A stretch of DNA of 64,000 nt from Candidatus Poribacteria bacterium (GTDB lineage Bacteria > Poribacteria > WGA-4E > WGA-3G). Under the pieces are notes generated by a model. That model worked only from the letters and a program-made list of their open reading frames with translations. It searched no databases and was not told the DNA's origin. The position numbers and the translations under genes were made by a program. The first letter of the stretch is position 1, and each line of letters opens with the position of its first letter. Below are positions 1-64,000 of this stretch, piece after piece. The stretch covers positions 224,001 through 288,000 of the forward strand of contig CBDBFU010000013.1 of the NCBI GenBank assembly GCA_965205025.1. The letters run 5' to 3'.

Positions 1-39
1 GAAAATTATAAGGCAGGGAAGTATACCCGGATTGTTTGA
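1..39 (+). CDS. 3' end of putative antitoxin (truncated by window start)
   Basis: Frame reads ENYKAGKYTRIV*, resembling the C-terminus (DFHAGKCEDL) of the antitoxin at 6741; lies directly upstream of a toxin-like frame. Confidence 0.45.
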   Translation, partial: ENYKAGKYTRIV

Positions 40-44
40 AGTTC

Positions 45-311
45 ATGCAAAAGTTTTAACATGTAATCAATGACGAATTTGTAGCACTTGCTGACAATCT
101 TCCAAGCGATATTCAAAGATCTATTGCCAAACAATTTCAATTTTTACGAGTCAACCCACTTCACCCATCGCTCAAATTCAAAAAAGTGTCAGGACGATGG
201 TCACTACGTATCACTAAGGATTACCGAGCACTCGGTTATGAACAAGATGATGATACCATTACATGGTATTGGGTCGGGCAACATGATGAGTATGAAAAGA
301 GAATCAAGTAG
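45..311 (+). pseudogene. RelE/ParE-like toxin with in-frame TAA at codon 5 (missed by ORF track)
   Basis: ATG45 frame reads MQKF*HVINDEFV...NPLHPSLKFKKVSGRWSLRITKDYRALG...WYWVGQHDEYEKRIK*; clear paralog of 7150-7404. Confidence 0.75.
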
Positions 312-356
312 TAGAAATACTGAAGTGTGATCGACAGGAAAATAAAGATTTTCAAA

Positions 357-392
357 TGCCTCTACAGAGTTGTAGGGGTGTTTTCTTTTTTT
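357..392 (+). terminator. Probable intrinsic terminator
   Basis: GCCTCTACA-GAGT-TGTAGGGGT hairpin followed by a T-rich tract after the toxin frame. Confidence 0.55.
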
Positions 393-427
393 GGCTTAAT
401 AAGGACGTGAGACGTAAAAACCTAAAA

Positions 428-498
428 ATTGCTATTTATATAGTTCACATTACGATCACTCTTAGTAGTCCCCCTGATAAGGGGGATTTAGGGGGTTT
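428..498. repeat. Dispersed repeat with CCCCCTGATAAGGGGG hairpin; inverted diverged copy at about 8688-8758
   Basis: Sequence aligns by eye with the reverse complement of 8688-8758. Confidence 0.7.
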
Positions 499-544
499 CT
501 TTAATTGATAATGCACGATCATTATTTAGAAATGGTATTACATC

Positions 545-655
545 ACGATGTTTCCTCACGCCAGCGGCGTGATATGTCTATAGAAATAAGAAGCAGAAAA
601 CTCTGCACTCCAGCGGAGTGCTATGTAGAGATGTCCGCTTTGGACATAAATATGC
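545..655 (+). repeat. 111-bp hairpin-doublet repeat (CACGCCAGCGGCGTG / CACTCCAGCGGAGTG); near-identical copy 5760-5870, related inverted copies about 63123-63265
   Basis: Direct comparison of the copies. Confidence 0.9.
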
Positions 656-659
656 AACC

Positions 660-917
660 CCTTGGTAGGTTCACCCCAGACCCAGTAGGCGGGGAATGCT
701 GTATAGTATTCATACCCGGGGAATGCCATAAGGCATTCATACCGTTGATTCCTTGATTCCTTGATTCCTTGAGTCCCGTAGGGACGGAATGTCTATAGCA
801 CAGGTGTATACCCGTAATTGAGTCCCGTAGGGACGGAATGTTTATAGAATCCCTTTGAACTAAATTAACTTCTCCGATTTGCTATTAATGTAAACTAATT
901 AAGTAAAATTGGTAATA
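660..917. repeat. Composite repeat (GAATGC hairpins + GTCCCGTAGGGAC doublet + AT-rich tail); inverted copy about 62197-62434, partial copy about 50864-50957
   Basis: Blocks align with the reverse complement of 62197-62434. Confidence 0.85.
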
Positions 918-1025
918 CTAAATTGACACGTAATAATACGGATGTCAGATTTTATAAGCAAAATATGAGCATATAGAGTAAAATATGGATAAGAGACTTT
1001 ACCAAATTATGCACGGAGATAACTT

Positions 1026-3968
1026 ATGGCAAGAGATAAGAGAGAGAAAGAGGTTAAGGATTACCGACACGACTCATCAACACGAAAGAATAACCCACCC
1101 GCTGGTATCGCTGGACAGGCGAGAACACCCGAAACTCCCAAACAGGAATACGCATATAATCCACATTTACCACCCATATTGCGCTCCGATCCGAACGGTG
1201 ATGTAGACAAACTTCACGAACTCCTCGAAAGAGCACAGAAACAACCCCTCACATCAGAAGAGGCGAAAAGAATTGCGGATGCACTCAAACATCATGAACC
1301 GTGGTTAGAATGGTCAGGGAAACAAGAAGCAAAATCCTTTACTGTTGACCCAGTTGCATTGCATGTGCATGAACGCGTGAGTGCAAAAGCAATTTTAAAG
1401 GTAGCAGAACGTGAAAATGTCCAACGCCAACTCTTTGCTGACCCACAGCAGACATATAACGAGGCGGTCGAGTTTTACAAGCACGATGTGGATTGGGCAA
1501 ATAGGCTAATTCTTGGGGATAGTCTGATGGTGATGAGTTCTCTTGCGAAACGTGAAGATCTTGCTGGTAAAGTACAGATGATTTACATTGATCCACCCTA
1601 CGGTATTAATTTCTCTTCTAATTTTCAATCAACAGTATTCCAACGTGATGTAAAGAATAGAGACCAAGATTTGACGCGTGAAGCAGAACAGGTAAAGGCA
1701 TACCGTGACACATGGACACTCGGTATACATTCCTACCTTGCATATCTCCGTGATAGGTTAATTGTTGCCAAAGATTTGTTGACAGATAGCGGGAGTATCT
1801 TTGTGCAAATTAGTGATGAGAATGTTCATCGGGTAAGGGTTATAATGGATGAAGTGTTTGGTAGTAAAAATTTCTATGCTATGATAAATTTCAGAAGCAT
1901 GAGTCCTTTGGGACAAAAAGGAATCGCTCGAATTTATGATTATATCATGTGGTATGCCAAGGATATAGATCAGATAAAATTTAGACCGCTGTTCTTTTAT
2001 AGAGACTTAATGGATGAATCAGAGTTCTCTTTTCTTGATAGAGGTGACGGAACCTATGAGAAATTGCCAAGATCCGATATCCAAAATCTATCCTCTGAAC
2101 AATTGCATAAGGTATTTAAGAGATCAGTTCTAACATCTTCTGGATATACACCATCTTGCACCTATGATTTCAAATATGAGGGGAGTACATTTAGTCCGTT
2201 AAGTCGTAAAAGTTGGCGTACAACTTTAGATGGAAATAGACGTTTATCATTAGCTAAAAGGCTTTTAATCTTAGGAAAGAATCTCTACTATCGGCAATAT
2301 CATAGTGACTTTCCATTAATTCAGATGGAAAATAGTTGGACAGATACTGCCGCTGGATTTAGCGATTCTAAACGATATGTTGTTGAAACTAATCCAAAAA
2401 TAATTCAACGCTGCTTACATATGACTACTGATCCTGGGGACCTTGTCCTTGATCCTACCTGTGGTAGTGGTACTACTGCCTATGTGGCTGAGCAGTGGGG
2501 TCGACGGTGGATTACAATTGACACCAGTCGGGTTTCTCTTGCATTAGCACGACAACGTCTGTTAACAAGTAGTTTCGAGTATTATGAACTGAAAGATGAA
2601 ATGAGTGGTGTTGCAAGAGGATTTATTAATAAAGTCGCACCACACATCACGCTCAGAAGCATTGCCCAAAACACCGCCCTTGACCCTATCTTTGAAAAGC
2701 ATGAACCCATTCTTAAAGAAAAATTGGATACATTGAATAGTGCTTTGGTTGAAATTACAGACGACATCCGATCGAAACTCCTTGCGAAACTTGTAGAGAA
2801 AGAAAAACGCGATGGGAAAAGATCCATCACAGAGGCAGATAGACGACGATGGCAACTACCAGAAACGGAATGGCAGGAGTGGGAAGTGCCGTTTGACACC
2901 GATCCGGATTGGACGGATGCATTAAAGAAAGCGTTGACCGATTATAGAGAAGCATGGCGTGCAAAGATGGATGAGGTAAATGAATGTATTGCTGCTGCCT
3001 CTGATGGTGAGGAGTTGGTTGACCAACCAGAGATAGACAGAAGACGAATTCGTGTGAGTGGTCCCTTTACTGTGGAAGCGGTGCAGCCTCCTGAAGAATA
3101 TCTTGATATGGAGTCTCCTATCGGTGGAGAACCCGAAGAATTGGACGAAACATTTGATGAAACTGAAAATGATACACACGAAGATGTGAATGCAGAGGCG
3201 TATCTTGACAAAATGATTCGTCTTTTACGTGAAGATGGTGTGAAGTTTCCTGATGATAATAAACAGAAATTCGCTACGCTGAATCCTTTTGATGGTGGTA
3301 TTTTACACGCTGAAGGGAGTTGGGAAAATGGTGATTCGGATCGACGGGTTGCGGTCGCGTTCGGTCCACAACACGGACCTGTGACCGCAGTACAGGTTGA
3401 ACAGTGTGTACGTGCAGCATATCGAAATGCATTTGATGATCTTATATTTGCAGGTTTTAGTTTTGATGGTGCAGCACAAGCTGCCATTCAAGACGATCTG
3501 AATCCGAGTGTACGTATCCACATGGCTAATATCAGTCCTGATGTGGTGATGGATGACCTCCTGAAGAATACTTCCTCCACGCAATTGTTTACGGTGTTCG
3601 GATTGCCGCGTACAACCCTTGAGAAACAAGACAATGGTGAGTATGTTATTACGATGGAAGGGGTGGACATTTATAATCCTGTGGATAACACCTTGAGTTC
3701 TGCTGGTGCGGATAAGGTGGCAGCATGGTTTCTTGATTCTGATTATGATGGTCGAACTTTCTGTATTACGCAAGCGTTCTTTCCTGACAGAAAGGCATGG
3801 GACAAAATTGCGCGTGATCTTAAGGGTGTGATTGACGCGGAGAGTTTTGAGATGTTCAGTGGAACAGAATCGTTACCATTTCCTATGGGGCAACATAGAT
3901 GTGCTGCCGTTAAAGTCATTGATCCGCGCGGGAATGAGGTGATGCGGGTGCATAATTTGGATGCGTAG
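1026..3968 (+). CDS. mod: Type III-like restriction-modification DNA adenine methyltransferase (Mod, beta class)
   Basis: Motif IV YIDPPY precedes motif I VLDPTCGSGTT; long C-terminal region ending AVKVIDPRGNE, typical of Mod partners of the Res at 11289. Confidence 0.9.
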   Translation: MARDKREKEVKDYRHDSSTRKNNPPAGIAGQARTPETPKQEYAYNPHLPPILRSDPNGDVDKLHELLERAQKQPLTSEEAKRIADALKHHEPWLEWSGKQEAKSFTVDPVALHVHERVSAKAILKVAERENVQRQLFADPQQTYNEAVEFYKHDVDWANRLILGDSLMVMSSLAKREDLAGKVQMIYIDPPYGINFSSNFQSTVFQRDVKNRDQDLTREAEQVKAYRDTWTLGIHSYLAYLRDRLIVAKDLLTDSGSIFVQISDENVHRVRVIMDEVFGSKNFYAMINFRSMSPLGQKGIARIYDYIMWYAKDIDQIKFRPLFFYRDLMDESEFSFLDRGDGTYEKLPRSDIQNLSSEQLHKVFKRSVLTSSGYTPSCTYDFKYEGSTFSPLSRKSWRTTLDGNRRLSLAKRLLILGKNLYYRQYHSDFPLIQMENSWTDTAAGFSDSKRYVVETNPKIIQRCLHMTTDPGDLVLDPTCGSGTTAYVAEQWGRRWITIDTSRVSLALARQRLLTSSFEYYELKDEMSGVARGFINKVAPHITLRSIAQNTALDPIFEKHEPILKEKLDTLNSALVEITDDIRSKLLAKLVEKEKRDGKRSITEADRRRWQLPETEWQEWEVPFDTDPDWTDALKKALTDYREAWRAKMDEVNECIAAASDGEELVDQPEIDRRRIRVSGPFTVEAVQPPEEYLDMESPIGGEPEELDETFDETENDTHEDVNAEAYLDKMIRLLREDGVKFPDDNKQKFATLNPFDGGILHAEGSWENGDSDRRVAVAFGPQHGPVTAVQVEQCVRAAYRNAFDDLIFAGFSFDGAAQAAIQDDLNPSVRIHMANISPDVVMDDLLKNTSSTQLFTVFGLPRTTLEKQDNGEYVITMEGVDIYNPVDNTLSSAGADKVAAWFLDSDYDGRTFCITQAFFPDRKAWDKIARDLKGVIDAESFEMFSGTESLPFPMGQHRCAAVKVIDPRGNEVMRVHNLDA

Positions 3969-3971
3969 AGG

Positions 3972-4010
3972 TTGTCTGAATCGCAGATTTCACGGATTTC
4001 ACGGAGAAGA
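3972..4010 (+). repeat. 9-bp tandem CACGGATTW-type repeat; related copies about 8220-8259, 14359-14388 (-), 62901-62948 (-)
   Basis: TTGTCTGAATCGCAGATTTCACGGATTTCACGGA and related copies. Confidence 0.75.
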
Positions 4011-4083
4011 GGATTATACCATTTTCAATTGATACACTTACATTATGACTTACGTAATTCAATGATCATCATATACATATAAT

Positions 4084-4235
4084 GAGTCCCGGGGAATGCC
4101 TAAATGGCATTCATACCCGGGGAATGCTAAATAGCATTCATACCGTTGATTCCTTGATTTGGTAGGGACGGAATGTCTATAGAAAACGTGTTTAGCCACT
4201 ATCTTGAGTCCCGTAGGGACGGAATGTCTATAGAA
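4084..4235 (+). repeat. GAGTCCCGTAGGGACGGAATGTYTATA hairpin doublet with a 71-nt insertion (4091-4161); other copies 770-846, 8559-8633, 50878-50957, 62267-62381 (-)
   Basis: 4162-4232 is essentially identical to 8564-8633. Confidence 0.9.
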
Positions 4236-4257
4236 AACGTACTGACCCTAAACAATA

Positions 4258-4333
4258 AGCCCCATCGGGGCGAAAGGTTTGTAGAAAAGCATATAAAAAA
4301 TGAGGTTCAGCCCCAGCGGGGCGAAAGGTGTGT
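4258..4333 (+). repeat. AGCCCC-NNN-GGGGCGAAAGGT hairpin doublet; other copies about 6011-6084, 6286-6360 (-), 8143-8217 (-), 8364-8437, 62017-62194 (-)
   Basis: Six doublets with the same architecture are visible. Confidence 0.9.
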
Positions 4334-4455
4334 CGAAACATAATGTCTGAAGAGAAAACTCACGAATTATATGATTTTATACAGCAATGCAGTGATGAAA
4401 CGCATTTGTGTATTGTGAGCTTTATTTTTAGATAAATACAAACGGAGGTAAAAAC

Positions 4456-4878
4456 ATGAGCATTATAATGCCAACTGGTAAAAGTGGAATATTCGGAGAC
4501 CTAAAACAACATGGCAGAGCACGCGCAGTCTTACCAATCCTTATACTCCGCGCACAAGAACATAATACCATCACTTTCGGAGAATTAGGAAATGCTATCG
4601 GTTTCCGACGCTATGATCTCTTTGGTGGTATTCTTGACTGTATCAACACAGAACTTCATGGAATAAACACAGATCTTCCAACGCTATCAACAATTGTTGT
4701 TAGAAAAAACAATGACGGAAATAAGGAACCGAGTAGTTGGATGGCAAATCAGATGCGGGAACAGTTGAATTTGGAGCCTACGTGGGAGAATTACCACCGT
4801 ATCTGCATTCAACCTGTTTTTGATTATCCAGACTGGGATAAGGTTATGAACGAAATTATCCAGTCACAAAATTGGTGA
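4456..4878 (+). CDS. Hypothetical protein, possibly a winged-HTH like N-terminal domains of restriction nucleases
   Basis: GGAGG RBS; TITFGELGNAIG...LPTLSTIVV pattern; function is inference. Confidence 0.65.
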   Translation: MSIIMPTGKSGIFGDLKQHGRARAVLPILILRAQEHNTITFGELGNAIGFRRYDLFGGILDCINTELHGINTDLPTLSTIVVRKNNDGNKEPSSWMANQMREQLNLEPTWENYHRICIQPVFDYPDWDKVMNEIIQSQNW

Positions 4879-4946
4879 TAAAGTGTGATGTGTCTAAAAT
4901 ATTTTACTTGGCAATATGTCTAACACATGCTTTTCAATATTCATTT

Positions 4947-5138
4947 TTATTCTTTGCGTATATCTTTGTAAACTAAATTTTGCAGTATGACATTAAGTAA
5001 TAAAATAATTAACGTTTCATTTGTGTTGTGTGAACCTTCGTAAAAAATATTATCTATAACCTGAAAGGTAAAAATACCGAAAAATATAAGCAGGGTTATG
5101 CTAAAAAAAATAAACATAACTTTGTAAAATTTATTCAT
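4947..5138 (-). CDS. Small two-TM membrane protein (paralog of 5231-5446)
   Basis: AAGGA RBS, two hydrophobic stretches, shared IDNIFYEGS..ET motif with its neighbour. Confidence 0.7.
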   Translation of the reverse strand: MNKFYKVMFIFFSITLLIFFGIFTFQVIDNIFYEGSHNTNETLIILLLNVILQNLVYKDIRKE

Positions 5139-5153
5139 TTTTTAATCCTTACA

Positions 5154-5190
5154 GTTTCCATTCCCTTCAAACGGGAAAGTAGTTCCGATC
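5154..5190 (-). CRISPR. Solitary CRISPR-repeat-like 37-mer GATCGGAACTACTTTCCCGTTTGAAGGGAATGGAAAC; degenerate second copy 5467-5503
   Basis: 37 nt, TTCCC/GGGAA stem, 3' ATGGAAAC handle; no canonical array or cas genes in the window. Confidence 0.55.
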
Positions 5191-5230
5191 TTGACAATAT
5201 GTCTAATACATGCTTTTTCAATATTCATTT

Positions 5231-5446
5231 TTATTCTTTGCCTATATCTTTGGCATCTAATTTTTGTAGTATAGTAAATAATAACATCATAATAGCTATT
5301 AATAATACAATAATAACTGTTTCACTTATATTGGATGAACCTTCGTAAAAAATATTATCTATTAACTGCAAGATAAAAACCCCGACACATATAAAAAAGG
5401 CTATGGGACATAAAATAAACATAACTCTGTATTGTTTTTTAGACAT
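5231..5446 (-). CDS. Small two-TM membrane protein (paralog of 4947-5138)
   Basis: Tandem duplication of a roughly 280-300 bp unit including 3' flank and upstream repeat. Confidence 0.7.
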   Translation of the reverse strand: MSKKQYRVMFILCPIAFFICVGVFILQLIDNIFYEGSSNISETVIIVLLIAIMMLLFTILQKLDAKDIGKE

Positions 5447-5659
5447 TTTAATTTTTAATCCTTACGGTTTCACTTCCCTCCAAATGGGAAAGAATTTTTA
5501 CCATCCCATTCTTCATACTTCCACTTCTCCAGCCTTCTATTCAAATTCGGTTCAAAAAGTACACTACATTAACAATTATATCAAGAAAAAATGAAATTCA
5601 CTATCTTATTAATATAGTTTGGACAATTATCAGATGTTTTAGGTTGACCTAATACTACT

Positions 5660-5963
5660 ATAGTTTGGACAATTTTAGACATAGCACTCCGCTGGAGCAA
5701 GACGCACAACTTATCTGTGTGTTAGATGTGATCAATAGAGAACTAACTACACCGGCCTTACGATGTCTCCTCACGCCAGCGGCGTGATATGTCTATAGAA
5801 ATAAAAGGCAGAAAACCCCGCACTCCAGCGGAGTGCTATGTAGAGATGTCCGCTTTGGACATAAATATGCTTTTCAGTCATTTATACCGACCCTAAAACT
5901 ATCAGGAAAACAGAGAAACCCTTGAAACACGACATGAGACCGACAGAAACTGTCCAAAATATA
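5660..5963. mobile_element. MITE-like shell with TAGTTTGGACA...TGTCCAAA termini carrying hairpin doublets
   Basis: Imperfect terminal inverted repeats; the same left end recurs at about 5615 and 61994. Confidence 0.5.
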
Positions 5964-6740
5964 GTATGCGATATTAACTTGTAGAAAATCTATCATATAC
6001 AAATAAGAACAGCCCCAGCGGGGCGGAAGGTGTGTAGAAAACGACGGATAGGAAAAACTAAGCCCCGGAGGGGCGAAAGGTGTATTGGAAAAACATAATG
6101 CCTGAAAAGAAAACCCACGAATTATATGACTTCATTCAACAGTGCACCGATGAGATGTCTACAGAATATGAACGGATTTATAAAGATCAACTGAAAATTA
6201 AGGATCGCTGGGAATCAATGAGAAGAAAATTGAGATGATTATTACGTGGCTGGCTTCCTTGCAACATCAACGTCAATTTAAGAATACACCTTTCGCCCCG
6301 CTGGGGCTTTATACATTGGGTTTCAACGTTTTCTATAAACCTTTCGCCCCGCTGGGGCTTTTAACAGGGTTATTTAGTTTTAAGAATTATCAGTAAATTA
6401 GTATTACCGATAATTTATTTCGTAGATTGGGTTGAACCGTAGGTGAAACCTAACATTTCCTGTATGTCTAGGGTTACATGTTGCTTTTTATAGAAATGTG
6501 AAAAAATATAGAAGTAAAACCGAAAACTAAATAACCCTGGAAGTCGTGGATAAACATGGATTAAGTATAGTAAATAATGCTATAATTTCTGGCATGTGTT
6601 CGTAGAATTCCAATCCACGAAACTGAAATTCAGCGAGCAGCGCGTCCGGACGTTAAAATACATTGACTTTCCACCCAAATTATCACATAATACTATATTA
6701 CCAAATATTGTACAGATAGGCTTTATTGGAGGATCAAGAC

Positions 6741-7076
6741 ATGGACCATATCCAAACATTCAAAATTCATGACGTGGAAGATGGCGAGATCTATACCGCA
6801 AAAATCCAAAAAAATGGCAAGAAGTGGATGGGGTGGATACAGGAATACCCCAAAGTCAAGTGTGAGGCAGATACACAAGACGCATTACTGGAAATCCTCG
6901 AAAACACGCTTTATCAAAGCCTTGAAGCAGATTGGCAAGCATGGGACAAACAATTAGAGGCAGACGTAAGAGCAGGAAAACTTGACACTATCCTTGAACG
7001 AGTCAGTGCTGACTTTCATGCGGGTAAATGTGAAGACTTAAGGGTATTTCTTTCAAAGAAAGCCGCTGAGGAGTAG
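6741..7076 (+). CDS. Putative antitoxin (HicB-like N-terminus)
   Basis: GGAGG RBS before ATG6741; YTAKI..WMGWIQEYP pattern; WDKQLEADVRAGKLD C-terminus; upstream of toxin; TTGACT...CATAAT promoter-like site near 6663. Confidence 0.75.
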   Translation: MDHIQTFKIHDVEDGEIYTAKIQKNGKKWMGWIQEYPKVKCEADTQDALLEILENTLYQSLEADWQAWDKQLEADVRAGKLDTILERVSADFHAGKCEDLRVFLSKKAAEE

Positions 7077-7149
7077 AGTGCTGCGTCTAAAATTTTGAAA
7101 CTTGCCATATTTCGTTTTAACCTACGCAAATCGAAACGTGCAAAGAAAT

Positions 7150-7404
7150 ATGAACAACCATGTCATAAACGACGATTTCTGGGCTGCGTACAACAACCTA
7201 CCACAAAACGTTCAAAGAAGCACACTCCGGAAAATTGAATTGTTACTTGAAAATCCTATGCACCCTTCTCTCTACTTTAAAAAGGTTGGTAGGCTTTGGT
7301 CAGCACGAATCAATAAGCAATATCGTATTCTGGCGCGCGAAGAAGAAGGCACTTTAGTCTGGTATTGGGTCGGAAAACACGACGAGTATATGAGACAGAT
7401 ATGA
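7150..7404 (+). CDS. RelE/ParE-like toxin
   Basis: NPMHPSLYFKKVGRLWSARINKQYRILA...WYWVGKHDEY; start likely ATG7150. Confidence 0.85.
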   Translation: MNNHVINDDFWAAYNNLPQNVQRSTLRKIELLLENPMHPSLYFKKVGRLWSARINKQYRILAREEEGTLVWYWVGKHDEYMRQI

Positions 7405-7479
7405 TGCATTAGCGTAGATTCACCCATTTCCATCCCACCTCAAAATATCCCTTCCTGATTTACCCAAAGTATATTTATT

Positions 7480-8040
7480 AAAAAAAATAAAATAAATTGA
7501 AGAAAATATAAATATCTAACATCTAACATACATATTTCACAATAATATAAAAATAAAGCATATATATTTGTCAAAATAAAAATAAAATTGTATAATACTA
7601 TATCGTTCAATAATTGTAAACTAACGCATTTTGGAGTTGATACCCAAATCATGATTTTCCGTAGTCTAAAAAATCAGATAAATAGGATTATCAAATTGAA
7701 TTACACGGCAAATTTTTTTAGTTTTTCAAATTTTAAAATTTTACACCGATTCATCAAATCCTCTGTTATCCCAACCCCCAACAGGGTTTACAGCCTATTA
7801 AAAAGTCATTTCCTAAAAACCGACTCAAAAAACTTGAAAAACTTGAAAATGGATGGTTAAGTTATTTCATATAAAAACGACTCCCAAACAATGGATAAAA
7901 GGAAAAGTAAAAGACACAAAATCCATCAATTGTGCAAATTCTTGTAACCTTAAAACAGTGGCTGTAAGCCCAGTGTAGTACTGACGGGATAAGGGTTTTC
8001 CCAATGTTACACGATGTAACGAAAAGTGCAACTTTTGAAA
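7480..8040 (+). repeat. AT-rich non-coding dispersed element, copy 1 (copy 2 about 49851-50575 minus; copy 3 about 63040-63655 plus)
   Basis: Shared blocks such as TACTATATCGTTCAATAATTGTAAACTAA, TTACACCGATT.ATCAAATCCT.TGTTATCCCAA and CCCAGTGTAGTACTGACGGGA. Confidence 0.85.
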
Positions 8041-8908
8041 ACAATATGAAATATTAAATATTACAACTGTGAAAGCGAAAGAGAGTAAATTTACAGAATA
8101 ATTACCCTTGGATTAATATAAGTTTGTACAATTTTAAGCGATACACATTTCGCCCCTCTGGGGCTTTGGGTTAGTAGTTTAGCACATTTTCTACAAACAT
8201 TTCGCCCCTCTGGGGCTTTCTGAATCACGGATTACACGGATTACGCGGATTTCACGGATGGGTTTTTTGGTTGTTTAGTGGTTCTTGACTTGTGATTGGG
8301 TTTATCTGGGACGACGGGTTATAAGTGTATGTATCAAAATAGTGTTATCTTTTCGAAATTGGCAGCCCCAGAGGGGGAAAGTGTGTAGAAAACGGAATAG
8401 TCCAAAACAATAAGCCCTGGAGGGGCGAAAGGTGTGTAAAAACATAATCAAGAATACCTATAATGAGTTGTACTAAATAACTTTTAGTATTAGTAACCAA
8501 TAGTTTCACATAAATAATGGCTGGTATGAATACCCTTCATTAGTTGGCATTATCTTTAGTCCCGTAGGGACGGAATGTCTATAGAAAACGTGTTTAGCCA
8601 CTATCTTGAGTCCCGTAGGGACGGAATGTTTATATATTGAAACGTAATACCACTTCTAAAATGTTGCTTACTCATTATACATTGAAGAAACACCCTAATT
8701 TCACTTTATCAGGGGATTACTAAGAATACCCGTAATGTAAACTATTTAAATAGAAATGGTATAATAATGCAAGCTCGATGTAGGGTCCACTCGGATTTGA
8801 GAGAAAATATCTAAATCGGTAATATGAAGTGCGGAGTGTAGGTTATAGACAAAGTAGAACAAAATTAAAATACATGAATTCTATTTCTCAAAATGGAGAT
8901 ACTAAATT

Positions 8909-9832
8909 ATGCAAGAATTTGGCACATTAAAAACGACAGACCTGCGGAAATCTTGGAAACGCGAGGATAAAGACTTTACACCATGGTTATCAAAAAACTT
9001 GAAATTGTTAAGCAAAGCGTTGGATATGGATCTTGAGTTTGTTGATGAACACATCAATGTCGGACGGTATGAATGTGATTTACTCTGTAGGAACAAGCGT
9101 GATAACTCATTTGTAGTCATTGAAAATCAGTTAGAAGAAATGGATCATGATCATCTTGGTAAAGCATTGGTTTATACGACTGGATTACATGCCGAAACAG
9201 TCATCTGGATAGCAGAAGACTTTACGAATGAACATCGAAAAACAATTGATAGGTTGAATGAAATTACCCATGATTATATCCAGTTTTTTGGTGTACAGCT
9301 TGAAGTAATTCAGATTGATGATTCCCGCATTGCCCCAAAGTTTAATGTTATCGTGAAACCGGATAACTGGATACCTCATATAATACTAAGTGATGACTAC
9401 TGGGAGAGATTTAAACACTACTTGGAACAACACAAGAGTAACCTTGAAGTACTGAAATGGACAGCAGGAAAAAATTATCTCGGTTTCTACTTGGGATATG
9501 ATGTGAATGATGGTCAGAGACCTAAATACTGGATTGCAGCAGGTAAGAGCGGTGGATTTCTCGCTGCAACTTTCTGCATTGATAAACAAAAACTTCCGGA
9601 TATCATGCAATGGTTTAAGAATAATCGTCAGGTTGTGGACCAAATATTCACTGAGAATTTTCCTGAGAAACCTAAGAGACCCAATATTCCCTTTAATGTG
9701 GTTGGAGTTACACGGAAGTTAAATAATCAGATAAAAGAGGAGCAAGAGTTTGAATGGTTTCGTGAAAAACTTGAGAACTTAGAGAAGTTATTTAAGCATG
9801 GCGGGGAGATTGATTTTTTATCAGATGAGTAA
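8909..9832 (+). CDS. DUF4268-type protein with N-terminal PD-(D/E)XK-like nuclease domain
   Basis: DLRKSWKRE..DFTPWL, DLLC...VVIENQL...DHDHLGK motifs. Confidence 0.8.
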   Translation: MQEFGTLKTTDLRKSWKREDKDFTPWLSKNLKLLSKALDMDLEFVDEHINVGRYECDLLCRNKRDNSFVVIENQLEEMDHDHLGKALVYTTGLHAETVIWIAEDFTNEHRKTIDRLNEITHDYIQFFGVQLEVIQIDDSRIAPKFNVIVKPDNWIPHIILSDDYWERFKHYLEQHKSNLEVLKWTAGKNYLGFYLGYDVNDGQRPKYWIAAGKSGGFLAATFCIDKQKLPDIMQWFKNNRQVVDQIFTENFPEKPKRPNIPFNVVGVTRKLNNQIKEEQEFEWFREKLENLEKLFKHGGEIDFLSDE

Positions 9833-10040
9833 TCACAGAAATGGGTATGTGTACATTAATATAAAGAAATCAATTGTGTCAGACTTTGTCCTGTGATACT
9901 ACACTATATACATCTTTTGTTTAGAGGTATTTAGTTTTCGACTTTTCAGGCGAATTTCGTCACAAATGTAAATGCAATAGAATTGTATCGTAGGTTTGGA
10001 TGAGAAATGAAACACAACCTAAAAGATAAACTGGAAATAC

Positions 10041-10065
10041 GGTTCGGTTAGAAACCGAACCTACC
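10041..10065 (-). repeat. GTAG-tagged REP family B (GGTAGGTKCGGTTTCYTAACCGMAC); copies about 14454-14478, 17515-17539, 50799-50824
   Basis: GTAG tetranucleotide plus GC hairpin, repeated. Confidence 0.85.
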
Positions 10066-10150
10066 GAGGGGTGGGAAAGATCTGGGATCGGAATCCCTAC
10101 AGAATGTTGGTACTATGTATTAGAAGTGTCAATTTAGGAGTCTGTGGAGA

Positions 10151-11311
10151 ATGAAGTTAAATATCGTCTTTTTCATTTTGATAGTATTATTAGGAATCAC
10201 GGTTTCAGTTGCAATTGCCCAGCAAAATGGTGATGTTCCAAAAACGGACAAGGAAGTTGAGAAACTCAAAATCCAACTTCAGACTGTGGAAAATGAGAAG
10301 ATGGAGGCAGAAACGAAACTTGCTGAGGCAAATACAAAACTCATAAATGCTGAGTTTGGCAAGTTTGAGAGGGAATTGCGAGATTCTAATAATAAATGGT
10401 TATGGGGATGGACAGGATTCTTTGTTGGGATTGTAGCGATTATTGGAATAGCTTTATGGTTTTCAGTAAAATCATTGATTGTAGATAGAGTTGAAAAGAG
10501 CCTAAACGGATTTAAGGATGCCGTTAAAAAAGTGGAAGAATTACGAGATCAATTGAGATATTTACTAAGAGAAAACGCTGTAGCTGTATTAGGAGACTTT
10601 TCTGCGGGTATTCTTGTGGAATTAGACAAGCACACTAAAGAAGTCAAAGCACTATCAAAAGAAGTACTTATGGATGTATTCAACGATAAAACACGTGATT
10701 TAAGTTACAGATGGCTTGCTGCAGAGATATTTGTTGCAAGGGAATACACTGATCTTGTTGCACCAGTACTAAACTTCCTAAAGGATATTATAAAATCAAA
10801 TGATTTTGATAGAATTTATATCTTTCCTTATGATCCCCAGTATCACATACGTAGTTTGGTATACCCAATTGGAAAAATACATACACAGGACACTTACAAA
10901 AACTTAAGAAATTTCATAATTTTTCTTCAAAATGAGAATCCAAAAAATAAAGATTCATGGATTGCATGGACTGCACATTCATTCGCTTCGGTTAGTGTGG
11001 CATTGAATAAAACAGATTCAACGGTTATCCTTATAGAGTCTATACCAGATTGGGATTTTTCTACACAAGTTCCTATACAAGAAAAGGAAGCCTTAACAGA
11101 TCTGATCTATAACTTCAATTCATTGCATGTTCCTAATGGAATAAAAGCAATATTAACAAATAGTTTAACAGATAACATGCCCGATGTAGAAGAAAAATGT
11201 TTAGAGTTATTGCAAGAACACGACCCAAAATTTGTAAGAGAATGGAAAGAGGAGAAAAAAGAAACTAACGAGGAAAATGAGGAGAATAATGAATCAGAAC
11301 CAACAACTTGA
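10151..11311 (+). CDS. Membrane protein (signal/TM, coiled coil, TM, helical domain)
   Basis: Long ORF, GGAG RBS, hydrophobic segments; overlaps the res start. Confidence 0.8.
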   Translation: MKLNIVFFILIVLLGITVSVAIAQQNGDVPKTDKEVEKLKIQLQTVENEKMEAETKLAEANTKLINAEFGKFERELRDSNNKWLWGWTGFFVGIVAIIGIALWFSVKSLIVDRVEKSLNGFKDAVKKVEELRDQLRYLLRENAVAVLGDFSAGILVELDKHTKEVKALSKEVLMDVFNDKTRDLSYRWLAAEIFVAREYTDLVAPVLNFLKDIIKSNDFDRIYIFPYDPQYHIRSLVYPIGKIHTQDTYKNLRNFIIFLQNENPKNKDSWIAWTAHSFASVSVALNKTDSTVILIESIPDWDFSTQVPIQEKEALTDLIYNFNSLHVPNGIKAILTNSLTDNMPDVEEKCLELLQEHDPKFVREWKEEKKETNEENEENNESEPTT

Positions 11312-14264
11312 TATCCCAATTCAACCAGTAGAACAACCTATCTTATGCAGTCCGTATGAAGAACCAGTAGAACACTGGAGATATGACACTGAAAATGGGG
11401 AAGCCGTTAAACACCCCGGAAGACGTGAAGCGGGGTATTGGTATAAAACAGAACGTACCGGTAGTGCTCAACTCGGTCTTTTTCAGGAAGAGGAACGTGA
11501 CGATCTACCGATTGTAAACGAACTACGTGCAGATGTAAAACGATGGCGCGAGACGAATTATCGTAACGCCACAAATGTCACCCGTGAATTACTTAGACAT
11601 TGGTCACGCGATGATCTTTTACGCCGTCTCTTTTTCTGTCAACGCGAAGCAGTTGAAACTATCATATACCTCGTTGAGATACGTCAAGGTGGGAAACGCC
11701 TCGGTTTTAATCCGACTTTTACCGATGAGAAATTGGCGAAGTTAGTGGATACACCGAATGATCCCGGTCTTTCGGAGCTGATACGTTACGGGTGTAAAAT
11801 GGCAACCGGTAGTGGTAAGACTGTTGTTATGGCAATGTTAATCGCTTGGGCATTTTGCAACCGTGGTAGATTTCCTTCTGATGACAGATTTCCACACGCA
11901 GCACTTATCGTTTGTCCGAACTTGACAATCAAAAAACGGTTACAGGTATTACGTCCAGATGAAACTGATAATTACTACGACGAATTTGAACTTATCCCAA
12001 CGAAACTACGTCCCTTGCTAAACAGTGGTAAGGTGTTGATAAACAATTGGCATCAATTTTCACTTGAGTCTGAACATAGTGAAGGCGGACAATCTTATAC
12101 GGTTGTGAACAAAGGCGAGGAAACGCCGGATGCTTTTGCAAAACGTGTCTTGGGTGAACTGTACGACCGTGCACCAATTATGGTGTTGAATGACGAGGGA
12201 CATCACGCCTATCGTCCTGCACCGACGGATGAAAAACTTTCCGCTGAGGAGAAGAAGGAACGTCAAGAAGCCACGGTGTGGGTAAGTGGATTGGATAGGT
12301 TCAATCAGTCGTGTGGTGTTAAGTTCTGTGTGGATCTCTCTGCCACACCGTTTTACATTCAAGGGAGTGGATATGCAGAAGGTACACCGTTCCCTTGGCT
12401 TGTGAGTGATTTCGGTTTAGTAGATGCAATTGAAAGTGGTATCACAAAAATTCCGCGTTTACCTACGAGTGATACGACGGGTAGACCGGAACCGAAGTAT
12501 TTTCGGTTGTGGAAAGCGATTAACGATGAAATTCTACCTGCGGAACGATTACGAAATAAGAAACCTAAACCGGAAGCAGTATACCGAGTAGCTGAGGACG
12601 CACTTAACACGATTGCGAGTCAATGGAAAGAACGGTTTGATTATATTCAGGAGGCATCGGACGAACAGGATAAAACGCCGCCAGTACTTATCATCGTTTG
12701 TGATAACACGGATATTGCAGAGCATTTCTACCGTATGATTTCAGGTGAACGAGAGGTAGAAGTGCTTGATGAAAAACGCAAGGTCAAGACACAGATAGAA
12801 TTTGAACAGGGGAAGGTCTTTCCCAATTTGCTTGGGAATACACACAGTGTTACGCATACAATACGAATTGATAGTAAAGTATTGGATGAGGTGGATAGTG
12901 ATGATCCAACCAAGAGTCGTAGTCAAGCAGAAGAGGATCTCCGTGAAGTCGTTGCCACAATAGGGAAAAAAGGAAAACCGGGAGCGAATATACGATGTGT
13001 GGTATCTGTGGCAATGCTTAACGAGGGATGGGATGCTAATAACGTCACACATATTCTGGGTATACGTGCTTTTACCAGTCAATTGCTTTGTGAACAGGTC
13101 GTCGGAAGGGCATTACGTCGAATGAATTACACACCAGATCCTGAAACGCAAAAACTCACAGAGGAATACGCTGATGTGTATGGTATTCCGTTTTCTGTAA
13201 TTCCTTTCAAGGGTAGGGCAACTAAGAAACCTGAAGAGGGTGACAGACCTGTTAACCACGTGCGTGCATTACCCGCACGGTCAGTTTATGAGATACGGTT
13301 TCCAATTGTAGAGGGATATGCTTTTGCTTTACGGAAGTACGAGATAAAGGCTGATATTGAATCTATGGATGTGTTGCGTCTTGAACCTGAATACACCCCA
13401 ACCGCTGTTTTTCTTGAAGCGACTACGGGATATCAGATTGGAGAAATTTCGGGGGCACGTCCAGGTGGGTTTGTTAGACAGGATCGAGAACAATTCTATC
13501 GGCAAACACACTTACAAACGATTAAGTTTGAAATTGCACAACGGATTGTCTATAGATTGGTTGGTGATAAGAATAGTGCGCCAGATCCAAATAGCAACCC
13601 GGAACTCCGTCTGATCTCTCGGCACAGGTTATTTCCACAGGTATTCAGGTATGTTGATGCCTATATTGAGAATAAGGTTGATTTTCGCGGTTGTAATCCG
13701 TGTGAACTCGGACTTGAGAAGTATGTTATGTGGATCGTTGATCGTCTGATGACAGCAATTCTGCCCGATAATTCAGAAGGTGAAGTGCCGTTGCTTCCGA
13801 TTTTAGATCGGTATAAACCTGTCGGTACATCGGCAGATGTTGATTTCTTTACAACACGTCCATGTCATGGGGCATACCGTAGTCATGTAAATCAAGTTGT
13901 GTTGGATACAGCAACATGGGAACAATCTGCATGTTTCTACTTGGAAGCATCGGAGGTCGTGAAATACTATGTACGGAATGATCATCTCGGTTTGAGTATA
14001 CCGTATGAAAACCTTGGAATTACCCATAATTATGAACCTGATTTTATTGTTAGACTTATAGATAATACCAACGTACTTTTGGAAACGAAAGGGTTTAAAA
14101 GACAATTAGAATCATTGAAAAGTGAGGCTGCGAGGAGATGGGTTGCTGCAGTGAATAATTGGAATCGTGAACGGCTTGGAGAACTGGAGCAACAGGGGAA
14201 GTGGGTGTTTCATGTATGTGATGATCCACAATTGTTAGAAGAGGAATTGGAAGGGTTGGTGTAG
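11289..14264 (+). CDS. res: Type III-like restriction endonuclease Res (SF2 helicase + PD-(D/E)XK nuclease)
   Basis: KMATGSGKT, LNDEGHH, EQVVGRALRR, C-terminal YEPDFIV...LLETKG; GAGGAG RBS favours ATG11289. Confidence 0.9.
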   Translation: MNQNQQLDIPIQPVEQPILCSPYEEPVEHWRYDTENGEAVKHPGRREAGYWYKTERTGSAQLGLFQEEERDDLPIVNELRADVKRWRETNYRNATNVTRELLRHWSRDDLLRRLFFCQREAVETIIYLVEIRQGGKRLGFNPTFTDEKLAKLVDTPNDPGLSELIRYGCKMATGSGKTVVMAMLIAWAFCNRGRFPSDDRFPHAALIVCPNLTIKKRLQVLRPDETDNYYDEFELIPTKLRPLLNSGKVLINNWHQFSLESEHSEGGQSYTVVNKGEETPDAFAKRVLGELYDRAPIMVLNDEGHHAYRPAPTDEKLSAEEKKERQEATVWVSGLDRFNQSCGVKFCVDLSATPFYIQGSGYAEGTPFPWLVSDFGLVDAIESGITKIPRLPTSDTTGRPEPKYFRLWKAINDEILPAERLRNKKPKPEAVYRVAEDALNTIASQWKERFDYIQEASDEQDKTPPVLIIVCDNTDIAEHFYRMISGEREVEVLDEKRKVKTQIEFEQGKVFPNLLGNTHSVTHTIRIDSKVLDEVDSDDPTKSRSQAEEDLREVVATIGKKGKPGANIRCVVSVAMLNEGWDANNVTHILGIRAFTSQLLCEQVVGRALRRMNYTPDPETQKLTEEYADVYGIPFSVIPFKGRATKKPEEGDRPVNHVRALPARSVYEIRFPIVEGYAFALRKYEIKADIESMDVLRLEPEYTPTAVFLEATTGYQIGEISGARPGGFVRQDREQFYRQTHLQTIKFEIAQRIVYRLVGDKNSAPDPNSNPELRLISRHRLFPQVFRYVDAYIENKVDFRGCNPCELGLEKYVMWIVDRLMTAILPDNSEGEVPLLPILDRYKPVGTSADVDFFTTRPCHGAYRSHVNQVVLDTATWEQSACFYLEASEVVKYYVRNDHLGLSIPYENLGITHNYEPDFIVRLIDNTNVLLETKGFKRQLESLKSEAARRWVAAVNNWNRERLGELEQQGKWVFHVCDDPQLLEEELEGLV

Positions 14265-14390
14265 TGTGGGATCAATGCCGAATAGGTGTATGGGTAGGAT
14301 TCTGTGATGTAGACAAGAAAGAACACAGCACACAAGAAACGATCATTCAGCGAAAAACTCTTATCCGCGTAATCCGTGATTCTGACAATA

Positions 14391-14513
14391 TAACGTGAGT
14401 TTGATAATAGATAAATAATCTTCATTTTTCCAAAATATCACTCCTATAGACCCGGTAGGTGCGGTTTCCTAACCGCACTGAACATAAATATTTGAATAAT
14501 CAAACTCACGTTA
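14391..14513. mobile_element. MITE-like shell TAACGTGAGTTTGAT...ATCAAACTCACGTTA carrying REP family B
   Basis: 15-bp perfect terminal inverted repeat; similar ends at 45817-45962; solo end near 17362. Confidence 0.75.
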
Positions 14514-14580
14514 TGATACCTTTCATATAAAATAATCATAAATATTGAGTTTAGTTAATACAACATTCACAATAGTTAAT

Positions 14581-14664
14581 TTCACGGAGAATTGACTACC
14601 TAAAATCTGTGAACCCTTACCACCACTACATTCTTAAAAAACCTTCGTGAAGGTTTCCGTGAAA
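14581..14664 (+). repeat. About 84-bp TTCACGGAGAATTG...CGTGAAGGTTTCCGTGAAA element; second copy about 62601-62684
   Basis: Conserved ends and spacing, divergent middle. Confidence 0.7.
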
Positions 14665-15219
14665 CGTACTATCAAAATTTCACCCAAATTCAGGGATTTT
14701 TTAACAGGATTATACCTCTTTACTATATATCATATTACACCAATTCTAATATATAATATGTCATTACATAAATATTATGGAATTGAATATTATTGGAAAC
14801 TATCTTCTGTAGGAGCGACCTCCCGGTCGCGACATGGAGATTGACCCTGCAGAATCTCCACCATCAATGCGACAGTATATTTTAGAAATGGTATAAGGAC
14901 TATGATCTGGTAATGTCAACATACTAAGTAAAATGGTATTATAATGACCATTTGACATCAAAGTTAGATCGGAATCCCCTCCTACAAAGAGCATACGGAA
15001 GATTCAGTGTGTTCGCGTGTAGAATTTGGTTACTAAAAATTATTTAGCACAACTCGTTATCATAATATAAAGAAAAGCCTGGGAGGGGAATAGTTTGCCA
15101 ATCGGATGTTGTGTTTCATTGATGTAGTCTTGCCATGACTGTTAAGCCCAGAGTCGGAAAATATAGAAAATAAAGGCAGATACCACAAGGATACCTGCCT
15201 ATAAGTTCTGTAGAATCAT

Positions 15220-16248
15220 TTACTTACTGTATTGTTGTTTTAGCGTACTCCACGTTACTGTTTTTTTGCCGACCGGTGAAACCGACAACACATCGTCACT
15301 TATCCAATCCAGCGAATCATCTCTTCCCGGATGGTCTGTTAGGCGTGTAATCTCTCCCGTTCGTATGCCATACTTATAGATATTGCTGGGTGGGTACTGA
15401 TCGCGAAATGGTGGTGGTTCGTTCAGAGGTATCCCAACATACGCACTAAAAACAACCGATTTTCCATCATCCATCCAGTCAATTGTTAATGAGAACCAAT
15501 CTTTGGGTATCCGTAGTTGTTTGATGTTTTCTCCGTTCCGGTCACAAATCAGATACCGATGTGCCTTGTAGATAATTGCTACACCTAATCCGGGGATCCG
15601 CTCCCAGACATATTGGCTATGGAGATAGACGATCTGTTTTCCATCAGGTGACCAGCGTGGGGCTCGGATACTTCCCAGGATCGGAGGAGGCAGGAGTTTT
15701 CGTGGATTATGTCCATCTGCGTCCATTATCCAAAGCGTTCCACCCACTCCATTAATAACCCCAGGTTCTGTGTACACAATCTGTTTTCCATCTGGGGACC
15801 AATCACAATATGTTGCCTGGACATCCGCAATCTTTTTTAGCACTCCGGTTTCAATATCCAGCACGTTGACTGTCTTTATCTCTTTGTCGTTTTTTTCCAC
15901 TCTCATGTTAAAAACGAGAGATTTGCTATCCGGGGCAAATGACATCCTACCGATAGGGATTCTCGGGGTGTTAAGTTTCCGGATGTTTGTGCCATCTGGA
16001 TGCATCAAGTATTCACCCCACTTACCCTCAAATGCAATCTGTTTTCCATCTGGGGACCAGGAAGAGGGGTGTGGGAACGTCCGGTCCCCCTCTTCTATAA
16101 GAAGCGTCTGATTGCTGCCGTCATCATCCATCACGTAAACACCTTTCACACCGTCGCGTCTGGAACTAAAAACTATTTTAGCATCTGCCACTACTCCGAA
16201 AAGTAGAAGCATTAGCAGACAAAGCAAACTGACTTTTTGCCCATTCAT
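15220..16248 (-). CDS. Secreted TolB-like/PD40 beta-propeller protein
   Basis: Signal peptide, repeated WSPDGKQI motifs, C-terminal VSPVGKKTVTWSTLK motif. Confidence 0.85.
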   Translation of the reverse strand: MNGQKVSLLCLLMLLLFGVVADAKIVFSSRRDGVKGVYVMDDDGSNQTLLIEEGDRTFPHPSSWSPDGKQIAFEGKWGEYLMHPDGTNIRKLNTPRIPIGRMSFAPDSKSLVFNMRVEKNDKEIKTVNVLDIETGVLKKIADVQATYCDWSPDGKQIVYTEPGVINGVGGTLWIMDADGHNPRKLLPPPILGSIRAPRWSPDGKQIVYLHSQYVWERIPGLGVAIIYKAHRYLICDRNGENIKQLRIPKDWFSLTIDWMDDGKSVVFSAYVGIPLNEPPPFRDQYPPSNIYKYGIRTGEITRLTDHPGRDDSLDWISDDVLSVSPVGKKTVTWSTLKQQYSK

Positions 16249-16298
16249 GACTACTCTCCTTAAGGTACGGCAGGGGAGGTTCCCCCGCCGTCTATGGA

Positions 16299-17105
16299 TT
16301 ATCGAACATCGTCTTCACCAAAAGTATTTGTAGATGTCGCTAACCAATCGTCTTTCTTTCCACCATAATAGACTTCGATCCGAATATATGCTTCACAAGT
16401 CCACGCGTTATTATCTCCGAGTTCCCCAGGGAAGAATCTTAACTCCACATCACTATCACTGGTACCATAGCCGTAACTCTCACCCAGTGAAAAGAATCCG
16501 ACCGGGAATATATATTCTAAGTCATCTCCTCTCTCTTTGGCGTCATGTCTGCACTTGCCTTCCCCACGCGCATCACCACCGATACCGTTATAAGCGTTGG
16601 TATACCCGTCCATGATAATAGCCGTTCCGTCATAATAGTGAGCGGTCAGTTGTGAGTAGCCATAAATACCTGTCTTTTTGTATGGGATAGAATCATACTC
16701 AGGTTTATAGACGTTGAGCGTGCTGGTAGCATCGTCATCAGAGGAGTCCACAAATGACACAACTGCCCTTACTTCGTATTCTGCAATTTTTATGTGACCA
16801 TCGAAAGAACTTAGGCCTACATACACAGAAGAACTATTGCCGTGCATACTGGTAAATAAATATTCATGGTCATTATCTTCTTTATCTTCTTCATCTATTG
16901 GATAAGTCTGTTTAGCATACCAGTCAATAAAGAGTATATCTTCATCCGCTGACACATACGCTGAGGTGGTCGCACCATCACCCCAATCATGATTTGCATA
17001 GACAGAAAACGACGTGACAGAAGCCGCATTACTATGATTAACAAAACTGAGTAAAACAAATACAGTGAGTATTGCTGTGATTGAAAGGGCCTTATATCTA
17101 AACAT
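16299..17105 (-). CDS. Secreted hypothetical protein
   Basis: AAGGAG RBS, signal peptide ending SNA, acidic mature part. Confidence 0.75.
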   Translation of the reverse strand: MFRYKALSITAILTVFVLLSFVNHSNAASVTSFSVYANHDWGDGATTSAYVSADEDILFIDWYAKQTYPIDEEDKEDNDHEYLFTSMHGNSSSVYVGLSSFDGHIKIAEYEVRAVVSFVDSSDDDATSTLNVYKPEYDSIPYKKTGIYGYSQLTAHYYDGTAIIMDGYTNAYNGIGGDARGEGKCRHDAKERGDDLEYIFPVGFFSLGESYGYGTSDSDVELRFFPGELGDNNAWTCEAYIRIEVYYGGKKDDWLATSTNTFGEDDVR

Positions 17106-17470
17106 TTATTTTCTCCTTCTTATTTTGATCGTATATGATTAATCATTGTTTCCGTAAATTCGGTTTAGCAGTGCCGATAAATTTCCTATCGTTTCTAAAA
17201 TCGCGACACCTTGTTTGTAGTGAGTTGTCATAGTCATGATTTTCCCTTTGTTAATATATATATACATTTCATCTGAAATTGTTTAGTTTTTTTTAATGCA
17301 GCGAGTAATATCTAAAAATCGTTGAAAGTTACACGAAAGTCAATCATAGAATATGCTAAATAAACGTGAGTTTGATAACTCAGGTTTTTATATTCGTCGA
17401 ATCAACGGTATGAATGGGCGTATGACATTCCCCGTGGTACAAACCGCGGAATCAACGGTATGAATGCCAT

Positions 17471-17585
17471 ATGAAGATTAATTTTTAAATTCGGTAATTT
17501 TGGAGAAATATGCAGTGCGGTTGGGAAACCGCACCTACCAGGTTTGGGGAAATTAGAATTACCGAAATATTTTCTTAATCTTCAT
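17471..17585. mobile_element. MITE-like element ATGAAGATTAA...TTAATCTTCAT inserted in a hairpin loop, carrying REP B; larger copy 50691-51039
   Basis: Roughly 28-bp imperfect TIRs; host GAATGCCAT^TAGGCATTC is restored on removal. Confidence 0.75.
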
Positions 17586-17669
17586 TAGGCATTCACCGCC
17601 TACCGAGGGGTGGAACAGGATTTTGAAGGATCGGGAATCGGAGTTCCCTCCTAAAACTATTAAATTATC

Positions 17670-17698
17670 TTGACAAACAGGGATGTTTGTATTATACT
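17670..17698 (+). promoter_or_regulatory. Sigma70 promoter of the tRNA pair
   Basis: TTGACA-17 nt-TATACT. Confidence 0.8.
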
Positions 17699-17738
17699 TA
17701 ATACTGTCCTTGAGATGAGACAATCAAAATCTCATTTT

Positions 17739-17812
17739 GGGCGGGTAGCTCAGGTGGCTAGAGCGACAGCTTTACACGCTGTAGGTCACAGGTTCAAGTC
17801 CTGTCCCGCCTA
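17739..17812 (+). tRNA. tRNA-Val(TAC)
   Basis: GGGCGGG/CCCGCCT acceptor, ACAGC-TTTACAC-GCTGT anticodon arm, GGTTCAAGTCC T arm. Confidence 0.95.
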
Positions 17813-17831
17813 CTTGTTAGAGGTCTCTTAT

Positions 17832-17906
17832 GGACTCGTGGCGCAGTTGGTTTAGCGCGCCTGCCTGTCACGCAGGAGGTCGCGGGTTCAAGTCCCGTCG
17901 GGTCCG
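17832..17906 (+). tRNA. tRNA-Asp(GTC)
   Basis: GGACTCG/CGGGTCC acceptor, CCTGC-CTGTCAC-GCAGG anticodon arm, GGTTCAAGTCC. Confidence 0.95.
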
Positions 17907-17919
17907 TTTAATATATAAT

Positions 17920-17964
17920 GAAATAGCCACAGGTTGTGTTTACAACTCTGTGGCTATTTCGTTT
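17920..17964 (+). terminator. Intrinsic terminator after tRNAs
   Basis: GAAATAGCCACAG...CTGTGGCTATTTC stem followed by GTTT. Confidence 0.75.
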
Positions 17965-18005
17965 AGGTATGCCATCTATACTAAATTACAATCGGGAAGA
18001 ATCAA

Positions 18006-18677
18006 ATGAACGTATACGATGAGATTATCCAACATAATCCAAATTCTGCCGAAGTATATTTCAATCGTGGACTCGAAAGACGTCAAGATCCCATAGCGAT
18101 TGGAGACTTCAACAAAGCAATTCGGCTTAACCCTGAATTAGCAGAAGCCTATTTTTATCGAGGTTGTTTGAAGGACTACTATGCACTTCGGAAACCTGAA
18201 CTTGTGGAACAACATGAGAGTCTACGTTCCGCAGTGGCAGATTTTGATGATGCCATACGATTAAATCTCAACCCCAACCTACTCGCTCACGCTTATTATA
18301 GACGTGGAGAAGCAATGTACAATCTGGACAGGTATGAAGAGGCTATGCATGATTTTAATGAAGCGTTAAAACTTGATCCAGAGAATTCTGATATACGTTC
18401 TTCACTTGATGAAGCAGAAGGAATATTAGATTTCTACAATACAGGAATTACGCAGTTTGATAAGACGATACGGCTGAATCCTAATGATCTGAGAACCTAT
18501 AAGATACGAGGTGAAACTAAGGGATTCTTAGGACGTTTGAAGGAAGCTAAAGCGGATTTTGAGAAAATCTTGGAACTTACATCAGACAATCAACTAAGAA
18601 CAGAGATAGAAAGACATTTATCAGAATTGCATAATCCTAACTATTGGCAACAGTATAGTTGGCGTTCAGGTAATTAA
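18006..18677 (+). CDS. Tetratricopeptide repeat protein
   Basis: Repeated AEAYFYRG...DFNKAIRLNP TPR units. Confidence 0.9.
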   Translation: MNVYDEIIQHNPNSAEVYFNRGLERRQDPIAIGDFNKAIRLNPELAEAYFYRGCLKDYYALRKPELVEQHESLRSAVADFDDAIRLNLNPNLLAHAYYRRGEAMYNLDRYEEAMHDFNEALKLDPENSDIRSSLDEAEGILDFYNTGITQFDKTIRLNPNDLRTYKIRGETKGFLGRLKEAKADFEKILELTSDNQLRTEIERHLSELHNPNYWQQYSWRSGN

Positions 18678-18783
18678 CTGAAGAAGTCATGACATATCCT
18701 AAGATCCTTGTCGTAAGTTGTTGTATTAACCCAAATAGTTGTATTTTATTGTATAACCCAAAAGATTGAGGAGCAGAAACGCA

Positions 18784-20073
18784 GTGCTTGACCTTAAATA
18801 TATTCGTGAAAATGTAGATGCTGTACGCCAAATGTTAGAACATCGTAAGACTGAAGTCGATTTAGATAAACTTATTGAATTGGATTCACTTTGGCGAGAT
18901 AATTTGACCCATACACAAACACTGCAGGCACACCAGAACGAAGTTTCACAGCAGATAGCAGAGAGAAAAAAAGCAAAAGAAGATGCTACAGAGACTATTG
19001 CCGAAATGCGGAAACTCTCTCAAGAGATTAAAGAACGTACAGCAGAAGCAACTGATCTTAGAGTTGAGATAGATGCTATCCTTTTGATGATTCCAAATAT
19101 GCCAGAGGAAACCACACCTGTGGGAATAAGTGAAGACGATAACACTGAAATCAAGACATGGGGTGAAAAACCGAGTTATAACTTTGAATTAAAACCACAC
19201 TGGGAAATCGCTGAACAGTTAGATATTGTAGATTTTCAACGCGGGGTAAAAGTTGCAGGAAGCAACTTTGTGGTCTTTAAGGGTGTTGGTGCTCGTTTGG
19301 AACGTGCTTTGATTCAGTTTATGCTTGATTTACACACCACGCAACACGGATACACAGAAATATCCCCACCTTTCCTGGCAAATCGTCCAGCAATGACGGG
19401 TGCAGGTCAAATTCCTAAGATGGAATCTGATATGTATCGATGTGATAGAGACGAAGAGAATCCAGAAACTGACCTATTTCTAATTCCAACCGCAGAAGTG
19501 CCGGTAACAAATCTGTTCGCAGATGAAATCTTACCTGTAGATGAATTGCCTATCTACTATACAGCATATACCCCCTGTTTTCGACGGGAAGCAGGAGCAT
19601 ACGGAAAAGATACACGTGGACTACAACGAATCCATCAATTTGACAAGGTCGAAATGGTGAAGTTTACTACACCAGAAGCATCTTACTCCGAGCATGAATC
19701 GTTATTAGAAAATGCTGAGAGTGTGTTACAAGCACTAGGGCTTCCTTATCGTGTGGTGCAACATTGCACAGTTGAACTATCCTTTGCTGCTGCGAAATGT
19801 TACGATATTGAGGTATGGGCACCGGCAGGTGAGAAATTCTTAGAGGTTTCCTCATGTAGCAACTTTGAAGATTTCCAAGCACGACGTGCGAATATCAGAT
19901 ATCGTCCAGAAGTCGGGGCAAAACCTGAGTTCATTCACACTCTTAATGCGTCCGGAACAGCATTACCGCGTGTTGTGATTGCACTTCTTGAAACCTACCA
20001 GAATCCTGATGGAACAGTCCGTATTCCTGCGGTGTTACAACCGTATATGGGTGGCTTGAAGCAAATAGGGTAA
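18784..20073 (+). CDS. serS: Seryl-tRNA synthetase
   Basis: LIPTAEVP, FRREAGAYGKDTRGLQRIHQFDKVE, EVSSCSN, TLNASG; GAGGAG RBS favours GTG18784. Confidence 0.97.
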   Translation: MLDLKYIRENVDAVRQMLEHRKTEVDLDKLIELDSLWRDNLTHTQTLQAHQNEVSQQIAERKKAKEDATETIAEMRKLSQEIKERTAEATDLRVEIDAILLMIPNMPEETTPVGISEDDNTEIKTWGEKPSYNFELKPHWEIAEQLDIVDFQRGVKVAGSNFVVFKGVGARLERALIQFMLDLHTTQHGYTEISPPFLANRPAMTGAGQIPKMESDMYRCDRDEENPETDLFLIPTAEVPVTNLFADEILPVDELPIYYTAYTPCFRREAGAYGKDTRGLQRIHQFDKVEMVKFTTPEASYSEHESLLENAESVLQALGLPYRVVQHCTVELSFAAAKCYDIEVWAPAGEKFLEVSSCSNFEDFQARRANIRYRPEVGAKPEFIHTLNASGTALPRVVIALLETYQNPDGTVRIPAVLQPYMGGLKQIG

Positions 20074-20144
20074 TCGATTATCTCAACAATTATCTAATGA
20101 TTATTCTGTGAAGTATAATCTGGTTTGAATCCTCGGGTGGTGTT

Positions 20145-21248
20145 CTAATTGTTGGATTCTAAGCGTGGACGTAGTACAGGTAATTCTTTTAGGAGTACAC
20201 TACTCTGTTTAGGTTGTTGATCCAGTTGATTATCCAGAATTTCTCCATTTGTTTCAATCGTAAATCCTGCATCCTGAATCATCTGTAATGTACGGGATGC
20301 TGCTGTGCCTTCCGCATTCAAATAACCATCTATAAACATCGAATTCGCCGGATAGAGAGACATTACCTCCATGCCGCGCAAATGATGTTCCCTACCTGCA
20401 GCTACACGTATCTCAGAACGAGGATTGAGAAATCTAAAGAGACATAAAACTCGGAGACAGAAATCTGGAGTTAGGATAGGAGATCCGTTCTGTTCAACCA
20501 ATTGTATTTCTGATAGTTGTGTACCTTCAATCGGAAGGAAAAAGTTAACCGGTATAGAAGCGATTTCTAATCGTCGTAATTCTTTAGCAACTCGGATTAA
20601 ATCCACTACATCTTCACCCATTCCAACAATTACACCTGAACAACAAGCCAGTCCAGCTGTCTGTGCAGCCAGTAAAGTATCCATCCTATCTTGATAAGTG
20701 TGTGTTGTACATATATTTGGATAGTGGGATTCAGATGTATTCAGATTATGATTCAATCGGTCCAAACCTGCTTCTTTTAAAGTATGTGCTGCGGGTTCAT
20801 CAATCAATCCTACGGATAAACATACCTCAATCGGGAAATGTTCCTTAACGGTTCTTATTATATTTGCCATTTGCTGGACACGTTTTGATGATGGACCGCG
20901 TCCACTCATGACGATACAGTAACGGTATGCTCCAGATTGATACGCTTTTTCTGCTTCAGCAATTATTTCAGATTCAGGTTTTAAGGCATAGGTATCAATG
21001 TCTGTTGTGGCAGTTTTTGCTTGAACGCAGTAATAACAATCTTCCGGACAATTACCGTTCTGTGCGTTATTTAGAATATGTAGTTGGACTGTATTATTAT
21101 GATAGGTTTTACGCACTTGATAGGCAGCATTTAACAAAGGGAGTAGTTCTATCTCTGAATCGGATAAGATTCTCTCACAGGTTATGTCAGAATGTATCTC
21201 ATCTTGCAAACTGATGGTGGTTATATCTTGATAGAATGAAGAGGTCAT
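20145..21248 (-). CDS. bioB: Biotin synthase (radical SAM)
   Basis: CPEDCYYC, LNHNLNTS, IPVNF, RVAAGRE. Confidence 0.95.
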   Translation of the reverse strand: MTSSFYQDITTISLQDEIHSDITCERILSDSEIELLPLLNAAYQVRKTYHNNTVQLHILNNAQNGNCPEDCYYCVQAKTATTDIDTYALKPESEIIAEAEKAYQSGAYRYCIVMSGRGPSSKRVQQMANIIRTVKEHFPIEVCLSVGLIDEPAAHTLKEAGLDRLNHNLNTSESHYPNICTTHTYQDRMDTLLAAQTAGLACCSGVIVGMGEDVVDLIRVAKELRRLEIASIPVNFFLPIEGTQLSEIQLVEQNGSPILTPDFCLRVLCLFRFLNPRSEIRVAAGREHHLRGMEVMSLYPANSMFIDGYLNAEGTAASRTLQMIQDAGFTIETNGEILDNQLDQQPKQSSVLLKELPVLRPRLESNN

Positions 21249-21294
21249 TATTATCTTTCGTTTGGATTGTTAGGATTATACTATTAGATTTTCT

Positions 21295-22107
21295 TTAAAT
21301 ATCCCAAGCAATATCAGTAGGATTAAATACTGGTCCTTCAGTACATACCCGTTGATATTCAATCTGATCCTCATCCACACGAATAGGACAAACACATCCG
21401 AGGCACACACCTAATGCACATCCCATTCGATTTTCCATTGCAACCTGTGTAGGAACATCATGACTGGTTGTAATCTTGTTAACAGCAGCGAGCATACCGT
21501 GAGGACCACAGGCGTAGATGGCAGGATTCTTAATACGTGAATTAGTAAGCATGTTGCTTAAAATATCGGTGACAAATCCGTGATGTCCTATGCTGCCATC
21601 ATCGGTTGCAATATGTACTGAAACCCCAATTACTTTCAAATCATCTATACTCAGCAACCTTCGCCGGTGTTGTGCCCCTACCAAAGCGTGTGTTTCTCTA
21701 TTTTCATTCCGCAACGCTGCGGCGAGTAACATCAATGAAGCAATTCCAGCACCACCCCCAACTAAGATCGCTGTTGTAGTAGATTTCTTGATTTCAAATG
21801 TGTTCCCAAGTGGTCCCAGGATATGTATTGGACTTCCTTTTCCCATTTCAGACAGCCGTAACGTCCCTTCACCGATGACTTGATACAGCATTGTTATCTC
21901 ATGGCTATCCACGGAATAAACTGTGAAAGGACGTCGAAGCAGAAGACCCGCACCATTTGACCCCGTACCATTTAAAATGAGTACATGTATGAATTGTCCT
22001 GGTTGGACATGCTTGGCAATATCTGGACACTCACAACGTAAAAGATAATGATCTTCAGCAACATTCTCATTTGAGAGAATTGTTGTGTGAATGTCGAATC
22101 TATTCAT
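21295..22107 (-). CDS. pyrK: Dihydroorotate dehydrogenase electron transfer subunit
   Basis: PGQF, LRRPF, GPLGN, GGGAGIA, CGPHGM, RMGCALGVCLGC...CTEGPVF. Confidence 0.9.
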   Translation of the reverse strand: MNRFDIHTTILSNENVAEDHYLLRCECPDIAKHVQPGQFIHVLILNGTGSNGAGLLLRRPFTVYSVDSHEITMLYQVIGEGTLRLSEMGKGSPIHILGPLGNTFEIKKSTTTAILVGGGAGIASLMLLAAALRNENRETHALVGAQHRRRLLSIDDLKVIGVSVHIATDDGSIGHHGFVTDILSNMLTNSRIKNPAIYACGPHGMLAAVNKITTSHDVPTQVAMENRMGCALGVCLGCVCPIRVDEDQIEYQRVCTEGPVFNPTDIAWDI

Positions 22108-22249
22108 GAGTAATAAGTGACATATTAAGAATACTTAGGATTGGAATAAAACATATAGGTACACTGACCTACAATTGCCAGTCAACAATTTAGTGGCAAA
22201 TTATACCATTATCAATAAGGTAAGACAATACAAAAGCAGTGAGATGAAA

Positions 22250-22612
22250 TTATAGATTATATGTAGGAGATACTGAAACCTGTTTTTTTATTCGATATCG
22301 GAAAGGTAACCCCCGCCACAGACCTAAGAGAATGCCAACAATTGGCCAGAGTAAGAACCCATATTCTCCTGTTGGTGTGAGAACTAAGACAATCTTTTCT
22401 GGGGTAGTTAACGCGGCTCCACTATTCGCTTGGTTATGTATATCTCTAACAATCCCATAGAATGCAATCAAATCGTCTTTCATCTGTAGTTTTATCTCTG
22501 CATCCGCTAATGTACTATAAAAGATAAATGGCATTACTGGATAATACCATAAGATTCCTAAAAAAACGAAAACTAAGAAATAGACACAGATAAAAAGAAA
22601 TGTTCTCTTCAT
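22250..22612 (-). CDS. Small membrane protein
   Basis: AGGA RBS, two hydrophobic segments. Confidence 0.6.
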   Translation of the reverse strand: MKRTFLFICVYFLVFVFLGILWYYPVMPFIFYSTLADAEIKLQMKDDLIAFYGIVRDIHNQANSGAALTTPEKIVLVLTPTGEYGFLLWPIVGILLGLWRGLPFRYRIKKQVSVSPTYNL

Positions 22613-23139
22613 AATATAATTCCTAAGTTTTTGATATCGTGCCTTTAAAACTTGATAGAGTTTATCTTTCTCTACATAGAATAAAGCGGCTAATTAATCT
22701 TTTTATCACAGCACATATATGACAATTCAACTATTTTGTTACAAATTACATAATAGAAAATCCTATGTCTATCTGAAAACCTTTACAACCATTGAATTTA
22801 GCAACTAATAAATCCGGATCCTGCAAAAATTGTCCTGATTGATGATGGGTTGCTTTGTATAGATTGTATAGATTTTAAACGTCACTTTTTGGTAACTGTT
22901 TCTATAATATTCGAAAAATACATGGACTAATTTGTTGTAAATGACAATTGACTAAGATACATTCAGATTAAACTATCTTTTTCATTTTTAGCATCTCTAT
23001 AAAGACGATGTATAGTTTAAGGTGGTCTACCAATGTGTCTATGTGTAAGTGTATTTCAAAGTTATGTAGACAAACTCCTTGAATTTGCTTGCATATTTTC
23101 CTAAATATGATTATATTAACACGGGAGGAAAATATAAAA

Positions 23140-24084
23140 GTGGATAACAAGCTGAAATTTCGAGAAGACGGATCCTTTAAAATTGTCCAGTATACTGACA
23201 TTCATTGGCAAAATGGTGATGGTCCAGATGTACAATCTGGAGAATTAATGAGACAAATTGCACTTGCAGAATCACCGGATTTAATTGTGATGACAGGTGA
23301 TATGTTATCTGGTGGAGGTTGCAAAGATGCAGCTGAATCCTTAAGACAAATTACAAGGATACTTGATGAATGTGGTTTCTTATGGACCGCTGTATTCGGA
23401 AATCACGATGATGAAGGTACGGCAAGCCGTACCGAACTAATGGATGTCATGCAAGAAAGCGAACTATGTCTTGCAGAGCATGGTCCAGAAGATATTACAG
23501 GTGTGGGTAATTACTCTCTAACTATAGAAGGTTCAAATACCGCTGAACCAGCAGCACTATTATATTTTATTGATTCTGGTAGTTATGCCCCAACAGATAT
23601 TGGAGGGTGGGACTGGATCAGACGCGATCAGATAGCATGGTATCTTAGTGAATCTGAAATGCATGCTAAGGCCGTTGGGTCAAAACTTCCGGCGCTTGCT
23701 TTCTTTCATATCCCAATACCTGAATATGATGAAGTATGGGATTTCCATACATGTTATGGATTCAAATATGAGAAGGTTTGCGCACCAGAAATTAATACAG
23801 GGTTTTTTGCTGCCCTACACGAAGCCGGGGATGTAATCGGAACATTTGTCGGACATGAACATATTAATGATTATTGGGGAGAGTTACACGGAATACGTCT
23901 CTGTTATGGCAGAACTACTGGCTACAATTGCTACGGTCGAGAAGGGATGCCACGCGGGGCGCGGGTGATTGAACTCCGGGAGAATGAACGCCAATTCGAT
24001 TCCTGGATTCACCGCGCTGATAAGATTATAGTACGTGAACAGCAGGAACATACACCCCTTGAACGTACTTTTACCGAAGATTAA
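23140..24084 (+). CDS. Calcineurin-like metallophosphoesterase (Dcr2/PAP-like)
   Basis: TDIH, TGD, GNHD, FFHIP, GHEH motifs; GGAGG RBS favours GTG23140. Confidence 0.9.
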   Translation: MDNKLKFREDGSFKIVQYTDIHWQNGDGPDVQSGELMRQIALAESPDLIVMTGDMLSGGGCKDAAESLRQITRILDECGFLWTAVFGNHDDEGTASRTELMDVMQESELCLAEHGPEDITGVGNYSLTIEGSNTAEPAALLYFIDSGSYAPTDIGGWDWIRRDQIAWYLSESEMHAKAVGSKLPALAFFHIPIPEYDEVWDFHTCYGFKYEKVCAPEINTGFFAALHEAGDVIGTFVGHEHINDYWGELHGIRLCYGRTTGYNCYGREGMPRGARVIELRENERQFDSWIHRADKIIVREQQEHTPLERTFTED

Positions 24085-24125
24085 TCACTCTGTTATTACA
24101 AATTACGGTTCTTTAGGAGGATAGT

Positions 24126-24470
24126 GTGAGAGCACAACCACAGATTACTATTCGACATGAAGGTGACGTCGCGATTTTTGATATTACCGGATACTTAACT
24201 AATGAATCTGAAGATGCTATGAATGATGCTTATGCAGAAAATGGTATACAAGAGACAAAAAAACTATTACTCAATTTCGACCGCCAAAGCTTCATCACCA
24301 GTAGTGGTTTTGGGACTATAATAAAACTACTATGGAAGACACGGGAAAACGGACAGTCTCTACGAATAGCACATCCAGCCATGCAAGTGCGAACTATTTT
24401 CAATACCATTGGGTTGACACAGAGTATCGGTGTATATGAGTCAGAAGCACAAGCGTTAGAAGATTTTTAG
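24126..24470 (+). CDS. STAS-domain anti-sigma-factor antagonist
   Basis: FITSSGFG, size, AGGAGG RBS. Confidence 0.85.
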   Translation: MRAQPQITIRHEGDVAIFDITGYLTNESEDAMNDAYAENGIQETKKLLLNFDRQSFITSSGFGTIIKLLWKTRENGQSLRIAHPAMQVRTIFNTIGLTQSIGVYESEAQALEDF

Positions 24471-24474
24471 TTGG

Positions 24475-26368
24475 CTATGGAAATAGGGTGTACATGTTCT
24501 TACTAAATATCACACCTAATAGACTCCATAGACTTCCTGCAAGGAACTGACCGAAAATCAGACCTAAAAACAGTGGTAATGCTTTACGATATGATCCTAC
24601 TCCACCCCCTGTGAATAGTATCCTCTTAAAGAGCCAACCTAAGAAAATTGAAAACCACATCCATCCAATTGCCCAACCATTCCCTACGGCATAACCCACA
24701 GGATAAAACGGCCACCATAAAAACTGCCGTTTGAGAATGGTTAATATACCGGTTAAAACAAACCCAAAACCCATATGTTGGATGGCAGTGAGATTCGGGG
24801 CACGCGGTGTTGTAATCCAGTTCTGCAATCTGTTAAATTCACCCACACCCCACAGCGCAAACCTATATTCATAGTATAATGCAACATGACCAACAATGGA
24901 TATGATGGCTCCAACAATGGACGCAATTATTAAGGCAATAACAATCCTGTTCTCCCGTAGCCGAAATTGCCGACCAATTTTAAATGCCTCCAATTGATGA
25001 GGCATCGGATGACACCGATAACCGTATGCAAGCCAGGATAGTAATGTTGTATTCGTAAGATTCTGTGCGCCAAGGGGGACGACTTCCCATAAATAACAGC
25101 ATTATACGGTCCGGATGTACTCCATGTAACTCATGTGTAGGAGGTCCAAGTTCAGCGCGCATGCGTGTCATTCCAATACATAGTACAAAGTAAATTCCAA
25201 AATAACCGAGTGTAACCCATGGGGACAACCCCGCAAAATACCAAAATACTAATACACATCCCAATCCAACTAAAAATCCAAACACTGCAAGGTTATATAA
25301 TGGATCCTTCGATTTAAAGGTGAAGACTCCTCGTAGTACTCTAAGAATTTCACGTCTACTCGTTATCAATGCCAGTAACCCTATACCAATCCATGCGCCT
25401 GTCCGTTGTTCAGTCTGAAAACTGATAGCCGTTGTCCATCCGGTTGCTGTAAATAAGACCCGTTGTAGTCCCCAGAATAGATAAAATCCCCAGAAAGATA
25501 GTGCTAAATCTAACGGCATTAGATACCCAAGTCCGATAGCAAATGGGTATACATAAATGGGTAACCGTCCAATAGCATTCCACGGTCTATCCGAAAAATA
25601 GAGTTGATACTTTATCTTCAATGAAGGAATTACGGGGAAAAGATAATTTAACCCAGCAAGAATCTCAAGTGTAAAGGCAATCCCGAACCCTAACCAAATC
25701 AGTTTATTTCGGAATAAACTGGATGTGTTTCCCAGTAGTTCTACGGGAAGTGTTGTTAAGGGATAACTGAGTTTCTCATGGTCAATCCACTGTCTACGGA
25801 TGATGATATTAACACATAGCATCATAAACAGAAGTATGATTACCAAAGCACTCCAGGCAATTATCGGCCACATCCACGCTTCCATATAGCGGGATTGCCA
25901 AAAGGTGTCATCTCCTTCAAAGTATCCTTGTAATATCTTACGGTCGGTAATAGTTAACCACGTTGGCAAGAAACGAAAAAAGATGTCTGACCATTCATTT
26001 TCCGGAGTAGCAAACCATCCCGCATTGGCAATCATCGGAACCAATTGTCGAACGATGTCGTGACCAGCAAGTGCAGTGGCAACCGATACCATGATGTAGG
26101 TCATTGCCAATTCTCGCTTAGTCGGTGCAGCGTTTCTGAATATCCTTTTAAGTATAGGTGTCAGTGCAGCAAGGAAGAAAAATGTGAATAGAACTGTCGG
26201 GAAAATTGAGAAATCTGTAAGTTCCCAAACAACCCGGTTTTCCGCCGATATTATCCAATAACAGGTGAGAATTATGAGGATTGAACCAAAAAGGAGAGTG
26301 CCAACAACAAAACGAAACGTTGATGATCTATCAACATCCTGATTCGTGTTGGAAGGGTGATCATGCAT
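24475..26368 (-). CDS. DUF6785/DUF6784-like multi-TM protein (one frameshift)
   Basis: QWIDHEKLSYPL, RMRAELGPP, MPHQLE, WWPFYPVGY; removing one base from the run at 25074-25078 fuses the two ORFs. Confidence 0.75.
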
Positions 26369-26570
26369 GTTTATATGATACCATGTTTAGGGGATATGTG
26401 GCAAAAATTAATAAGTTCTGTATGCCTGTTTGGTTCGGTTTCATTCATTGTTTTTGAATGATCCAGATCAGCCGACTTATTGCTTTCAATTGTGGTTTAT
26501 GATATTTGTCTATAGTATATTCTTATGATATAATAACTCCGATGTATTATTTCAGCAAAGGTGATAAAGA

Positions 26571-27635
26571 ATGCCACAATACGACATAAAAGATGGAAAT
26601 TTACTTCCTGACATAGATAAGATTCTAATCATCCGCGCTGATGGTATCGGGGATTTACTTAATTCCACACCTGCAATCACCTTGTTACGAAAGAACTATC
26701 CTACTGCAGAAATAACTGTCTTAGCACGTCCACTAAATGCCCCAATATTAGTTGGTAATCCGGATGTCGACAACATCCTTATTTTTGATAGAAATGGAGA
26801 ACATCGTCAACTATCAAACAGACTCCGTTTCTTCCAAAATTTGCGTCGTGAACGTTTTCAACTTGCAGTGGCAATGCAAACTGCATCATTTCCACATCTT
26901 ACCACATTTCTATCTGGCGCCACCTATCGATTAGGTCGATACCATAAAAGGTTCAAATCTACACTGACTCATTCCTGGAGAGGTACATACAAGAAAGGTG
27001 AAACACACGAAGTCGATAGAAACCTTGAACTGGTCAAGTTAATCTGTCAAGGTGAAGGTTCAAGAAAACTTGTTTTCAATCTATCGTCTGAAGAAAAGGA
27101 TGATGCACAAAGTCTTCTTTCGTCTTGGGATATTAATCATGATATGTGCCTAATTGGTATCCATCCGGGTGGTAGTTCATTCGATAAAAGATGGCCTGAA
27201 AAACAATACGCTGAATTGGCAGATAGGTTAGTGAATAGTTACGATGCCACAGTTCTAATTCTATGTGGTCCGGATGAATTGCCTTTGGCAGAATACATTA
27301 AAAAGACTATGCAATCAGAATCAATCGTTTATGCACCAAATTCAATTCGGGAATTGGGATCTCTGTTCTCTCATTGTAATTTGGTAGTATGTAATGATTC
27401 TGGTCCAATGCACATTGCAGCAGCACTGGATGTTCCAACGGTTGCGATCTTCGGTCCTACCGATCATGTAGCATGGCAGCCTATGAGTGAAAATGCATCT
27501 ATCGTTAGGCGAGACATGCCATGTTGGCCCTGTAGTGCACACAAATGTAAAATCGGATGGGAGTGTACGAAAAAACTACCCGTTGACATGGTCTGGAATA
27601 CTACTACTATGACAATAGAAGCGAGTCAGAAATGA
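26571..27635 (+). CDS. GT9 heptosyltransferase-like glycosyltransferase
   Basis: DGIGDL, HPGG..KRWP, NDSGPMHIAAA, FGPT. Confidence 0.9.
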   Translation: MPQYDIKDGNLLPDIDKILIIRADGIGDLLNSTPAITLLRKNYPTAEITVLARPLNAPILVGNPDVDNILIFDRNGEHRQLSNRLRFFQNLRRERFQLAVAMQTASFPHLTTFLSGATYRLGRYHKRFKSTLTHSWRGTYKKGETHEVDRNLELVKLICQGEGSRKLVFNLSSEEKDDAQSLLSSWDINHDMCLIGIHPGGSSFDKRWPEKQYAELADRLVNSYDATVLILCGPDELPLAEYIKKTMQSESIVYAPNSIRELGSLFSHCNLVVCNDSGPMHIAAALDVPTVAIFGPTDHVAWQPMSENASIVRRDMPCWPCSAHKCKIGWECTKKLPVDMVWNTTTMTIEASQK

Positions 27636-28876
27636 AGATAATCGTGGTAGGATGGGGAACTACAGGTGATGTGTATCCATTATTAGCTTTGTCTGAACGG
27701 CTTAGTATAGAGTATCAGGTACGGGTCTGTGCCCCTTCGATTTATAAAGATAAAATTTCACAAATTGGCATAGACTACTATCAAGTAGGAACGACTTTCG
27801 ACCTTACTGAATTTCATCAGACGATGGATTCACTCATAAAAATGCGTGATCCAATGGCACCACTTGTGTTAATTGCTAAGGAGGGAATACTGCGGCATGG
27901 TGAAAATTGGTATCACGATTGTCTTGAAGCTATGAAAGATTACGATTTGGTTGTATGTCATTCCATAGACATTCCTGCCCAAGAGGCAGCCATTCGATTG
28001 GGGATACCTTGGATAACAGTAACGTATTGTCCTGGGTTTATCAAAACCCCTGGTAATGCCCCATATCCTTTTCCAAATTGGAGTCGTACATTCAATAGGT
28101 TAATTTGGAGTATGGTCAGGTTTCGTCTTCGGCATGCTATTGATCCACTTTTTAATCAATTTATTATATCTGTCGGAGGAAATCCAAGATCCTCAGTGGC
28201 ATCAGATGAGATGTATTCACCGCACCTGAACCTTATCGCTGCATCTCCTGCAATCTCTACATCAGCAGAATTACCGTCCAACCATAAAACCACGGGTGTT
28301 TGGTCTCTTCCAGAACAGGACTACACACCACCATCAAATCTTGTTGCCTTCATAGAAGATGGTCCTCCACCGATTATCATTTCATTTGGATCAATGGGAG
28401 GAAGTGATGGAGCAGAGACAACTCAGATCCTAATTGATGCTATTAGAATGACAGACCAACGCGCAGTAATTCAAGCAGGTTGGGGACTATTAGGTTCAGA
28501 AGATACAGAGACAGACATCTACTTTACAGATTACGTGCCACACAATTGGTTATTTCCAAAAGGATCTTGTGTGATACATCACGGGGGAGCGGGAACTACT
28601 GCAGCTGTATGTAAATCTAAAGTCCCATCTATCGTTGTACCGCACATTGCTGACCAATTCTATTGGGGAAAACGTCTATCTAATATCGGGGTTGCACCAA
28701 AAAGTCTACCTCGACGAAACCTAACTGCAAAACGATTGGCAAGTCGAATTCAACAGGTGATGAATACGCCTGCTATGTCAGAGAAAGCAAAATTCTTAGG
28801 AAGGCAAATGGACTCTGAAGATGGATTGACAACTGCAGTAAATCTGATTGAATCTTTCTCTGTATCTAAGCGATGA
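27632..28876 (+). CDS. GT1 glycosyltransferase (sterol/glycolipid GT-like)
   Basis: GTTGDVYP, ISFGSM, HHGGAGTT, ADQ. Confidence 0.9.
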   Translation: MKIIVVGWGTTGDVYPLLALSERLSIEYQVRVCAPSIYKDKISQIGIDYYQVGTTFDLTEFHQTMDSLIKMRDPMAPLVLIAKEGILRHGENWYHDCLEAMKDYDLVVCHSIDIPAQEAAIRLGIPWITVTYCPGFIKTPGNAPYPFPNWSRTFNRLIWSMVRFRLRHAIDPLFNQFIISVGGNPRSSVASDEMYSPHLNLIAASPAISTSAELPSNHKTTGVWSLPEQDYTPPSNLVAFIEDGPPPIIISFGSMGGSDGAETTQILIDAIRMTDQRAVIQAGWGLLGSEDTETDIYFTDYVPHNWLFPKGSCVIHHGGAGTTAAVCKSKVPSIVVPHIADQFYWGKRLSNIGVAPKSLPRRNLTAKRLASRIQQVMNTPAMSEKAKFLGRQMDSEDGLTTAVNLIESFSVSKR

Positions 28877-29853
28877 AGAAAATCCTTGTATTTAGCTTCA
28901 GTTTTATCGGTGATGCAGTATTATCCACCGCAATCATCCAACCCCTTCGAAGACATTTCTCAAATTCACATATTACCTACCTCGTTGGTCCACTCGCTGT
29001 GAACCTTCTAACCAACGATCCACAACTTGATGCCACTTTTGCTTATGACAATCGTGGGGAACATAGTGGATTAAGAGGCAGAATAAAACTCATCAGGTCA
29101 TTACGTAGTCAGAAATTCGACCTTGTCGTCAATCTGCGGGATAGTTTTATTGCACGATGTATAGGGGCAGAACATTGGGGATTAGTACGCGGTGATAGAA
29201 ATAGACATGCAGTTACACGGTATTTAGATGTTATTACTAACTATGATGTAGACATTACGGATGCACACCCACACCTACAATTAACTGAAGACGAACATTC
29301 ACAAGCATACCGTCTGCTGACAGAAGCAGGAGTAGATTCGGATAAGTTAATAATCGGTGTTCATCCGGGTGGAAATTGGAAGTATAAGTTGTGGAGTGCT
29401 GAAAAATATGCGGAGTTATCGGATCTCCTAACAAAAAAATATAATGCTACCATTTTACTATTCGCTGGTCCAAATGAACGAAAACTCCAATCCGATGTAG
29501 TAGATATGATGAATTCTCAACCCATCATCATAGATACAGATAATCTGAGAGAAGTTGCAGCGTTAATTGCGTCCTGTAATATCTATATTGGGAATGACAC
29601 TGGACCGATGCATATTGCAGCTGCGGTAGGGACACCTGTGATTTCGCTTTTCGGGTCTACGGATCACATTCGGAGTGGTCCTTATGGTGACCAGCATACG
29701 GTTATCCAGAGTGGATTGAATTTGGGGTGTAATCCGTGTCATCCGGGACAGAATCCGGGTGGGTGCGGGGCAAGCAGCTGTGCTGTGATTGATGGGATTA
29801 CAGTGGATCAGGTTTTGAAATATGTTGACTTGCTACCCATAGAAGGAATTTAA
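28873..29853 (+). CDS. GT9 heptosyltransferase-like glycosyltransferase
   Basis: FIGDAV, HPGG..KLW, NDTGPMHIAAA. Confidence 0.9.
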   Translation: MKKILVFSFSFIGDAVLSTAIIQPLRRHFSNSHITYLVGPLAVNLLTNDPQLDATFAYDNRGEHSGLRGRIKLIRSLRSQKFDLVVNLRDSFIARCIGAEHWGLVRGDRNRHAVTRYLDVITNYDVDITDAHPHLQLTEDEHSQAYRLLTEAGVDSDKLIIGVHPGGNWKYKLWSAEKYAELSDLLTKKYNATILLFAGPNERKLQSDVVDMMNSQPIIIDTDNLREVAALIASCNIYIGNDTGPMHIAAAVGTPVISLFGSTDHIRSGPYGDQHTVIQSGLNLGCNPCHPGQNPGGCGASSCAVIDGITVDQVLKYVDLLPIEGI

Positions 29854-29903
29854 GAGATCCACTTTGTTAGTCCTATCCAAATAGAACTACTGAATACAAA
29901 GTA

Positions 29904-30989
29904 TCAACCTTTGTTTTTCTCCATGTTGATTTCATCAAATGTCGTTGCGGTTGCTATATCCTCAAAAAGCATATCAAGACGTGGTATACTTCGAATAGCA
30001 GAAATCTTATCTATGATTGCCTTTGGAACTGGATCAAATCGGATGTGGAGTAGTTTTAGAACATCTTCTCGTTTGGCTCGTAACTCACCTCTTTTTTCGC
30101 CTTCTTTTTTACCTTCTTTTTTACCTTGTTCAATTAGGAATTCAGCCATTGTCTGTGCCATTGCTTCTCCCTCCTCTCTATGTGAAGTTTCTTGGGATTG
30201 TTGATAAACTAAAGTCTTCAACTCATCATGTTCTTCAACGGGACGTCGGTGTAGAATTAACAGGTAAAGGTAGAAAATCGCACGCCGCCACTGTTGAGTT
30301 TTTTCAACATCAAGTGTGTCAATATGCTGTATTGCTTCTGTTATGGCAATCCGGATTTCCTCTTTTGCTGCATTTTCCTTTTGCAGAACAGTTAGCAACC
30401 ATCCAAACGGATGGTCGGTTTTGGTTAAATCTGCGGAGTCCGTTTCTTTTACACTCAGAAACAGGATTTCAAAGTTAGGGACAAAATCTACAAGTAATTC
30501 GGGCAATTCCATCAAGGTATAGAGTGATAGAGGTGTCTGCCATTTTTGTTCACCTGTATAAAATACAATCGGAATAATGGGGCGTAATCGTCTTTGACTC
30601 TTAGATATATTGTTGGATTCCCATTCGCGTCGTTGAAAATCCCATATCTGTGTCATATAGAACAGAACTCTAAAACCCATTGTTGCGTCTATCGTTGATT
30701 GGTGTTCAATAAGAATGTAAATCAGAAGTTCGTCTGTCTGTGTATCACTTTTAAATGGTACAGTATACACAAGGTCGGACTCCTGTTCTCGTAGATTGTC
30801 TGGAATGAAACTCCTGTTGATATGCACAAGTTGATTAAAATCAATATGTGGAACAAGGTGTTCAGTGACTATTTCTAACAGGCCTCGAACATTCTCTTTG
30901 TCTTCAAGTAACCATCGGGTGCTACGGTCATGGAACTGCTCTATAGGGTAATCTAAAAAAGAGAGGAACTCTGTATTTTTCATTTCCAT
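29904..30989 (-). CDS. Rpn/YhgA-family recombination-promoting nuclease (putative transposase)
   Basis: ESDLVY, YILIEHQS, PIIPIVFYTG, C-terminal EGKKEGEKRG repeats. Confidence 0.9.
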   Translation of the reverse strand: MEMKNTEFLSFLDYPIEQFHDRSTRWLLEDKENVRGLLEIVTEHLVPHIDFNQLVHINRSFIPDNLREQESDLVYTVPFKSDTQTDELLIYILIEHQSTIDATMGFRVLFYMTQIWDFQRREWESNNISKSQRRLRPIIPIVFYTGEQKWQTPLSLYTLMELPELLVDFVPNFEILFLSVKETDSADLTKTDHPFGWLLTVLQKENAAKEEIRIAITEAIQHIDTLDVEKTQQWRRAIFYLYLLILHRRPVEEHDELKTLVYQQSQETSHREEGEAMAQTMAEFLIEQGKKEGKKEGEKRGELRAKREDVLKLLHIRFDPVPKAIIDKISAIRSIPRLDMLFEDIATATTFDEINMEKNKG

Positions 30990-31132
30990 AAGTAATAACT
31001 ATTGCCACCTATGTTTATTATACTGAAGAGTTGTGTAAAATGTCAATTAAACTGTGTCTATGGGGTATGTAGAGTTCTTGACATTAAAGCACTGGAAGGT
31101 ATGTTCTTCGAATCAAGATACGTTTGTAGATA

Positions 31133-31158
31133 AGATCGGGGATCGGAATCCCTCCTAC
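31133..31158 (-). repeat. GTAG-tagged REP family C (GTAGGAGGGA.TCCGATYCCCGA); copies about 10081-10101, 14966-14985, 17629-17653, 62819-62843
   Basis: Repeated GTAG-tagged imperfect hairpin. Confidence 0.75.
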
Positions 31159-31267
31159 AGAAGAGGAGAAGATCAAGAATTGGAATCTACTCCTACATGA
31201 ACCTAATGCTTAAATAGACACCTTTAGTAACATAAAGTTAACACACCTTTTGTTTTCTTACCCCAAC

Positions 31268-32881
31268 TTATCTACTCTTCAACCGAATATCACCCGTAGA
31301 AGTCTGTAACTTCAACAATTGTCCACCCCCATTTATTGAACCCCGTACCCTCTTTTTTTGCATAGTAGTTGTCAACACAGGAAAGTCTGTCGATATATCT
31401 CCTACACTTGTTTTGACATCAATATCAGCTGCAAGATTAGATGAAAGCGTCAAAACTATATCTCCAGTAGATGTCTGTATATTCCATGCATGTTGAAGCT
31501 GTGTAGGCAAATGCATCCGGATATCTCCTGTTGATGATTTGACAGAAATTGATCCTTGACAATTTGACATAGTAATGTCACCGGTGGAGGATCCCCCTGA
31601 TATCGCACCTATGATTTTTTCAAGGTGTAGATCCCCTGTCGAGGTACGCACTTGGGTTGGACCACTTACATCAATAACATCAATGTCACCAGTGGATGTT
31701 GATACTTCTAATTCACCTGTTACACCATTTACAGAAATATCATCTATACGGGTATTTAAGTCAACATCATATTCTTGTGGTATAGTTACCTGAAAATGTA
31801 TTCTAATATCATTCAGTTCATTCTGCCAAAAGTTTACTCCCCGTTGAAACTTGCCAGTAATATTTAGATCGTGACCTGTATGATCAAAAGTCACATTGAA
31901 ATCATTCAAGATGTTTTGAAGGTTGAATAAATTTTTCTTTTTATCCTTTATTATTTTTAGCTCAATTGTATCTTTTTTATGGGTCTTCACATCAATTTCA
32001 CCAGAGTCTGTATCTATTGTTAAACGTCCACCTGAAATTACATCGAATGTTTTCTCAATCCTGTTTGTGTCGGTCTTCCGTTTGTCAGTTATATCTTCTC
32101 CAAACTGTAAGTTGGTTGAATCTATATTTGGGTTTGCTAATAATTCCTTTAGAACATTAGAAGAAACAGCGAATGCACTATTTTTTACTTTGACTGTAGT
32201 CTTACCATTATTTATAGTAATATGAGTATTCCCCCCTTTCGTAATAACTGAATTACCAGGTCCTCCAAATTTAATGGTTACCCGTCCATCATCGTAATTG
32301 ATTCCATTTCTTAGTTCTGATATGAGTATGGCTAAACCTATTACTCTCCCTTGACGATTTAGAATGGGACCACCTATGTTTTTATCGGAAATAGGATTTG
32401 TGATACGAATATAGTCGTTGTTTTTTGAATTGCCTTTTATAGTGCCTTTTTCAACTGTTGATTCCGGCGGCGTCTTTATAGTGTAAGTTGTACCACTATG
32501 TTGGAGTTCATTGCTAATTGATAAAGGCTTAACACCTGGAATTGAAACATTTAGGAGAGCCAACTCCTGTTTATTCCCTACAATTGTCATATCTTTAACA
32601 AAGTATCTTGTTCTCTTACCAACAAATTTGACATATATTTCAACTTGGTTTTGAGGTGGAATATAGTTGTAGAGTTTAGAGAAATGGGTAACCACTTTAT
32701 TGTCCGATATGAAAAAACCTAATCCGATAGAAGTTGTATTGCCGTTGATATCATCTATTTCTACAGCTACGATGGAATTCAGAGCATTCTTCACAGCAGT
32801 TGGTGTATATTGTGCAGTTGCAGTATTGATTAAACCAGAAAATAACATGAAAACAAGAGTAAACTGTAAAACACGTTTCAT
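31268..32881 (-). CDS. Secreted trypsin-like (likely inactive) domain fused to DUF4097-like adhesin repeats
   Basis: GLGFFI..VVTH, KNIGGPILN; C-terminal repeated TSTGDI units. Confidence 0.8.
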   Translation of the reverse strand: MKRVLQFTLVFMLFSGLINTATAQYTPTAVKNALNSIVAVEIDDINGNTTSIGLGFFISDNKVVTHFSKLYNYIPPQNQVEIYVKFVGKRTRYFVKDMTIVGNKQELALLNVSIPGVKPLSISNELQHSGTTYTIKTPPESTVEKGTIKGNSKNNDYIRITNPISDKNIGGPILNRQGRVIGLAILISELRNGINYDDGRVTIKFGGPGNSVITKGGNTHITINNGKTTVKVKNSAFAVSSNVLKELLANPNIDSTNLQFGEDITDKRKTDTNRIEKTFDVISGGRLTIDTDSGEIDVKTHKKDTIELKIIKDKKKNLFNLQNILNDFNVTFDHTGHDLNITGKFQRGVNFWQNELNDIRIHFQVTIPQEYDVDLNTRIDDISVNGVTGELEVSTSTGDIDVIDVSGPTQVRTSTGDLHLEKIIGAISGGSSTGDITMSNCQGSISVKSSTGDIRMHLPTQLQHAWNIQTSTGDIVLTLSSNLAADIDVKTSVGDISTDFPVLTTTMQKKRVRGSINGGGQLLKLQTSTGDIRLKSR

Positions 32882-32976
32882 ATTATACTCCTTTAGTGCA
32901 ATTGAATAATTGACTTAGTTTGTTATGTATTGAGTTTTCATACACTTTAGTAAAACTTTCGCGAATAATGAAAAAC

Positions 32977-35900
32977 TTACGCTACTTCATTATTAACATC
33001 TTGCGTGTAGCAGAAAATTCGCCCAGCGGTGAGCGTATAGAAATACACACCACTTGCCACAGACTCACCAAGTGCATTTTTTCCATCCCAATGTGCAGCA
33101 CGACTCCGACTCTGATACATACCGGCATTTTGATGTCCTAACGCTAATGTGCGAACAACCGCACCATCCGCTGTATGAATAGTCAAAAACACATCCGCAG
33201 ATTTCGCGAGGTGATACGGTATCCACGTCTCTGGATTGAATGGATTTGGGTAGTTCGCTAATAGTGCTGTTTTTTCTGGGGTCAGGGATTCTAATAGTTT
33301 CTGTAGGTTTTCAATTCCTCGTTGGAAAGCAATAGAACCATCGTTTTCAGCGAATGCTTGATCTATCCATGCTTGAACCATTGCAGGCATGAGTTCCTTA
33401 TTGTCTCTTGTAAGTAAAGGAGACGCAGTAGCGGAATCCGCTGACGCACCAAAGTTTTGTGCCACAAGAATAAGGTCTTGGATATTGATAACTCCATCTC
33501 GATTTACATCGGTCCGCAAGTTACCGGGTGTATCTGAACCCAAATCCTTTGCTACAAGAACCAGATCCACGATACTTACACGTCCATCTTGATTCACATC
33601 CCAAGCAGGATATTCCCCTACAGTGATGGTAATATTCGGAGGTACAGCCGGAATAATGTCCCCTGTGATAGAACTAAACTCAAAATTTCCCAGTGTTACA
33701 TGTGTTTCACCACCAACTTTTGCCTTGAATGTTACCGACAACAGCGTGCCTGTGCCGCTGACACCACTTTCAGCTATCCGCGCTGAATACAGACTTGTGA
33801 TTTTGCCTGCTGTGTTATCAATTGTGCCAGCCTGAAAGAAAGTATTCTCGGATTCTGCCTTCAGGAAATCACCTTCGGTGACTTCAACTGCTTCAAGTGC
33901 ATCAGGGTCAAACGTAACATCACCTTGCCATCCTGCTAAATCGGTAATGTTTTCTGCATTGAGATTTAGTGTAAAAGTATCGCCAGCGAGAAGGTTTGTT
34001 GTCTCCGTTGCGGAAAACGAAAAACCGACACCTGGAGGTACCAAAGTATATTCTGTGCCTTCATCAAACCCGATAGAGCATAACCTATAATGCCTTTCAT
34101 TCAAGTTTAGAATTGCAACTAACAGGACATTTGCGCCTTCTTTGAGTGTAACAGGGGAAAATCGATCATATAGCCGTGCACCACTATGTGTTCTAACGGC
34201 TTTATGTACCAAGTCCCCATTGAGCCAGATTTTTACAGACACGTCTTCACTTCCTTCAAGTATTTTTGTTTTCTGTTCACGAGGTGAATTTAAGACAATA
34301 GTACTATAAATTAAGGGGGGTTTTCCAGGGTATGTCCTTCTGTGTTCCTTTCCAACAAGAGACAGCATTTCAAGAATATTAGTGCCTTCTTGCTCAATTT
34401 TGGCAGATTTCCAGACGTTATCTCCGACATGTTGTCCGTCTGTTGCACTGTATATAGCGACTTGCTGTTCTGTCACGGCACCGCCACTCGCTTCAGCTAA
34501 CCAATCTGCGTCAAAATGTTCTGCGGGTAATTTCAGCCACGTCCAAGGTCCCTCTATTCTCGGTCCGCTCATAGCGGAACCTGGGTTTTCAAGCCAAAAA
34601 ACATTTGGGAATATAGGGGAATTTTCCAAAGGAGAAATATCTGATATTGAGTTGTTATAAAGTTTCACCACTTCCAGATTTACCAATTTTGCTAGTGGAG
34701 ACACGTCCGATATTTTGTTTCCGTGAATATCCAAATGTTTCAAATTCGTCAATGCTGCCAAAGGTGTTATATCTGATATACCATTGGTATTCGCTACAAA
34801 TTTCTCCAAGTTTGTTAACTTTGTAATGGGGGATAAATCTGTTGTAGAATTATAGGCAATGTCAAGAATAGTCAACCCTGTAAAACCTGCCAACTGTGAA
34901 ATGTCTTTTATGCCCCCATCATGAAATGTCAATCTTCTCAGACTTTTTATGTCTGCCAAAGGAGAGAGATCAGGTGCGGGGAAACTACCAAAGTCTACCC
35001 ATTTCAGTTTGGGTAGTTTGGTAAGTGGCGATAAATCAGATATAGTAGGTGTATCCCATGCTCCTAAACCGATAAGGTTTGTCAATCCCACAAGTGGCGA
35101 GAGATCGGATATAGGATTCTCTGAAATCCACAACTCTTCCAAATTTACCGCAAACGCAATACCTGTTAAATCCTTAATGTCCCTGTTACTTGCTCTTAAG
35201 ATTGTTAATGTTGCCATCTCTTCAAGCGTAATCGGAACGGAATTAGCATCCTCTTTGCCAAGTGCCTCTGCGATAACGGTGCGGAGGTTCGGGTCAGGAA
35301 TATCAACCTCTGAAGGCGGTAACACCGTATATTCTGTGCCTTCATCAAAACCAAAGAAACCACTCCAATTTCCCCATCTATTGTCAATAGCTACTAATAA
35401 TACATTTACACCTTCATTCAAGGTTACAGATATATTGCTTTGGTAATTGATAGCAGTCGGATCCCAACGTTCCCCGAACTTCTTATGAATGAACTCTCCA
35501 TTTAGCCATACCTTGACACCATCATCTGCTCCTACAAATATTTCTGTCTGCTGTTCCCGCGGAGAATATAATTTAATTGAACCATAGAGAATATAACCGA
35601 CTGTCTCATCACCTATTGACCAACCTAGGGTATCCATCAACTCTCCGATATTATTTTCTCCTGAAGGAGTAATCTTGTGTGGAGTCCATGTGCTTTCTCC
35701 AACAGTCTTACCCTCTACTGCTCCATAAGTAGCAATCTGTAATTCGGTAACATCGCCTCTACTCGCTTGTGCTAAGAAATCTGTGCTGCTGTCAAGTTCT
35801 GGTCCTGACACCATCGCCCATAGCCAAGGACCTTCAATTTTTGGCCCGCCGACAGGGAAACCGGGATTCTCATGCCAAATTATATTTAGATTTTTTGGTA

Positions 35901-38900
35901 ACCCCTCCAAAGGTGAAATGTCTGAGATATTGTTGAATGCAATATCTATCCAAACCAAGTCATGTAAAGATGCCAGTGGAGAAACATCTGATATTTTGTT
36001 TCTGTGCAAATTTAAACGTCTCAAATTCCGCAGAGATGCCAATGGGGAAACATCTGCTATTTGATTATTGTCAAACAATTCTAATTCCTCCAAATTAACC
36101 AATCCTGCCAGCGGTGAAATATCTGATATTCCGCTACGTCCAACAGATAATTTTTTCAATTCCACTAATCCTTTTAATGGTGCAAGACTTGGACTCTCAG
36201 CGTAGAAAATTTCCAACTTTTCCAAATTTGTCAACCCAGCAAGTGGCGACAAATCGGATACTGGTGCGTGATTAAAGTACAACCTTTTCATTTTTCTAAG
36301 ATCCGCGAGGGGAGATAAATCAGATACAGTAGTTGAAAATAAGACAAGTTCTTCTATGTTAATTAATCCCACAAATGGCGATAAGTCAGTTATTGATTTA
36401 CCTGAAACAGAAAGACGTTTGAGATTTGTTAATCCAGCAAGAGGTGACAAATCGGATAACAGACCATCAAAAGACCATCTAACAACGAAAGATTCCAGAT
36501 TGGTTGCTAACTGAAGTCCGGTCAGATCTTGGATACTTGCATCCACTGAGTTAAGGTGGATCAGCGTCTCCATATCCTCTGCTGTAATCACATCACCGGA
36601 TACTTTATCAAGTGCTTCTTCAATTACTGAGCGTAGGTTAGGGTCAGGAATGTGGACATTTAAGGAGGGGGACACCGTATATTCCGTACCTTCTTCAAAT
36701 CCAAAGTAACCGCTCCAATTATCACCGTTGTTGTTATCAATAGCCACAAGCAAGACATTTTTGCCTGTTTTTAGCTTAACAGGAAAGAATGTGTGGTAAC
36801 CATGATCAAAGTAGTGTCCACCGTGTTTACGAATTAACTCTCCATTTAGCCAGACTTTCGTGGCCTTATCACTTCCAATGAACATATTTATGTTTTGTTC
36901 TTGTGGTGAATAGAGGGTAGTAGAACCATAGACTACGAAGGTAGGGTATTGTGGAGGATTTAGCCCGATGCCACGTAACATTGTGTTAATGTTATCCTCG
37001 TCTTCTCCGTCAATTCTGCCAGCTGTCCAAGTACTGTCTCCGACAACCTCACCTTCTGTAACACCATTAGTAGCGACTTCTTGTTCTGTCACTTGATTGT
37101 TACTCGCCGCTGCTAACAGGTCCTTTGTGCTAAGGTGTGCGCGGTCTTCATCATCAAGTTCACCAGGGACGGTTACCCATAGCCACGGTCCCTCTATTTT
37201 CGGTCCTCCACTAAAACCTGGATTATCGTGTGAAACTATAGATGTACTTTCAAGTAACGCTTCCAAAGGGGAGAAGTCGGATATGAAATTGTGTTGAAGT
37301 CCTAACCAATTTAACTGTGACAACTTTGCCAGAGATGATATGTCCGATATCAAATTGTCTTGAAGTTCTAACTTTTTCAACCTTGTTAACTTTACCAAAG
37401 GTGATATGTCCGATATAAGGTTTTCTTTAAGGTTCAGATGTGTTAGAGATACTAAACCAGACAAGGGCAATACATCAGATATCCCGTTACCATTTAGAAG
37501 GAGTGTTTCCAGTTTCGTTAAACTCACCAAGGGTTTCAAATCCGAAACATGTGTGATACTAATATCTAAAGATCTTAGATGCCGTAAGCCTGCCAACGGA
37601 GAAATATCTGATATAGGATTACCCCAAGCTGAAAAACTATCCAGACGTGCTGCAGCTTCAAGTCCTGTTAAATCCTTAATATCCTTGTTATTTGCGACGA
37701 AACTTCCCAATCTTGCCATATCATCCAATGTAATTTCGGATCCTGGCGCTTTGTCCAGTGCTTCCTCAATTGCAGCGCGTAGGTTTACATCGGGAATATA
37801 AACACCAGCACCCGGAATACGCTCCGGACGTTCCACAACGGGAGGCACCACACTATCAGGTGTGTTCAGCGCAGAAATTACCGTGTCATAATTCGATGTC
37901 CAAGCATCTCGTTTTATCGTGCCATTTTCTACCGTCAGTATCCCTAACAAGTTTTGTAGCCCCACATTCTCACGTATTTTTTCAAGGAATGTTTCTGTTT
38001 CTAACCCAACTGCAGATGCAGCGTGTGCTGCACTGAGAGGTGCTTGAAACGCTTCGTGCAATCGTTGGACCGGTTCAATACCACCAAATACGCCCCCTGT
38101 TTTTTCCAGTGCCGTACGAAAACGTTCTATATCTTCCGCTACAAGTTCATCCATCTCGGTTTTTTCAACATAAAGGTCCAATGCACGATCTTTGTTAAAA
38201 GGTGGGTTATCTGCTTGTTCAACAACAGCACGCACCTCGTCTTCAAACGTCTGCATTCCTTTTGTGTGGCAACCGATGCAGGAGAGACCCGTGCGCACTG
38301 TCGGATCCGCCACAGCAGGATTCGAAACGATGCTGATCGGCGCCGCATCGATGCGGGTGCCTTCCCTATCTACAATAAGATATGCCTGTAAACCATTCGG
38401 TAAATTGAAAATAATTTCACCACCATCTTGTGAGAAATCAAGCGGATGTGAAAAGATATTCTGTGCCTCTGAACTCCCCGCAAAGTCATAACTTTTCCAA
38501 TACGCACCATACCGTGATATGTGACGCTCAAGAATACGATTGTGCCTGGAAACACGGGAATCATTAAAACCCGCCCGCCACACACGTTTTCCAGGGGCAT
38601 TTTGGAGGTTTTCGGTGACAAACACCTCAAGTGCTGCTTCTAATTCACGGTCTGTTTCGGGTAACGCAAGAATGTCATGGTAGAGGGGTGGCAGTGATGC
38701 ATTTGCAAGAAACCAATCTATATGGACAAACGGCACTTCACAGTTCATCTCTTGCTGTAAAGTCGTCAGTTTTTCACGGAGATGTGTTTGTGTCTGCGAG
38801 TCAAACGTCATTTTGTAGGGATATGCCTGTTCAATTTGTGTCCATGCATCGTTTCTCACATCCCATTCATAATCGCGTAGGTCAATGTAGTAAACGGTTT

Positions 38901-39543
38901 GTTCCGCATCAATAGGCTGCGGTTTCACCACCTCGCGTCCCCAAGATAGGCTATTAATCAGTTTTGAGAGTGCACGCCGATATGCGTTGAGTGCTTCTGT
39001 CGTCTCACCTGCATTATACAGATGTGTTAACGTAAAATAGCGTGCAAACGATTTGTCACTTGACGAAAGAGAATTGACGTGGTTTTCAATTGTCTGAAGT
39101 ACTGTATCAGTCGTAATGAAATCGGTTTCTGGTTTGGGGATGGCATCCCAATCCGGTGCGCCTGCCAAAATCCATTGGCGAATTGTCTCAATTGCTTCGA
39201 GGGCAAGCGGTGGTTGTCCTTGCGGCATCCGTTTAGCAACATTCGTTTCGATGAGTCGTTGATAGAACACGGAACCCTCTGGATCACCGGGAATGACTTT
39301 TCCATCATCAATAAGTGCTGTGTATTCAATAAGAAGATCATCAGAGAACGAACCATTTTTCCCGTGACAGATTAAACAGGATTGCTCAAAGATCGCATAA
39401 GCCTCTTGGGCAAGATTCTGTTGTGCGTTTACATTCTGATGAAACAAAATGAATGTCCATACAAAAGCAGTGATTAAAATGAATAGTTTGTTGTCTTTCA
39501 AGTTTTCTCCTATTTTCAAAATTAGATTTTCTGTAAGATTCAA
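32977..39543 (-). CDS. Giant secreted cytochrome c / LRR (internalin-like) / cohesin / dockerin-like / FlgD-Ig protein
   Basis: CLICH and CIGCH heme motifs, ISDISPL LRRs in three blocks, DVNQDGRVSIVDL, NYPNPFNPETWIPY; an extra base near 33022 shifts the native end TAGEFSATRKMLIMK* (stop 32982). Confidence 0.9.
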   Translation of the reverse strand: MNLTENLILKIGENLKDNKLFILITAFVWTFILFHQNVNAQQNLAQEAYAIFEQSCLICHGKNGSFSDDLLIEYTALIDDGKVIPGDPEGSVFYQRLIETNVAKRMPQGQPPLALEAIETIRQWILAGAPDWDAIPKPETDFITTDTVLQTIENHVNSLSSSDKSFARYFTLTHLYNAGETTEALNAYRRALSKLINSLSWGREVVKPQPIDAEQTVYYIDLRDYEWDVRNDAWTQIEQAYPYKMTFDSQTQTHLREKLTTLQQEMNCEVPFVHIDWFLANASLPPLYHDILALPETDRELEAALEVFVTENLQNAPGKRVWRAGFNDSRVSRHNRILERHISRYGAYWKSYDFAGSSEAQNIFSHPLDFSQDGGEIIFNLPNGLQAYLIVDREGTRIDAAPISIVSNPAVADPTVRTGLSCIGCHTKGMQTFEDEVRAVVEQADNPPFNKDRALDLYVEKTEMDELVAEDIERFRTALEKTGGVFGGIEPVQRLHEAFQAPLSAAHAASAVGLETETFLEKIRENVGLQNLLGILTVENGTIKRDAWTSNYDTVISALNTPDSVVPPVVERPERIPGAGVYIPDVNLRAAIEEALDKAPGSEITLDDMARLGSFVANNKDIKDLTGLEAAARLDSFSAWGNPISDISPLAGLRHLRSLDISITHVSDLKPLVSLTKLETLLLNGNGISDVLPLSGLVSLTHLNLKENLISDISPLVKLTRLKKLELQDNLISDISSLAKLSQLNWLGLQHNFISDFSPLEALLESTSIVSHDNPGFSGGPKIEGPWLWVTVPGELDDEDRAHLSTKDLLAAASNNQVTEQEVATNGVTEGEVVGDSTWTAGRIDGEDEDNINTMLRGIGLNPPQYPTFVVYGSTTLYSPQEQNINMFIGSDKATKVWLNGELIRKHGGHYFDHGYHTFFPVKLKTGKNVLLVAIDNNNGDNWSGYFGFEEGTEYTVSPSLNVHIPDPNLRSVIEEALDKVSGDVITAEDMETLIHLNSVDASIQDLTGLQLATNLESFVVRWSFDGLLSDLSPLAGLTNLKRLSVSGKSITDLSPFVGLINIEELVLFSTTVSDLSPLADLRKMKRLYFNHAPVSDLSPLAGLTNLEKLEIFYAESPSLAPLKGLVELKKLSVGRSGISDISPLAGLVNLEELELFDNNQIADVSPLASLRNLRRLNLHRNKISDVSPLASLHDLVWIDIAFNNISDISPLEGLPKNLNIIWHENPGFPVGGPKIEGPWLWAMVSGPELDSSTDFLAQASRGDVTELQIATYGAVEGKTVGESTWTPHKITPSGENNIGELMDTLGWSIGDETVGYILYGSIKLYSPREQQTEIFVGADDGVKVWLNGEFIHKKFGERWDPTAINYQSNISVTLNEGVNVLLVAIDNRWGNWSGFFGFDEGTEYTVLPPSEVDIPDPNLRTVIAEALGKEDANSVPITLEEMATLTILRASNRDIKDLTGIAFAVNLEELWISENPISDLSPLVGLTNLIGLGAWDTPTISDLSPLTKLPKLKWVDFGSFPAPDLSPLADIKSLRRLTFHDGGIKDISQLAGFTGLTILDIAYNSTTDLSPITKLTNLEKFVANTNGISDITPLAALTNLKHLDIHGNKISDVSPLAKLVNLEVVKLYNNSISDISPLENSPIFPNVFWLENPGSAMSGPRIEGPWTWLKLPAEHFDADWLAEASGGAVTEQQVAIYSATDGQHVGDNVWKSAKIEQEGTNILEMLSLVGKEHRRTYPGKPPLIYSTIVLNSPREQKTKILEGSEDVSVKIWLNGDLVHKAVRTHSGARLYDRFSPVTLKEGANVLLVAILNLNERHYRLCSIGFDEGTEYTLVPPGVGFSFSATETTNLLAGDTFTLNLNAENITDLAGWQGDVTFDPDALEAVEVTEGDFLKAESENTFFQAGTIDNTAGKITSLYSARIAESGVSGTGTLLSVTFKAKVGGETHVTLGNFEFSSITGDIIPAVPPNITITVGEYPAWDVNQDGRVSIVDLVLVAKDLGSDTPGNLRTDVNRDGVINIQDLILVAQNFGASADSATASPLLTRDNKELMPAMVQAWIDQAFAENDGSIAFQRGIENLQKLLESLTPEKTALLANYPNPFNPETWIPYHLAKSADVFLTIHTADGAVVRTLALGHQNAGMYQSRSRAAHWDGKNALGESVASGVYFYTLTAGRIFCYTQDVNNEVA

Positions 39544-39594
39544 TATCTAACGAACCGATCTGTGACCGGTTGTATCCTGTCCCCTACATACACA

Positions 39595-41820
39595 TCAAGA
39601 CAGGGAATTCTTCCTCCACTGCAATCGCAGACTATTCATCACAACAGACACACTACTAAACGCCATTGCAAACGCAGCCAGCATTGGGTGCAACTCCCGT
39701 AGCATTGATGGTAAAACATCCAAGGGGAATAGAACACCCGCAGCAACAGGTATTAATAACACATTATAAAAGAATGCCCAAAACAGATTTTGTTTTATTG
39801 TTCGGAGGGTAGTTCGACTCAACCGTATTGCATTAGGAATAGTCTTAAGATCCCCATGCATGAGTGTTAAATCAGCAGTTTCCATTGCAATATCTGTCCC
39901 TGTCCCAAGTGCCATCCCGACATCCGCTTGTGCTAAAGCAGGTGCATCGTTGATACCATCTCCCACCATCGCAACATACCCATCCGTCTGTTCTTGTACT
40001 TCTTTGACTGCAGAGGCTTTGTCTTTTGGAAGTAGTTCTGACATCACATCCGTAATTCCAACTGTTTTCGCAATTGCACCTGCAGTTTCTCGATTATCCC
40101 CTGTCATCATTGTCACCTTACATCCAAGTTGCTGGAGTTCGGTAACTGCATTATTGGCTTCAGGTTTTACCGTATCAGCAACAGCAAGAAGTCCTATTAT
40201 CTTGGAATCTACTGCTACCCATAGTACAGTTTTCCCTTCAGCTTGTAACCGTACTGCCTCATTTTCATACTGTTGTGCTGGTATGTCATGATGTTCCAGT
40301 AATGACCTATTACCTATGACAATCTGTGTGCCATTAACTTTGGCAATAACACCGTTCCCAACAACTGCCTCAAAGTCTGATGGAACACTGGTTTCAATTC
40401 CACGTTCAGAGGCAGCCTGAACAACTGCTTTCCCAATTGGGTGTTCACTACCACGTTCCGCAGAGGCAGCAAATTGTAATAACGCAGTTTCATCTTCACC
40501 ATCGGTAATTATGTCAGTAAGACTAAGTTCACCTTTTGTTAATGTACCTGTTTTATCAATAACAATTTGAGTCACTTCACCCACATGTTCTAACGCTTCA
40601 CTGTTTCTAAAGAGGATGCCATGTTCCGCTCCGATTCCAGTACTCACCATTATCGCTGTGGGTGTTGCAAGCCCCAACGCACATGGACACGCAATTACCA
40701 ACACGGCAACTAAACGAAGCATCGCAGATATAAAACCATCATCAATAACAAACCACCATAATAGAAATGTTAAAACGGCTATACCTAAGACAACAGGGAC
40801 AAATACACTCGCAACAGCATCCGCAGTACGTTGAATGGGTGCTTTGCTCTGTTGTGTTGCTTGAACTAACTGAATAAGTCGTGCAAGGGAAGTCTCTGAA
40901 CCAACACGCGTCGCTTCAATTGTTAGGAGTCCATTCTGATTAATTGTCGCACTGGCAACCGTATCGTCTACAGATTTGTCAACAGGCATGCTTTCACCTG
41001 TAAATAGACTTTCATCAACGGCACTTGAACCTTCCCGGACTATACCGTCTACAGGGATACTCTCACCCGGACGAACCAGGAGTATATTACCAACAGCCAC
41101 TTGCGTAATCTGGATCTGTTGTTCTTCACCATCTTTGAGGAGGCACGCTGTTTGTGGTGAGAGTCGCATGAGTTTTTTGAGCGCAGCACTTGTCTGGCCT
41201 TTGGCACGCGCTTCCAATAGCTTGCCAAGTTTAATAAGTGTGATGATAACCGCTGCTGTTTCAAAGTAAACATGTTCCCCAATACCTTGTAGATTTAATG
41301 GCAGAGCCATCAAGACGACGAGACTATAGAAAAATGCTACAGATGTACCCAATGCAACCAGAACATCCATGTTTGCTGAACGATTCCGCAATGACTTTAC
41401 ACTACCGATGTAATAATCCCAACCAACATAGAATTGGACAGGGAGTGCCAAAAGAAACATGACCCATGGGGTATGCGACCATTGACCCCATAACCCCATA
41501 TTTCTCCCCATACTCAGTACAAATAGGGGTAGAGTGAAGAGAATTCCTACAATAAAATGTTGCTTTTGTCGTTTGAGTTCTTCCGCACGTGCTTCTGCTT
41601 CAGAATCAGCATCCACTACATCAAAACCGAGTGAACGGATTTTATCGACAATAGTATCCTTGGTAAGAGTGGAAGGATTATAGGTAACCGCTGCATTTTC
41701 AGTGGCAATGCTAACGTCAGCATTCAGAATTCCATCCATCTGTGTGAGATTTCGCGTAATGGTTGCCGCACAGTTTTCACAATGCATCCCAGTAATGGGT
41801 AAGGTAAGTTGCTGTTGCAT
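39595..41820 (-). CDS. copA: Copper-translocating P1B-type ATPase
   Basis: [42 protein letters not shown] and MAFSS. Confidence 0.93.
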
Positions 41821-41841
41821 AATCTAAATCCTTTGTCAATT

Positions 41842-42813
41842 TTAGGATAGATGTACTGGATTCCCAGTTTCCAAAGATTCATTGGCAGCAATAGATAAAA
41901 TTGCAGTCTTTGCAGCATCAGGATATGGAGATCGGATAGCACTACCATCTCCTGAACGGACAGCCTCAATAAAGGTGCGATCCATATCAATAGTGCAGTT
42001 ATTCTCAGGATTCCATGTTATCTTCTCATCTGCTGTTGATAGGACAAGAGCACGACGTAGATGATACTCAATTGAACCATCTTCACAAAAAATATCTAAA
42101 CCAGAACGACGCAGTCCGTTTGTTGTAAAACACGCAGAGAACATAATGCCGAACACACCACTCTCGAATTGTAAAGAGACAGCAGACGCTTCTTCAATAT
42201 CATAATCGGTATCCGGGATTAGGTCATAACGAGCAACGGCATAAACAGTTTTAACTTCACCGAATAGGTATCGTGCCATATCGAATTCATGTGTGGTCTG
42301 TTCCATGAGTTGTCCACCGGATTTTGCTTTTTCACGCCACCAACCACCGGGCATACCACCCATCCAATATCCCATGAAGAAACCAACACGACGGGATTCG
42401 AGAAGTTCTTGTGCTTTGTCAATAATATCAAGATAACGTTCCTGATAACCCGTTGCTGTTATAAATGCCCTTTATCTTCAATTTCAGCTGCGATTTCCAT
42501 TGCTTCGTCAGCATCCATGTGAACAGGCTTCTCAACGAACATCGGCAGTCCTGCTGCAACAACAGCTTTTTCAGGTGCGCCGTGAGCAAATGGTGGAATT
42601 GAGATATATACCGCATCCAATTCCTCTTTCGCAAGCATATCGTTATAGTCGGCGTATGCATTACCACCATACTTTTCAACAGCACTTTCGGCTTTTTCAA
42701 CCACAATATCACAGAAAGCATACGAATTTACTACCTCCGATGTCGGTTAATTCCCGTAGATGACGGTTCATATTACCACCTGTACCGATGATACCTAATC
42801 TTACGTCTGACAT
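41842..42813 (-). CDS. Gfo/Idh/MocA oxidoreductase (frameshifted into several ORFs)
   Basis: MSDVRLGIIGTGG start at 42813, EKP, GGQLMEQTTHEFD. Confidence 0.8.
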
Positions 42814-42891
42814 AAAATCTCCTATGAAAAATGTTAATTTAGTTAAATAATTACAATCTGAGTTCAATGTAAGAAATGAAGGTTCAATTCC

Positions 42892-43842
42892 TTACCATTC
42901 AAATACCGTTCCGAGCAATCGCATCGGTTCATCCCGAAGCCAACGATAGATCTGAGGAACATCTACAAGCGGCACCTTGTGTTGAATTAATGGAGCAATT
43001 CTGATGGAACCTTGACGTAGAAATCGACACAAATTATCAAGATCATCACGCGGTGAAATGACTACAATGCAGAATACTGATCTCCTTAAATTGTCCTACG
43101 TTAAAGGTATAATTCACATCAAATCGTCCAGCCACTAATAGTAAACGTCCACGGGTTTTACATGCTTGAACCATCGGTGGTGACCATATCGGGTACACCC
43201 GCAAAATCCATGACAGCATCATACACTCCATCTCCAATCTGCTTTTCCCAGCCATCATCGCTTGTGTTAATTACCTGCTCAGCGATACCGAGTTCTCGTG
43301 CCTTTTCCAAGCGTGATTCCTCTATATCACAGACAGAAACACGCGCACCCATCGCATAAGCAATCTGTGCAGCAAACATCCCAATGCATCCCTGTCCAAC
43401 AATTAACACTCTTTCTCCGATACGAGGTTCAACTCTCCTGCAACAGTGCATTGCAACACCTGAAATACCGAAGAGTGCTGCTTCAGAAGGTTCAATATCA
43501 TCCGGTAATTTCAGTAGCAATCCATTTTCATGGATTTTAAACCGTTCGACATGGTCTACACTCGCATATATAAGGTCTCCGACTTGAAGTTGGGTAACAT
43601 CCTGACCCGTTTTCAATCACACGTCCAACGTTCTGATAACCCCCACCACAGGGTAGGTTTTCATCAGATGGAGCATAATTTCCACCAATCAACTGATTCC
43701 GTTCCGTACCGTTAGTGAGTCCGGTAAAAACTGCTTCACATAACACTTCGTTTCCAACAGGAGAATCAGGCTCTTTCCAATCTTCTACAACGATTTTCTC
43801 ACGACGTTTATCAGGCAGGAGGGTAATGACAATTGCTTTCAC
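42892..43842 (-). CDS. MDR/zinc-type alcohol dehydrogenase-like protein (frameshifted)
   Basis: GTE..GYQNVG, IVGQGCIG; C-terminus LGTVFEW* at 42892. Confidence 0.75.
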
Positions 43843-44047
43843 AATAATGATTCCTCAAGGTAAGTTGTTAGATGTATTTCACTATAATAAGTTAACCCTA
43901 TCCCTGCCAATTTGTCAAGGAGTTTGGCACTGCAAGGACACCTAATAATTCAATTGACACGTCCTGAAGCTTGCTATAATATGATTGCTATTAAGCAATG
44001 TCTTACAAAGATAAACATCCATTTGGGGCAATAGAAGGAGCATCACG

Positions 44048-44931
44048 ATGCCCGAACGCGTAAATAAAGCAATTGAATTGTTAGAAAATGATCAACCGGT
44101 CTTCTACACTGGTAGCCACACAACTTCAAACTTAAACTATGATGCAGGCTTAGCGATGGCAGATACATGGGCAGACTATATCAACATCGGTATGGAGCAT
44201 GGAAGTCTTGATCTTGCTGGATTAGACGGTTATATGCGAGGTCTCGCTGATGGTGGACCAACAAAGAGCGGACACAAAACTCCCGCAGTTATCGTTGAAT
44301 TACCTGTTGATGGTATAAGTGCAGATGTTATTCGGTGCAAACGGATGGCAGATGCGACAACTCCTTGCTCGTGGTGTGCATGGTCTTTTGCTATGTCATG
44401 CTGAATCGCCAGAAGCAGTAAAAGCATTTGTAGAAGTCTGCCGATTACCCATTCCAGACAATCGGGGTTGGATCGCAATTAAATGTCGGTAGGCGTGGTT
44501 CTGCTGGACAGGGATCTGCTGCACCTATCTGGGGAGTTTCGGTTGACCAATACCTTGATACCGCAGATCCGTGGCCACTCAATCCTAAGGGAGAACTGCT
44601 CCTCGGTCTAAAGTTTGAAAATAAACGTGCACTGGGGCTAACGTTGAAATGACAGCACGGGTACCGGGGAATTGCTTTTGCTGAATGGGGACCAGGCGAT
44701 ATGAGTATGTCCTTTGGTTATAAGAATGTGCCTAACCCTCGACCCAAGGAATTACAAGACGCAAGGGACCGTGTGTTTGCTGCTTGTCAATCGGCAGGGC
44801 TGAAATTCCTTGAGAGTGCATCACCAGATACAATTGAAGCAAGCATTGATGCTGGTGTAAGAATATGTGGTTCAGGCGAAGAAACTGCACGCATTGGACG
44901 TGCTTATGCTGGTAGGACAATGCCAGTCTAA
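44048..44931 (+). CDS. HpcH/HpaI aldolase-family protein (frameshifted)
   Basis: GMEHG, LARGVHGLLLCH, ADPWPLNPKGELLLGLKFE, WGPGDM across frames. Confidence 0.8.
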
Positions 44932-44949
44932 TCTAACATAGCAGAACTT

Positions 44950-45046
44950 ATTCCATTTCAAATAATCAGAGTCTCTTTAATGTAGCATAAACTTCCAGTT
45001 TGTGCGGTATTTCAAGATATACTTTACAACTTTGCATGGGATAAAC
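44950..45046 (+). repeat. About 115-bp element containing REP family A (GTAGCAYAAACTTCCAGTTTGTGC); copies 51166-51268, and expanded 50622-51108 and 61891-62538 with ATACCATTTCT/AGAAATGGTAT ends
   Basis: Shared TCTCTTTAATGTAGC...TATTTCAAGA...ATGGGATAAA blocks. Confidence 0.8.
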
Positions 45047-45070
45047 GACTATATATACATTGAGGAAAAT

Positions 45071-45807
45071 ATGGCATTAACAGAACAGGAAATGTTGGAA
45101 GAATTACAAAAATATGATACACCATCAATTACGAATGTAGTGGCAACTTACCCAGGAAGTCCACTATGTCTCGGACTATACAACCCTTGGACAGAAAAAT
45201 TGGTATACGGATACCTCTATAAAATGTATGTATCCTGACTTAGGAGCGATGGCGGGTTATGCAGTAACCTGTGTCTACAGTATACCAGACCCAAACTATA
45301 ACGAACTCTCCTTTATGGATGTAATTGATGCCATGGATGCATCCAAGAAACCGACGATCTTTGCTTTTGAACAGAAGTTTCCAGAGGAATTAAAGGATAA
45401 AGTCGGATTGGCTGGTGGTAACATGACCGCTGCTATGAAATCCGTCGGTTGTTTAGGTGCAATTTCTAACGGTCCATCACGGGACATTGATGAAATCCGT
45501 CCTATGGAGTTCCAATATCTGTTGAGCGGTATTACACCCGGACACGGTGCTATGGCTGTTCAGGCTGTTAATGTGCCAGTTTCTATAGTTGGAATGGATG
45601 TTGCCCCCTGGAGAGATTATCCATATGGATGAGAATGGTGCATGTAAATTCCCCGCAGATAAATTGGAAGCCGTTCTGACGAACGTTAAAGCATTGCTGG
45701 ATGAGGAAGGGGACCGCATCGGACAATTGCTATCTGGACCGAAGACAGCAAAACAGGTTCGTGCAATCTTTAGTGGACATACCTACTCCGAAGATGATGA
45801 GGAATAG
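45071..45807 (+). CDS. RraA/HMG aldolase-family protein (two frameshifts)
   Basis: YDTPSITN, GYAVT, GPSRDIDE, PGEIIHMDENG; extra bases in the A run near 45196 and C run near 45605. Confidence 0.8.
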
Positions 45808-45816
45808 CGTATAATT

Positions 45817-45962
45817 TAACATGAGTTTGATAAGACACACTGTAACCTGATCTTTTAGTTAACACCAGAGTGCACAAACTGGAAAGTTTGTGCTACAAAG
45901 ACTATCTTCAGGACAAAATTCTGTTTATCGAACGGACATTTTTTATTATCAAACTGACGTTA
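45817..45962. mobile_element. MITE-like shell TAACRTGAGTTTGATAA...TTATCAAACTGACGTTA carrying REP family A
   Basis: Same TIR family as 14391-14513, unrelated interior. Confidence 0.7.
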
Positions 45963-46012
45963 TAATTTACCCATTATATTAGTAAGATTTAGACTAAATA
46001 TACTTGTAACTC

Positions 46013-46876
46013 TTATAAAGTATCATCAAAATAACGAATCATCCCAGAAAAAGAAGCACCTGGTGCCTTCATTCCTTCTATCATATCTTCGATACGTTGC
46101 CGATTAACTTGACTGATTCGTTCATCTTCAAGTGCCTGTCTATATGTGTCATAGTGTTTGTAAATTTCATATCTACGACTTTTGAGCTCCTTGCGATTTA
46201 GACCGTAAAATTCAATAGATGCCGTAGCAATAGATTCAATTTCAGAACTTTCAGATTGAACGATGATTTCAACTTGTAGATTATCAAGATCACTGGTAAT
46301 TTCAACTTCTCTCAGCACATCATCAGCACGCCATGCAAAGTAGTTAGACGGCTCATCAAAATAAGGATTAAGCAGAAGTGGACGTTCTTGTTGATGTAAG
46401 CAAATGAATGTGTTAACTTGATCTGTATCCAGCGGGTCGGGAGCAATTTGACCTACTTTAGCTGCTATAAATTTATCCGTTGTATTGTGTCGAATTATAG
46501 GAGCGCGCATCCTCCGATTTTGGATTGGGAAATCATCTTTCTTGAACCTCTGATTACAAATTTGACATGAAACGAGATAATTGTCATAGCAATAGGTGAG
46601 CCACCAATAGATGCTTTTAGGACGATAATGTTCAACATCCCCAAAGGCAACCACTGAAGTTAGTGCTTCACAGTAGGCACATTTATTCCCTGTCTCAGCG
46701 AGAAGTTGTTCTTTCGCTGGCTTCCAGCGATAGGATCTGAATTCGTGATTATCCTTTTCACCGCGTTTGATGCGACGTTCATTGAGCAGCAATTCCTTTT
46801 CAAACGCTTCTTTTCTTTTACCATAAAAGTTGTGATGGATGGCATTTTTCGAACGAATCCTTCTTAGGCGTATCAC
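46013..46876 (-). CDS. HNH endonuclease (PtuB/Septu-like)
   Basis: CAYCE, DVEHYRPK, NYLVSCQICN, LLLNPY; overlaps the ATPase stop. Confidence 0.85.
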   Translation of the reverse strand: MIRLRRIRSKNAIHHNFYGKRKEAFEKELLLNERRIKRGEKDNHEFRSYRWKPAKEQLLAETGNKCAYCEALTSVVAFGDVEHYRPKSIYWWLTYCYDNYLVSCQICNQRFKKDDFPIQNRRMRAPIIRHNTTDKFIAAKVGQIAPDPLDTDQVNTFICLHQQERPLLLNPYFDEPSNYFAWRADDVLREVEITSDLDNLQVEIIVQSESSEIESIATASIEFYGLNRKELKSRRYEIYKHYDTYRQALEDERISQVNRQRIEDMIEGMKAPGASFSGMIRYFDDTL

Positions 46877-48135
46877 GATTTTCCTTCCCGCAACTCTTTT
46901 TGGATTTCTTGCAAAAGAATCGTGTGCTCTTCAGAAGGTTGTGTATTGGAGCTGCCGCTAATAGGCAGGTTAGTAATGGAGGTAGTTAATTCCTCCAGTT
47001 CATTGCGTTCTGTAGACGATAAATCTGCTTTGTCCCGGAGGTAACGATATCGATTTTTCATGTCCTCAACCTCTTTTGACTCATCGGTATCTAACCCGAA
47101 TGCTGGTGACATCGCCAATTGGTGTAAAAGGAGCGTTTTTGGGGTGCCAGCAAACGGATAGATGCAAATATTCTCTGCTTCACGCACCAAACAGTGGAGT
47201 TCTCCCTTATCCGCCTGTTGCGCTGTCAAGGGTGAGTGCGTTGTCACAACAAATTGAAAATTTGGCAACCATTCCTTAAGAAACGAGAACAGTTCGCGTT
47301 GACGCTTTGGATGGAGATGCAAATCAACCTCATCAATGAGGAGCAGCCCCCTTGCAGTAAGCGGTTGTTCCTTTAAGTCATCAAAGGTTTCTAAAACCTG
47401 GAATAACAGATCACCCATCCAAGCTGCCATTGCAAGGTATCCATCGCTAAGGTTATTTAACGGCACAATTCCATCTGGCGTTTTAAACAGCAATTGTCCA
47501 CTCTGTTTATCAATACGGTGAAACTTTATCTCTGGCAACAAATTGCTGAGTACCTCACGGACGGTTTCCAATCCTGTTCGGTTTTTAAGATAGTCAAGGT
47601 CCATTGCCCATGAATCAATTGGCGTAGTGGCTGCGTCAGAATCAAACAGGGTAGCGACGCGTTGTGCCCTTTTGTTCGTGAATCCCGATGTCTTTGTTCT
47701 CCGAGAGTTTACTGTATTGAGCCGTCGTGACGCTCCAAAACCGAGAACAAAATAGTCATTGTTTTTGCTGTTTAGTGAATCATCAAGCCACGCAAGACGC
47801 TTTTTGTTCCTTACTATGACATCGGCGCGCGTATCTTTAGATTCAATCCTTAAATTTATCTTTTGTTCTTTTCTTTCTTTGGTGACCAAAACGGCAGAGA
47901 TTTCACAATTTTGTGCTTTATACCGAATCCAGTCTGAGGGTTCCTCCAACAGATCGGCTATCGCGTCACTACCGCCAGTCGCCAGAGCGATGGCTTTCAG
48001 AAGCGTACTCTTACCAGTGCCGTTTTCAGCAAGGAGCAGGGTCCACTTACGAATTTCGCTATTCTCGTCTTCAAATGATAAGGAAATATCGGAAAAACAT
48101 TTGACGTTGTTCAAACGGATTGATTTGAGAAACAT
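46873..48135 (-). CDS. ABC/AAA_21 ATPase (PtuA/Septu-like)
   Basis: ENGTGKST, LSDGY, LLIDEVDLHLHP, TTHSP. Confidence 0.88.
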   Translation of the reverse strand: MFLKSIRLNNVKCFSDISLSFEDENSEIRKWTLLLAENGTGKSTLLKAIALATGGSDAIADLLEEPSDWIRYKAQNCEISAVLVTKERKEQKINLRIESKDTRADVIVRNKKRLAWLDDSLNSKNNDYFVLGFGASRRLNTVNSRRTKTSGFTNKRAQRVATLFDSDAATTPIDSWAMDLDYLKNRTGLETVREVLSNLLPEIKFHRIDKQSGQLLFKTPDGIVPLNNLSDGYLAMAAWMGDLLFQVLETFDDLKEQPLTARGLLLIDEVDLHLHPKRQRELFSFLKEWLPNFQFVVTTHSPLTAQQADKGELHCLVREAENICIYPFAGTPKTLLLHQLAMSPAFGLDTDESKEVEDMKNRYRYLRDKADLSSTERNELEELTTSITNLPISGSSNTQPSEEHTILLQEIQKELREGKS

Positions 48136-48368
48136 CTAAACTCTCCTTAGGATAAAGGTTCCAATCCATAGACTGAGCTACCAGAGAATTAAGCCTTCGT
48201 GGATCCTTTCATGATGTCACCAGCATTGTCAAACAAAGAAGTACCTGGTTCCAATCCTCCTTATGTGTAATTGTGAGGTACACTCTTTAGAATATGATAA
48301 CGTGAAATAGGTCACACAACAAGAGTTGTATGAGATGTAATCTCTATGGACAATTCTTTAACCATCAC

Positions 48369-49157
48369 CTACTCCGGTTTTGGCGTAGTCAAATCACCAC
48401 TCAAGATAGTAGGACACCAGAACTTCTCAATATATTCAATAATCAGATGCGTACCCGCTTCATGGCTAACATAAGGAGGCTTGTAAGGATTATACATAGC
48501 ATCCGTCAGATCACGTGCCAAAACCACATTGAACCCCCATTTTACCATCGGCTTAATGGCAAATGACCGTCCAAGTACACACATATTTGTGTGAACACCC
48601 ATAATGATTATATTTTTTATGCCTTTTTGAGCAAAGAGGTTATACACCTCTTGTCCGTTATCACTAATTGCATCACCATCGTCAATTTCGATAGCCTCAT
48701 GTTGCCTATGCCACGCTTTGTATGATTCTGCTTCCCCAGTATCTGATCCACCATCAGAAGCATCCACAGGTTGCGGTGGATCCTCCATTTCACGTTCTGG
48801 TGGAGGGTCAGCATGTGGAATTTCAAGGATAGAACGACGGGCAGGATGATCTTCATAGAAATCCATCGTATCTGATGGGGCATGGATAATCTGGACACCG
48901 CGTTGTCTCGCACGATTAAGGACAATGTTCATTCTCGGTGCCATGATATTGACGCGTTCGGTTGCACCCCAAGACCAGTGTTCATTCCACATATCAACAA
49001 CAATAATCGCTGTTTCACTTACCTTCCAATCAATCTCTTCTTCAAGAATCCGCCAAGCATTTCTGCCTGTTGTACGCTTTTCCTGCCTACGATGACAAAG
49101 TGTGAGTGTCGCATTGGACGTTGCTGAGAAAATATAACGACCTATATCAAGTATCAT
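48369..49157 (-). CDS. Isochorismatase/cysteine hydrolase family protein
   Basis: TAIIVVDMW, MGVHTNMCV. Confidence 0.85.
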   Translation of the reverse strand: MILDIGRYIFSATSNATLTLCHRRQEKRTTGRNAWRILEEEIDWKVSETAIIVVDMWNEHWSWGATERVNIMAPRMNIVLNRARQRGVQIIHAPSDTMDFYEDHPARRSILEIPHADPPPEREMEDPPQPVDASDGGSDTGEAESYKAWHRQHEAIEIDDGDAISDNGQEVYNLFAQKGIKNIIIMGVHTNMCVLGRSFAIKPMVKWGFNVVLARDLTDAMYNPYKPPYVSHEAGTHLIIEYIEKFWCPTILSGDLTTPKPE

Positions 49158-49195
49158 AATTCAATTACCTCCAATATGTATGGTCAGATATAACC

Positions 49196-49690
49196 CTAAT
49201 TTGTAGAGCGTTGAGAAGTTTCATATTCCACATCTTTACGCAAAATGAATGCATCTTCACCATTACGATAGTATCTTTTGCGGATACCATAAACTTTAAA
49301 ACCAAATTGTTTATAGAGTTGTTTAGCAGCAGTATTATTGGCACCAACTTCCAGGTACACCTCATTACCTGCTTCCTTACGGACGATCTCCAATGCTGAG
49401 GAGAGAAGGTATTTTGCAACTCCCTGTCGTCTATAATCAGCATGCACAGCTATATTCATGATATGTCCTTCACCGCAGAAAATGTAAAAGACAATATATC
49501 CAACGATGTTGTTATCTATACGTGCCACATAACAGTGCGTATGTTTTTTACGACTTCGGAGTTCCCGTTTAAAGAAGGATACATGCCACGGATCAGGAAA
49601 CGCTTCCCTTTCTATTGCCATGACCTTATCAAGGTCTTCCTGTTCCATTTGTTGAAAGATTATATTTGGTGCCGATTGTATACTACTCAT
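49196..49690 (-). CDS. rimI: Ribosomal protein S18 alanine N-acetyltransferase
   Basis: IEREAFPDPW, NIAV..YRRQG, LEV..N..A..LY..FGF...RKRYY..GEDA. Confidence 0.9.
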   Translation of the reverse strand: MSSIQSAPNIIFQQMEQEDLDKVMAIEREAFPDPWHVSFFKRELRSRKKHTHCYVARIDNNIVGYIVFYIFCGEGHIMNIAVHADYRRQGVAKYLLSSALEIVRKEAGNEVYLEVGANNTAAKQLYKQFGFKVYGIRKRYYRNGEDAFILRKDVEYETSQRSTN

Positions 49691-49850
49691 TTCGGCATTT
49701 TACCACGTACGGTTTATGTCGTCAAGATTGCTGAATTAGGAGGATTTGTAACGTTTTTGGCATGAATATCACGGAATCATAGGGTAATTCTTGTGTAAAT
49801 TTACTGTTTTTATCAATTCACAATCGTTATATTTATATTTCCAATATGCT

Positions 49851-49888
49851 GAAAAAAGTTACACTTTTTGTCACATGGTGTGACATTG
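49851..49888. repeat. Left arm of 38-bp inverted repeat (partner 63618-63655)
   Basis: GAAAAAAGTTACACTTTTTGTCACATGGTGTGACATTG, 37/38 identical to the reverse complement of 63618-63655. Confidence 0.92.
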
Positions 49889-51330
49889 GAAAAACCTCTC
49901 TCCCGTCAGTACTACACTGGGTTTAGAGACATTTTTTTAAAGTTACAAGAATTTGCAAAAATGACGGAACTTGTGTCTTTTACTTTTCTTTTGATCCATT
50001 GATTTGGAGGATTCTCTGATCTTACCATTTGCTATATTTTGAACCATCGGACAGGGAAACACCAATTCTATGAAGAGAATTATATCTGTATGGACGATTC
50101 GTAGTAATGAGATACACTGTAGTTATCTGGTTTTTATGATATTCTGTTTTGTTTGAAGTCGGTCTATTTTCAAGTTTTTTGAGTTTTTCAAGTTTTTCAA
50201 GTTTTTTGAGTTGCTTTTTAAGAAATGATTTTTTAATGAGCCGAAAACCCTGTTGGGGATTGGGATAACAAAGGATTTGATTAATCGGTGTAAAATTTTA
50301 AAAATTAGAAAAACTAAAACAATATTCGGTTGAATTCGTATTCATTTTTCTCTGTATCTGCTTATAAGTTGATAATTCTGAATGTTTTCGTTGTAATTCT
50401 AACATGGATTTTCCTATTCTGCAGATAAATGTGTTAGCTTTAGTTTACAATTATTGAACGATATAGTATTGTATCATTTTATTTGTATTTTGACAAATAT
50501 TTTTAATTTATTTTATGTTATTGTGATATGTGTATGTTAGTTGTTAGATGTATTTGTTTTCTTCATTTTAATTTTAGTCTTATGGAATAAGTGTGAAATT
50601 AGAATTTGATAGTTTATACTAATACCATTTCTATAAATGAATCTCCGATTATTAGGTGATATTTTTGTTTTGAAATACTACACAAACTTCATGAAGATTG
50701 ATTTTTAAATTCGGCAATTCCAATTCCTCCACCCCTTGGTAGGTTCGGTTTCATGAGGATTAAGTTTTAAATTCGGCAATTCCCATTTTCCCAAACTTGG
50801 TAAGTTCGGTTTCCTAACCGAACCGTAGTTTGTAATTTCCTAACCCTTGGTAGGTTCGCCCCAGACTCGGTAGATATTGAGTCCCATAGGGACGGAATGT
50901 CTATAGCAAGAGGGGTTGCTTCACCTTCTTGAGTCCCGTAGGGACGGAATGTCTATATTAAAAAAATATACGGACGGGAAACCCCGTCCCTACGATAATT
51001 TTATGAAATGTATTACCGAAATATTTATTTAATCTTCATCCAGTTTGTGCAGAATTTCAAGACATGTATAGCAACTCTTCATGGGATAAAAATTTATAGA
51101 AATGGTATAACTGTTATTCAGAAGCTCAAAAAAACAAAAGTATACTAATCTAACTAAATTGATCCTGATAATTAAAGTCTCTTTAATGTAGCACAAACTT
51201 CCAGTTTGTGCAGTATTTCAAGACTTGCATAACAACTTTTCATGGGATAAAAATTTATAGAAATGGTGTTAGATAGGGAATTGGAACTGTGTTTATGTAC
51301 TAATGGTCATAATTCACATCAGTCAACAAC

Positions 51331-52920
51331 TCACTCACCAAAGATGTCTTTGTGTAGTTCATCGTAAACTGCCATACCAGGTTGAATAAGTTTAGCAAGA
51401 ATATCTATCATAAAACTTTCTTTTTTATTACCCAAAGAAACGGAGTCAATAATTCCGTTGGCAGCATTGTGCATGTCTTGAGCAATAGGTTTCAAATCAT
51501 CGTGAGTTTTTGATTTCGTTACAATCGTGCGTTTGTTGAGTGCTTCAGTTTTCGCAGTCAATAAATCTTGTATTTTATCTTGCTTACCATGTTCTTCACA
51601 CAACTTTGTCAGTACCTCATCATCAAGAAGATAACTTTCAATAGATTTCCGAGACAAAGTTCTAATACCCTTTGCAGTCTCCCTTTCTATTTCATCGTCA
51701 GTTGCCTGATCCCTATCAACAATCCCAATTACATTAACACTCTCTGCGATTTTTCCTATTGCAAGATTTGCTGCTGTTACAGACTTTACTACGTTTTCTC
51801 TTGCTCCTAAGGAAGTAAAATGAATATTGGGATATTGCTTCTTAAATATGTTTTTATAACATTCTTCATCAAAACCTTCACCTTCGCAGAACACAGTCCG
51901 ACCAGTAATAACTAATTCAGCGAGATCCCCGAGAGCAACTTCATAAGTTCGCTCCCAGAAATCTGGATTGGGAGTGACGGGGGTAAGTGTTACCGGCACG
52001 TCAAAATCGTGACCTCCGAAATCTAGAAATACGACTGAATCTTGATCTTCATGCCAGAGATCTTGTGCCTTGCGCACCATGCCTGCAGAATGGGTAGCAA
52101 TCCAAAGTTGAGAATTGTCAGGAATCAGTTTGTAAAGTTGTTCAAGAAGCGGACCCTGAAGTTTTGTGTGTATATGTGCTTCCGGTTCGTCGATGCAAAA
52201 CACGGTATCATTGAACTTTGCCTTGACAATTATAATGTCCAGAAGCAAATCTAAGGCTGCCTTTTCTCCACCAGATAGATTTTCGTATGAAAATCCGTGA
52301 CTTATCCCTTTGTTAAATTGGAAAATCTTATCGATTGATGGAGTACCTAAGTTAGTAAGAAACAGTTGCGGATCTCTAAACAATTCCTTTAATGCGTCTC
52401 GTAATTGTCCGTAAATCTCGCTTTGAAGATCACCAATCGTTTTCGATGATATTTCACTGTTTGAGCTCCGTTTTATCCATAAACTTAACAACTCACTATA
52501 ATTTGCCTCAACAGCTTCATCATTCTCTGACATTCGAGAAATTCTATTTCGAAATGAACTTTGATAGGTCCTTCCGGCCTTACTAATCCTGCTGTCGTTC
52601 CTATAGGCAGTGCGTACATGCACGCATTCCCTCCACTCCTTCGGAGTTTCCGGACTCACTGCATGAAAATGCACATCCGGCTCTTTGAAGTTGACAGTGA
52701 TTTGTCCAGATTCGTCAAATTTAACATAGTAGGAATCAGTGAGACGGTGCTCAGGAACTTCACCCGCAAGACTTTTATATCTGTGCAGAGCATCAAACAC
52801 CGAAGATTTTCCACTCCCATTCGGACCAATCATTACTACGAGACGTGCCGTTTCAGGCAACTCTATCGTTAGGTCTTTGAAACGTCTGAAATTTTTCAAC
52901 TTAATTGATTTTATCTTCAT
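51331..52920 (-). CDS. ABC-type ATPase fused to TOPRIM-like domain (OLD/PARIS-like)
   Basis: GPNGSGKS, LSGGEK, IDEPEAH, ATHS; C-terminal VFCEG..D, GIVDRD, SIESYL; start overlaps the MTase stop. Confidence 0.8.
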   Translation of the reverse strand: MKIKSIKLKNFRRFKDLTIELPETARLVVMIGPNGSGKSSVFDALHRYKSLAGEVPEHRLTDSYYVKFDESGQITVNFKEPDVHFHAVSPETPKEWRECVHVRTAYRNDSRISKAGRTYQSSFRNRISRMSENDEAVEANYSELLSLWIKRSSNSEISSKTIGDLQSEIYGQLRDALKELFRDPQLFLTNLGTPSIDKIFQFNKGISHGFSYENLSGGEKAALDLLLDIIIVKAKFNDTVFCIDEPEAHIHTKLQGPLLEQLYKLIPDNSQLWIATHSAGMVRKAQDLWHEDQDSVVFLDFGGHDFDVPVTLTPVTPNPDFWERTYEVALGDLAELVITGRTVFCEGEGFDEECYKNIFKKQYPNIHFTSLGARENVVKSVTAANLAIGKIAESVNVIGIVDRDQATDDEIERETAKGIRTLSRKSIESYLLDDEVLTKLCEEHGKQDKIQDLLTAKTEALNKRTIVTKSKTHDDLKPIAQDMHNAANGIIDSVSLGNKKESFMIDILAKLIQPGMAVYDELHKDIFGE

Positions 52921-55900
52921 TCATCACTCTCCGTATCTTCCACACCATAAAGCATTGATACTTCCTTATCCAATTTCTTTTCAAGACGAGATACTTTTTC
53001 CTCAAGTCCTTTCCGCTTAGCATCCAGTATCTTGTTAACCAATTCAACAACAGGTGCTTGCTGTTCAGAAGATACATCTGGAATAGGTAGTTGTTTCCAA
53101 TCGTCTGGGTAAAGGTTAAGATTGCTACGACGATTGGCAAGTAGGAAGTCTCTGGCAAAACTGGAATTCATTACACTAATTAGGAACTTAATAGAAAAAC
53201 GACGACTTGTCTTTTCAAGATCTTCTCGATTGGGTAAATCAGGCTTTTTCTTTTCATCTCGGTAACGTGTCTGCTTTTGAATAGATCTATTTTTAACTTG
53301 TGACAAGTCATGCCATAGAAAAAATCCAACACAACTGTGTGTGAAAACAAGACATTGATTATCATAACAAGTTATAGGGTTCGATCCAGCTATTGTTTTT
53401 ATTAATATTTTTTTCTTCCACAGCATACATTTCTGGGAACGTTGGTCTATAAAATTTACCTGGGGCACGAGCCGTGTTCCATTCAATCCAAATGTTTGTT
53501 TTTGGAAGCCAACGTTCTAAATGCTTTCCCTCAACATACGGCTTGCTATGAGTATGATCTTTTTTATCTGACACGACATCAGCAGTAACAAAGTTTTCTT
53601 CATCTTCGGGGTCACTATTAGGTCTCAACCCATAACTAATATAACAGATCTTGTCAAGCGTTACCGATGAAGTAAAAATTTGTGGTCCATCGGAATCTTC
53701 TGGGAAAAATGCTCTTTGTGTAAGATTCTTCTGTTCGTCAGTTGGTAAGAGATGAACTGAACCAAATTCCGGGTAATGCTCGCGCCGATCAGGTTTGCTA
53801 TCCTTACCATCTGTTCTTTGAAAAAGATAAATTACATTTCGTATACCAACAGATCCGAAAAGTGGAACTTTACTACAAAAATCAAGACGCAATATCTTGC
53901 TATTATCCAAAAACCAATTCTGCGATTTCTGTGCATATTTTGCATGACAATAGGCATTAGATACGATAAGCGTTGTGAAACCCTCTGGCTTAAGCAATTT
54001 ATAACTTCGTTCAATAAACGGAATAAACAGATCCCATTTCTCATATAGCGTTTCATACTGTTTACTATCTTTAATCTGCAGACGCATCTCCTTAATCTGC
54101 TGTTTTTTCGCTTGGTCTTGCCCACCTGCATCTGCTCTAACATACGGAGGATTGCCGATGGTAATATCAAACCCGTCTTTGATACCAAACATCCACTCTG
54201 GATCGAAGAAATCCGCTTTATCATTCTGGTCATACGGATCCCATTTGGCAATTCTTTTAGCCTCCTCAACACCTTTAGTGAGATTTGCCTCATAACCTCT
54301 AAATTTTTTCTCTAACTTCTCACGCAATTGTTTTTGGTCATCTTCATTGGGTAGTTGACTAACCTGATATGAAATTTTACTTTTTTCCTCAGAACGTAAT
54401 TCATTATACTTAATTACTAACGCTTCCTCTAATTTGTTACGGCAGTCTTCCTCATCTTTAATAAAGTCCAATTTCTCTTGACGATCATTTTCACTGAAAT
54501 ACTTTTTACGGATACCCTCAATTTTCTGACGTAGTTGTCGAATATTGCCATCATCAAGCAATGCCTGTAGATCCTCTTTTTGTAGTTGCATTAACCCTAT
54601 AAGTGTATTCGCAGCAACAAACTTGGTTTCTAAGTTTGGTAGTGGACGAATACCGTAGTTATCATCAGCAATTTCGTTCGGTTTCTGCTCAATAACCAAT
54701 GAAATAAAAAATCGTAGTTTGGCAATAGTAACAGCAATCGGTTGGATGTCAACACCGTAAATACTGTTCTGAATGAGGTAAAGTTTTCTACCATAGTTAT
54801 TATACTGATTTTCTTCAGAAAAAACTTCATCAATAACATCACGTGATCCTTTTCTGCTTGTCGGATCGGGGATATTGTTTGCCTGATCAATTTGTTGCTG
54901 CTTCCAACGTTCGTTTTCCGGATCCAGTTTTCTAAGGATCAAAACTAATTTATTCAGAATTCCCATTGGGAACGCACCGGAACCGACTGCAGGATCAAGA
55001 ATTTTGAGGTCGTCTACCGCTTGAATCATCGGTTCAATCTCAGAATCATAGATCATGTGATCATTGGACGAATCTTTTTCTCCGAGTAGGTCATAGGCAA
55101 GGAGATCATCACGTAGACGTTCTTCAAAGAATTTAGAGTCTCCATCCCCGGGAGCAACCTTCTCAAGAAAATAAGCGATAAGAGCCTCGTCTACCATATA
55201 GTCAACAACGTTACGGCGGGTGTAGAAGGATCCGGTTTCCTTACGTGCAAGGTCCTCGGTTTCAGGATTATACACACCAAGTAAATTTTCAAACACCTGA
55301 CCAAGCAGTTCAGGGTCAAGTGCTACTTCCTGATCTACCGGTGTATTTTCTTCAACTGTAAACTTATAATTTTTGAAAATATTATAAAGACCTTTTTCTT
55401 CTTCAAAAAACAGTTTTGCAGGGACACTTAGTTTTTTTTGATGTTTATCCCAATCTGTGAAGCAATCAATACGTTTACCTCCTGCGCGTTTGCCTTCAAA
55501 AGAATCAAGTGAGTCAAACAAACCGCCATTGACGAATGGTACTTGTTTTAGGTGTTTTAAAAAGACATCTTCGTTTTTAATCAGATCGGCATATCTATAT
55601 TTGTTTGCATTGCGGTGGTCCGGGTTTCGTTTAGGAGGAGAGGATTGTTCAGCAGTTTGTATGTTGGTATCATTAGGGATACGAAATTCGCGTTCTATAA
55701 TCGGTGTGTTTAAGGTAGCAAAAAACAAGTTTTGAAGTATGGCCTGATAGTAATCAGATGTTTCATAATTAAAATTATTTAGGTGATTTCTCGCTCCCTC
55801 TTCAGTAAATATATCTGATGGTACGAGATTATTCTTTTCTTTCAGAAACCAGATAAATAAGATACGCGTTAACATGCGGATAACCTGCATCTTATTCTCT

Positions 55901-56664
55901 TTGTCAGGAAACTTACACACTGTTATTGCCCAATCATACCACTCCTCAAGATCATTATAGAAGCGTTTATTCAGTTCTTCAGTATCAAGCACGACCTCCC
56001 ATGCATCATGAAGCGAATCAAAATTATGCACTTTTCTATCTGTATCAGTAATAAGTTCGCGCAGGTGAAGATCAAAGACAATTTCAATATGTGCACGCTT
56101 GGGAGAATCAAGATCAATATCCTTGATAAGCGTAACCTTTTCCAACACCTGTTTATTCTCATCCTTTTTGCTATGTCTTCGGTTGATGATCCCAATAGTC
56201 AGCACAGATCCATACCGAAACATCACCATAAACGGTTGTGGTATCCGCATACTCATAAACCGCATGATATTAGCAAGTTGCGTGCGAGTGTAGTCATCTC
56301 CAGTAAGTGGCATCGCAATGAACATATAGGAACTTCGGAGTTCATTTTTAATTTCTTTACTTTCAAAATGTGTAGTTTCTGTAATTAGCTGAGCGTTGAT
56401 TTCCGCATCGGTCACCTGCATAACTTGAGAGAAGGGTTCCCAATCCTTAATGCATAGTCTTTTACCTAAATCGGAGGTCTTCTTGGCGGCTTTTTTAATT
56501 TTGTTATATCTGGGTTTATCTATCTCATCTCTGCTAACGTATCCACTATAATAACCGAGTGTATTTAGAAGGTTAGTAGCAGCATCCCTTAGTGGTAACT
56601 GCTCATCAAGGAAATTATTTAATGCCTTTTCGATGTTACCTTTAATCGTTGTCTCTGAATTCAT
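52917..56664 (-). CDS. Eco57I/TaqI-like gamma-class N6-adenine DNA methyltransferase (one frameshift at the T7 run 53408-53414)
   Basis: GSFYT, ILDPAVGSGAF, YGVDIQP, IGNPPY; removing one base joins 53362-56664 to 52917-53486 (EEKILIKT...). Confidence 0.88.
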
Positions 56665-56667
56665 AAA

Positions 56668-57210
56668 CTATCCTTTTCTGTTATCTATCACTTCCATATT
56701 AACATTTAGACGACGTTTAATTTCATTAAGTCGTTCTATTTTTGTATTCGTATCTGAATGTGTTGTAATATAGTAATTTCCAGAGGCTTCTTGGTTATAT
56801 GTAGGATGTTGGACTGTGTCTATAAGTGGTAAACCACTTATTGTCAGATCAAGTTTTTTCACTTTTTCTATACCAATTTCTTCTATTACTTCAACTAATG
56901 TATCTGATGCATTCCGACGACAGATCTCACGTCCATTGGGTAGAATTACTGTTATATGACCCCTGAGTAATTTGGGAGGATCATCAATAGGTTCTGGTTT
57001 CAAATAGCTTTGAAGGTTTTGCTGTAATTCTTTCGTCTGTTGTAATAGTTTCTCTTGATTTTCTATCTCCTGTTGTAATAGAAACTGTAGGGCACTGCCT
57101 TCAGGGACAACATCTTTTTGTAACATTTGGATGTTTCTGTCTAAGACGGGTATTATCTCTTTCAGTAAATTAGATGTTTCATTGATTAACGCATCTGGAT
57201 TTTGTTGCAT
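56668..57210 (-). CDS. Coiled-coil protein with possible SeqA-C-like DNA-binding domain
   Basis: GAGGA RBS before ATG57210; C-terminal GNYYITTHSDTNTKIERLNEI pattern; fold assignment is inference. Confidence 0.65.
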   Translation of the reverse strand: MQQNPDALINETSNLLKEIIPVLDRNIQMLQKDVVPEGSALQFLLQQEIENQEKLLQQTKELQQNLQSYLKPEPIDDPPKLLRGHITVILPNGREICRRNASDTLVEVIEEIGIEKVKKLDLTISGLPLIDTVQHPTYNQEASGNYYITTHSDTNTKIERLNEIKRRLNVNMEVIDNRKG

Positions 57211-57224
57211 TGGTTTTCCTCGCT

Positions 57225-57568
57225 GTATCACAATCTTCCAGATTGTGAACATTATGCGCAATCTGGAAAATTACGCTACAGACTATAAAGTACATTGTAC
57301 GCAATTTGGAAGATTACGCTACGAACTATAAAGGACATTGTACGCAATCTGGAACATTACGCTACAAACAAAGAACATTGCGCGCAATCTGGAACATTAC
57401 GCTACGAACAAAGAACATTGTACGCAATCTGGAAAATTACGCTATAAACTATAAAGAACAATGCGCAATCTGGAAGATTACGCTACGGACTATAAGGACA
57501 TTTTGCGCAATCTAGAAGATTACGCTACGAACAAAGAACATTGTACGCAATCTGGAACATTACGCTAC
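57225..57568 (-). repeat. REP array: eight tandem GTAGCGTAAT.TTCCAGATTGCG units plus one opposing GTATCACAATCTTCCAGATTGTG
   Basis: Units at roughly 40-43 bp period from 57256 to 57568; linkers are related to each other. Confidence 0.92.
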
Positions 57569-57573
57569 AAGGT

Positions 57574-58242
57574 TTATGTTTTTGATAGATAGTTCCACTT
57601 CCATTCTTTCCATTCTTTGACTAAACCTATTTTCACTGGATTGTTGAGTACATACGTAATAATCCGGTGAAGTTCATCTGGATTTCGGACACAATGGTCA
57701 TAACTTTCATGTTGCCAGAAATCACCACTACGATCTAATATTTGATTTGCTTTCTGTGCTGTATAACTCTTGAGTGAATGCATGATGGAAGATAACGAAT
57801 GATAACTGATACTGTCAATTTGACTATTGTCATTTTCAGTATGTTGGGTTTTCAGAGGTGTAAACACTACATGGACATGGTTTGCCATAATGCTGAAAGC
57901 CTTCAACCGATATACTTTCCCATTTAGGTAGTGCAGACTTTCAGCTACCACTTTAGCTATCCGTTGGTTTTTGAGCCATACTGGTCCGTAATGTGCATTA
58001 TCTAAAGTTTCTTCGATTTTTCGGAAACGCTCACTTTTTATTTCATGAATATCTTGCTTATGTTTTATTGCATCAAGTTTTCTTTTCTCTACAAAATACT
58101 GTTGTAAAATATGTTTTGGTATTGATCCTGTTAGGTTAAACGTAATGAAGAAGGTTGCACCTGGCGGTTGTATATGTGGTAGGTTACGATGATAGTATGG
58201 TTTGTAGCTATATTGATTCATTTTAGTTTTTTCTGTTTTCAT
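57574..58242 (-). mobile_element. REP-associated tyrosine transposase (RAYT/TnpA-REP, Y1 HUH)
   Basis: RNLPH, TFFITF, IMANHVH (HUH), FWQHESYDHCVR, YVLNNPVK; flanked by REPs on both sides. Confidence 0.92.
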
Positions 58243-58252
58243 CTATCTTTTT

Positions 58253-58457
58253 GTAGCGTAAACTTCCAGTTTGCGCATCCGTTATCTGTGTAGCGTAAAC
58301 TTCCAGTTTGCATATGTGAGTCGTGTAGCGTAAACTTCCAGTGCCATTAATTCCCAATTTGTGTTATAAGACCACACAATCTGGAAGATTGTGATACAGA
58401 TACAATATAAGACCACACAATCTGGAAGATTGTGATACAAAAGACTGATTGTGATAC
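58253..58457. repeat. REP cluster: three GTAGCGTAAACTTCCAGT copies (+) and two full plus one partial GTATCACAATCTTCCAGATTGTG (-)
   Basis: Read directly. Confidence 0.9.
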
Positions 58458-58465
58458 GACCTGGA

Positions 58466-61400
58466 CTAATGTCTAATGACCAACCATGTGACTAACTCAA
58501 ATTCAGTATCTTCTGTAATCTGACTCTCAGCAGTTGGCAGGAGTGCATCAGGACTTGAGTCAAGTTGGTCGTTGACCTTCTGAATATACTCCGCACGGAT
58601 GGATTCTAACGCGGTGTCAAGTAGCATCTGATAGATCGTCATGTCATTACCATTGTCGGTATCTTTGTTGAACTTTGCATATAGTGTTATTTGTTCGTCA
58701 GTCTTTGTTGAAGACTTTCCAACACAGAGTGCACTGAACCGTTCTAATATGCGTTTCGGATTGGTGAATCCAATAGAAACAACTTCATCCTCAGTGACAT
58801 AGACAAGATAGTAGGGATGTCGTGGGTTTAGTTTCTTACTTTCCTCATTGTCTTCTGCTTCAATGACCTGTTTTAAACAGAAAATAACCCCAGGTTTTAT
58901 ATCTACAGGTGCACCACCATGCGTAAAAGGCGATGTGACAGCATATAAACCCAAATCTGCTAATCTCAGATCATCCTCTCTGGTATTTAAATAATTGAGA
59001 AGTTGGGCGCGGAAATCGTCCAGTGTGAATTGATTCAAATTCAGTTGTTCGTCTAAATCATCAAAGTCAAGGATATCGGTTTGCATACGGCGGAGTTGTT
59101 CATCTCGGTGTGACCATACCCTTTCCAAGTTTTCATCACTATTTTCAGGTGTGAGTGGGTTGTCATAACCTGTAGCCGTCAGATTGACGAGAGCCATGCG
59201 GGACTCAACCCGAACTTTCAGGTTGATATACTCGTCAAGTTCAGGTGTAGGCCAAAAATTTACCATACGTATTAAATCGTTCTTACTCCCGATCCGGTCA
59301 ATACGTCCGAAACGTTGGATAATCCGCACAGGATTCCAATGTATATCGTAATTGATAAGATAATCACAATCCTGCAAGTTCTGCCCTTCAGATATACAAT
59401 CCGTCCCGATGAGTAGGTCAATTTCTGGGATTTCTGCCTCCGTGTCATCTGTTGTTCGTTCCTTGGAGATAGGAGAGAAATTGGTCAAAATCTCATTAAA
59501 ATCTGTATTACCGTAAGTCGTTTTATTTGCGGAACCGGTTACGACAGCACACTCAATTTCAAGTGTTTCTTTTACCCATTCATACATATTTTCATATAAA
59601 TAATTGGCAGTATCAGCAAAAGCGGTAAATACAAGAACTTTACGGTTCTTTTTACCATCATTATTAGTGGAAGGTTCATTTACTTTCTCATATATAAGCG
59701 TCTTGAGTTCTGCTAATTTGTTATCTCTGTCAGGAGTAATGTTGGCTGCTGCGCGTTGTATTCCTGTTAGTTGTTCTCTATCGTTCTCAAGATCTTCCAA
59801 CCATGCTTCAAGGTCAAGGTGTTCATACTGGTATTGATCATCTTCTGCATCTTCAATGCCATTGAGTAGATCTTCATCTTCTCCATATTCTGCTTCTGCT
59901 TCTGCGAATGCAGAGTAATCGGTGTCCCTATCTGCCTCATCATGCAAGTAATCTTGTATGTCAATGGAAAGTGCATTTATTTTTTCAATCGTCCGTTTTA
60001 ACGTTGAATCGAAAGAGTGGACACTGCTCTCAAGCCGTTTGAGAAAGTTCACCTTCATCATCCCGATAAGGTTACTCTCACGATGCTGCAGAACTCTATC
60101 ATCATAGTGGTGCAGACAATCCGGTTTGATATAAAATGATGGGTTGAAAAGGGAGAGTTTATAACCATCAATCTGTGTGCTAATGTTTTGGAAACTGGGG
60201 AATATACCTTCCGTATCAATATCAGGATAGACAGGTATCGGATCTGCCCGATCTGGGAACTTGATTTCTAAACCATCAGTATCCTTATAGAATTTAGTTA
60301 TATGTTTTCTGGATCGTGCGATGGTGAGTCTATCTAACAGATTGAAAAAATCAGTATTCAGGCTTTCAGCCAGACTATCCTGTCTTTGCGCTTGATTAGA
60401 TAGATCACCGTTTTGATCTGTCCATTTTTCAAACCGATTTTGCGCGTTTCTCAATGTTTCTCTAACACTATTTATACCTGTATTTTGAAAAGCATTATCA
60501 TTATCCTCAGTGATGAGTCGTATCTGGTTTACAAGATCGGTCAGTTTGTTGTTTACAGGTGTTGCAGATAGCATAAGGACTTGGGTTTGACATCCACTCT
60601 TGATAATCTCCTCCAATAGTTTGTTATATCGACTTCTCCGTAATAGTAGACCTTCCTCATATCTATCAGGGGGTCTGTTTCGAAAATTGTGTGATTCATC
60701 AATTACGACAAGGTCGAAATTCTCCCAATCAAAATCTGATGGTTTTCCTCTATCTGTCAAGTCTGAGTGTGCCTTGACGGTGTAGTGAAAGTTATCTTTT
60801 CTAAATGGATTATTTTTTCTTTGATAGTTTAATGAATAGAGAGTCCAGTTCTCTTCCAACTTTTTTGGGCACAACACCAACACATTTGCACCCCGTATTT
60901 CAAAGTATTTTATGATGGCGAGTGCCTCAAAGGTTTTACCTAACCCGACACTGTCTGCAATGATACACCCATTATATTCCCTCAGTTTTTTTATACATGC
61001 CTGAACACCGTGTTTCTGAAAATCGTATAGTTTTCTCCAGATTTCTGAATGCTGAAACTTCGGACTTTCTTGTGCGAAATCCGCATCTGTTGCACCATCC
61101 AAGAAGTCTTCAAAGATATGGTACAACGTTTTAAAGTAGATGAATTCTGGATCTTGGTCTGTGTATATGTTTTCAAGGTATGTTTTAACCGCTTCTTTTA
61201 CATCCTGCACCTGATCCGATTCCCATAGGTTATCAAACCACTTTTTTAGGTCGGCACAGTCGCTTTTGCTATCCACTTCAAGGTTGAGTTCAATATTTCT
61301 TGCTTTTTCATTCAATCCCAAACCGCGCACGGTAAAGTTGGAACTGCCGAGGATGGCATCTTCACTCCCGTCTTTTTCAATATAATACATCTTGCCGTGT

Positions 61401-61756
61401 AAGAAATTGGATTTAGCGACCGATTTGATTTCTACTTTGTCCTCAATCCAATCGTGACATGCTTTAGCAATTGCGTTTTGAGGTAGGTAGTTACCAAGTT
61501 CTAATCCTTTTTCAGTAAGACGAAATGCTTTGCTTTCTGTTTTGCTGGGATCCATACCTTGGATAAAACTCGGTTCACCGAACAGAAATCGGAGTTCTTT
61601 TATGTGTGTGAGTTCGTCTTTGAGTTGGTGGAATGCGTAGATGGTGAAATAGGCGGATACGAAAGAGAGGGACGACCCGTCTTGAATTTTATCTCGTAGA
61701 AAATCGGCGACGGTGCCGTACATATTGTTGTCTCTGATGTGAGTGTTTTCTGACAT
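58466..61756 (-). CDS. PLD-nuclease-fused SNF2-like SF2 helicase
   Basis: SAYFT, LHGKMY...GSSNFT (PLD), ADSVGLGKT, IDESHNFRN, LSATP, SEGQNLQ, WNPVRIIQRFGRIDR. Confidence 0.9.
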   Translation of the reverse strand: MSENTHIRDNNMYGTVADFLRDKIQDGSSLSFVSAYFTIYAFHQLKDELTHIKELRFLFGEPSFIQGMDPSKTESKAFRLTEKGLELGNYLPQNAIAKACHDWIEDKVEIKSVAKSNFLHGKMYYIEKDGSEDAILGSSNFTVRGLGLNEKARNIELNLEVDSKSDCADLKKWFDNLWESDQVQDVKEAVKTYLENIYTDQDPEFIYFKTLYHIFEDFLDGATDADFAQESPKFQHSEIWRKLYDFQKHGVQACIKKLREYNGCIIADSVGLGKTFEALAIIKYFEIRGANVLVLCPKKLEENWTLYSLNYQRKNNPFRKDNFHYTVKAHSDLTDRGKPSDFDWENFDLVVIDESHNFRNRPPDRYEEGLLLRRSRYNKLLEEIIKSGCQTQVLMLSATPVNNKLTDLVNQIRLITEDNDNAFQNTGINSVRETLRNAQNRFEKWTDQNGDLSNQAQRQDSLAESLNTDFFNLLDRLTIARSRKHITKFYKDTDGLEIKFPDRADPIPVYPDIDTEGIFPSFQNISTQIDGYKLSLFNPSFYIKPDCLHHYDDRVLQHRESNLIGMMKVNFLKRLESSVHSFDSTLKRTIEKINALSIDIQDYLHDEADRDTDYSAFAEAEAEYGEDEDLLNGIEDAEDDQYQYEHLDLEAWLEDLENDREQLTGIQRAAANITPDRDNKLAELKTLIYEKVNEPSTNNDGKKNRKVLVFTAFADTANYLYENMYEWVKETLEIECAVVTGSANKTTYGNTDFNEILTNFSPISKERTTDDTEAEIPEIDLLIGTDCISEGQNLQDCDYLINYDIHWNPVRIIQRFGRIDRIGSKNDLIRMVNFWPTPELDEYINLKVRVESRMALVNLTATGYDNPLTPENSDENLERVWSHRDEQLRRMQTDILDFDDLDEQLNLNQFTLDDFRAQLLNYLNTREDDLRLADLGLYAVTSPFTHGGAPVDIKPGVIFCLKQVIEAEDNEESKKLNPRHPYYLVYVTEDEVVSIGFTNPKRILERFSALCVGKSSTKTDEQITLYAKFNKDTDNGNDMTIYQMLLDTALESIRAEYIQKVNDQLDSSPDALLPTAESQITEDTEFELVTWLVIRH

Positions 61757-63617
61757 AGTGTTATTTTAATTTGAACAAATACTTTTGCTAAGGATAATAT
61801 CTAAATTATAGTAATGTTTCATATAAATTCTACAGATAAGCTGTGAATTTTTCAAGTGTAAAATTTACCCACCATTGAGTGTTTAATGTAATACCATTTC
61901 TGATAATTAAAATCTCTTTAATGTAGCATAAACTTCCAGTTTGTGTCCTAACTCTTTTTGTAGCACAAACTTCCAGTTTGTGCTTAGTCTACATAGTTTG
62001 GACAGTTTTAAACGATACACATTTTGCCCCTCGAATCAAGGAATCAATGGTATGAATGTTATTTAGACATTCCCCCAAATCTACGCCGAATGCGCGTATG
62101 GCATTCGGCGGGTATGAACGCCATTAGGCGTTCCCGGGGCTTAGACCTTGGTTAGGTATGACGTTTCTACAAACCTTTCGCCCCTCTGGGGCTTCTAATA
62201 CCAAATTTTACTTAATTAGTTTACATTAATAGGAGATCGGAAAAGCAATTTAGTTTTAAAGGTATTCTATAGACATTCCGTCCCTACCAAATCAACGGTA
62301 TGAATGCCATTTAGGCATTCCCCGGGACTCTATTATGGGAATATATACTTTTGCTATAGACATTCCGTCCCTATGGGACTCAAGGAATCAATGGTATGAA
62401 TGCTATATAGCATTCCCGCCTACTGGGTCTGGGGAATTAGAATTACCGATTTAAAAAATTAATCTTCATCCAGTTTGTGCGGTATTTCAAGACATATATA
62501 ACAACTGTTTATGGGATAAACATTTATAGAAATGGTATCAGATGAAAACCAAAGATGCATCTCGTTCACACTTAAGTTATATAAATATTAACATATATGA
62601 TTCACGGAGAATTGGTATAATTAAAATTATAGACCTTTATAGAATAAGGGCTCGTAAAATTGCTCCGTGAAGGTTTCCGTGAAAGTGCAATCATCTCAAT
62701 TCGCAAAAAATTAACACACTTTTCCTATCAAACTATCAACACATACAAGATTATCATATAAGGACTTATGCACTACCAAGGTATGTATGTTCGATCCACG
62801 AATCGAACCCCTTTATAGTCGGGAATCGGAGTTCCCTCCTACAGAAGAATATAATGCTTAAATTGATGTCTATGGGAACAGGTATTCTGATACCCAAACC
62901 TCTTATCCGCGTAATCCATGAAATCTGCGTAATCCGCGATTCAGACAAATGTAGCGTTGATTCAAATGAGAATTATGAAACTTAATAACCTTGTACCTAT
63001 TCTTAGTGTAAACCCTATCAAATTCTAATTTTACACATTTCTTAAAAATAAAATGAAGAAAGCACACATCTCTAACATCAAACACATTAATAATATTAAC
63101 CCAAGTTGTCACGCGTTTACTTACATAGCACTCCGCTGGAGTGCAGGATGTTGATATGTCTTTTTCTATAGACATATCACCCCGCTGGGGTGAGGGAAAG
63201 TGTCTGAAAAACTGTGCTGAGTTGATATGTCTTTTTCTATAGACTTATCACCCGCTGGGGTGAGGAAAGTGTCTGAAAACTGTGCTGAAAGGATCAAATC
63301 CGTTAGTAGCAACTTGAGTTAATATTAGTCAAAATGAAAATAAAATCAGGTGTTAGAACACGAACTAAAATCAAAAATAAAAAGTATAGGCTACATATTC
63401 AGAGGAAAAATAAATGATGAATATCCATAAAAACGATCCTAATTACGAACTTTCATTTACGTCAAAAAATGCACCTATTTTGACGGTAGAAAATGTCAAA
63501 ATCAGAAAAGACAACAAAAACACAAAATCACACATTTTTGAATTTCTTAAAAAACCAATTCAAAGTGGAGTAAAGCCAGTCTATAACAGGGTTTACAGAG
63601 GTAATTCACACTAATTT

Positions 63618-63655
63618 CAATGTCACACCGTGTGACAAAAAGTGTAACTTTTTTC
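63618..63655. repeat. Right arm of 38-bp inverted repeat (partner 49851-49888)
   Basis: CAATGTCACACCGTGTGACAAAAAGTGTAACTTTTTTC. Confidence 0.92.
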
Positions 63656-63698
63656 GTTTTTTCGACGCACAGAGAATAGCAACGACAACACGATCTAC

Positions 63699-63775
63699 TG
63701 TCTGTATATTAGGATTAAATGGATGTTTTTAGACATTATTATTTGTCTGTATATTAGGATTAAATGGATGTTTTT
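63699..63775 (+). repeat. Perfect 32-bp direct repeat separated by 13 nt
   Basis: TGTCTGTATATTAGGATTAAATGGATGTTTTT at 63699-63730 and 63744-63775. Confidence 0.9.
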
Positions 63776-63880
63776 TATATCTTTTTAACAATCACGGAAT
63801 TTCTTAAAGATTGTATTTTCGTACGAGTAGTGATATAATGTGTTTATATGAAATCTGTCAAGGTATTTAAGGAGAGAAAC

Positions 63881-64000
63881 ATGAAAGATTTCGCATTTAC
63901 AGGGGGAAGACCCGACCCCTATACATTCCCAACAGAAGAACTTATAAAGGCAAGTGAGAAGGCATTACGAAAATTGGGTGGAGATTTAGTCAACTATCCA
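63881..64000 (+). CDS. PLP-dependent aminotransferase (class I/II-like), 5' part
   Basis: AAGGAG RBS; MKDFAFTGGRPDPYTFP...VNYP N-terminal pattern; runs off the window. Confidence 0.65.
   Translation, partial: MKDFAFTGGRPDPYTFPTEELIKASEKALRKLGGDLVNYP

Follow-up and report, generated by a model that had tools for sequence, protein, structure and literature searches.

A GTAT-tagged hairpin module nested in the loops and at the feet of other REP hairpins in a Poribacteria genome

Described hairpin repeats and the build of U

Short, high-copy hairpins with a conserved tetranucleotide at the 5' foot and compensatory changes in the stem make up the REP, BIME and REPIN families which, with their RAYT enzymes, are known as REPtrons. 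The available part of PMC8266576 describes TnpA-REP as cleaving and transferring REP single strands, with the sites chosen via the tetranucleotide at the hairpin foot, and treats the spread of REPs as still poorly understood. The element described here, U, shares this build and lies, as REPs do, in intergenic clusters that mix hairpin types in alternating orientation, the host hairpins being bona fide members. It differs from REPtrons in its GTAT tag, its direct tandem arrays, its leader of octamer repeats and the failure to find a U-flanked RAYT, and also in its position, within other REPs instead of next to them. The degenerate REP tags listed in the available part of PMC3733652 (GYAG, GYRG, GTRG, GTMG and GTGG) do not include GTAT.

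Precedents for nested REPs exist, both among REPs inside palindromes and among the Nostoc SDRs. In the part of Di Nocera et al. 2013 (PMC3733652) available to us, REPs are placed within small palindromes in Thermomicrobium roseum (GTAG-23), Anabaena variabilis (GTAG-15 dimers) and Halothiobacillus neapolitanus (CGTC-1 dimers), and hundreds of empty target palindromes are given for the T. roseum genome. As with U, a REP-type element lies inside another palindrome and, for T. roseum, empty targets are found in the same genome. However, in that part of the paper the cases are a side remark without junction analysis, the inserts are GTAG- or CGTC-tagged and the targets are not REPs with cognate transposases, whereas U is found in several host families, in its own loop and at hairpin feet, with recent change among near-identical paralogues. 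The same part of PMC3733652, and that available of bioRxiv 10.1101/2021.07.10.451892, state in general terms that insertion sequences use REPs as targets.

IS200/IS605 elements and their miniature derivatives (PATEs) resemble U in having no terminal inverted repeats, no target duplication and a hairpin near the element end, and the genome that carries U also encodes Y1 enzymes of this family. Unlike them, U has one hairpin type rather than distinct left and right ends, has no conserved target and shows no evident strand bias. IS1397 and IS621 are said to target REPs; REP hairpins are preferred landing sites for them as for U, but they are full insertion sequences encoding a transposase. MITEs of the IS630/Tc1 type differ from U, which lacks both terminal inverted repeats and a TA or other short target duplication. 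The SDR1-8 repeats of the Nostocaceae, attributed to Elhai et al. 2008, are reportedly mobile-looking hairpin repeats of 21-27 nt, one of them nested in another; we know of no enzyme for them. Judged by description rather than by sequence, from the available parts of PMC4390886 and PMC5861425, their behaviour is like that of U. They belong, however, to a different phylum; the targets of U are REP hairpins with known Y1 partners and U has a repeat leader and tandem hairpin arrays. The HIP1 sequence (GCGATCGC) occurs 9 times in the source genome against about 173 expected. A cyanobacterial origin (SDR5/HIP1) was rejected on this count and because the closest relatives of one protein from the window are Poribacteria MAGs.

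The source genome, that of a sponge symbiont of the Poribacteria (5.66 Mb), contains 232 U arrays by whole-genome census. The unit of about 35 bases consists of an AATCAA/GGAATCAA leader of variable length and a 27-nt hairpin module, GGTATGAA-stem-loop-stem-TTCCCCG, with a 7-bp stem. The conserved tag is GTAT (in GGTATGAA), not the canonical GTAG or CGTC, and the ends, AATCAA... and ...TTCCCC, are not inverted repeats. U, at 35-100 nt, has no coding capacity. The motif GGTATGAATG occurs 316 times in the genome against about 11 expected, and AATCAAGGAATCAA 94 times, placing the family far above chance. The modules run head to tail with a 27-nt period in up to five copies, not as the inverted doublets of REPINs and BIMEs, and tandem hairpins are of mixed type. 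The preliminary description had noted that hairpin and octamer numbers vary, which is the case, but the range of one to three which it gave is too narrow; genome-wide, each runs from 1 to 5 per array. Inner stems are perfect in 232 U modules with six compensatory arm types, compared with a mean of 47 when arm partners are shuffled, and this covariation shows that the hairpin is under constraint. No Rfam family covers U.

Location of U and its junctions with host hairpins

The window analysed is a stretch of 64,000 nt. At its first filled site the 5' arm of the host REP H1, GAGTCCC (4084-4090, plus strand; identical to the arm of the empty H1 at 4206-4220), is split off by a 71-nt U array on the minus strand (4091-4161), made of two leader units (CAAATCAA and GGAATCAA), a C and two 27-nt GTAT-tagged modules. 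The 3' arm and tail of H1 follow (GTAGGGACGGAATGTCTATAGAAAACG; 4162-4190, plus strand), with GTAGGGAC at 4162-4169. The predicted single-strand fold retains both U hairpins (-21.2 kcal/mol, z -5.5). An uninterrupted H1 lies 45 nt downstream of the filled one (4206-4239, plus strand), followed by an empty H2 REP (GCCCC-ATC-GGGGC with a GAAAGGTTTGTAGAAAAG tail; 4259-4289, plus strand) and a second empty H2 at 4310-4335. At 62280-62330 (plus strand of the window) an H1 REP in reverse orientation is split by a minimal 36-nt U (62288-62323), with GTCCCTAC at 62280-62287 and GGGACTC at 62324-62330; the predicted single-strand fold keeps the host stem and makes U a branch (-10.7 kcal/mol, z -4.1). 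That U splits the GAGTCCC hairpin at the same junction in both places had been proposed in the preliminary description, and its strings and coordinates read back exactly. The empty site proposed there at about 819-840 is also confirmed. It is an unbroken GAGTCCCGTAGGGAC (820-834) in an empty H1 (820-850, plus strand) that is paralogous to 62280-62330; about 230 nt of flanks align pairwise, and the 36-nt U is the sole large indel there.

The claim that a second hairpin family, GCCCCTC^GGGGC, is split likewise stands. In an H2-type REP (62026-62140, plus strand) the arms GCCCCTC (62026-62032) and GGGGC (62136-62140) are separated by a 103-nt composite (62033-62135) consisting, in order, of U, a variant AATC-leader hairpin (GCCGAATGC...GCATTCGGC) and one more GTAT hairpin. 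In the predicted single-strand fold of the whole the host arms pair and the three inner hairpins branch off. The further copies that had been listed are real as well. The array at 691-772 (minus strand), with two hairpins and three full octamers, abuts an H1 REP at 771-799. Its paralogue at 62382-62417, with one hairpin and fewer leader units, directly follows an H1 REP (62354-62381) and is itself followed by a REP-C remnant (GCCTACTGGGTC), the whole occupying 62354-62417 on the plus strand. At 17399-17447 (plus strand) a U of one leader and one hairpin (17399-17433) precedes a degenerate REP-C hairpin (GTGGTACAAACCGC); it is present at the orthologous site in the nearest species, G004, with one more octamer. 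The adjoining U at 17448-17598 (plus strand) has its hairpin loop interrupted by a MITE (about 116 nt, bounded by the inverted ends ATGAAGATTAAT / ATTAATCTTCAT), an arrangement that recurs in the genome.

Genome-wide, U occupies nine or more distinct contexts. Each is within or next to a REP-type hairpin, and one is the loop of U itself. It lies in the loop of H1 in 18 cases, of H2 in 27, of REP-C in 20 and of U itself in 7, while the 3' foot of REP-C has at least 42 copies and the 5' foot 7. When an array was scored as in a loop if the arms enclosing it formed a stem of 5 bp or more, 73 of the 232 arrays qualified, compared with 247 of 5000 random positions and a mean of 18 with shuffled flank partners. 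Hairpin loops are therefore enriched for U, and the genome-wide tabulation of junctions called for by the preliminary description shows them to be non-random with respect to loops, yet most arrays lie outside. Most of the latter abut a hairpin foot, and feet form the largest context classes. Structure-directed targeting of loops, as first proposed, is weakened by the minority share of arrays that are in loops.

Comparison of filled with empty paralogues shows that the junctions are clean, with 0-5 host bases replaced, no duplication and no terminal inverted repeats. U starts on the left with the AATCAA leader in every case, and at the right junction CCCC is invariably followed by G; in all four loop hosts GG(G) comes after CCCC, as it does inside U tandem arrays (CCCCGGGTATG). 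No conserved tetranucleotide or pentanucleotide was found 5' of the insert, the host bases there being TCCC, CCCC, GCCC, CCAC, AGGC or GGGC. Predicted single-strand folds keep the pairing of the host arms, with U branching off. U is regularly antiparallel to the adjoining host REP. Within H1, and likewise within H2, every array has the same orientation; one REP-C filling is opposite. On the scale of replichores no clear strand bias of U is seen. Another genome (G017) has 81 plus and 83 minus copies; of the first 100 listed of these 164 (3 Mb), 52 are plus and 48 are minus, and they form no two-arm pattern. In the source genome, where GC skew is weak and noisy, de-clustered contig counts gave p = 0.14. 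A strong bias per contig (e.g. 2 plus and 22 minus on contig C14) was gone once arrays within 3 kb of one another were merged.

Recent change in occupancy and spread with the host

That U is an insertion relative to its hosts is supported by the uninterrupted paralogues, which exist for 157 of the 232 arrays; empty H1 and H2 hosts number 202 and 119 genome-wide. Six near-identical copies of one 420-nt composite, found in the source genome only among the 40 genomes searched, differ almost only in which of five sites hold U (occupancies 00000, 00001, 01001, 11101, 0010- and 1111-). The copies differ by only a few single-base changes across about 330 nt, with a virtually identical shared core, and only one pair of sites is incompatible. 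Occupancy by U has thus changed recently, through individual events that may have been gains or excisions. One of six units in a local tandem H2 array is filled, which we read as an event in place.

The 26 filled H1 copies carry all four main tail haplotypes (10, 7, 4 and 3 copies) and two singletons, and so are not descended from one ancestral filled copy. The preliminary description named an origin of all filled copies in one or two ancestral events as a finding that would count against it; in H1 more than one origin is indicated. The U variant nevertheless follows the host, since 15 of the 18 H1 loop arrays end in the same hairpin variant, TGCCATTTAGGCA, 20 of the 21 arrays in the 'aaattcg' MITE context in TGCTATTTAGCA and 11 of the 16 'B' arrays in TGCCTTAGGGCA. 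Relative to G004, MITEs and REP clusters that bear U differ as whole blocks, present in one genome and missing from the other; three 20-kb loci of the source genome hold 30 U modules and the six syntenic G004 stretches (40.5 kb) none. The host-specific variants together with the indels of whole clusters between species indicate that much of the copy number reflects passenger amplification, not repeated hopping. Free hopping from a single pool fits the variants less well than gene conversion or the spread of filled hosts does. No synteny with G004 was found from which an orthologous empty site could be read for 4084-4190 or 62026-62417. A short-read contig (run X1) skips 4091-4161 but, with 25 nt on one side and contigs that break at repeats, it could come from any empty H1.

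Y1 transposases and the possible origin of the insertions

The hairpins split by U are true REPs with cognate Y1 transposases. Four Y1 genes are present in the source genome, and the repeats at their flanks are H1 (three copies) or a GTAGCGTAAACTTCCAG-type REP. A 158-aa TnpA of the IS200 type (contig C27) is flanked by inverted H1, and across species hairpins that are species-specific but of like build flank 11 of the 13 loci of this TnpA examined; the GTAG-tagged REP-C hairpin flanks a RAYT that scores 122.8 bits on NF047646, and G017 has a REP-C RAYT. It had been predicted that an HUH gene flanked by GGTATGAATGCC hairpins would be found, but none was, either in the source genome, where inverted U pairs enclose no Y1 gene, or among 41 Y1 loci of relatives, where the sole adjacent U is contained in a flanking REP that belongs to a different family. 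In relatives, the IS200/IS605 loci with high scores contain no U motif. The open reading frames between inverted U pairs in the source genome are only a kinase-like protein and a 116-aa frame without a family. A weak NF047646 match on contig C32 (E 0.2) was discarded because its translation did not read as Y1-like. The stretch CGTTGATTTGGTAAGGAC upstream of the H1-flanked TnpA was considered as a conserved site for the enzyme and rejected, since the orthologues in other species have no such stretch upstream; it is probably a decayed U/H1 junction.

U is confined to two sister genera, where it occurs in all 37 genomes of one and in 53 of 57 of the other; none of 5 genomes from other genera of the family has it, and elsewhere there are single stray hits in 3 of 51 genomes. 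No Y1 class tracks its abundance: three genomes rich in U pattern hits (G023 with 205, G001 with 131, G010 with 142) gave no match to PF01797 (E <= 0.001), to the RAYT protein of the window (57574-58242, minus strand; E <= 1e-5) or to NF047646 (E <= 1). The suggestion that U is a REP-sized hyperparasite moved by a RAYT or other Y1 enzyme is thus strengthened by the cognate Y1 genes of its REP hosts and weakened by these genomes and by the failure to find a U-flanked Y1 gene.

The explanation that we prefer, tentatively and at somewhat less than even chances, is that U is a non-autonomous, REP-like module joined to other REPs by resident Y1 enzymes and then amplified as a passenger. Joining would occur at the positions likely to be single-stranded in a folded REP, namely the loop and the two hairpin feet, and would leave no target duplication while replacing 0-5 host bases. 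The candidate enzymes are the resident HUH/Y1 transposases (RAYT and IS200-type TnpA), which may cut and rejoin REP single strands; both this enzyme and the single-stranded intermediate are what we infer, and the biochemistry of TnpA-REP given in the available part of PMC8266576 fits. Since the host stem is not disrupted by a branch that lies in the loop or past the foot, U inside a host REP or MITE would be copied along with it, making most copies passengers. Octamer and hairpin numbers would drift afterwards by slippage or further joining.

It is somewhat unlikely, though to be taken seriously, that U is a passenger only, with no mobility of its own, brought into each host family by one or a few illegitimate recombination events in the distant past. 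The patchwork of filled and empty sites would then arise because host enzymes amplify filled REPs and MITEs, with ectopic gene conversion or recombination among near-identical paralogues. The tracking of host by U variant, the uniform orientation in H1 and H2, and the indels of whole U-bearing MITEs and REP clusters relative to G004 all agree with this, as do the search for a cognate enzyme, which found none, and the U-rich genomes without a detectable Y1 gene. Even the single incompatible site pair in the six-copy composite is explicable by one conversion tract. However, at least nine separate entries exactly in a hairpin loop or foot are still required, and chance recombination predicts no such thing. 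Nor can the entries all be ancient, given that five sites switched state among six near-identical copies, and the four main host haplotypes among filled H1, the seven cases of nesting in U's own loop and the one REP-C filling of opposite relative orientation also argue against it. The host-specific variants, despite filled hosts of all haplotypes, and the high copy number in genomes without a detectable Y1 would be explained if U were a homing micro-element, a filled REP handing on the cargo in its loop to empty members of its own family via the host Y1 or by transposase-free, hairpin-guided copying; we consider this improbable.

About equally doubtful is a transposase-free origin in replication, in which the polymerase stalls at an extruded REP loop or foot, switches at G/C microhomology to a U array, copies one or more modules and returns. 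The lack of terminal inverted repeats and of duplication, the replacement of 0-5 target bases, the agreement of right-junction bases after CCCC with those inside U tandem arrays (CCCCGGGTATG), the variable module number, the mixed-type tandem hairpins, the U-rich genomes without a detectable Y1 gene and the lack of an evident strand bias are all consistent with it. The microhomology is only 1-3 nt, however, with none evident at the left junction, and the constant AATCAA end and fixed orientation per host suggest defined ends rather than random switch points. To our knowledge template switching has not been shown to yield a dispersed family of hundreds of copies. There is only a slim chance that another resident enzyme moves U, either an IS630-type transposase, whose MITEs land in hairpin tips, or an unrecognised recombinase of the two U-bearing genera. 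The MITE with ATGAAGATTAAT inverted ends in U hairpin loops does indicate that an activity targeting hairpin tips exists in the genome, and the confinement of U to two sister genera would suit such an enzyme, but U, which lacks terminal inverted repeats and any TA or 1-bp duplication, is unlike the substrate of a DDE transposase, and no candidate gene was identified.

Hundreds of natural filled and empty pairs at nucleotide resolution are now available, some from very recent events, in several REP families with identifiable Y1 enzymes, so that a direct test of the joining chemistry needs only oligonucleotides and three or four small proteins. A REP loop can, according to the predicted folds, hold cargo while the host stem is kept, and such cargo may account for reports of large, self-complementary loops in some REP families. 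If the homing reading were true, U would be a parasite of domesticated REP-RAYT systems and its copying a new mode of propagation for a 35-nt DNA. U illustrates layered parasitism among the smallest known mobile DNAs.

Structure and distribution of U

U is a short repeat that consists of an AATCAA/octamer leader and GTAT-tagged 27-nt hairpin modules and is found nested in other hairpin repeats, among them the REP-type hosts H1, H2 and REP-C. All of the strings and coordinates of the preliminary description were present in the window on read-back; the observation is real and extends throughout the genome and the family. On the plus strand, U of 71 nt separates the H1 arms GAGTCCC (4084-4090) and GTAGGGAC (4162-4169), and on the other strand U of 36 nt occupies the same junction between GTCCCTAC (62280-62287) and GGGACTC (62324-62330). 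Intact H1, GAGTCCCGTAGGGAC, is found at 4206-4220 and again at 820-834. An H2-type hairpin is filled by 103 nt between GCCCCTC (62026-62032) and GGGGC (62136-62140). Alignment of window 400-1000 to the reverse complement of 62120-62760 gave a paralogous segment of ~230 nt in which the sole large indel at the H1 hairpin is the 36-nt U. The U array neighbouring this H1 has two hairpins in one paralogue and one in the other, and its leader length also differs.

The core motif of U, GGTATGAATG, is far over-represented, with 316 occurrences genome-wide against ~11 expected; for AATCAAGGAATCAA the count is 94. A fuzzy genome search yielded 437 candidate hairpins. Of these, 232 arrays with an AATCAA leader or two or more hairpin modules were retained; the other 205, isolated loose matches that lack a leader and mostly lie in ordinary sequence, were left out. 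In the forward sense U begins with the leader unit (C/G/A)AATCAA, followed by 0-4 additional GGAATCAA octamers, C or T, and then 1-5 modules of the form GGTATGAA-4 stem bases-loop-4 stem bases-TTCCCCG with a period of 27 nt. The largest array found, C2:166588-166760, has four leader units and five identical tandem modules. Perfect inner stems were observed in 232 modules with six paired arm types (TGCC/GGCA 103, TGCT/AGCA 92, TGAC/GTCA 17, CGCC/GGCG 15, TGTC/GACA 4 and CGAC/GTCG 1); with arm partners shuffled the number averaged 47 and never exceeded 68. Compensatory change keeps the inner stem. As single-stranded DNA the 36-nt U folds at -6.9 kcal/mol (z -3.8), and in the predicted single-stranded folds of filled hosts the host arms are still paired with U forming one or more branches. 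U matched no Rfam family, the sole matches in the window being two tRNAs. Two tRNA genes (17739-17812 and 17832-17906) lie directly downstream of a repeat cluster with two U copies (17399-17598).

A 17-nt pattern with one mismatch allowed, whose reversed control gave 0 or 1 match per genome, was found in 37/37 genomes of the same genus and 53/57 of the sister genus in the same family, in 0/5 from other genera of the family, and in 3/51 from other families of the phylum as single stray matches only. Copy number ranged from 0 to 549.

The window corresponds to C13:224001-288000 in a genome of 5.66 Mb (33 contigs, ~38% G+C), and one of its proteins has its nearest named relatives in Candidatus Poribacteria MAGs, with which it shares 71-75% amino-acid identity. 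Positions 44001-64000, for which G004, the closest species, shows no synteny, encode a PLD-nuclease/SNF2-helicase protein (58466-61756, minus strand); a large DNA methylase gene lies at the opposite end of the window (1026-3968). With repeat clusters at its boundaries, this region has the appearance of a variable island of the defence type. The ~5 kb at 3969-8908 has no ORF of at least 150 aa and is dense with small repeat families, namely H1, H2, CACGCC/GGCGTG and GCACTCC/GGAGTGC hairpins with TATAG tails, and AT-rich repeats.

Sites of U and changes in their occupancy

The contexts of U were counted by cross-tabulating left and right flanks of the arrays. The loops of H1, H2 and REP-C, GGT(G/T)CGGT...AACCG(C/A)ACC, hold 18, 27 and 20 arrays respectively, and the loop of another U holds 7. 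A further 59 lie directly 5' of GTGGTTAGGAAACCGC, which is the 3' foot of REP-C when read as a REP (left contexts 21, 11, 10 and 17 others), 16 are at the 5' foot of CCCCCTTATCAGGGGG, and 7, together with related cases, are between AACCGC and CCTACC, i.e. between the GTAG tag and its hairpin. Smaller contexts are a CACCCC...GGGGTG REP, a GGGAATCGGAGTTCCC-CTAC REP and three chimeras that join a left arm of H2 to a right arm of H1. Of the 232 arrays, 73 are enclosed by a perfect stem of 5 bp or more, against 247 of 5000 random positions; with partner flanks shuffled the mean was 18 and the maximum 29. Loops are therefore strongly enriched for U, but they hold only about a third of the arrays, and most of those outside loops abut a hairpin foot. 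U sits in the loop and at either foot of REP hairpins, positions left single-stranded when the REP folds.

Inspection of the flanks revealed no array with entirely unique sequence on both sides; on the right there is almost always part of a REP or of U, while the left is more varied. Orientation relative to the host is fixed, opposite-sense arrays numbering 0 in H1, 0 in H2 and one in REP-C. Empty hosts comprise 202 H1, 119 H2 and 127 GTAG-tagged REP-C (of 338 REP-C-type hairpins). Comparison of filled and empty copies showed no duplication and the replacement of 0-5 host bases: T in the H2 loop, TA in REP-C, and nothing or one ambiguous C in H1.

For 157/232 arrays the joined flanks match uninterrupted sequence elsewhere in the genome, with at least 15 nt matched on each side and at most 4 gap positions, often over the full 45+45 nt at 90-98% identity. 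Six copies exist of a 420-nt composite that combines two H2, one H1 and REP-C hairpins. Their common core has only a handful of single-base changes, the main difference being which of five sites carry U. Occupancy is 00000 on contig C5, 00001 on C22, 01001 on C20, 11101 on C14, 0010- on C18 and 1111- on C7, where site 3 holds an additional octamer and hairpin. Four of these can be ordered into a nested series, with which C7 is consistent as far as it can be scored; the exception is C18, whose site 3 state is incompatible with site 2. Of the 40 genus genomes searched, this one alone yielded the composite in full, and these changes in occupancy are therefore young. Of six H2 units in local tandem, the last alone is filled. 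Filled H1 does not descend from a single filled ancestor. Filled H1 is spread over all four main tail haplotypes (10, 7, 4 and 3 copies plus two singletons; empty H1 107, 5, 55 and 28 respectively) and is thus not one clonal subfamily.

There is evidence that much of the copy number of U is due to hitch-hiking. The hairpin at the right junction depends on the host, TGCCATTTAGGCA being at the end in 15/18 H1 fillings, TGCTATTTAGCA in 20/21 arrays of one MITE context, TGCCTTAGGGCA in 11/16 of the 'B' context and TGCCTTATGGCA in 14/27 H2 fillings. Three 20-kb loci of this genome have 30 U modules against 0 in six syntenic stretches of G004 (40.5 kb, aligned blocks 86-94% identical), although G004 is not poor in U (171 pattern hits genome-wide). 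The difference consists of whole clusters present or absent, such as REP arrays and MITEs with two U inside. The orthologous U at window 17399 is common to both species with one octamer different.

Host REPs and Y1 transposase genes

A 158-aa IS200-type TnpA (PF01797, E 2.7e-28; NF033573, 83.7 bits) has three copies on C27 (51637-54981, 71131-74475 and 85496-88840), flanked by inverted H1 REPs and tandem 50-nt H1 units. In this and other species of the genus its orthologue is flanked by hairpins of the same build (stem 5-6 bp, 3-nt loop, tail ending TATAG or TGTAG) in 11/13 loci; no ORF was found at the remaining 2. The stems are species-specific, with H2-type stems in two genomes (G018 and G008), and such different stems on the same build make a clear case of enzyme-REP co-variation. 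A RAYT of another relative, G017 (NF047646, 122.8 bits), has GTAG-GT(G/T)CGGTT...AACCG(C/A)AC on both flanks. The window has a single-copy RAYT-like gene (57574-58242, minus strand, 222 aa; NF047646 E 2e-18, below the curated cut-off; PF01797 E 3.4e-4) between arrays of another GTAG-tagged REP, the GTAGCGTAAACTTCCAGTTTGCGC type, whose orientation is reversed from one side to the other (57200-58460). Additional copies of this REP are at ~44970-45021, 51156-51224 and 61885-61984. U is therefore nested in REPs of at least three different Y1 systems.

Orthologues of the window RAYT in G007 and G049 have GTAGCACATTCATCCTTGATTGTGCTAC as flanking REP, and the 12-nt loop region of this REP includes, on the other strand, AATCAAGGATGAATG, the U leader and start of the U hairpin minus 10 nt. 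This may be a hint of the origin of U or a coincidence. A MITE of ~116 nt with inverted ends ATGAAGATTAAT and ATTAATCTTCAT lies in a U hairpin loop at window 17470-17586, at C2:230968 and elsewhere, making U a landing site for another small element. This MITE carries a REP-C hairpin, in which other copies hold U.

No HUH/Y1 gene flanked by U was found in this genome or in a motif scan of 41 Y1 loci of relatives. In this genome, inverted U pairs enclose only ORFs that are kinase-like or without a family. The sole U beside a Y1 gene in the 41 loci is inside a flanking REP of another family (in G004), a single core match elsewhere (L134) is ~1.4 kb from the gene, and the multicopy IS200/IS605 loci of relatives have no U. 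No Y1 class follows U abundance among the genomes compared: G017 (454 pattern hits) has only the REP-C RAYT, a class absent from this genome (263 hits), and in G023 (205 hits, one contig), G001 (131) and G010 (142) no Y1 gene matched PF01797 (E <= 0.001), the window RAYT protein (E <= 1e-5) or NF047646 (E <= 1). No replichore-scale strand bias of U was seen in G017 (52 plus and 48 minus among the first 100 listed of 164 copies, over 3 Mb) or in this genome (de-clustered counts per contig, chi-square p = 0.14).

Possible mechanisms and known systems

The preliminary description proposed that U is a hyperparasite of hairpin loops plausibly moved by a RAYT/Y1 enzyme. Recent gain or loss and nesting in REPs support part of this; a restriction to loops and a U-flanked Y1 gene found no support. 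TnpA-REP has been shown to cleave and strand-transfer single-stranded REPs at sites selected via a tetranucleotide at the hairpin foot (PMC8266576), and U shares the build of REPs with GTAT as its tag. The loop and foot sites, this published activity and the REP-like build point to Y1 enzymes that would act in trans to join U into REPs at single-stranded positions, the joined U then being amplified as a passenger of its host element. The host stem stays intact in the predicted fold when U branches from its loop, which would also explain why loop and foot positions survive. This is the most economical mechanism, but it is put forward tentatively, at somewhat short of even chances, as some genomes with many U have no detectable Y1 gene. 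That U is purely a passenger, spread with gene conversion, seems rather less likely; the hitch-hiking described here is what it would produce, and the filled sites scattered over H1 haplotypes and composite copies are what it has to accommodate. Polymerase template switching at extruded hairpins would also act on folded REPs but appears improbable, and movement by another enzyme is less probable still.

REPs inside other palindromes have already been reported in passing in PMC3733652, where GTAG-23 of T. roseum is found inside CCGSSCC(n3-4)GGSSCGG palindromes with hundreds of empty copies, comparable arrangements are mentioned for A. variabilis and H. neapolitanus, and REPs appear as targets of full insertion sequences. 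In the Nostocaceae, PMC4390886 and PMC5861425 describe very small nested repeats, with SDR5 inserted in HIP1. Among the open-access papers listed on Poribacteria transposases and repeats or on nested RAYT/REPIN, none described U. U is a REP-like micro-element nested in palindromes, and the evidence that it was recently gained or lost is unusually clean.

Follow-up and report, generated by a model that had tools for sequence, protein, structure and literature searches.

Two tandem units with a CRISPR-type repeat before each gene

We analysed a 64,000-nt stretch of a Candidatus Poribacteria contig (the window), which belongs to a genome of 5.66 Mb in 33 contigs that is 95.5% complete (G000). The minus strand between 4907 and 5583 holds two tandem units, each running from a CRISPR-type repeat through AAGGA and an ATG into a small membrane-protein ORF. 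The features are listed here in the order in which the minus strand is read.

5575–5583, minus: extended −10-like site TGATATAAT, ~95 nt upstream of the predicted Cas6 site in R1
5504–5560, minus: leader element GAACCGAATT.GAATAGAAGG..., upstream of R1, conserved in the sister genome G079
5467–5503 (core 5467–5491), minus: R1, a decayed solitary CRISPR-type repeat, stem-loop and AGTGAAAC handle in the core
between 5475 and 5474, minus: predicted cut of the cognate Cas6 in R1
5459–5463, minus: AAGGA, Shine-Dalgarno-like, of gene 1, inside the 20 nt after R1
5231–5446, minus: gene 1, 71-aa two-helix membrane protein, ATG at 5446; the ortholog is a 73-aa ORF in G079
5191–5233, minus: tail 1, 43 nt, past the gene 1 stop and abutting R2, 40/44 identical to tail 2
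5154–5190, minus: R2, a full-length solitary CRISPR-type repeat with handle ATGGAAAC
between 5162 and 5161, minus: predicted cut of the cognate Cas6 in R2
5146–5150, minus: AAGGA, Shine-Dalgarno-like, of gene 2, inside the 15 nt after R2
4947–5138, minus: gene 2, 63-aa paralog with an in-frame 7-codon gap in helix 2, ATG at 5138
4907–4949, minus: tail 2, a copy of tail 1, with no third repeat after it

Both repeats have the same sense as the genes, and the 15–20 nt that separate each of them from its ATG contain the ribosome-binding site. The tandem minus-strand duplication that the sequence-only reading had claimed was confirmed: the families D1, D3, D5 and D9 are spaced 283–313 nt apart and the two-unit alignment has a mean column identity of 82%. 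From R1 to R2 the distance is 313 nt start to start, with a 275-nt interval between them. The 15 nt past the repeat are identical at 14/15 positions between the units, and the core together with the Shine-Dalgarno block at 35/40, against 150/192 aligned CDS positions.

The promoter-like site was read by eye. It is absent from the listing of our consensus scan because its −35 is poor, but it lies within a block that is near-identical in G000 and G079. Two other ideas were dropped: a homology of the tails to the leader element, for which the likeness was unconvincing, and a 28-codon ORF running through R2, which is not kept in unit 2. On the plus strand at 5474–5498, the R1 hairpin in reverse complement runs into AGAATTTTTA, giving a terminator-like score; the matching G079 flank has an even longer T-run. 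This site could halt transcription from a convergent 140-aa ORF.

R1 and R2 belong by sequence to a CRISPR repeat family of the genus

R2 matches the 37-nt array repeat of a same-genus genome (G059) at 32/37 positions, and at 25/25 over the 3′ core that comprises stem-loop and handle. When every position of G000 was scored against the relatives' 37-nt repeat, the next best site after R2 reached 27/37. R1 scored 25/37, which one other G000 site equals, and R1 is therefore recognisable only by its core and its homologous position. A repeat-like site on contig C9 (27/37) was dropped as apparently lying in coding sequence. Between R1 and R2 the core agrees at 21/25 positions and the 5′ half at 4/12. 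The sequence-only reading had placed a 37-nt repeat at 5190–5154 and a second copy that matched at 22/26 with its stem preserved; coordinates, identity and stem all proved correct. The TTCCC/GGGAA stem is intact in R1, in R2 and in the R1 of G079, and stem-loop and 8-nt handle ending GAAAC are present in both G000 repeats, the handle being ATGGAAAC in R2, as in G059, and AGTGAAAC in R1.

The core pattern with at most 3 mismatches occurs twice in the window, and two matches were seen in 0/100 shuffles. Across all 33 G000 contigs, the strict core was found only at the R1 and R2 sites. The best Rfam match of R2 was CRISPR-DR10, over all 37 positions, at a sub-threshold 19.1 bits (E 0.2; gathering score 39). 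The stability of the repeat hairpins is unremarkable, with z-scores of 0.44, −1.06 and −1.22.

In the order, the core pattern is found in 59/159 genomes, mostly in arrays of 10–89 copies. Within the genus, the arrays of G059 have a core identical to R2, and the array repeats of five other genomes (G061, G083, G089, G091 and G055) are 87–89% identical to R2 over 36–40 nt, those of G061, G089 and G091 being a variant that ends in ATTGAAAC. The pair itself lacks array features: the repeats are spaced by 313 nt, not by spacers of 30–45 nt, and there is no likeness to a leader. The element upstream of R1 was ruled out as an array leader of the genus, being unlike the conserved ones, and no array leader was found near the locus or anywhere in G000. 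Judging from these matches, we conclude that R1 and R2 are genuine CRISPR repeats belonging to the type I / III-A family that Cas6 serves in this genus.

The matching machinery is present in congeners and lost from both carriers

Cas6 of this kind cuts 8 nt before the 3′ end of the repeat. G059, G061 and G091 each encode a single intact Cas6 of 250 aa, in which Pfam recognises the Cas6_C and Cas6_I-A N-terminal domains; the Pfam family of the congeners' Cas6 is PF01881. The locus of G061 reads cas6-cas8(CXXC)-cas7-cas5-cas3, then cas10/csm2-csm5, a csm6-like gene, cas4 and cas1. A single Cas6 thus serves both the type I and the III-A module. The csm2 of this locus (L068:8244–8894) encodes an N-terminal cold-shock domain (Pfam CSD and Csm2_III-A).

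No Cas1, PF10040 Cas6 or RAMP protein was found in the 33 contigs of G000 (95.5% complete), and a k-mer periodicity scan of this genome detected no array; the rows of the scan showed at most 6 periodic copies bearing words of the genome's hairpin repeats, and were not individually inspected. Of the cas genes in three relatives' loci, G000 retains only a cas6 stub of 40 codons (C31:9734–9853), which matches the C-terminal 40 residues of the G061 Cas6 at 82.5% identity. The stub region (C31:9686–9853; locus L001, ~1500–1680) has stops upstream and no other cas gene nearby. When the ORFs of at least 150 aa from the 20-kb stretch of the G061 locus were searched against G000 by tblastn, only the Cas6 end and two domain matches from outside cas genes were returned.

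In the sister genome G079 we found no PF01881 match, no RAMP genes and no array of the R1/R2 repeat. It does carry a type I-D-like and a type I-B-like CRISPR-Cas locus, whose repeats are different. G000 lacks the cas genes of both loci but still holds one lone copy of each of their repeat families, on the minus strand at C16:41011–41047 and C15:216892–216921, with 3 and 1 mismatches. The C15 copy is followed ~190 nt on by a degenerate second copy, with a hairpin-repeat insertion between the two, and the genes flanking the I-B-like locus in G079 are still present in G000. The absence of cas genes combined with lone repeats of these further families indicates that the G000 lineage has purged three CRISPR-Cas loci.

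The sequence-only reading had proposed comparing the 37-mer with genuine arrays of the same genome, and had named the lack of a matching repeat or cas6 in the host lineage as evidence against it. Matching arrays and cas6 are present in the genus, where the G059 core is identical and intact cas6 genes are found, but not in the carriers: G000 has no array and only the 40-codon stub, and G079 has no PF01881 match. With neither carrier encoding a matching Cas6, processing by the matching enzyme, or action as a decoy, is impossible in them today. For G000, where array, Cas1, RAMP proteins, PF10040 and cas genes are all missing, the earlier suggestion of such activity is not supported.

The repeat-before-gene arrangement predates the split from the sister genome

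G079 has the only ortholog with readable DNA, and it keeps the promoter block, the leader, R1 and the gene; the expectation of the sequence-only reading that homologs retain the upstream repeat held there. About 170 nt upstream of the ATG are ~95% identical between G000 and G079, against ~84% for the CDS. The G079 unit lies in the syntenic place, beside a fragment of the same methylase gene, and has been retained even though the restriction-modification island around it is mostly absent. The G079 gene is followed by a second leader copy and then by a canonical but truncated repeat core. The comparison of the two genomes thus shows that the arrangement is older than the split between them.

Between G000 and G079, the repeats differ at 3/25 positions in the R1 core and at 0/20 in R2, and dS is ~0.10. 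The divergence of the repeats is not below dS, so there is no sign of present constraint on them.

Lone repeats and adjacent genes elsewhere in the order

A reading to be weighed here is that R1 and R2 are neutral debris, scars of array collapse or repeat-mediated recombination that happened to lie beside a small gene, were copied by the tandem duplication and never played a part in expressing that gene. We regard it as a somewhat doubtful explanation, albeit one with several observations behind it. Arrays that have decayed or collapsed are frequent across the order, and the other lone repeats of G000, on C16 and C15, have no gene behind them. The 5′ half of R1 is gone and the repeat changes at a roughly neutral rate, and the matching Cas6 is missing in both carriers. 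The comparison of G031 with G038 offers a clear case of an array collapsed to one repeat: a secreted-protein gene that in G038 (L013) lies behind an array of 31 repeats is preceded in G031 (L011) by a leader and a single repeat. In G049, a housekeeping oxidoreductase begins 20 nt past the terminal repeat. Among the listed repeat ends with no next repeat within 90 nt, 18/46 have an ORF of at least 40 aa that starts within 80 nt, both numbers being inflated by overlapping loci; closeness of a repeat and a gene can therefore arise accidentally.

Four points argue against debris. No array leader is found near the locus or elsewhere in G000. The interval between the repeats, 275 nt, is not a spacer. 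There are three distinct junctions, namely leader with R1 and tail with R2 in G000, and the second leader copy with the truncated repeat in G079. Finally, G079 kept the unit despite the deletion of the flanking island.

In G083, the same ~140-aa ORF (VNSLDYSQREV...) starts 3 nt past the repeat end at L028:13141 and at L031:11389, two distant arrays of one genome. This ORF may represent an element inserting next to CRISPR repeats.

The genes encode a rare two-helix membrane protein

The sequence-only reading had described 15–20 nt containing AAGGA followed by the ATG of 63–71-aa ORFs with two transmembrane segments, and we found the same. Kyte-Doolittle windows show two hydrophobic helices in the ORFs, and an AlphaFold2 model (mean pLDDT 74) predicts a helical hairpin with helices at residues 3–35 and 40–70. 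Gene 1 and gene 2 are 59% identical across the in-frame 7-codon gap. A profile search of 1.84 billion representatives returned 6 proteins at E ≤0.001: the G000 and G079 forms, a frameshifted G079-like form and three distant metagenome proteins of 63–77 aa. The short form of gene 2 is shared with the metagenome homologs P0006–P0008. In the 6/6 aligned proteins, whose identity to gene 1 goes down to 27%, N..F....N..ET is invariant between the helices; 4/6 read N.FYEGS.N..ET, and the other two have FFDGS and FFDAT. The frame kept across a 7-codon indel and the invariant loop motif indicate that the ORF is a real gene.

The gene family is confined to 2/159 genomes of the order and to 2 real carriers among 176 in the phylum. 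A family-wide DNA search for the whole unit likewise returned 2/112 genomes, G000 and G079. Additional weak profile matches in the phylum (G118 and G079:C46) were discarded as noise, both having stops, no repeat and no ORF. A scan of metagenome and genome contigs with a degenerate loop motif gave 11 and 7 loci, respectively, and the sole family member among them was the G079 contig. All metagenome members of the family are ENA singletons, P0005–P0008 being found in one contig each.

The protein has no Pfam family, with sub-threshold matches to SUR7 and DUF6320 only, and no PHROGs or PADLOC match; its best Atlas score was 0.85. Over the few sites available, dN/dS was 0.9 between the paralogs and 2.0 between unit 1 and G079, the latter from 4 synonymous and 30 non-synonymous differences. 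Constraint thus appears confined to the loop and the tail, and overall selection looks relaxed or diversifying. The earlier label "toxin-like", derived only from size and hydrophobicity, is unsupported; from size, topology and neighbourhood only, we lean towards a membrane-acting defence or toxin-like effector. A search for sequencing runs covering 4400–5700 returned no RNA run and two DNA-type runs of one study.

A small membrane-spanning protein would suit a CRISPR guard that acts like CreTA at the RNA level. Cas6 and the Cas7 backbone would cover the ribosome-binding site and start, silencing a membrane toxin, which loss or inhibition of CRISPR-Cas would then free. The ribosome-binding site begins 3–4 nt past the handle, inside the stretch that a crRNA guide would occupy, and CRISPR-repressed protein toxins (CrePA) are described in bioRxiv 10.1101/2024.01.05.574328. 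The ORFs are intact in both system-less carriers, which contradicts a lethal guard unless the toxin had already been disabled. Moreover, the locus is not beside cas genes and includes no mini-array with a normal spacer. Such a guard is in our view highly unlikely.

The units lie in a chromosomal defence island

The defence-island setting claimed earlier is borne out by the genes on either side of the units:

1026–3968: type III methylase, the flank of the units at lower coordinates
7102–7404: ParE-like toxin, with a 116-aa ORF upstream, between the methylase and restriction genes
8909–9832: PDC-S11 candidate defence gene, between the methylase and restriction genes
11277–14264: type III restriction subunit, the other flank of the units

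The methylase and restriction genes (window 1026–14264) are 7.3 kb apart, and the interval also holds hairpin repeats, the small-gene units and a 386-aa coiled-coil membrane ORF that overlaps the start of res. Direct repeats of ~155 nt at 4242–4398 and 5995–6153 (84% identical over 63 nt) bracket the 140-aa ORF and both units, delimiting a segment at 4336–6153. A small ORF (M.E.KTHELYDFIQQC.DE) begins within each of them and runs for 30 codons in the first copy and 46 in the second.

The bracketed segment could be taken for a mobile cassette, which is where a decoy of the Racr kind would fit. Here the promoter-leader-repeat RNA would soak up Cas6 and Cas7 of the type I / III-A system in any host that the cassette enters, and the ORF would be co-transcribed cargo. 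The layout fits the solitary repeat units described in PMC10651486. There, the inhibitory part of RacrIF1 is the RNA upstream of the Cas6 cut, of ~70–76 nt; the leader predicted here is ~95 nt. Against a decoy, PHROGs assigned no known phage function to 7 neighbouring proteins, the one match, on the PDC-S11 gene, being of unknown function. No viral contig carried the repeat core or the membrane protein, and 0/390 array spacers compared with the locus match it. The unit is shared vertically with G079 in its syntenic place, and the target system is missing in both carriers. We consider a decoy unlikely.

Among the 390 spacers, the only match longer than 21 nt was that of a G083 spacer (L029, 11025) to G000 C33:21992–22020, at 26/29; going by this match, the site may be a protospacer.

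Interpretation

We tentatively favour, at a probability of roughly 0.4, the reading that R1 and R2 are orphaned repeats of the lineage lying in the 5′ leaders of the genes, which would have been Cas6 substrates in ancestors, the mRNA being cut at both handles, and which would be idle today. The ancestral transcript would probably start at the extended −10 near 5575–5583 and probably run through both units. A matching Cas6 would cut it 8 nt short of the end of each repeat (5475/5474 and 5162/5161), releasing crRNA-shaped mRNAs that consist of an 8-nt handle followed by the ribosome-binding site and the ORF, and the R2 hairpin would form the 3′ end of the processed gene 1 mRNA. Such processing would link the expression or stability of the membrane protein to whether CRISPR-Cas is present. 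Today, translation would occur from unprocessed RNA only, with the repeats drifting at about the neutral rate.

Several observations count against the Cas6-substrate reading: both known carriers are without the proposed Cas6 partner, the repeats show no sign of present constraint, the dN/dS of the gene is 0.9–2.0, lone repeats are ordinary debris, as on C15 and C16 in G000 and in G031, and a repeat can come to lie near a gene start by accident. A more elaborate version, in which the genes are giant "spacers", Cas6 carves out the mRNA and handle-loaded Cas proteins gate its translation, would make the locus an addiction or guard cassette that outlived its CRISPR-Cas; we hold this to be quite improbable. 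With the CRISPR machinery lost from this genome, the CRISPR link is probably inherited history, not a working circuit. The interpretation offered by the sequence-only reading, a coupling of CRISPR machinery to small membrane effectors, is in part supported, in that the repeats are those of the lineage's CRISPR systems, and in part not, as the machinery is missing from G000.

If Cas6 does process or gate an mRNA through a repeat before its ribosome-binding site, CRISPR-derived RNA regulation would be extended. Such regulation is now known for guide-like RNAs (CreA, crRNA-like RNAs and Racr), and control of an effector message would be an addition. Even as a relic, the locus shows a genome purged of three CRISPR-Cas loci in which lone repeats of all three families persist, one of these families having been fixed in the leader of a gene. 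It also offers a concrete and cheap test set of two RNAs, one Cas6 and one small ORF.

Comparison with known systems

Class II holins and type I toxins are small two-helix membrane proteins. The proteins described here resemble them in their 63–71 aa, two hydrophobic helices, basic N-terminus and charged C-terminal tail. They differ in having no Pfam, PHROGs or PADLOC family match, and no lysis genes lie near the two units.

CreTA modules are mini-arrays with a spacer-sized guide that lie beside cas operons and act by promoter repression. [quoted passage not shown] The likeness to CreTA and CrePA (10.1101/2024.01.05.574328) is that of a degenerate repeat beside a candidate toxic gene, together with the notion of a toxin under the control of CRISPR proteins. 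crRNA-like regulators are treated in 10.1101/2024.10.29.618823.

In PMC10651486, Racr loci are described as solitary repeat units just past a promoter and away from cas genes, in some cases sharing a transcript with the gene of a small protein (racrIC1-acrIC5). The units of G000 share with these a lone repeat outside arrays and away from cas genes, and a small gene on the predicted transcript. The promoter that such units have within 250 bp upstream would here be the extended −10-like site read by eye. Unlike Racr, they occupy a defence island of the chromosome, their hosts lack the matching system, and no virus, prophage or plasmid carrier was found, either by PHROGs on the 7 neighbours or among viral contigs. 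They also differ from racrIC1-acrIC5, whose repeat is described there as lying 11 nt downstream of the ORF, in that the repeat here is upstream of the ribosome-binding site.

With decayed or collapsed arrays the locus has in common that lone repeats of three families remain in a genome without cas loci. It differs from them in that no array leader accompanies R1 and R2, and in that these repeats go together with a duplicated gene unit, along with which they have been inherited.
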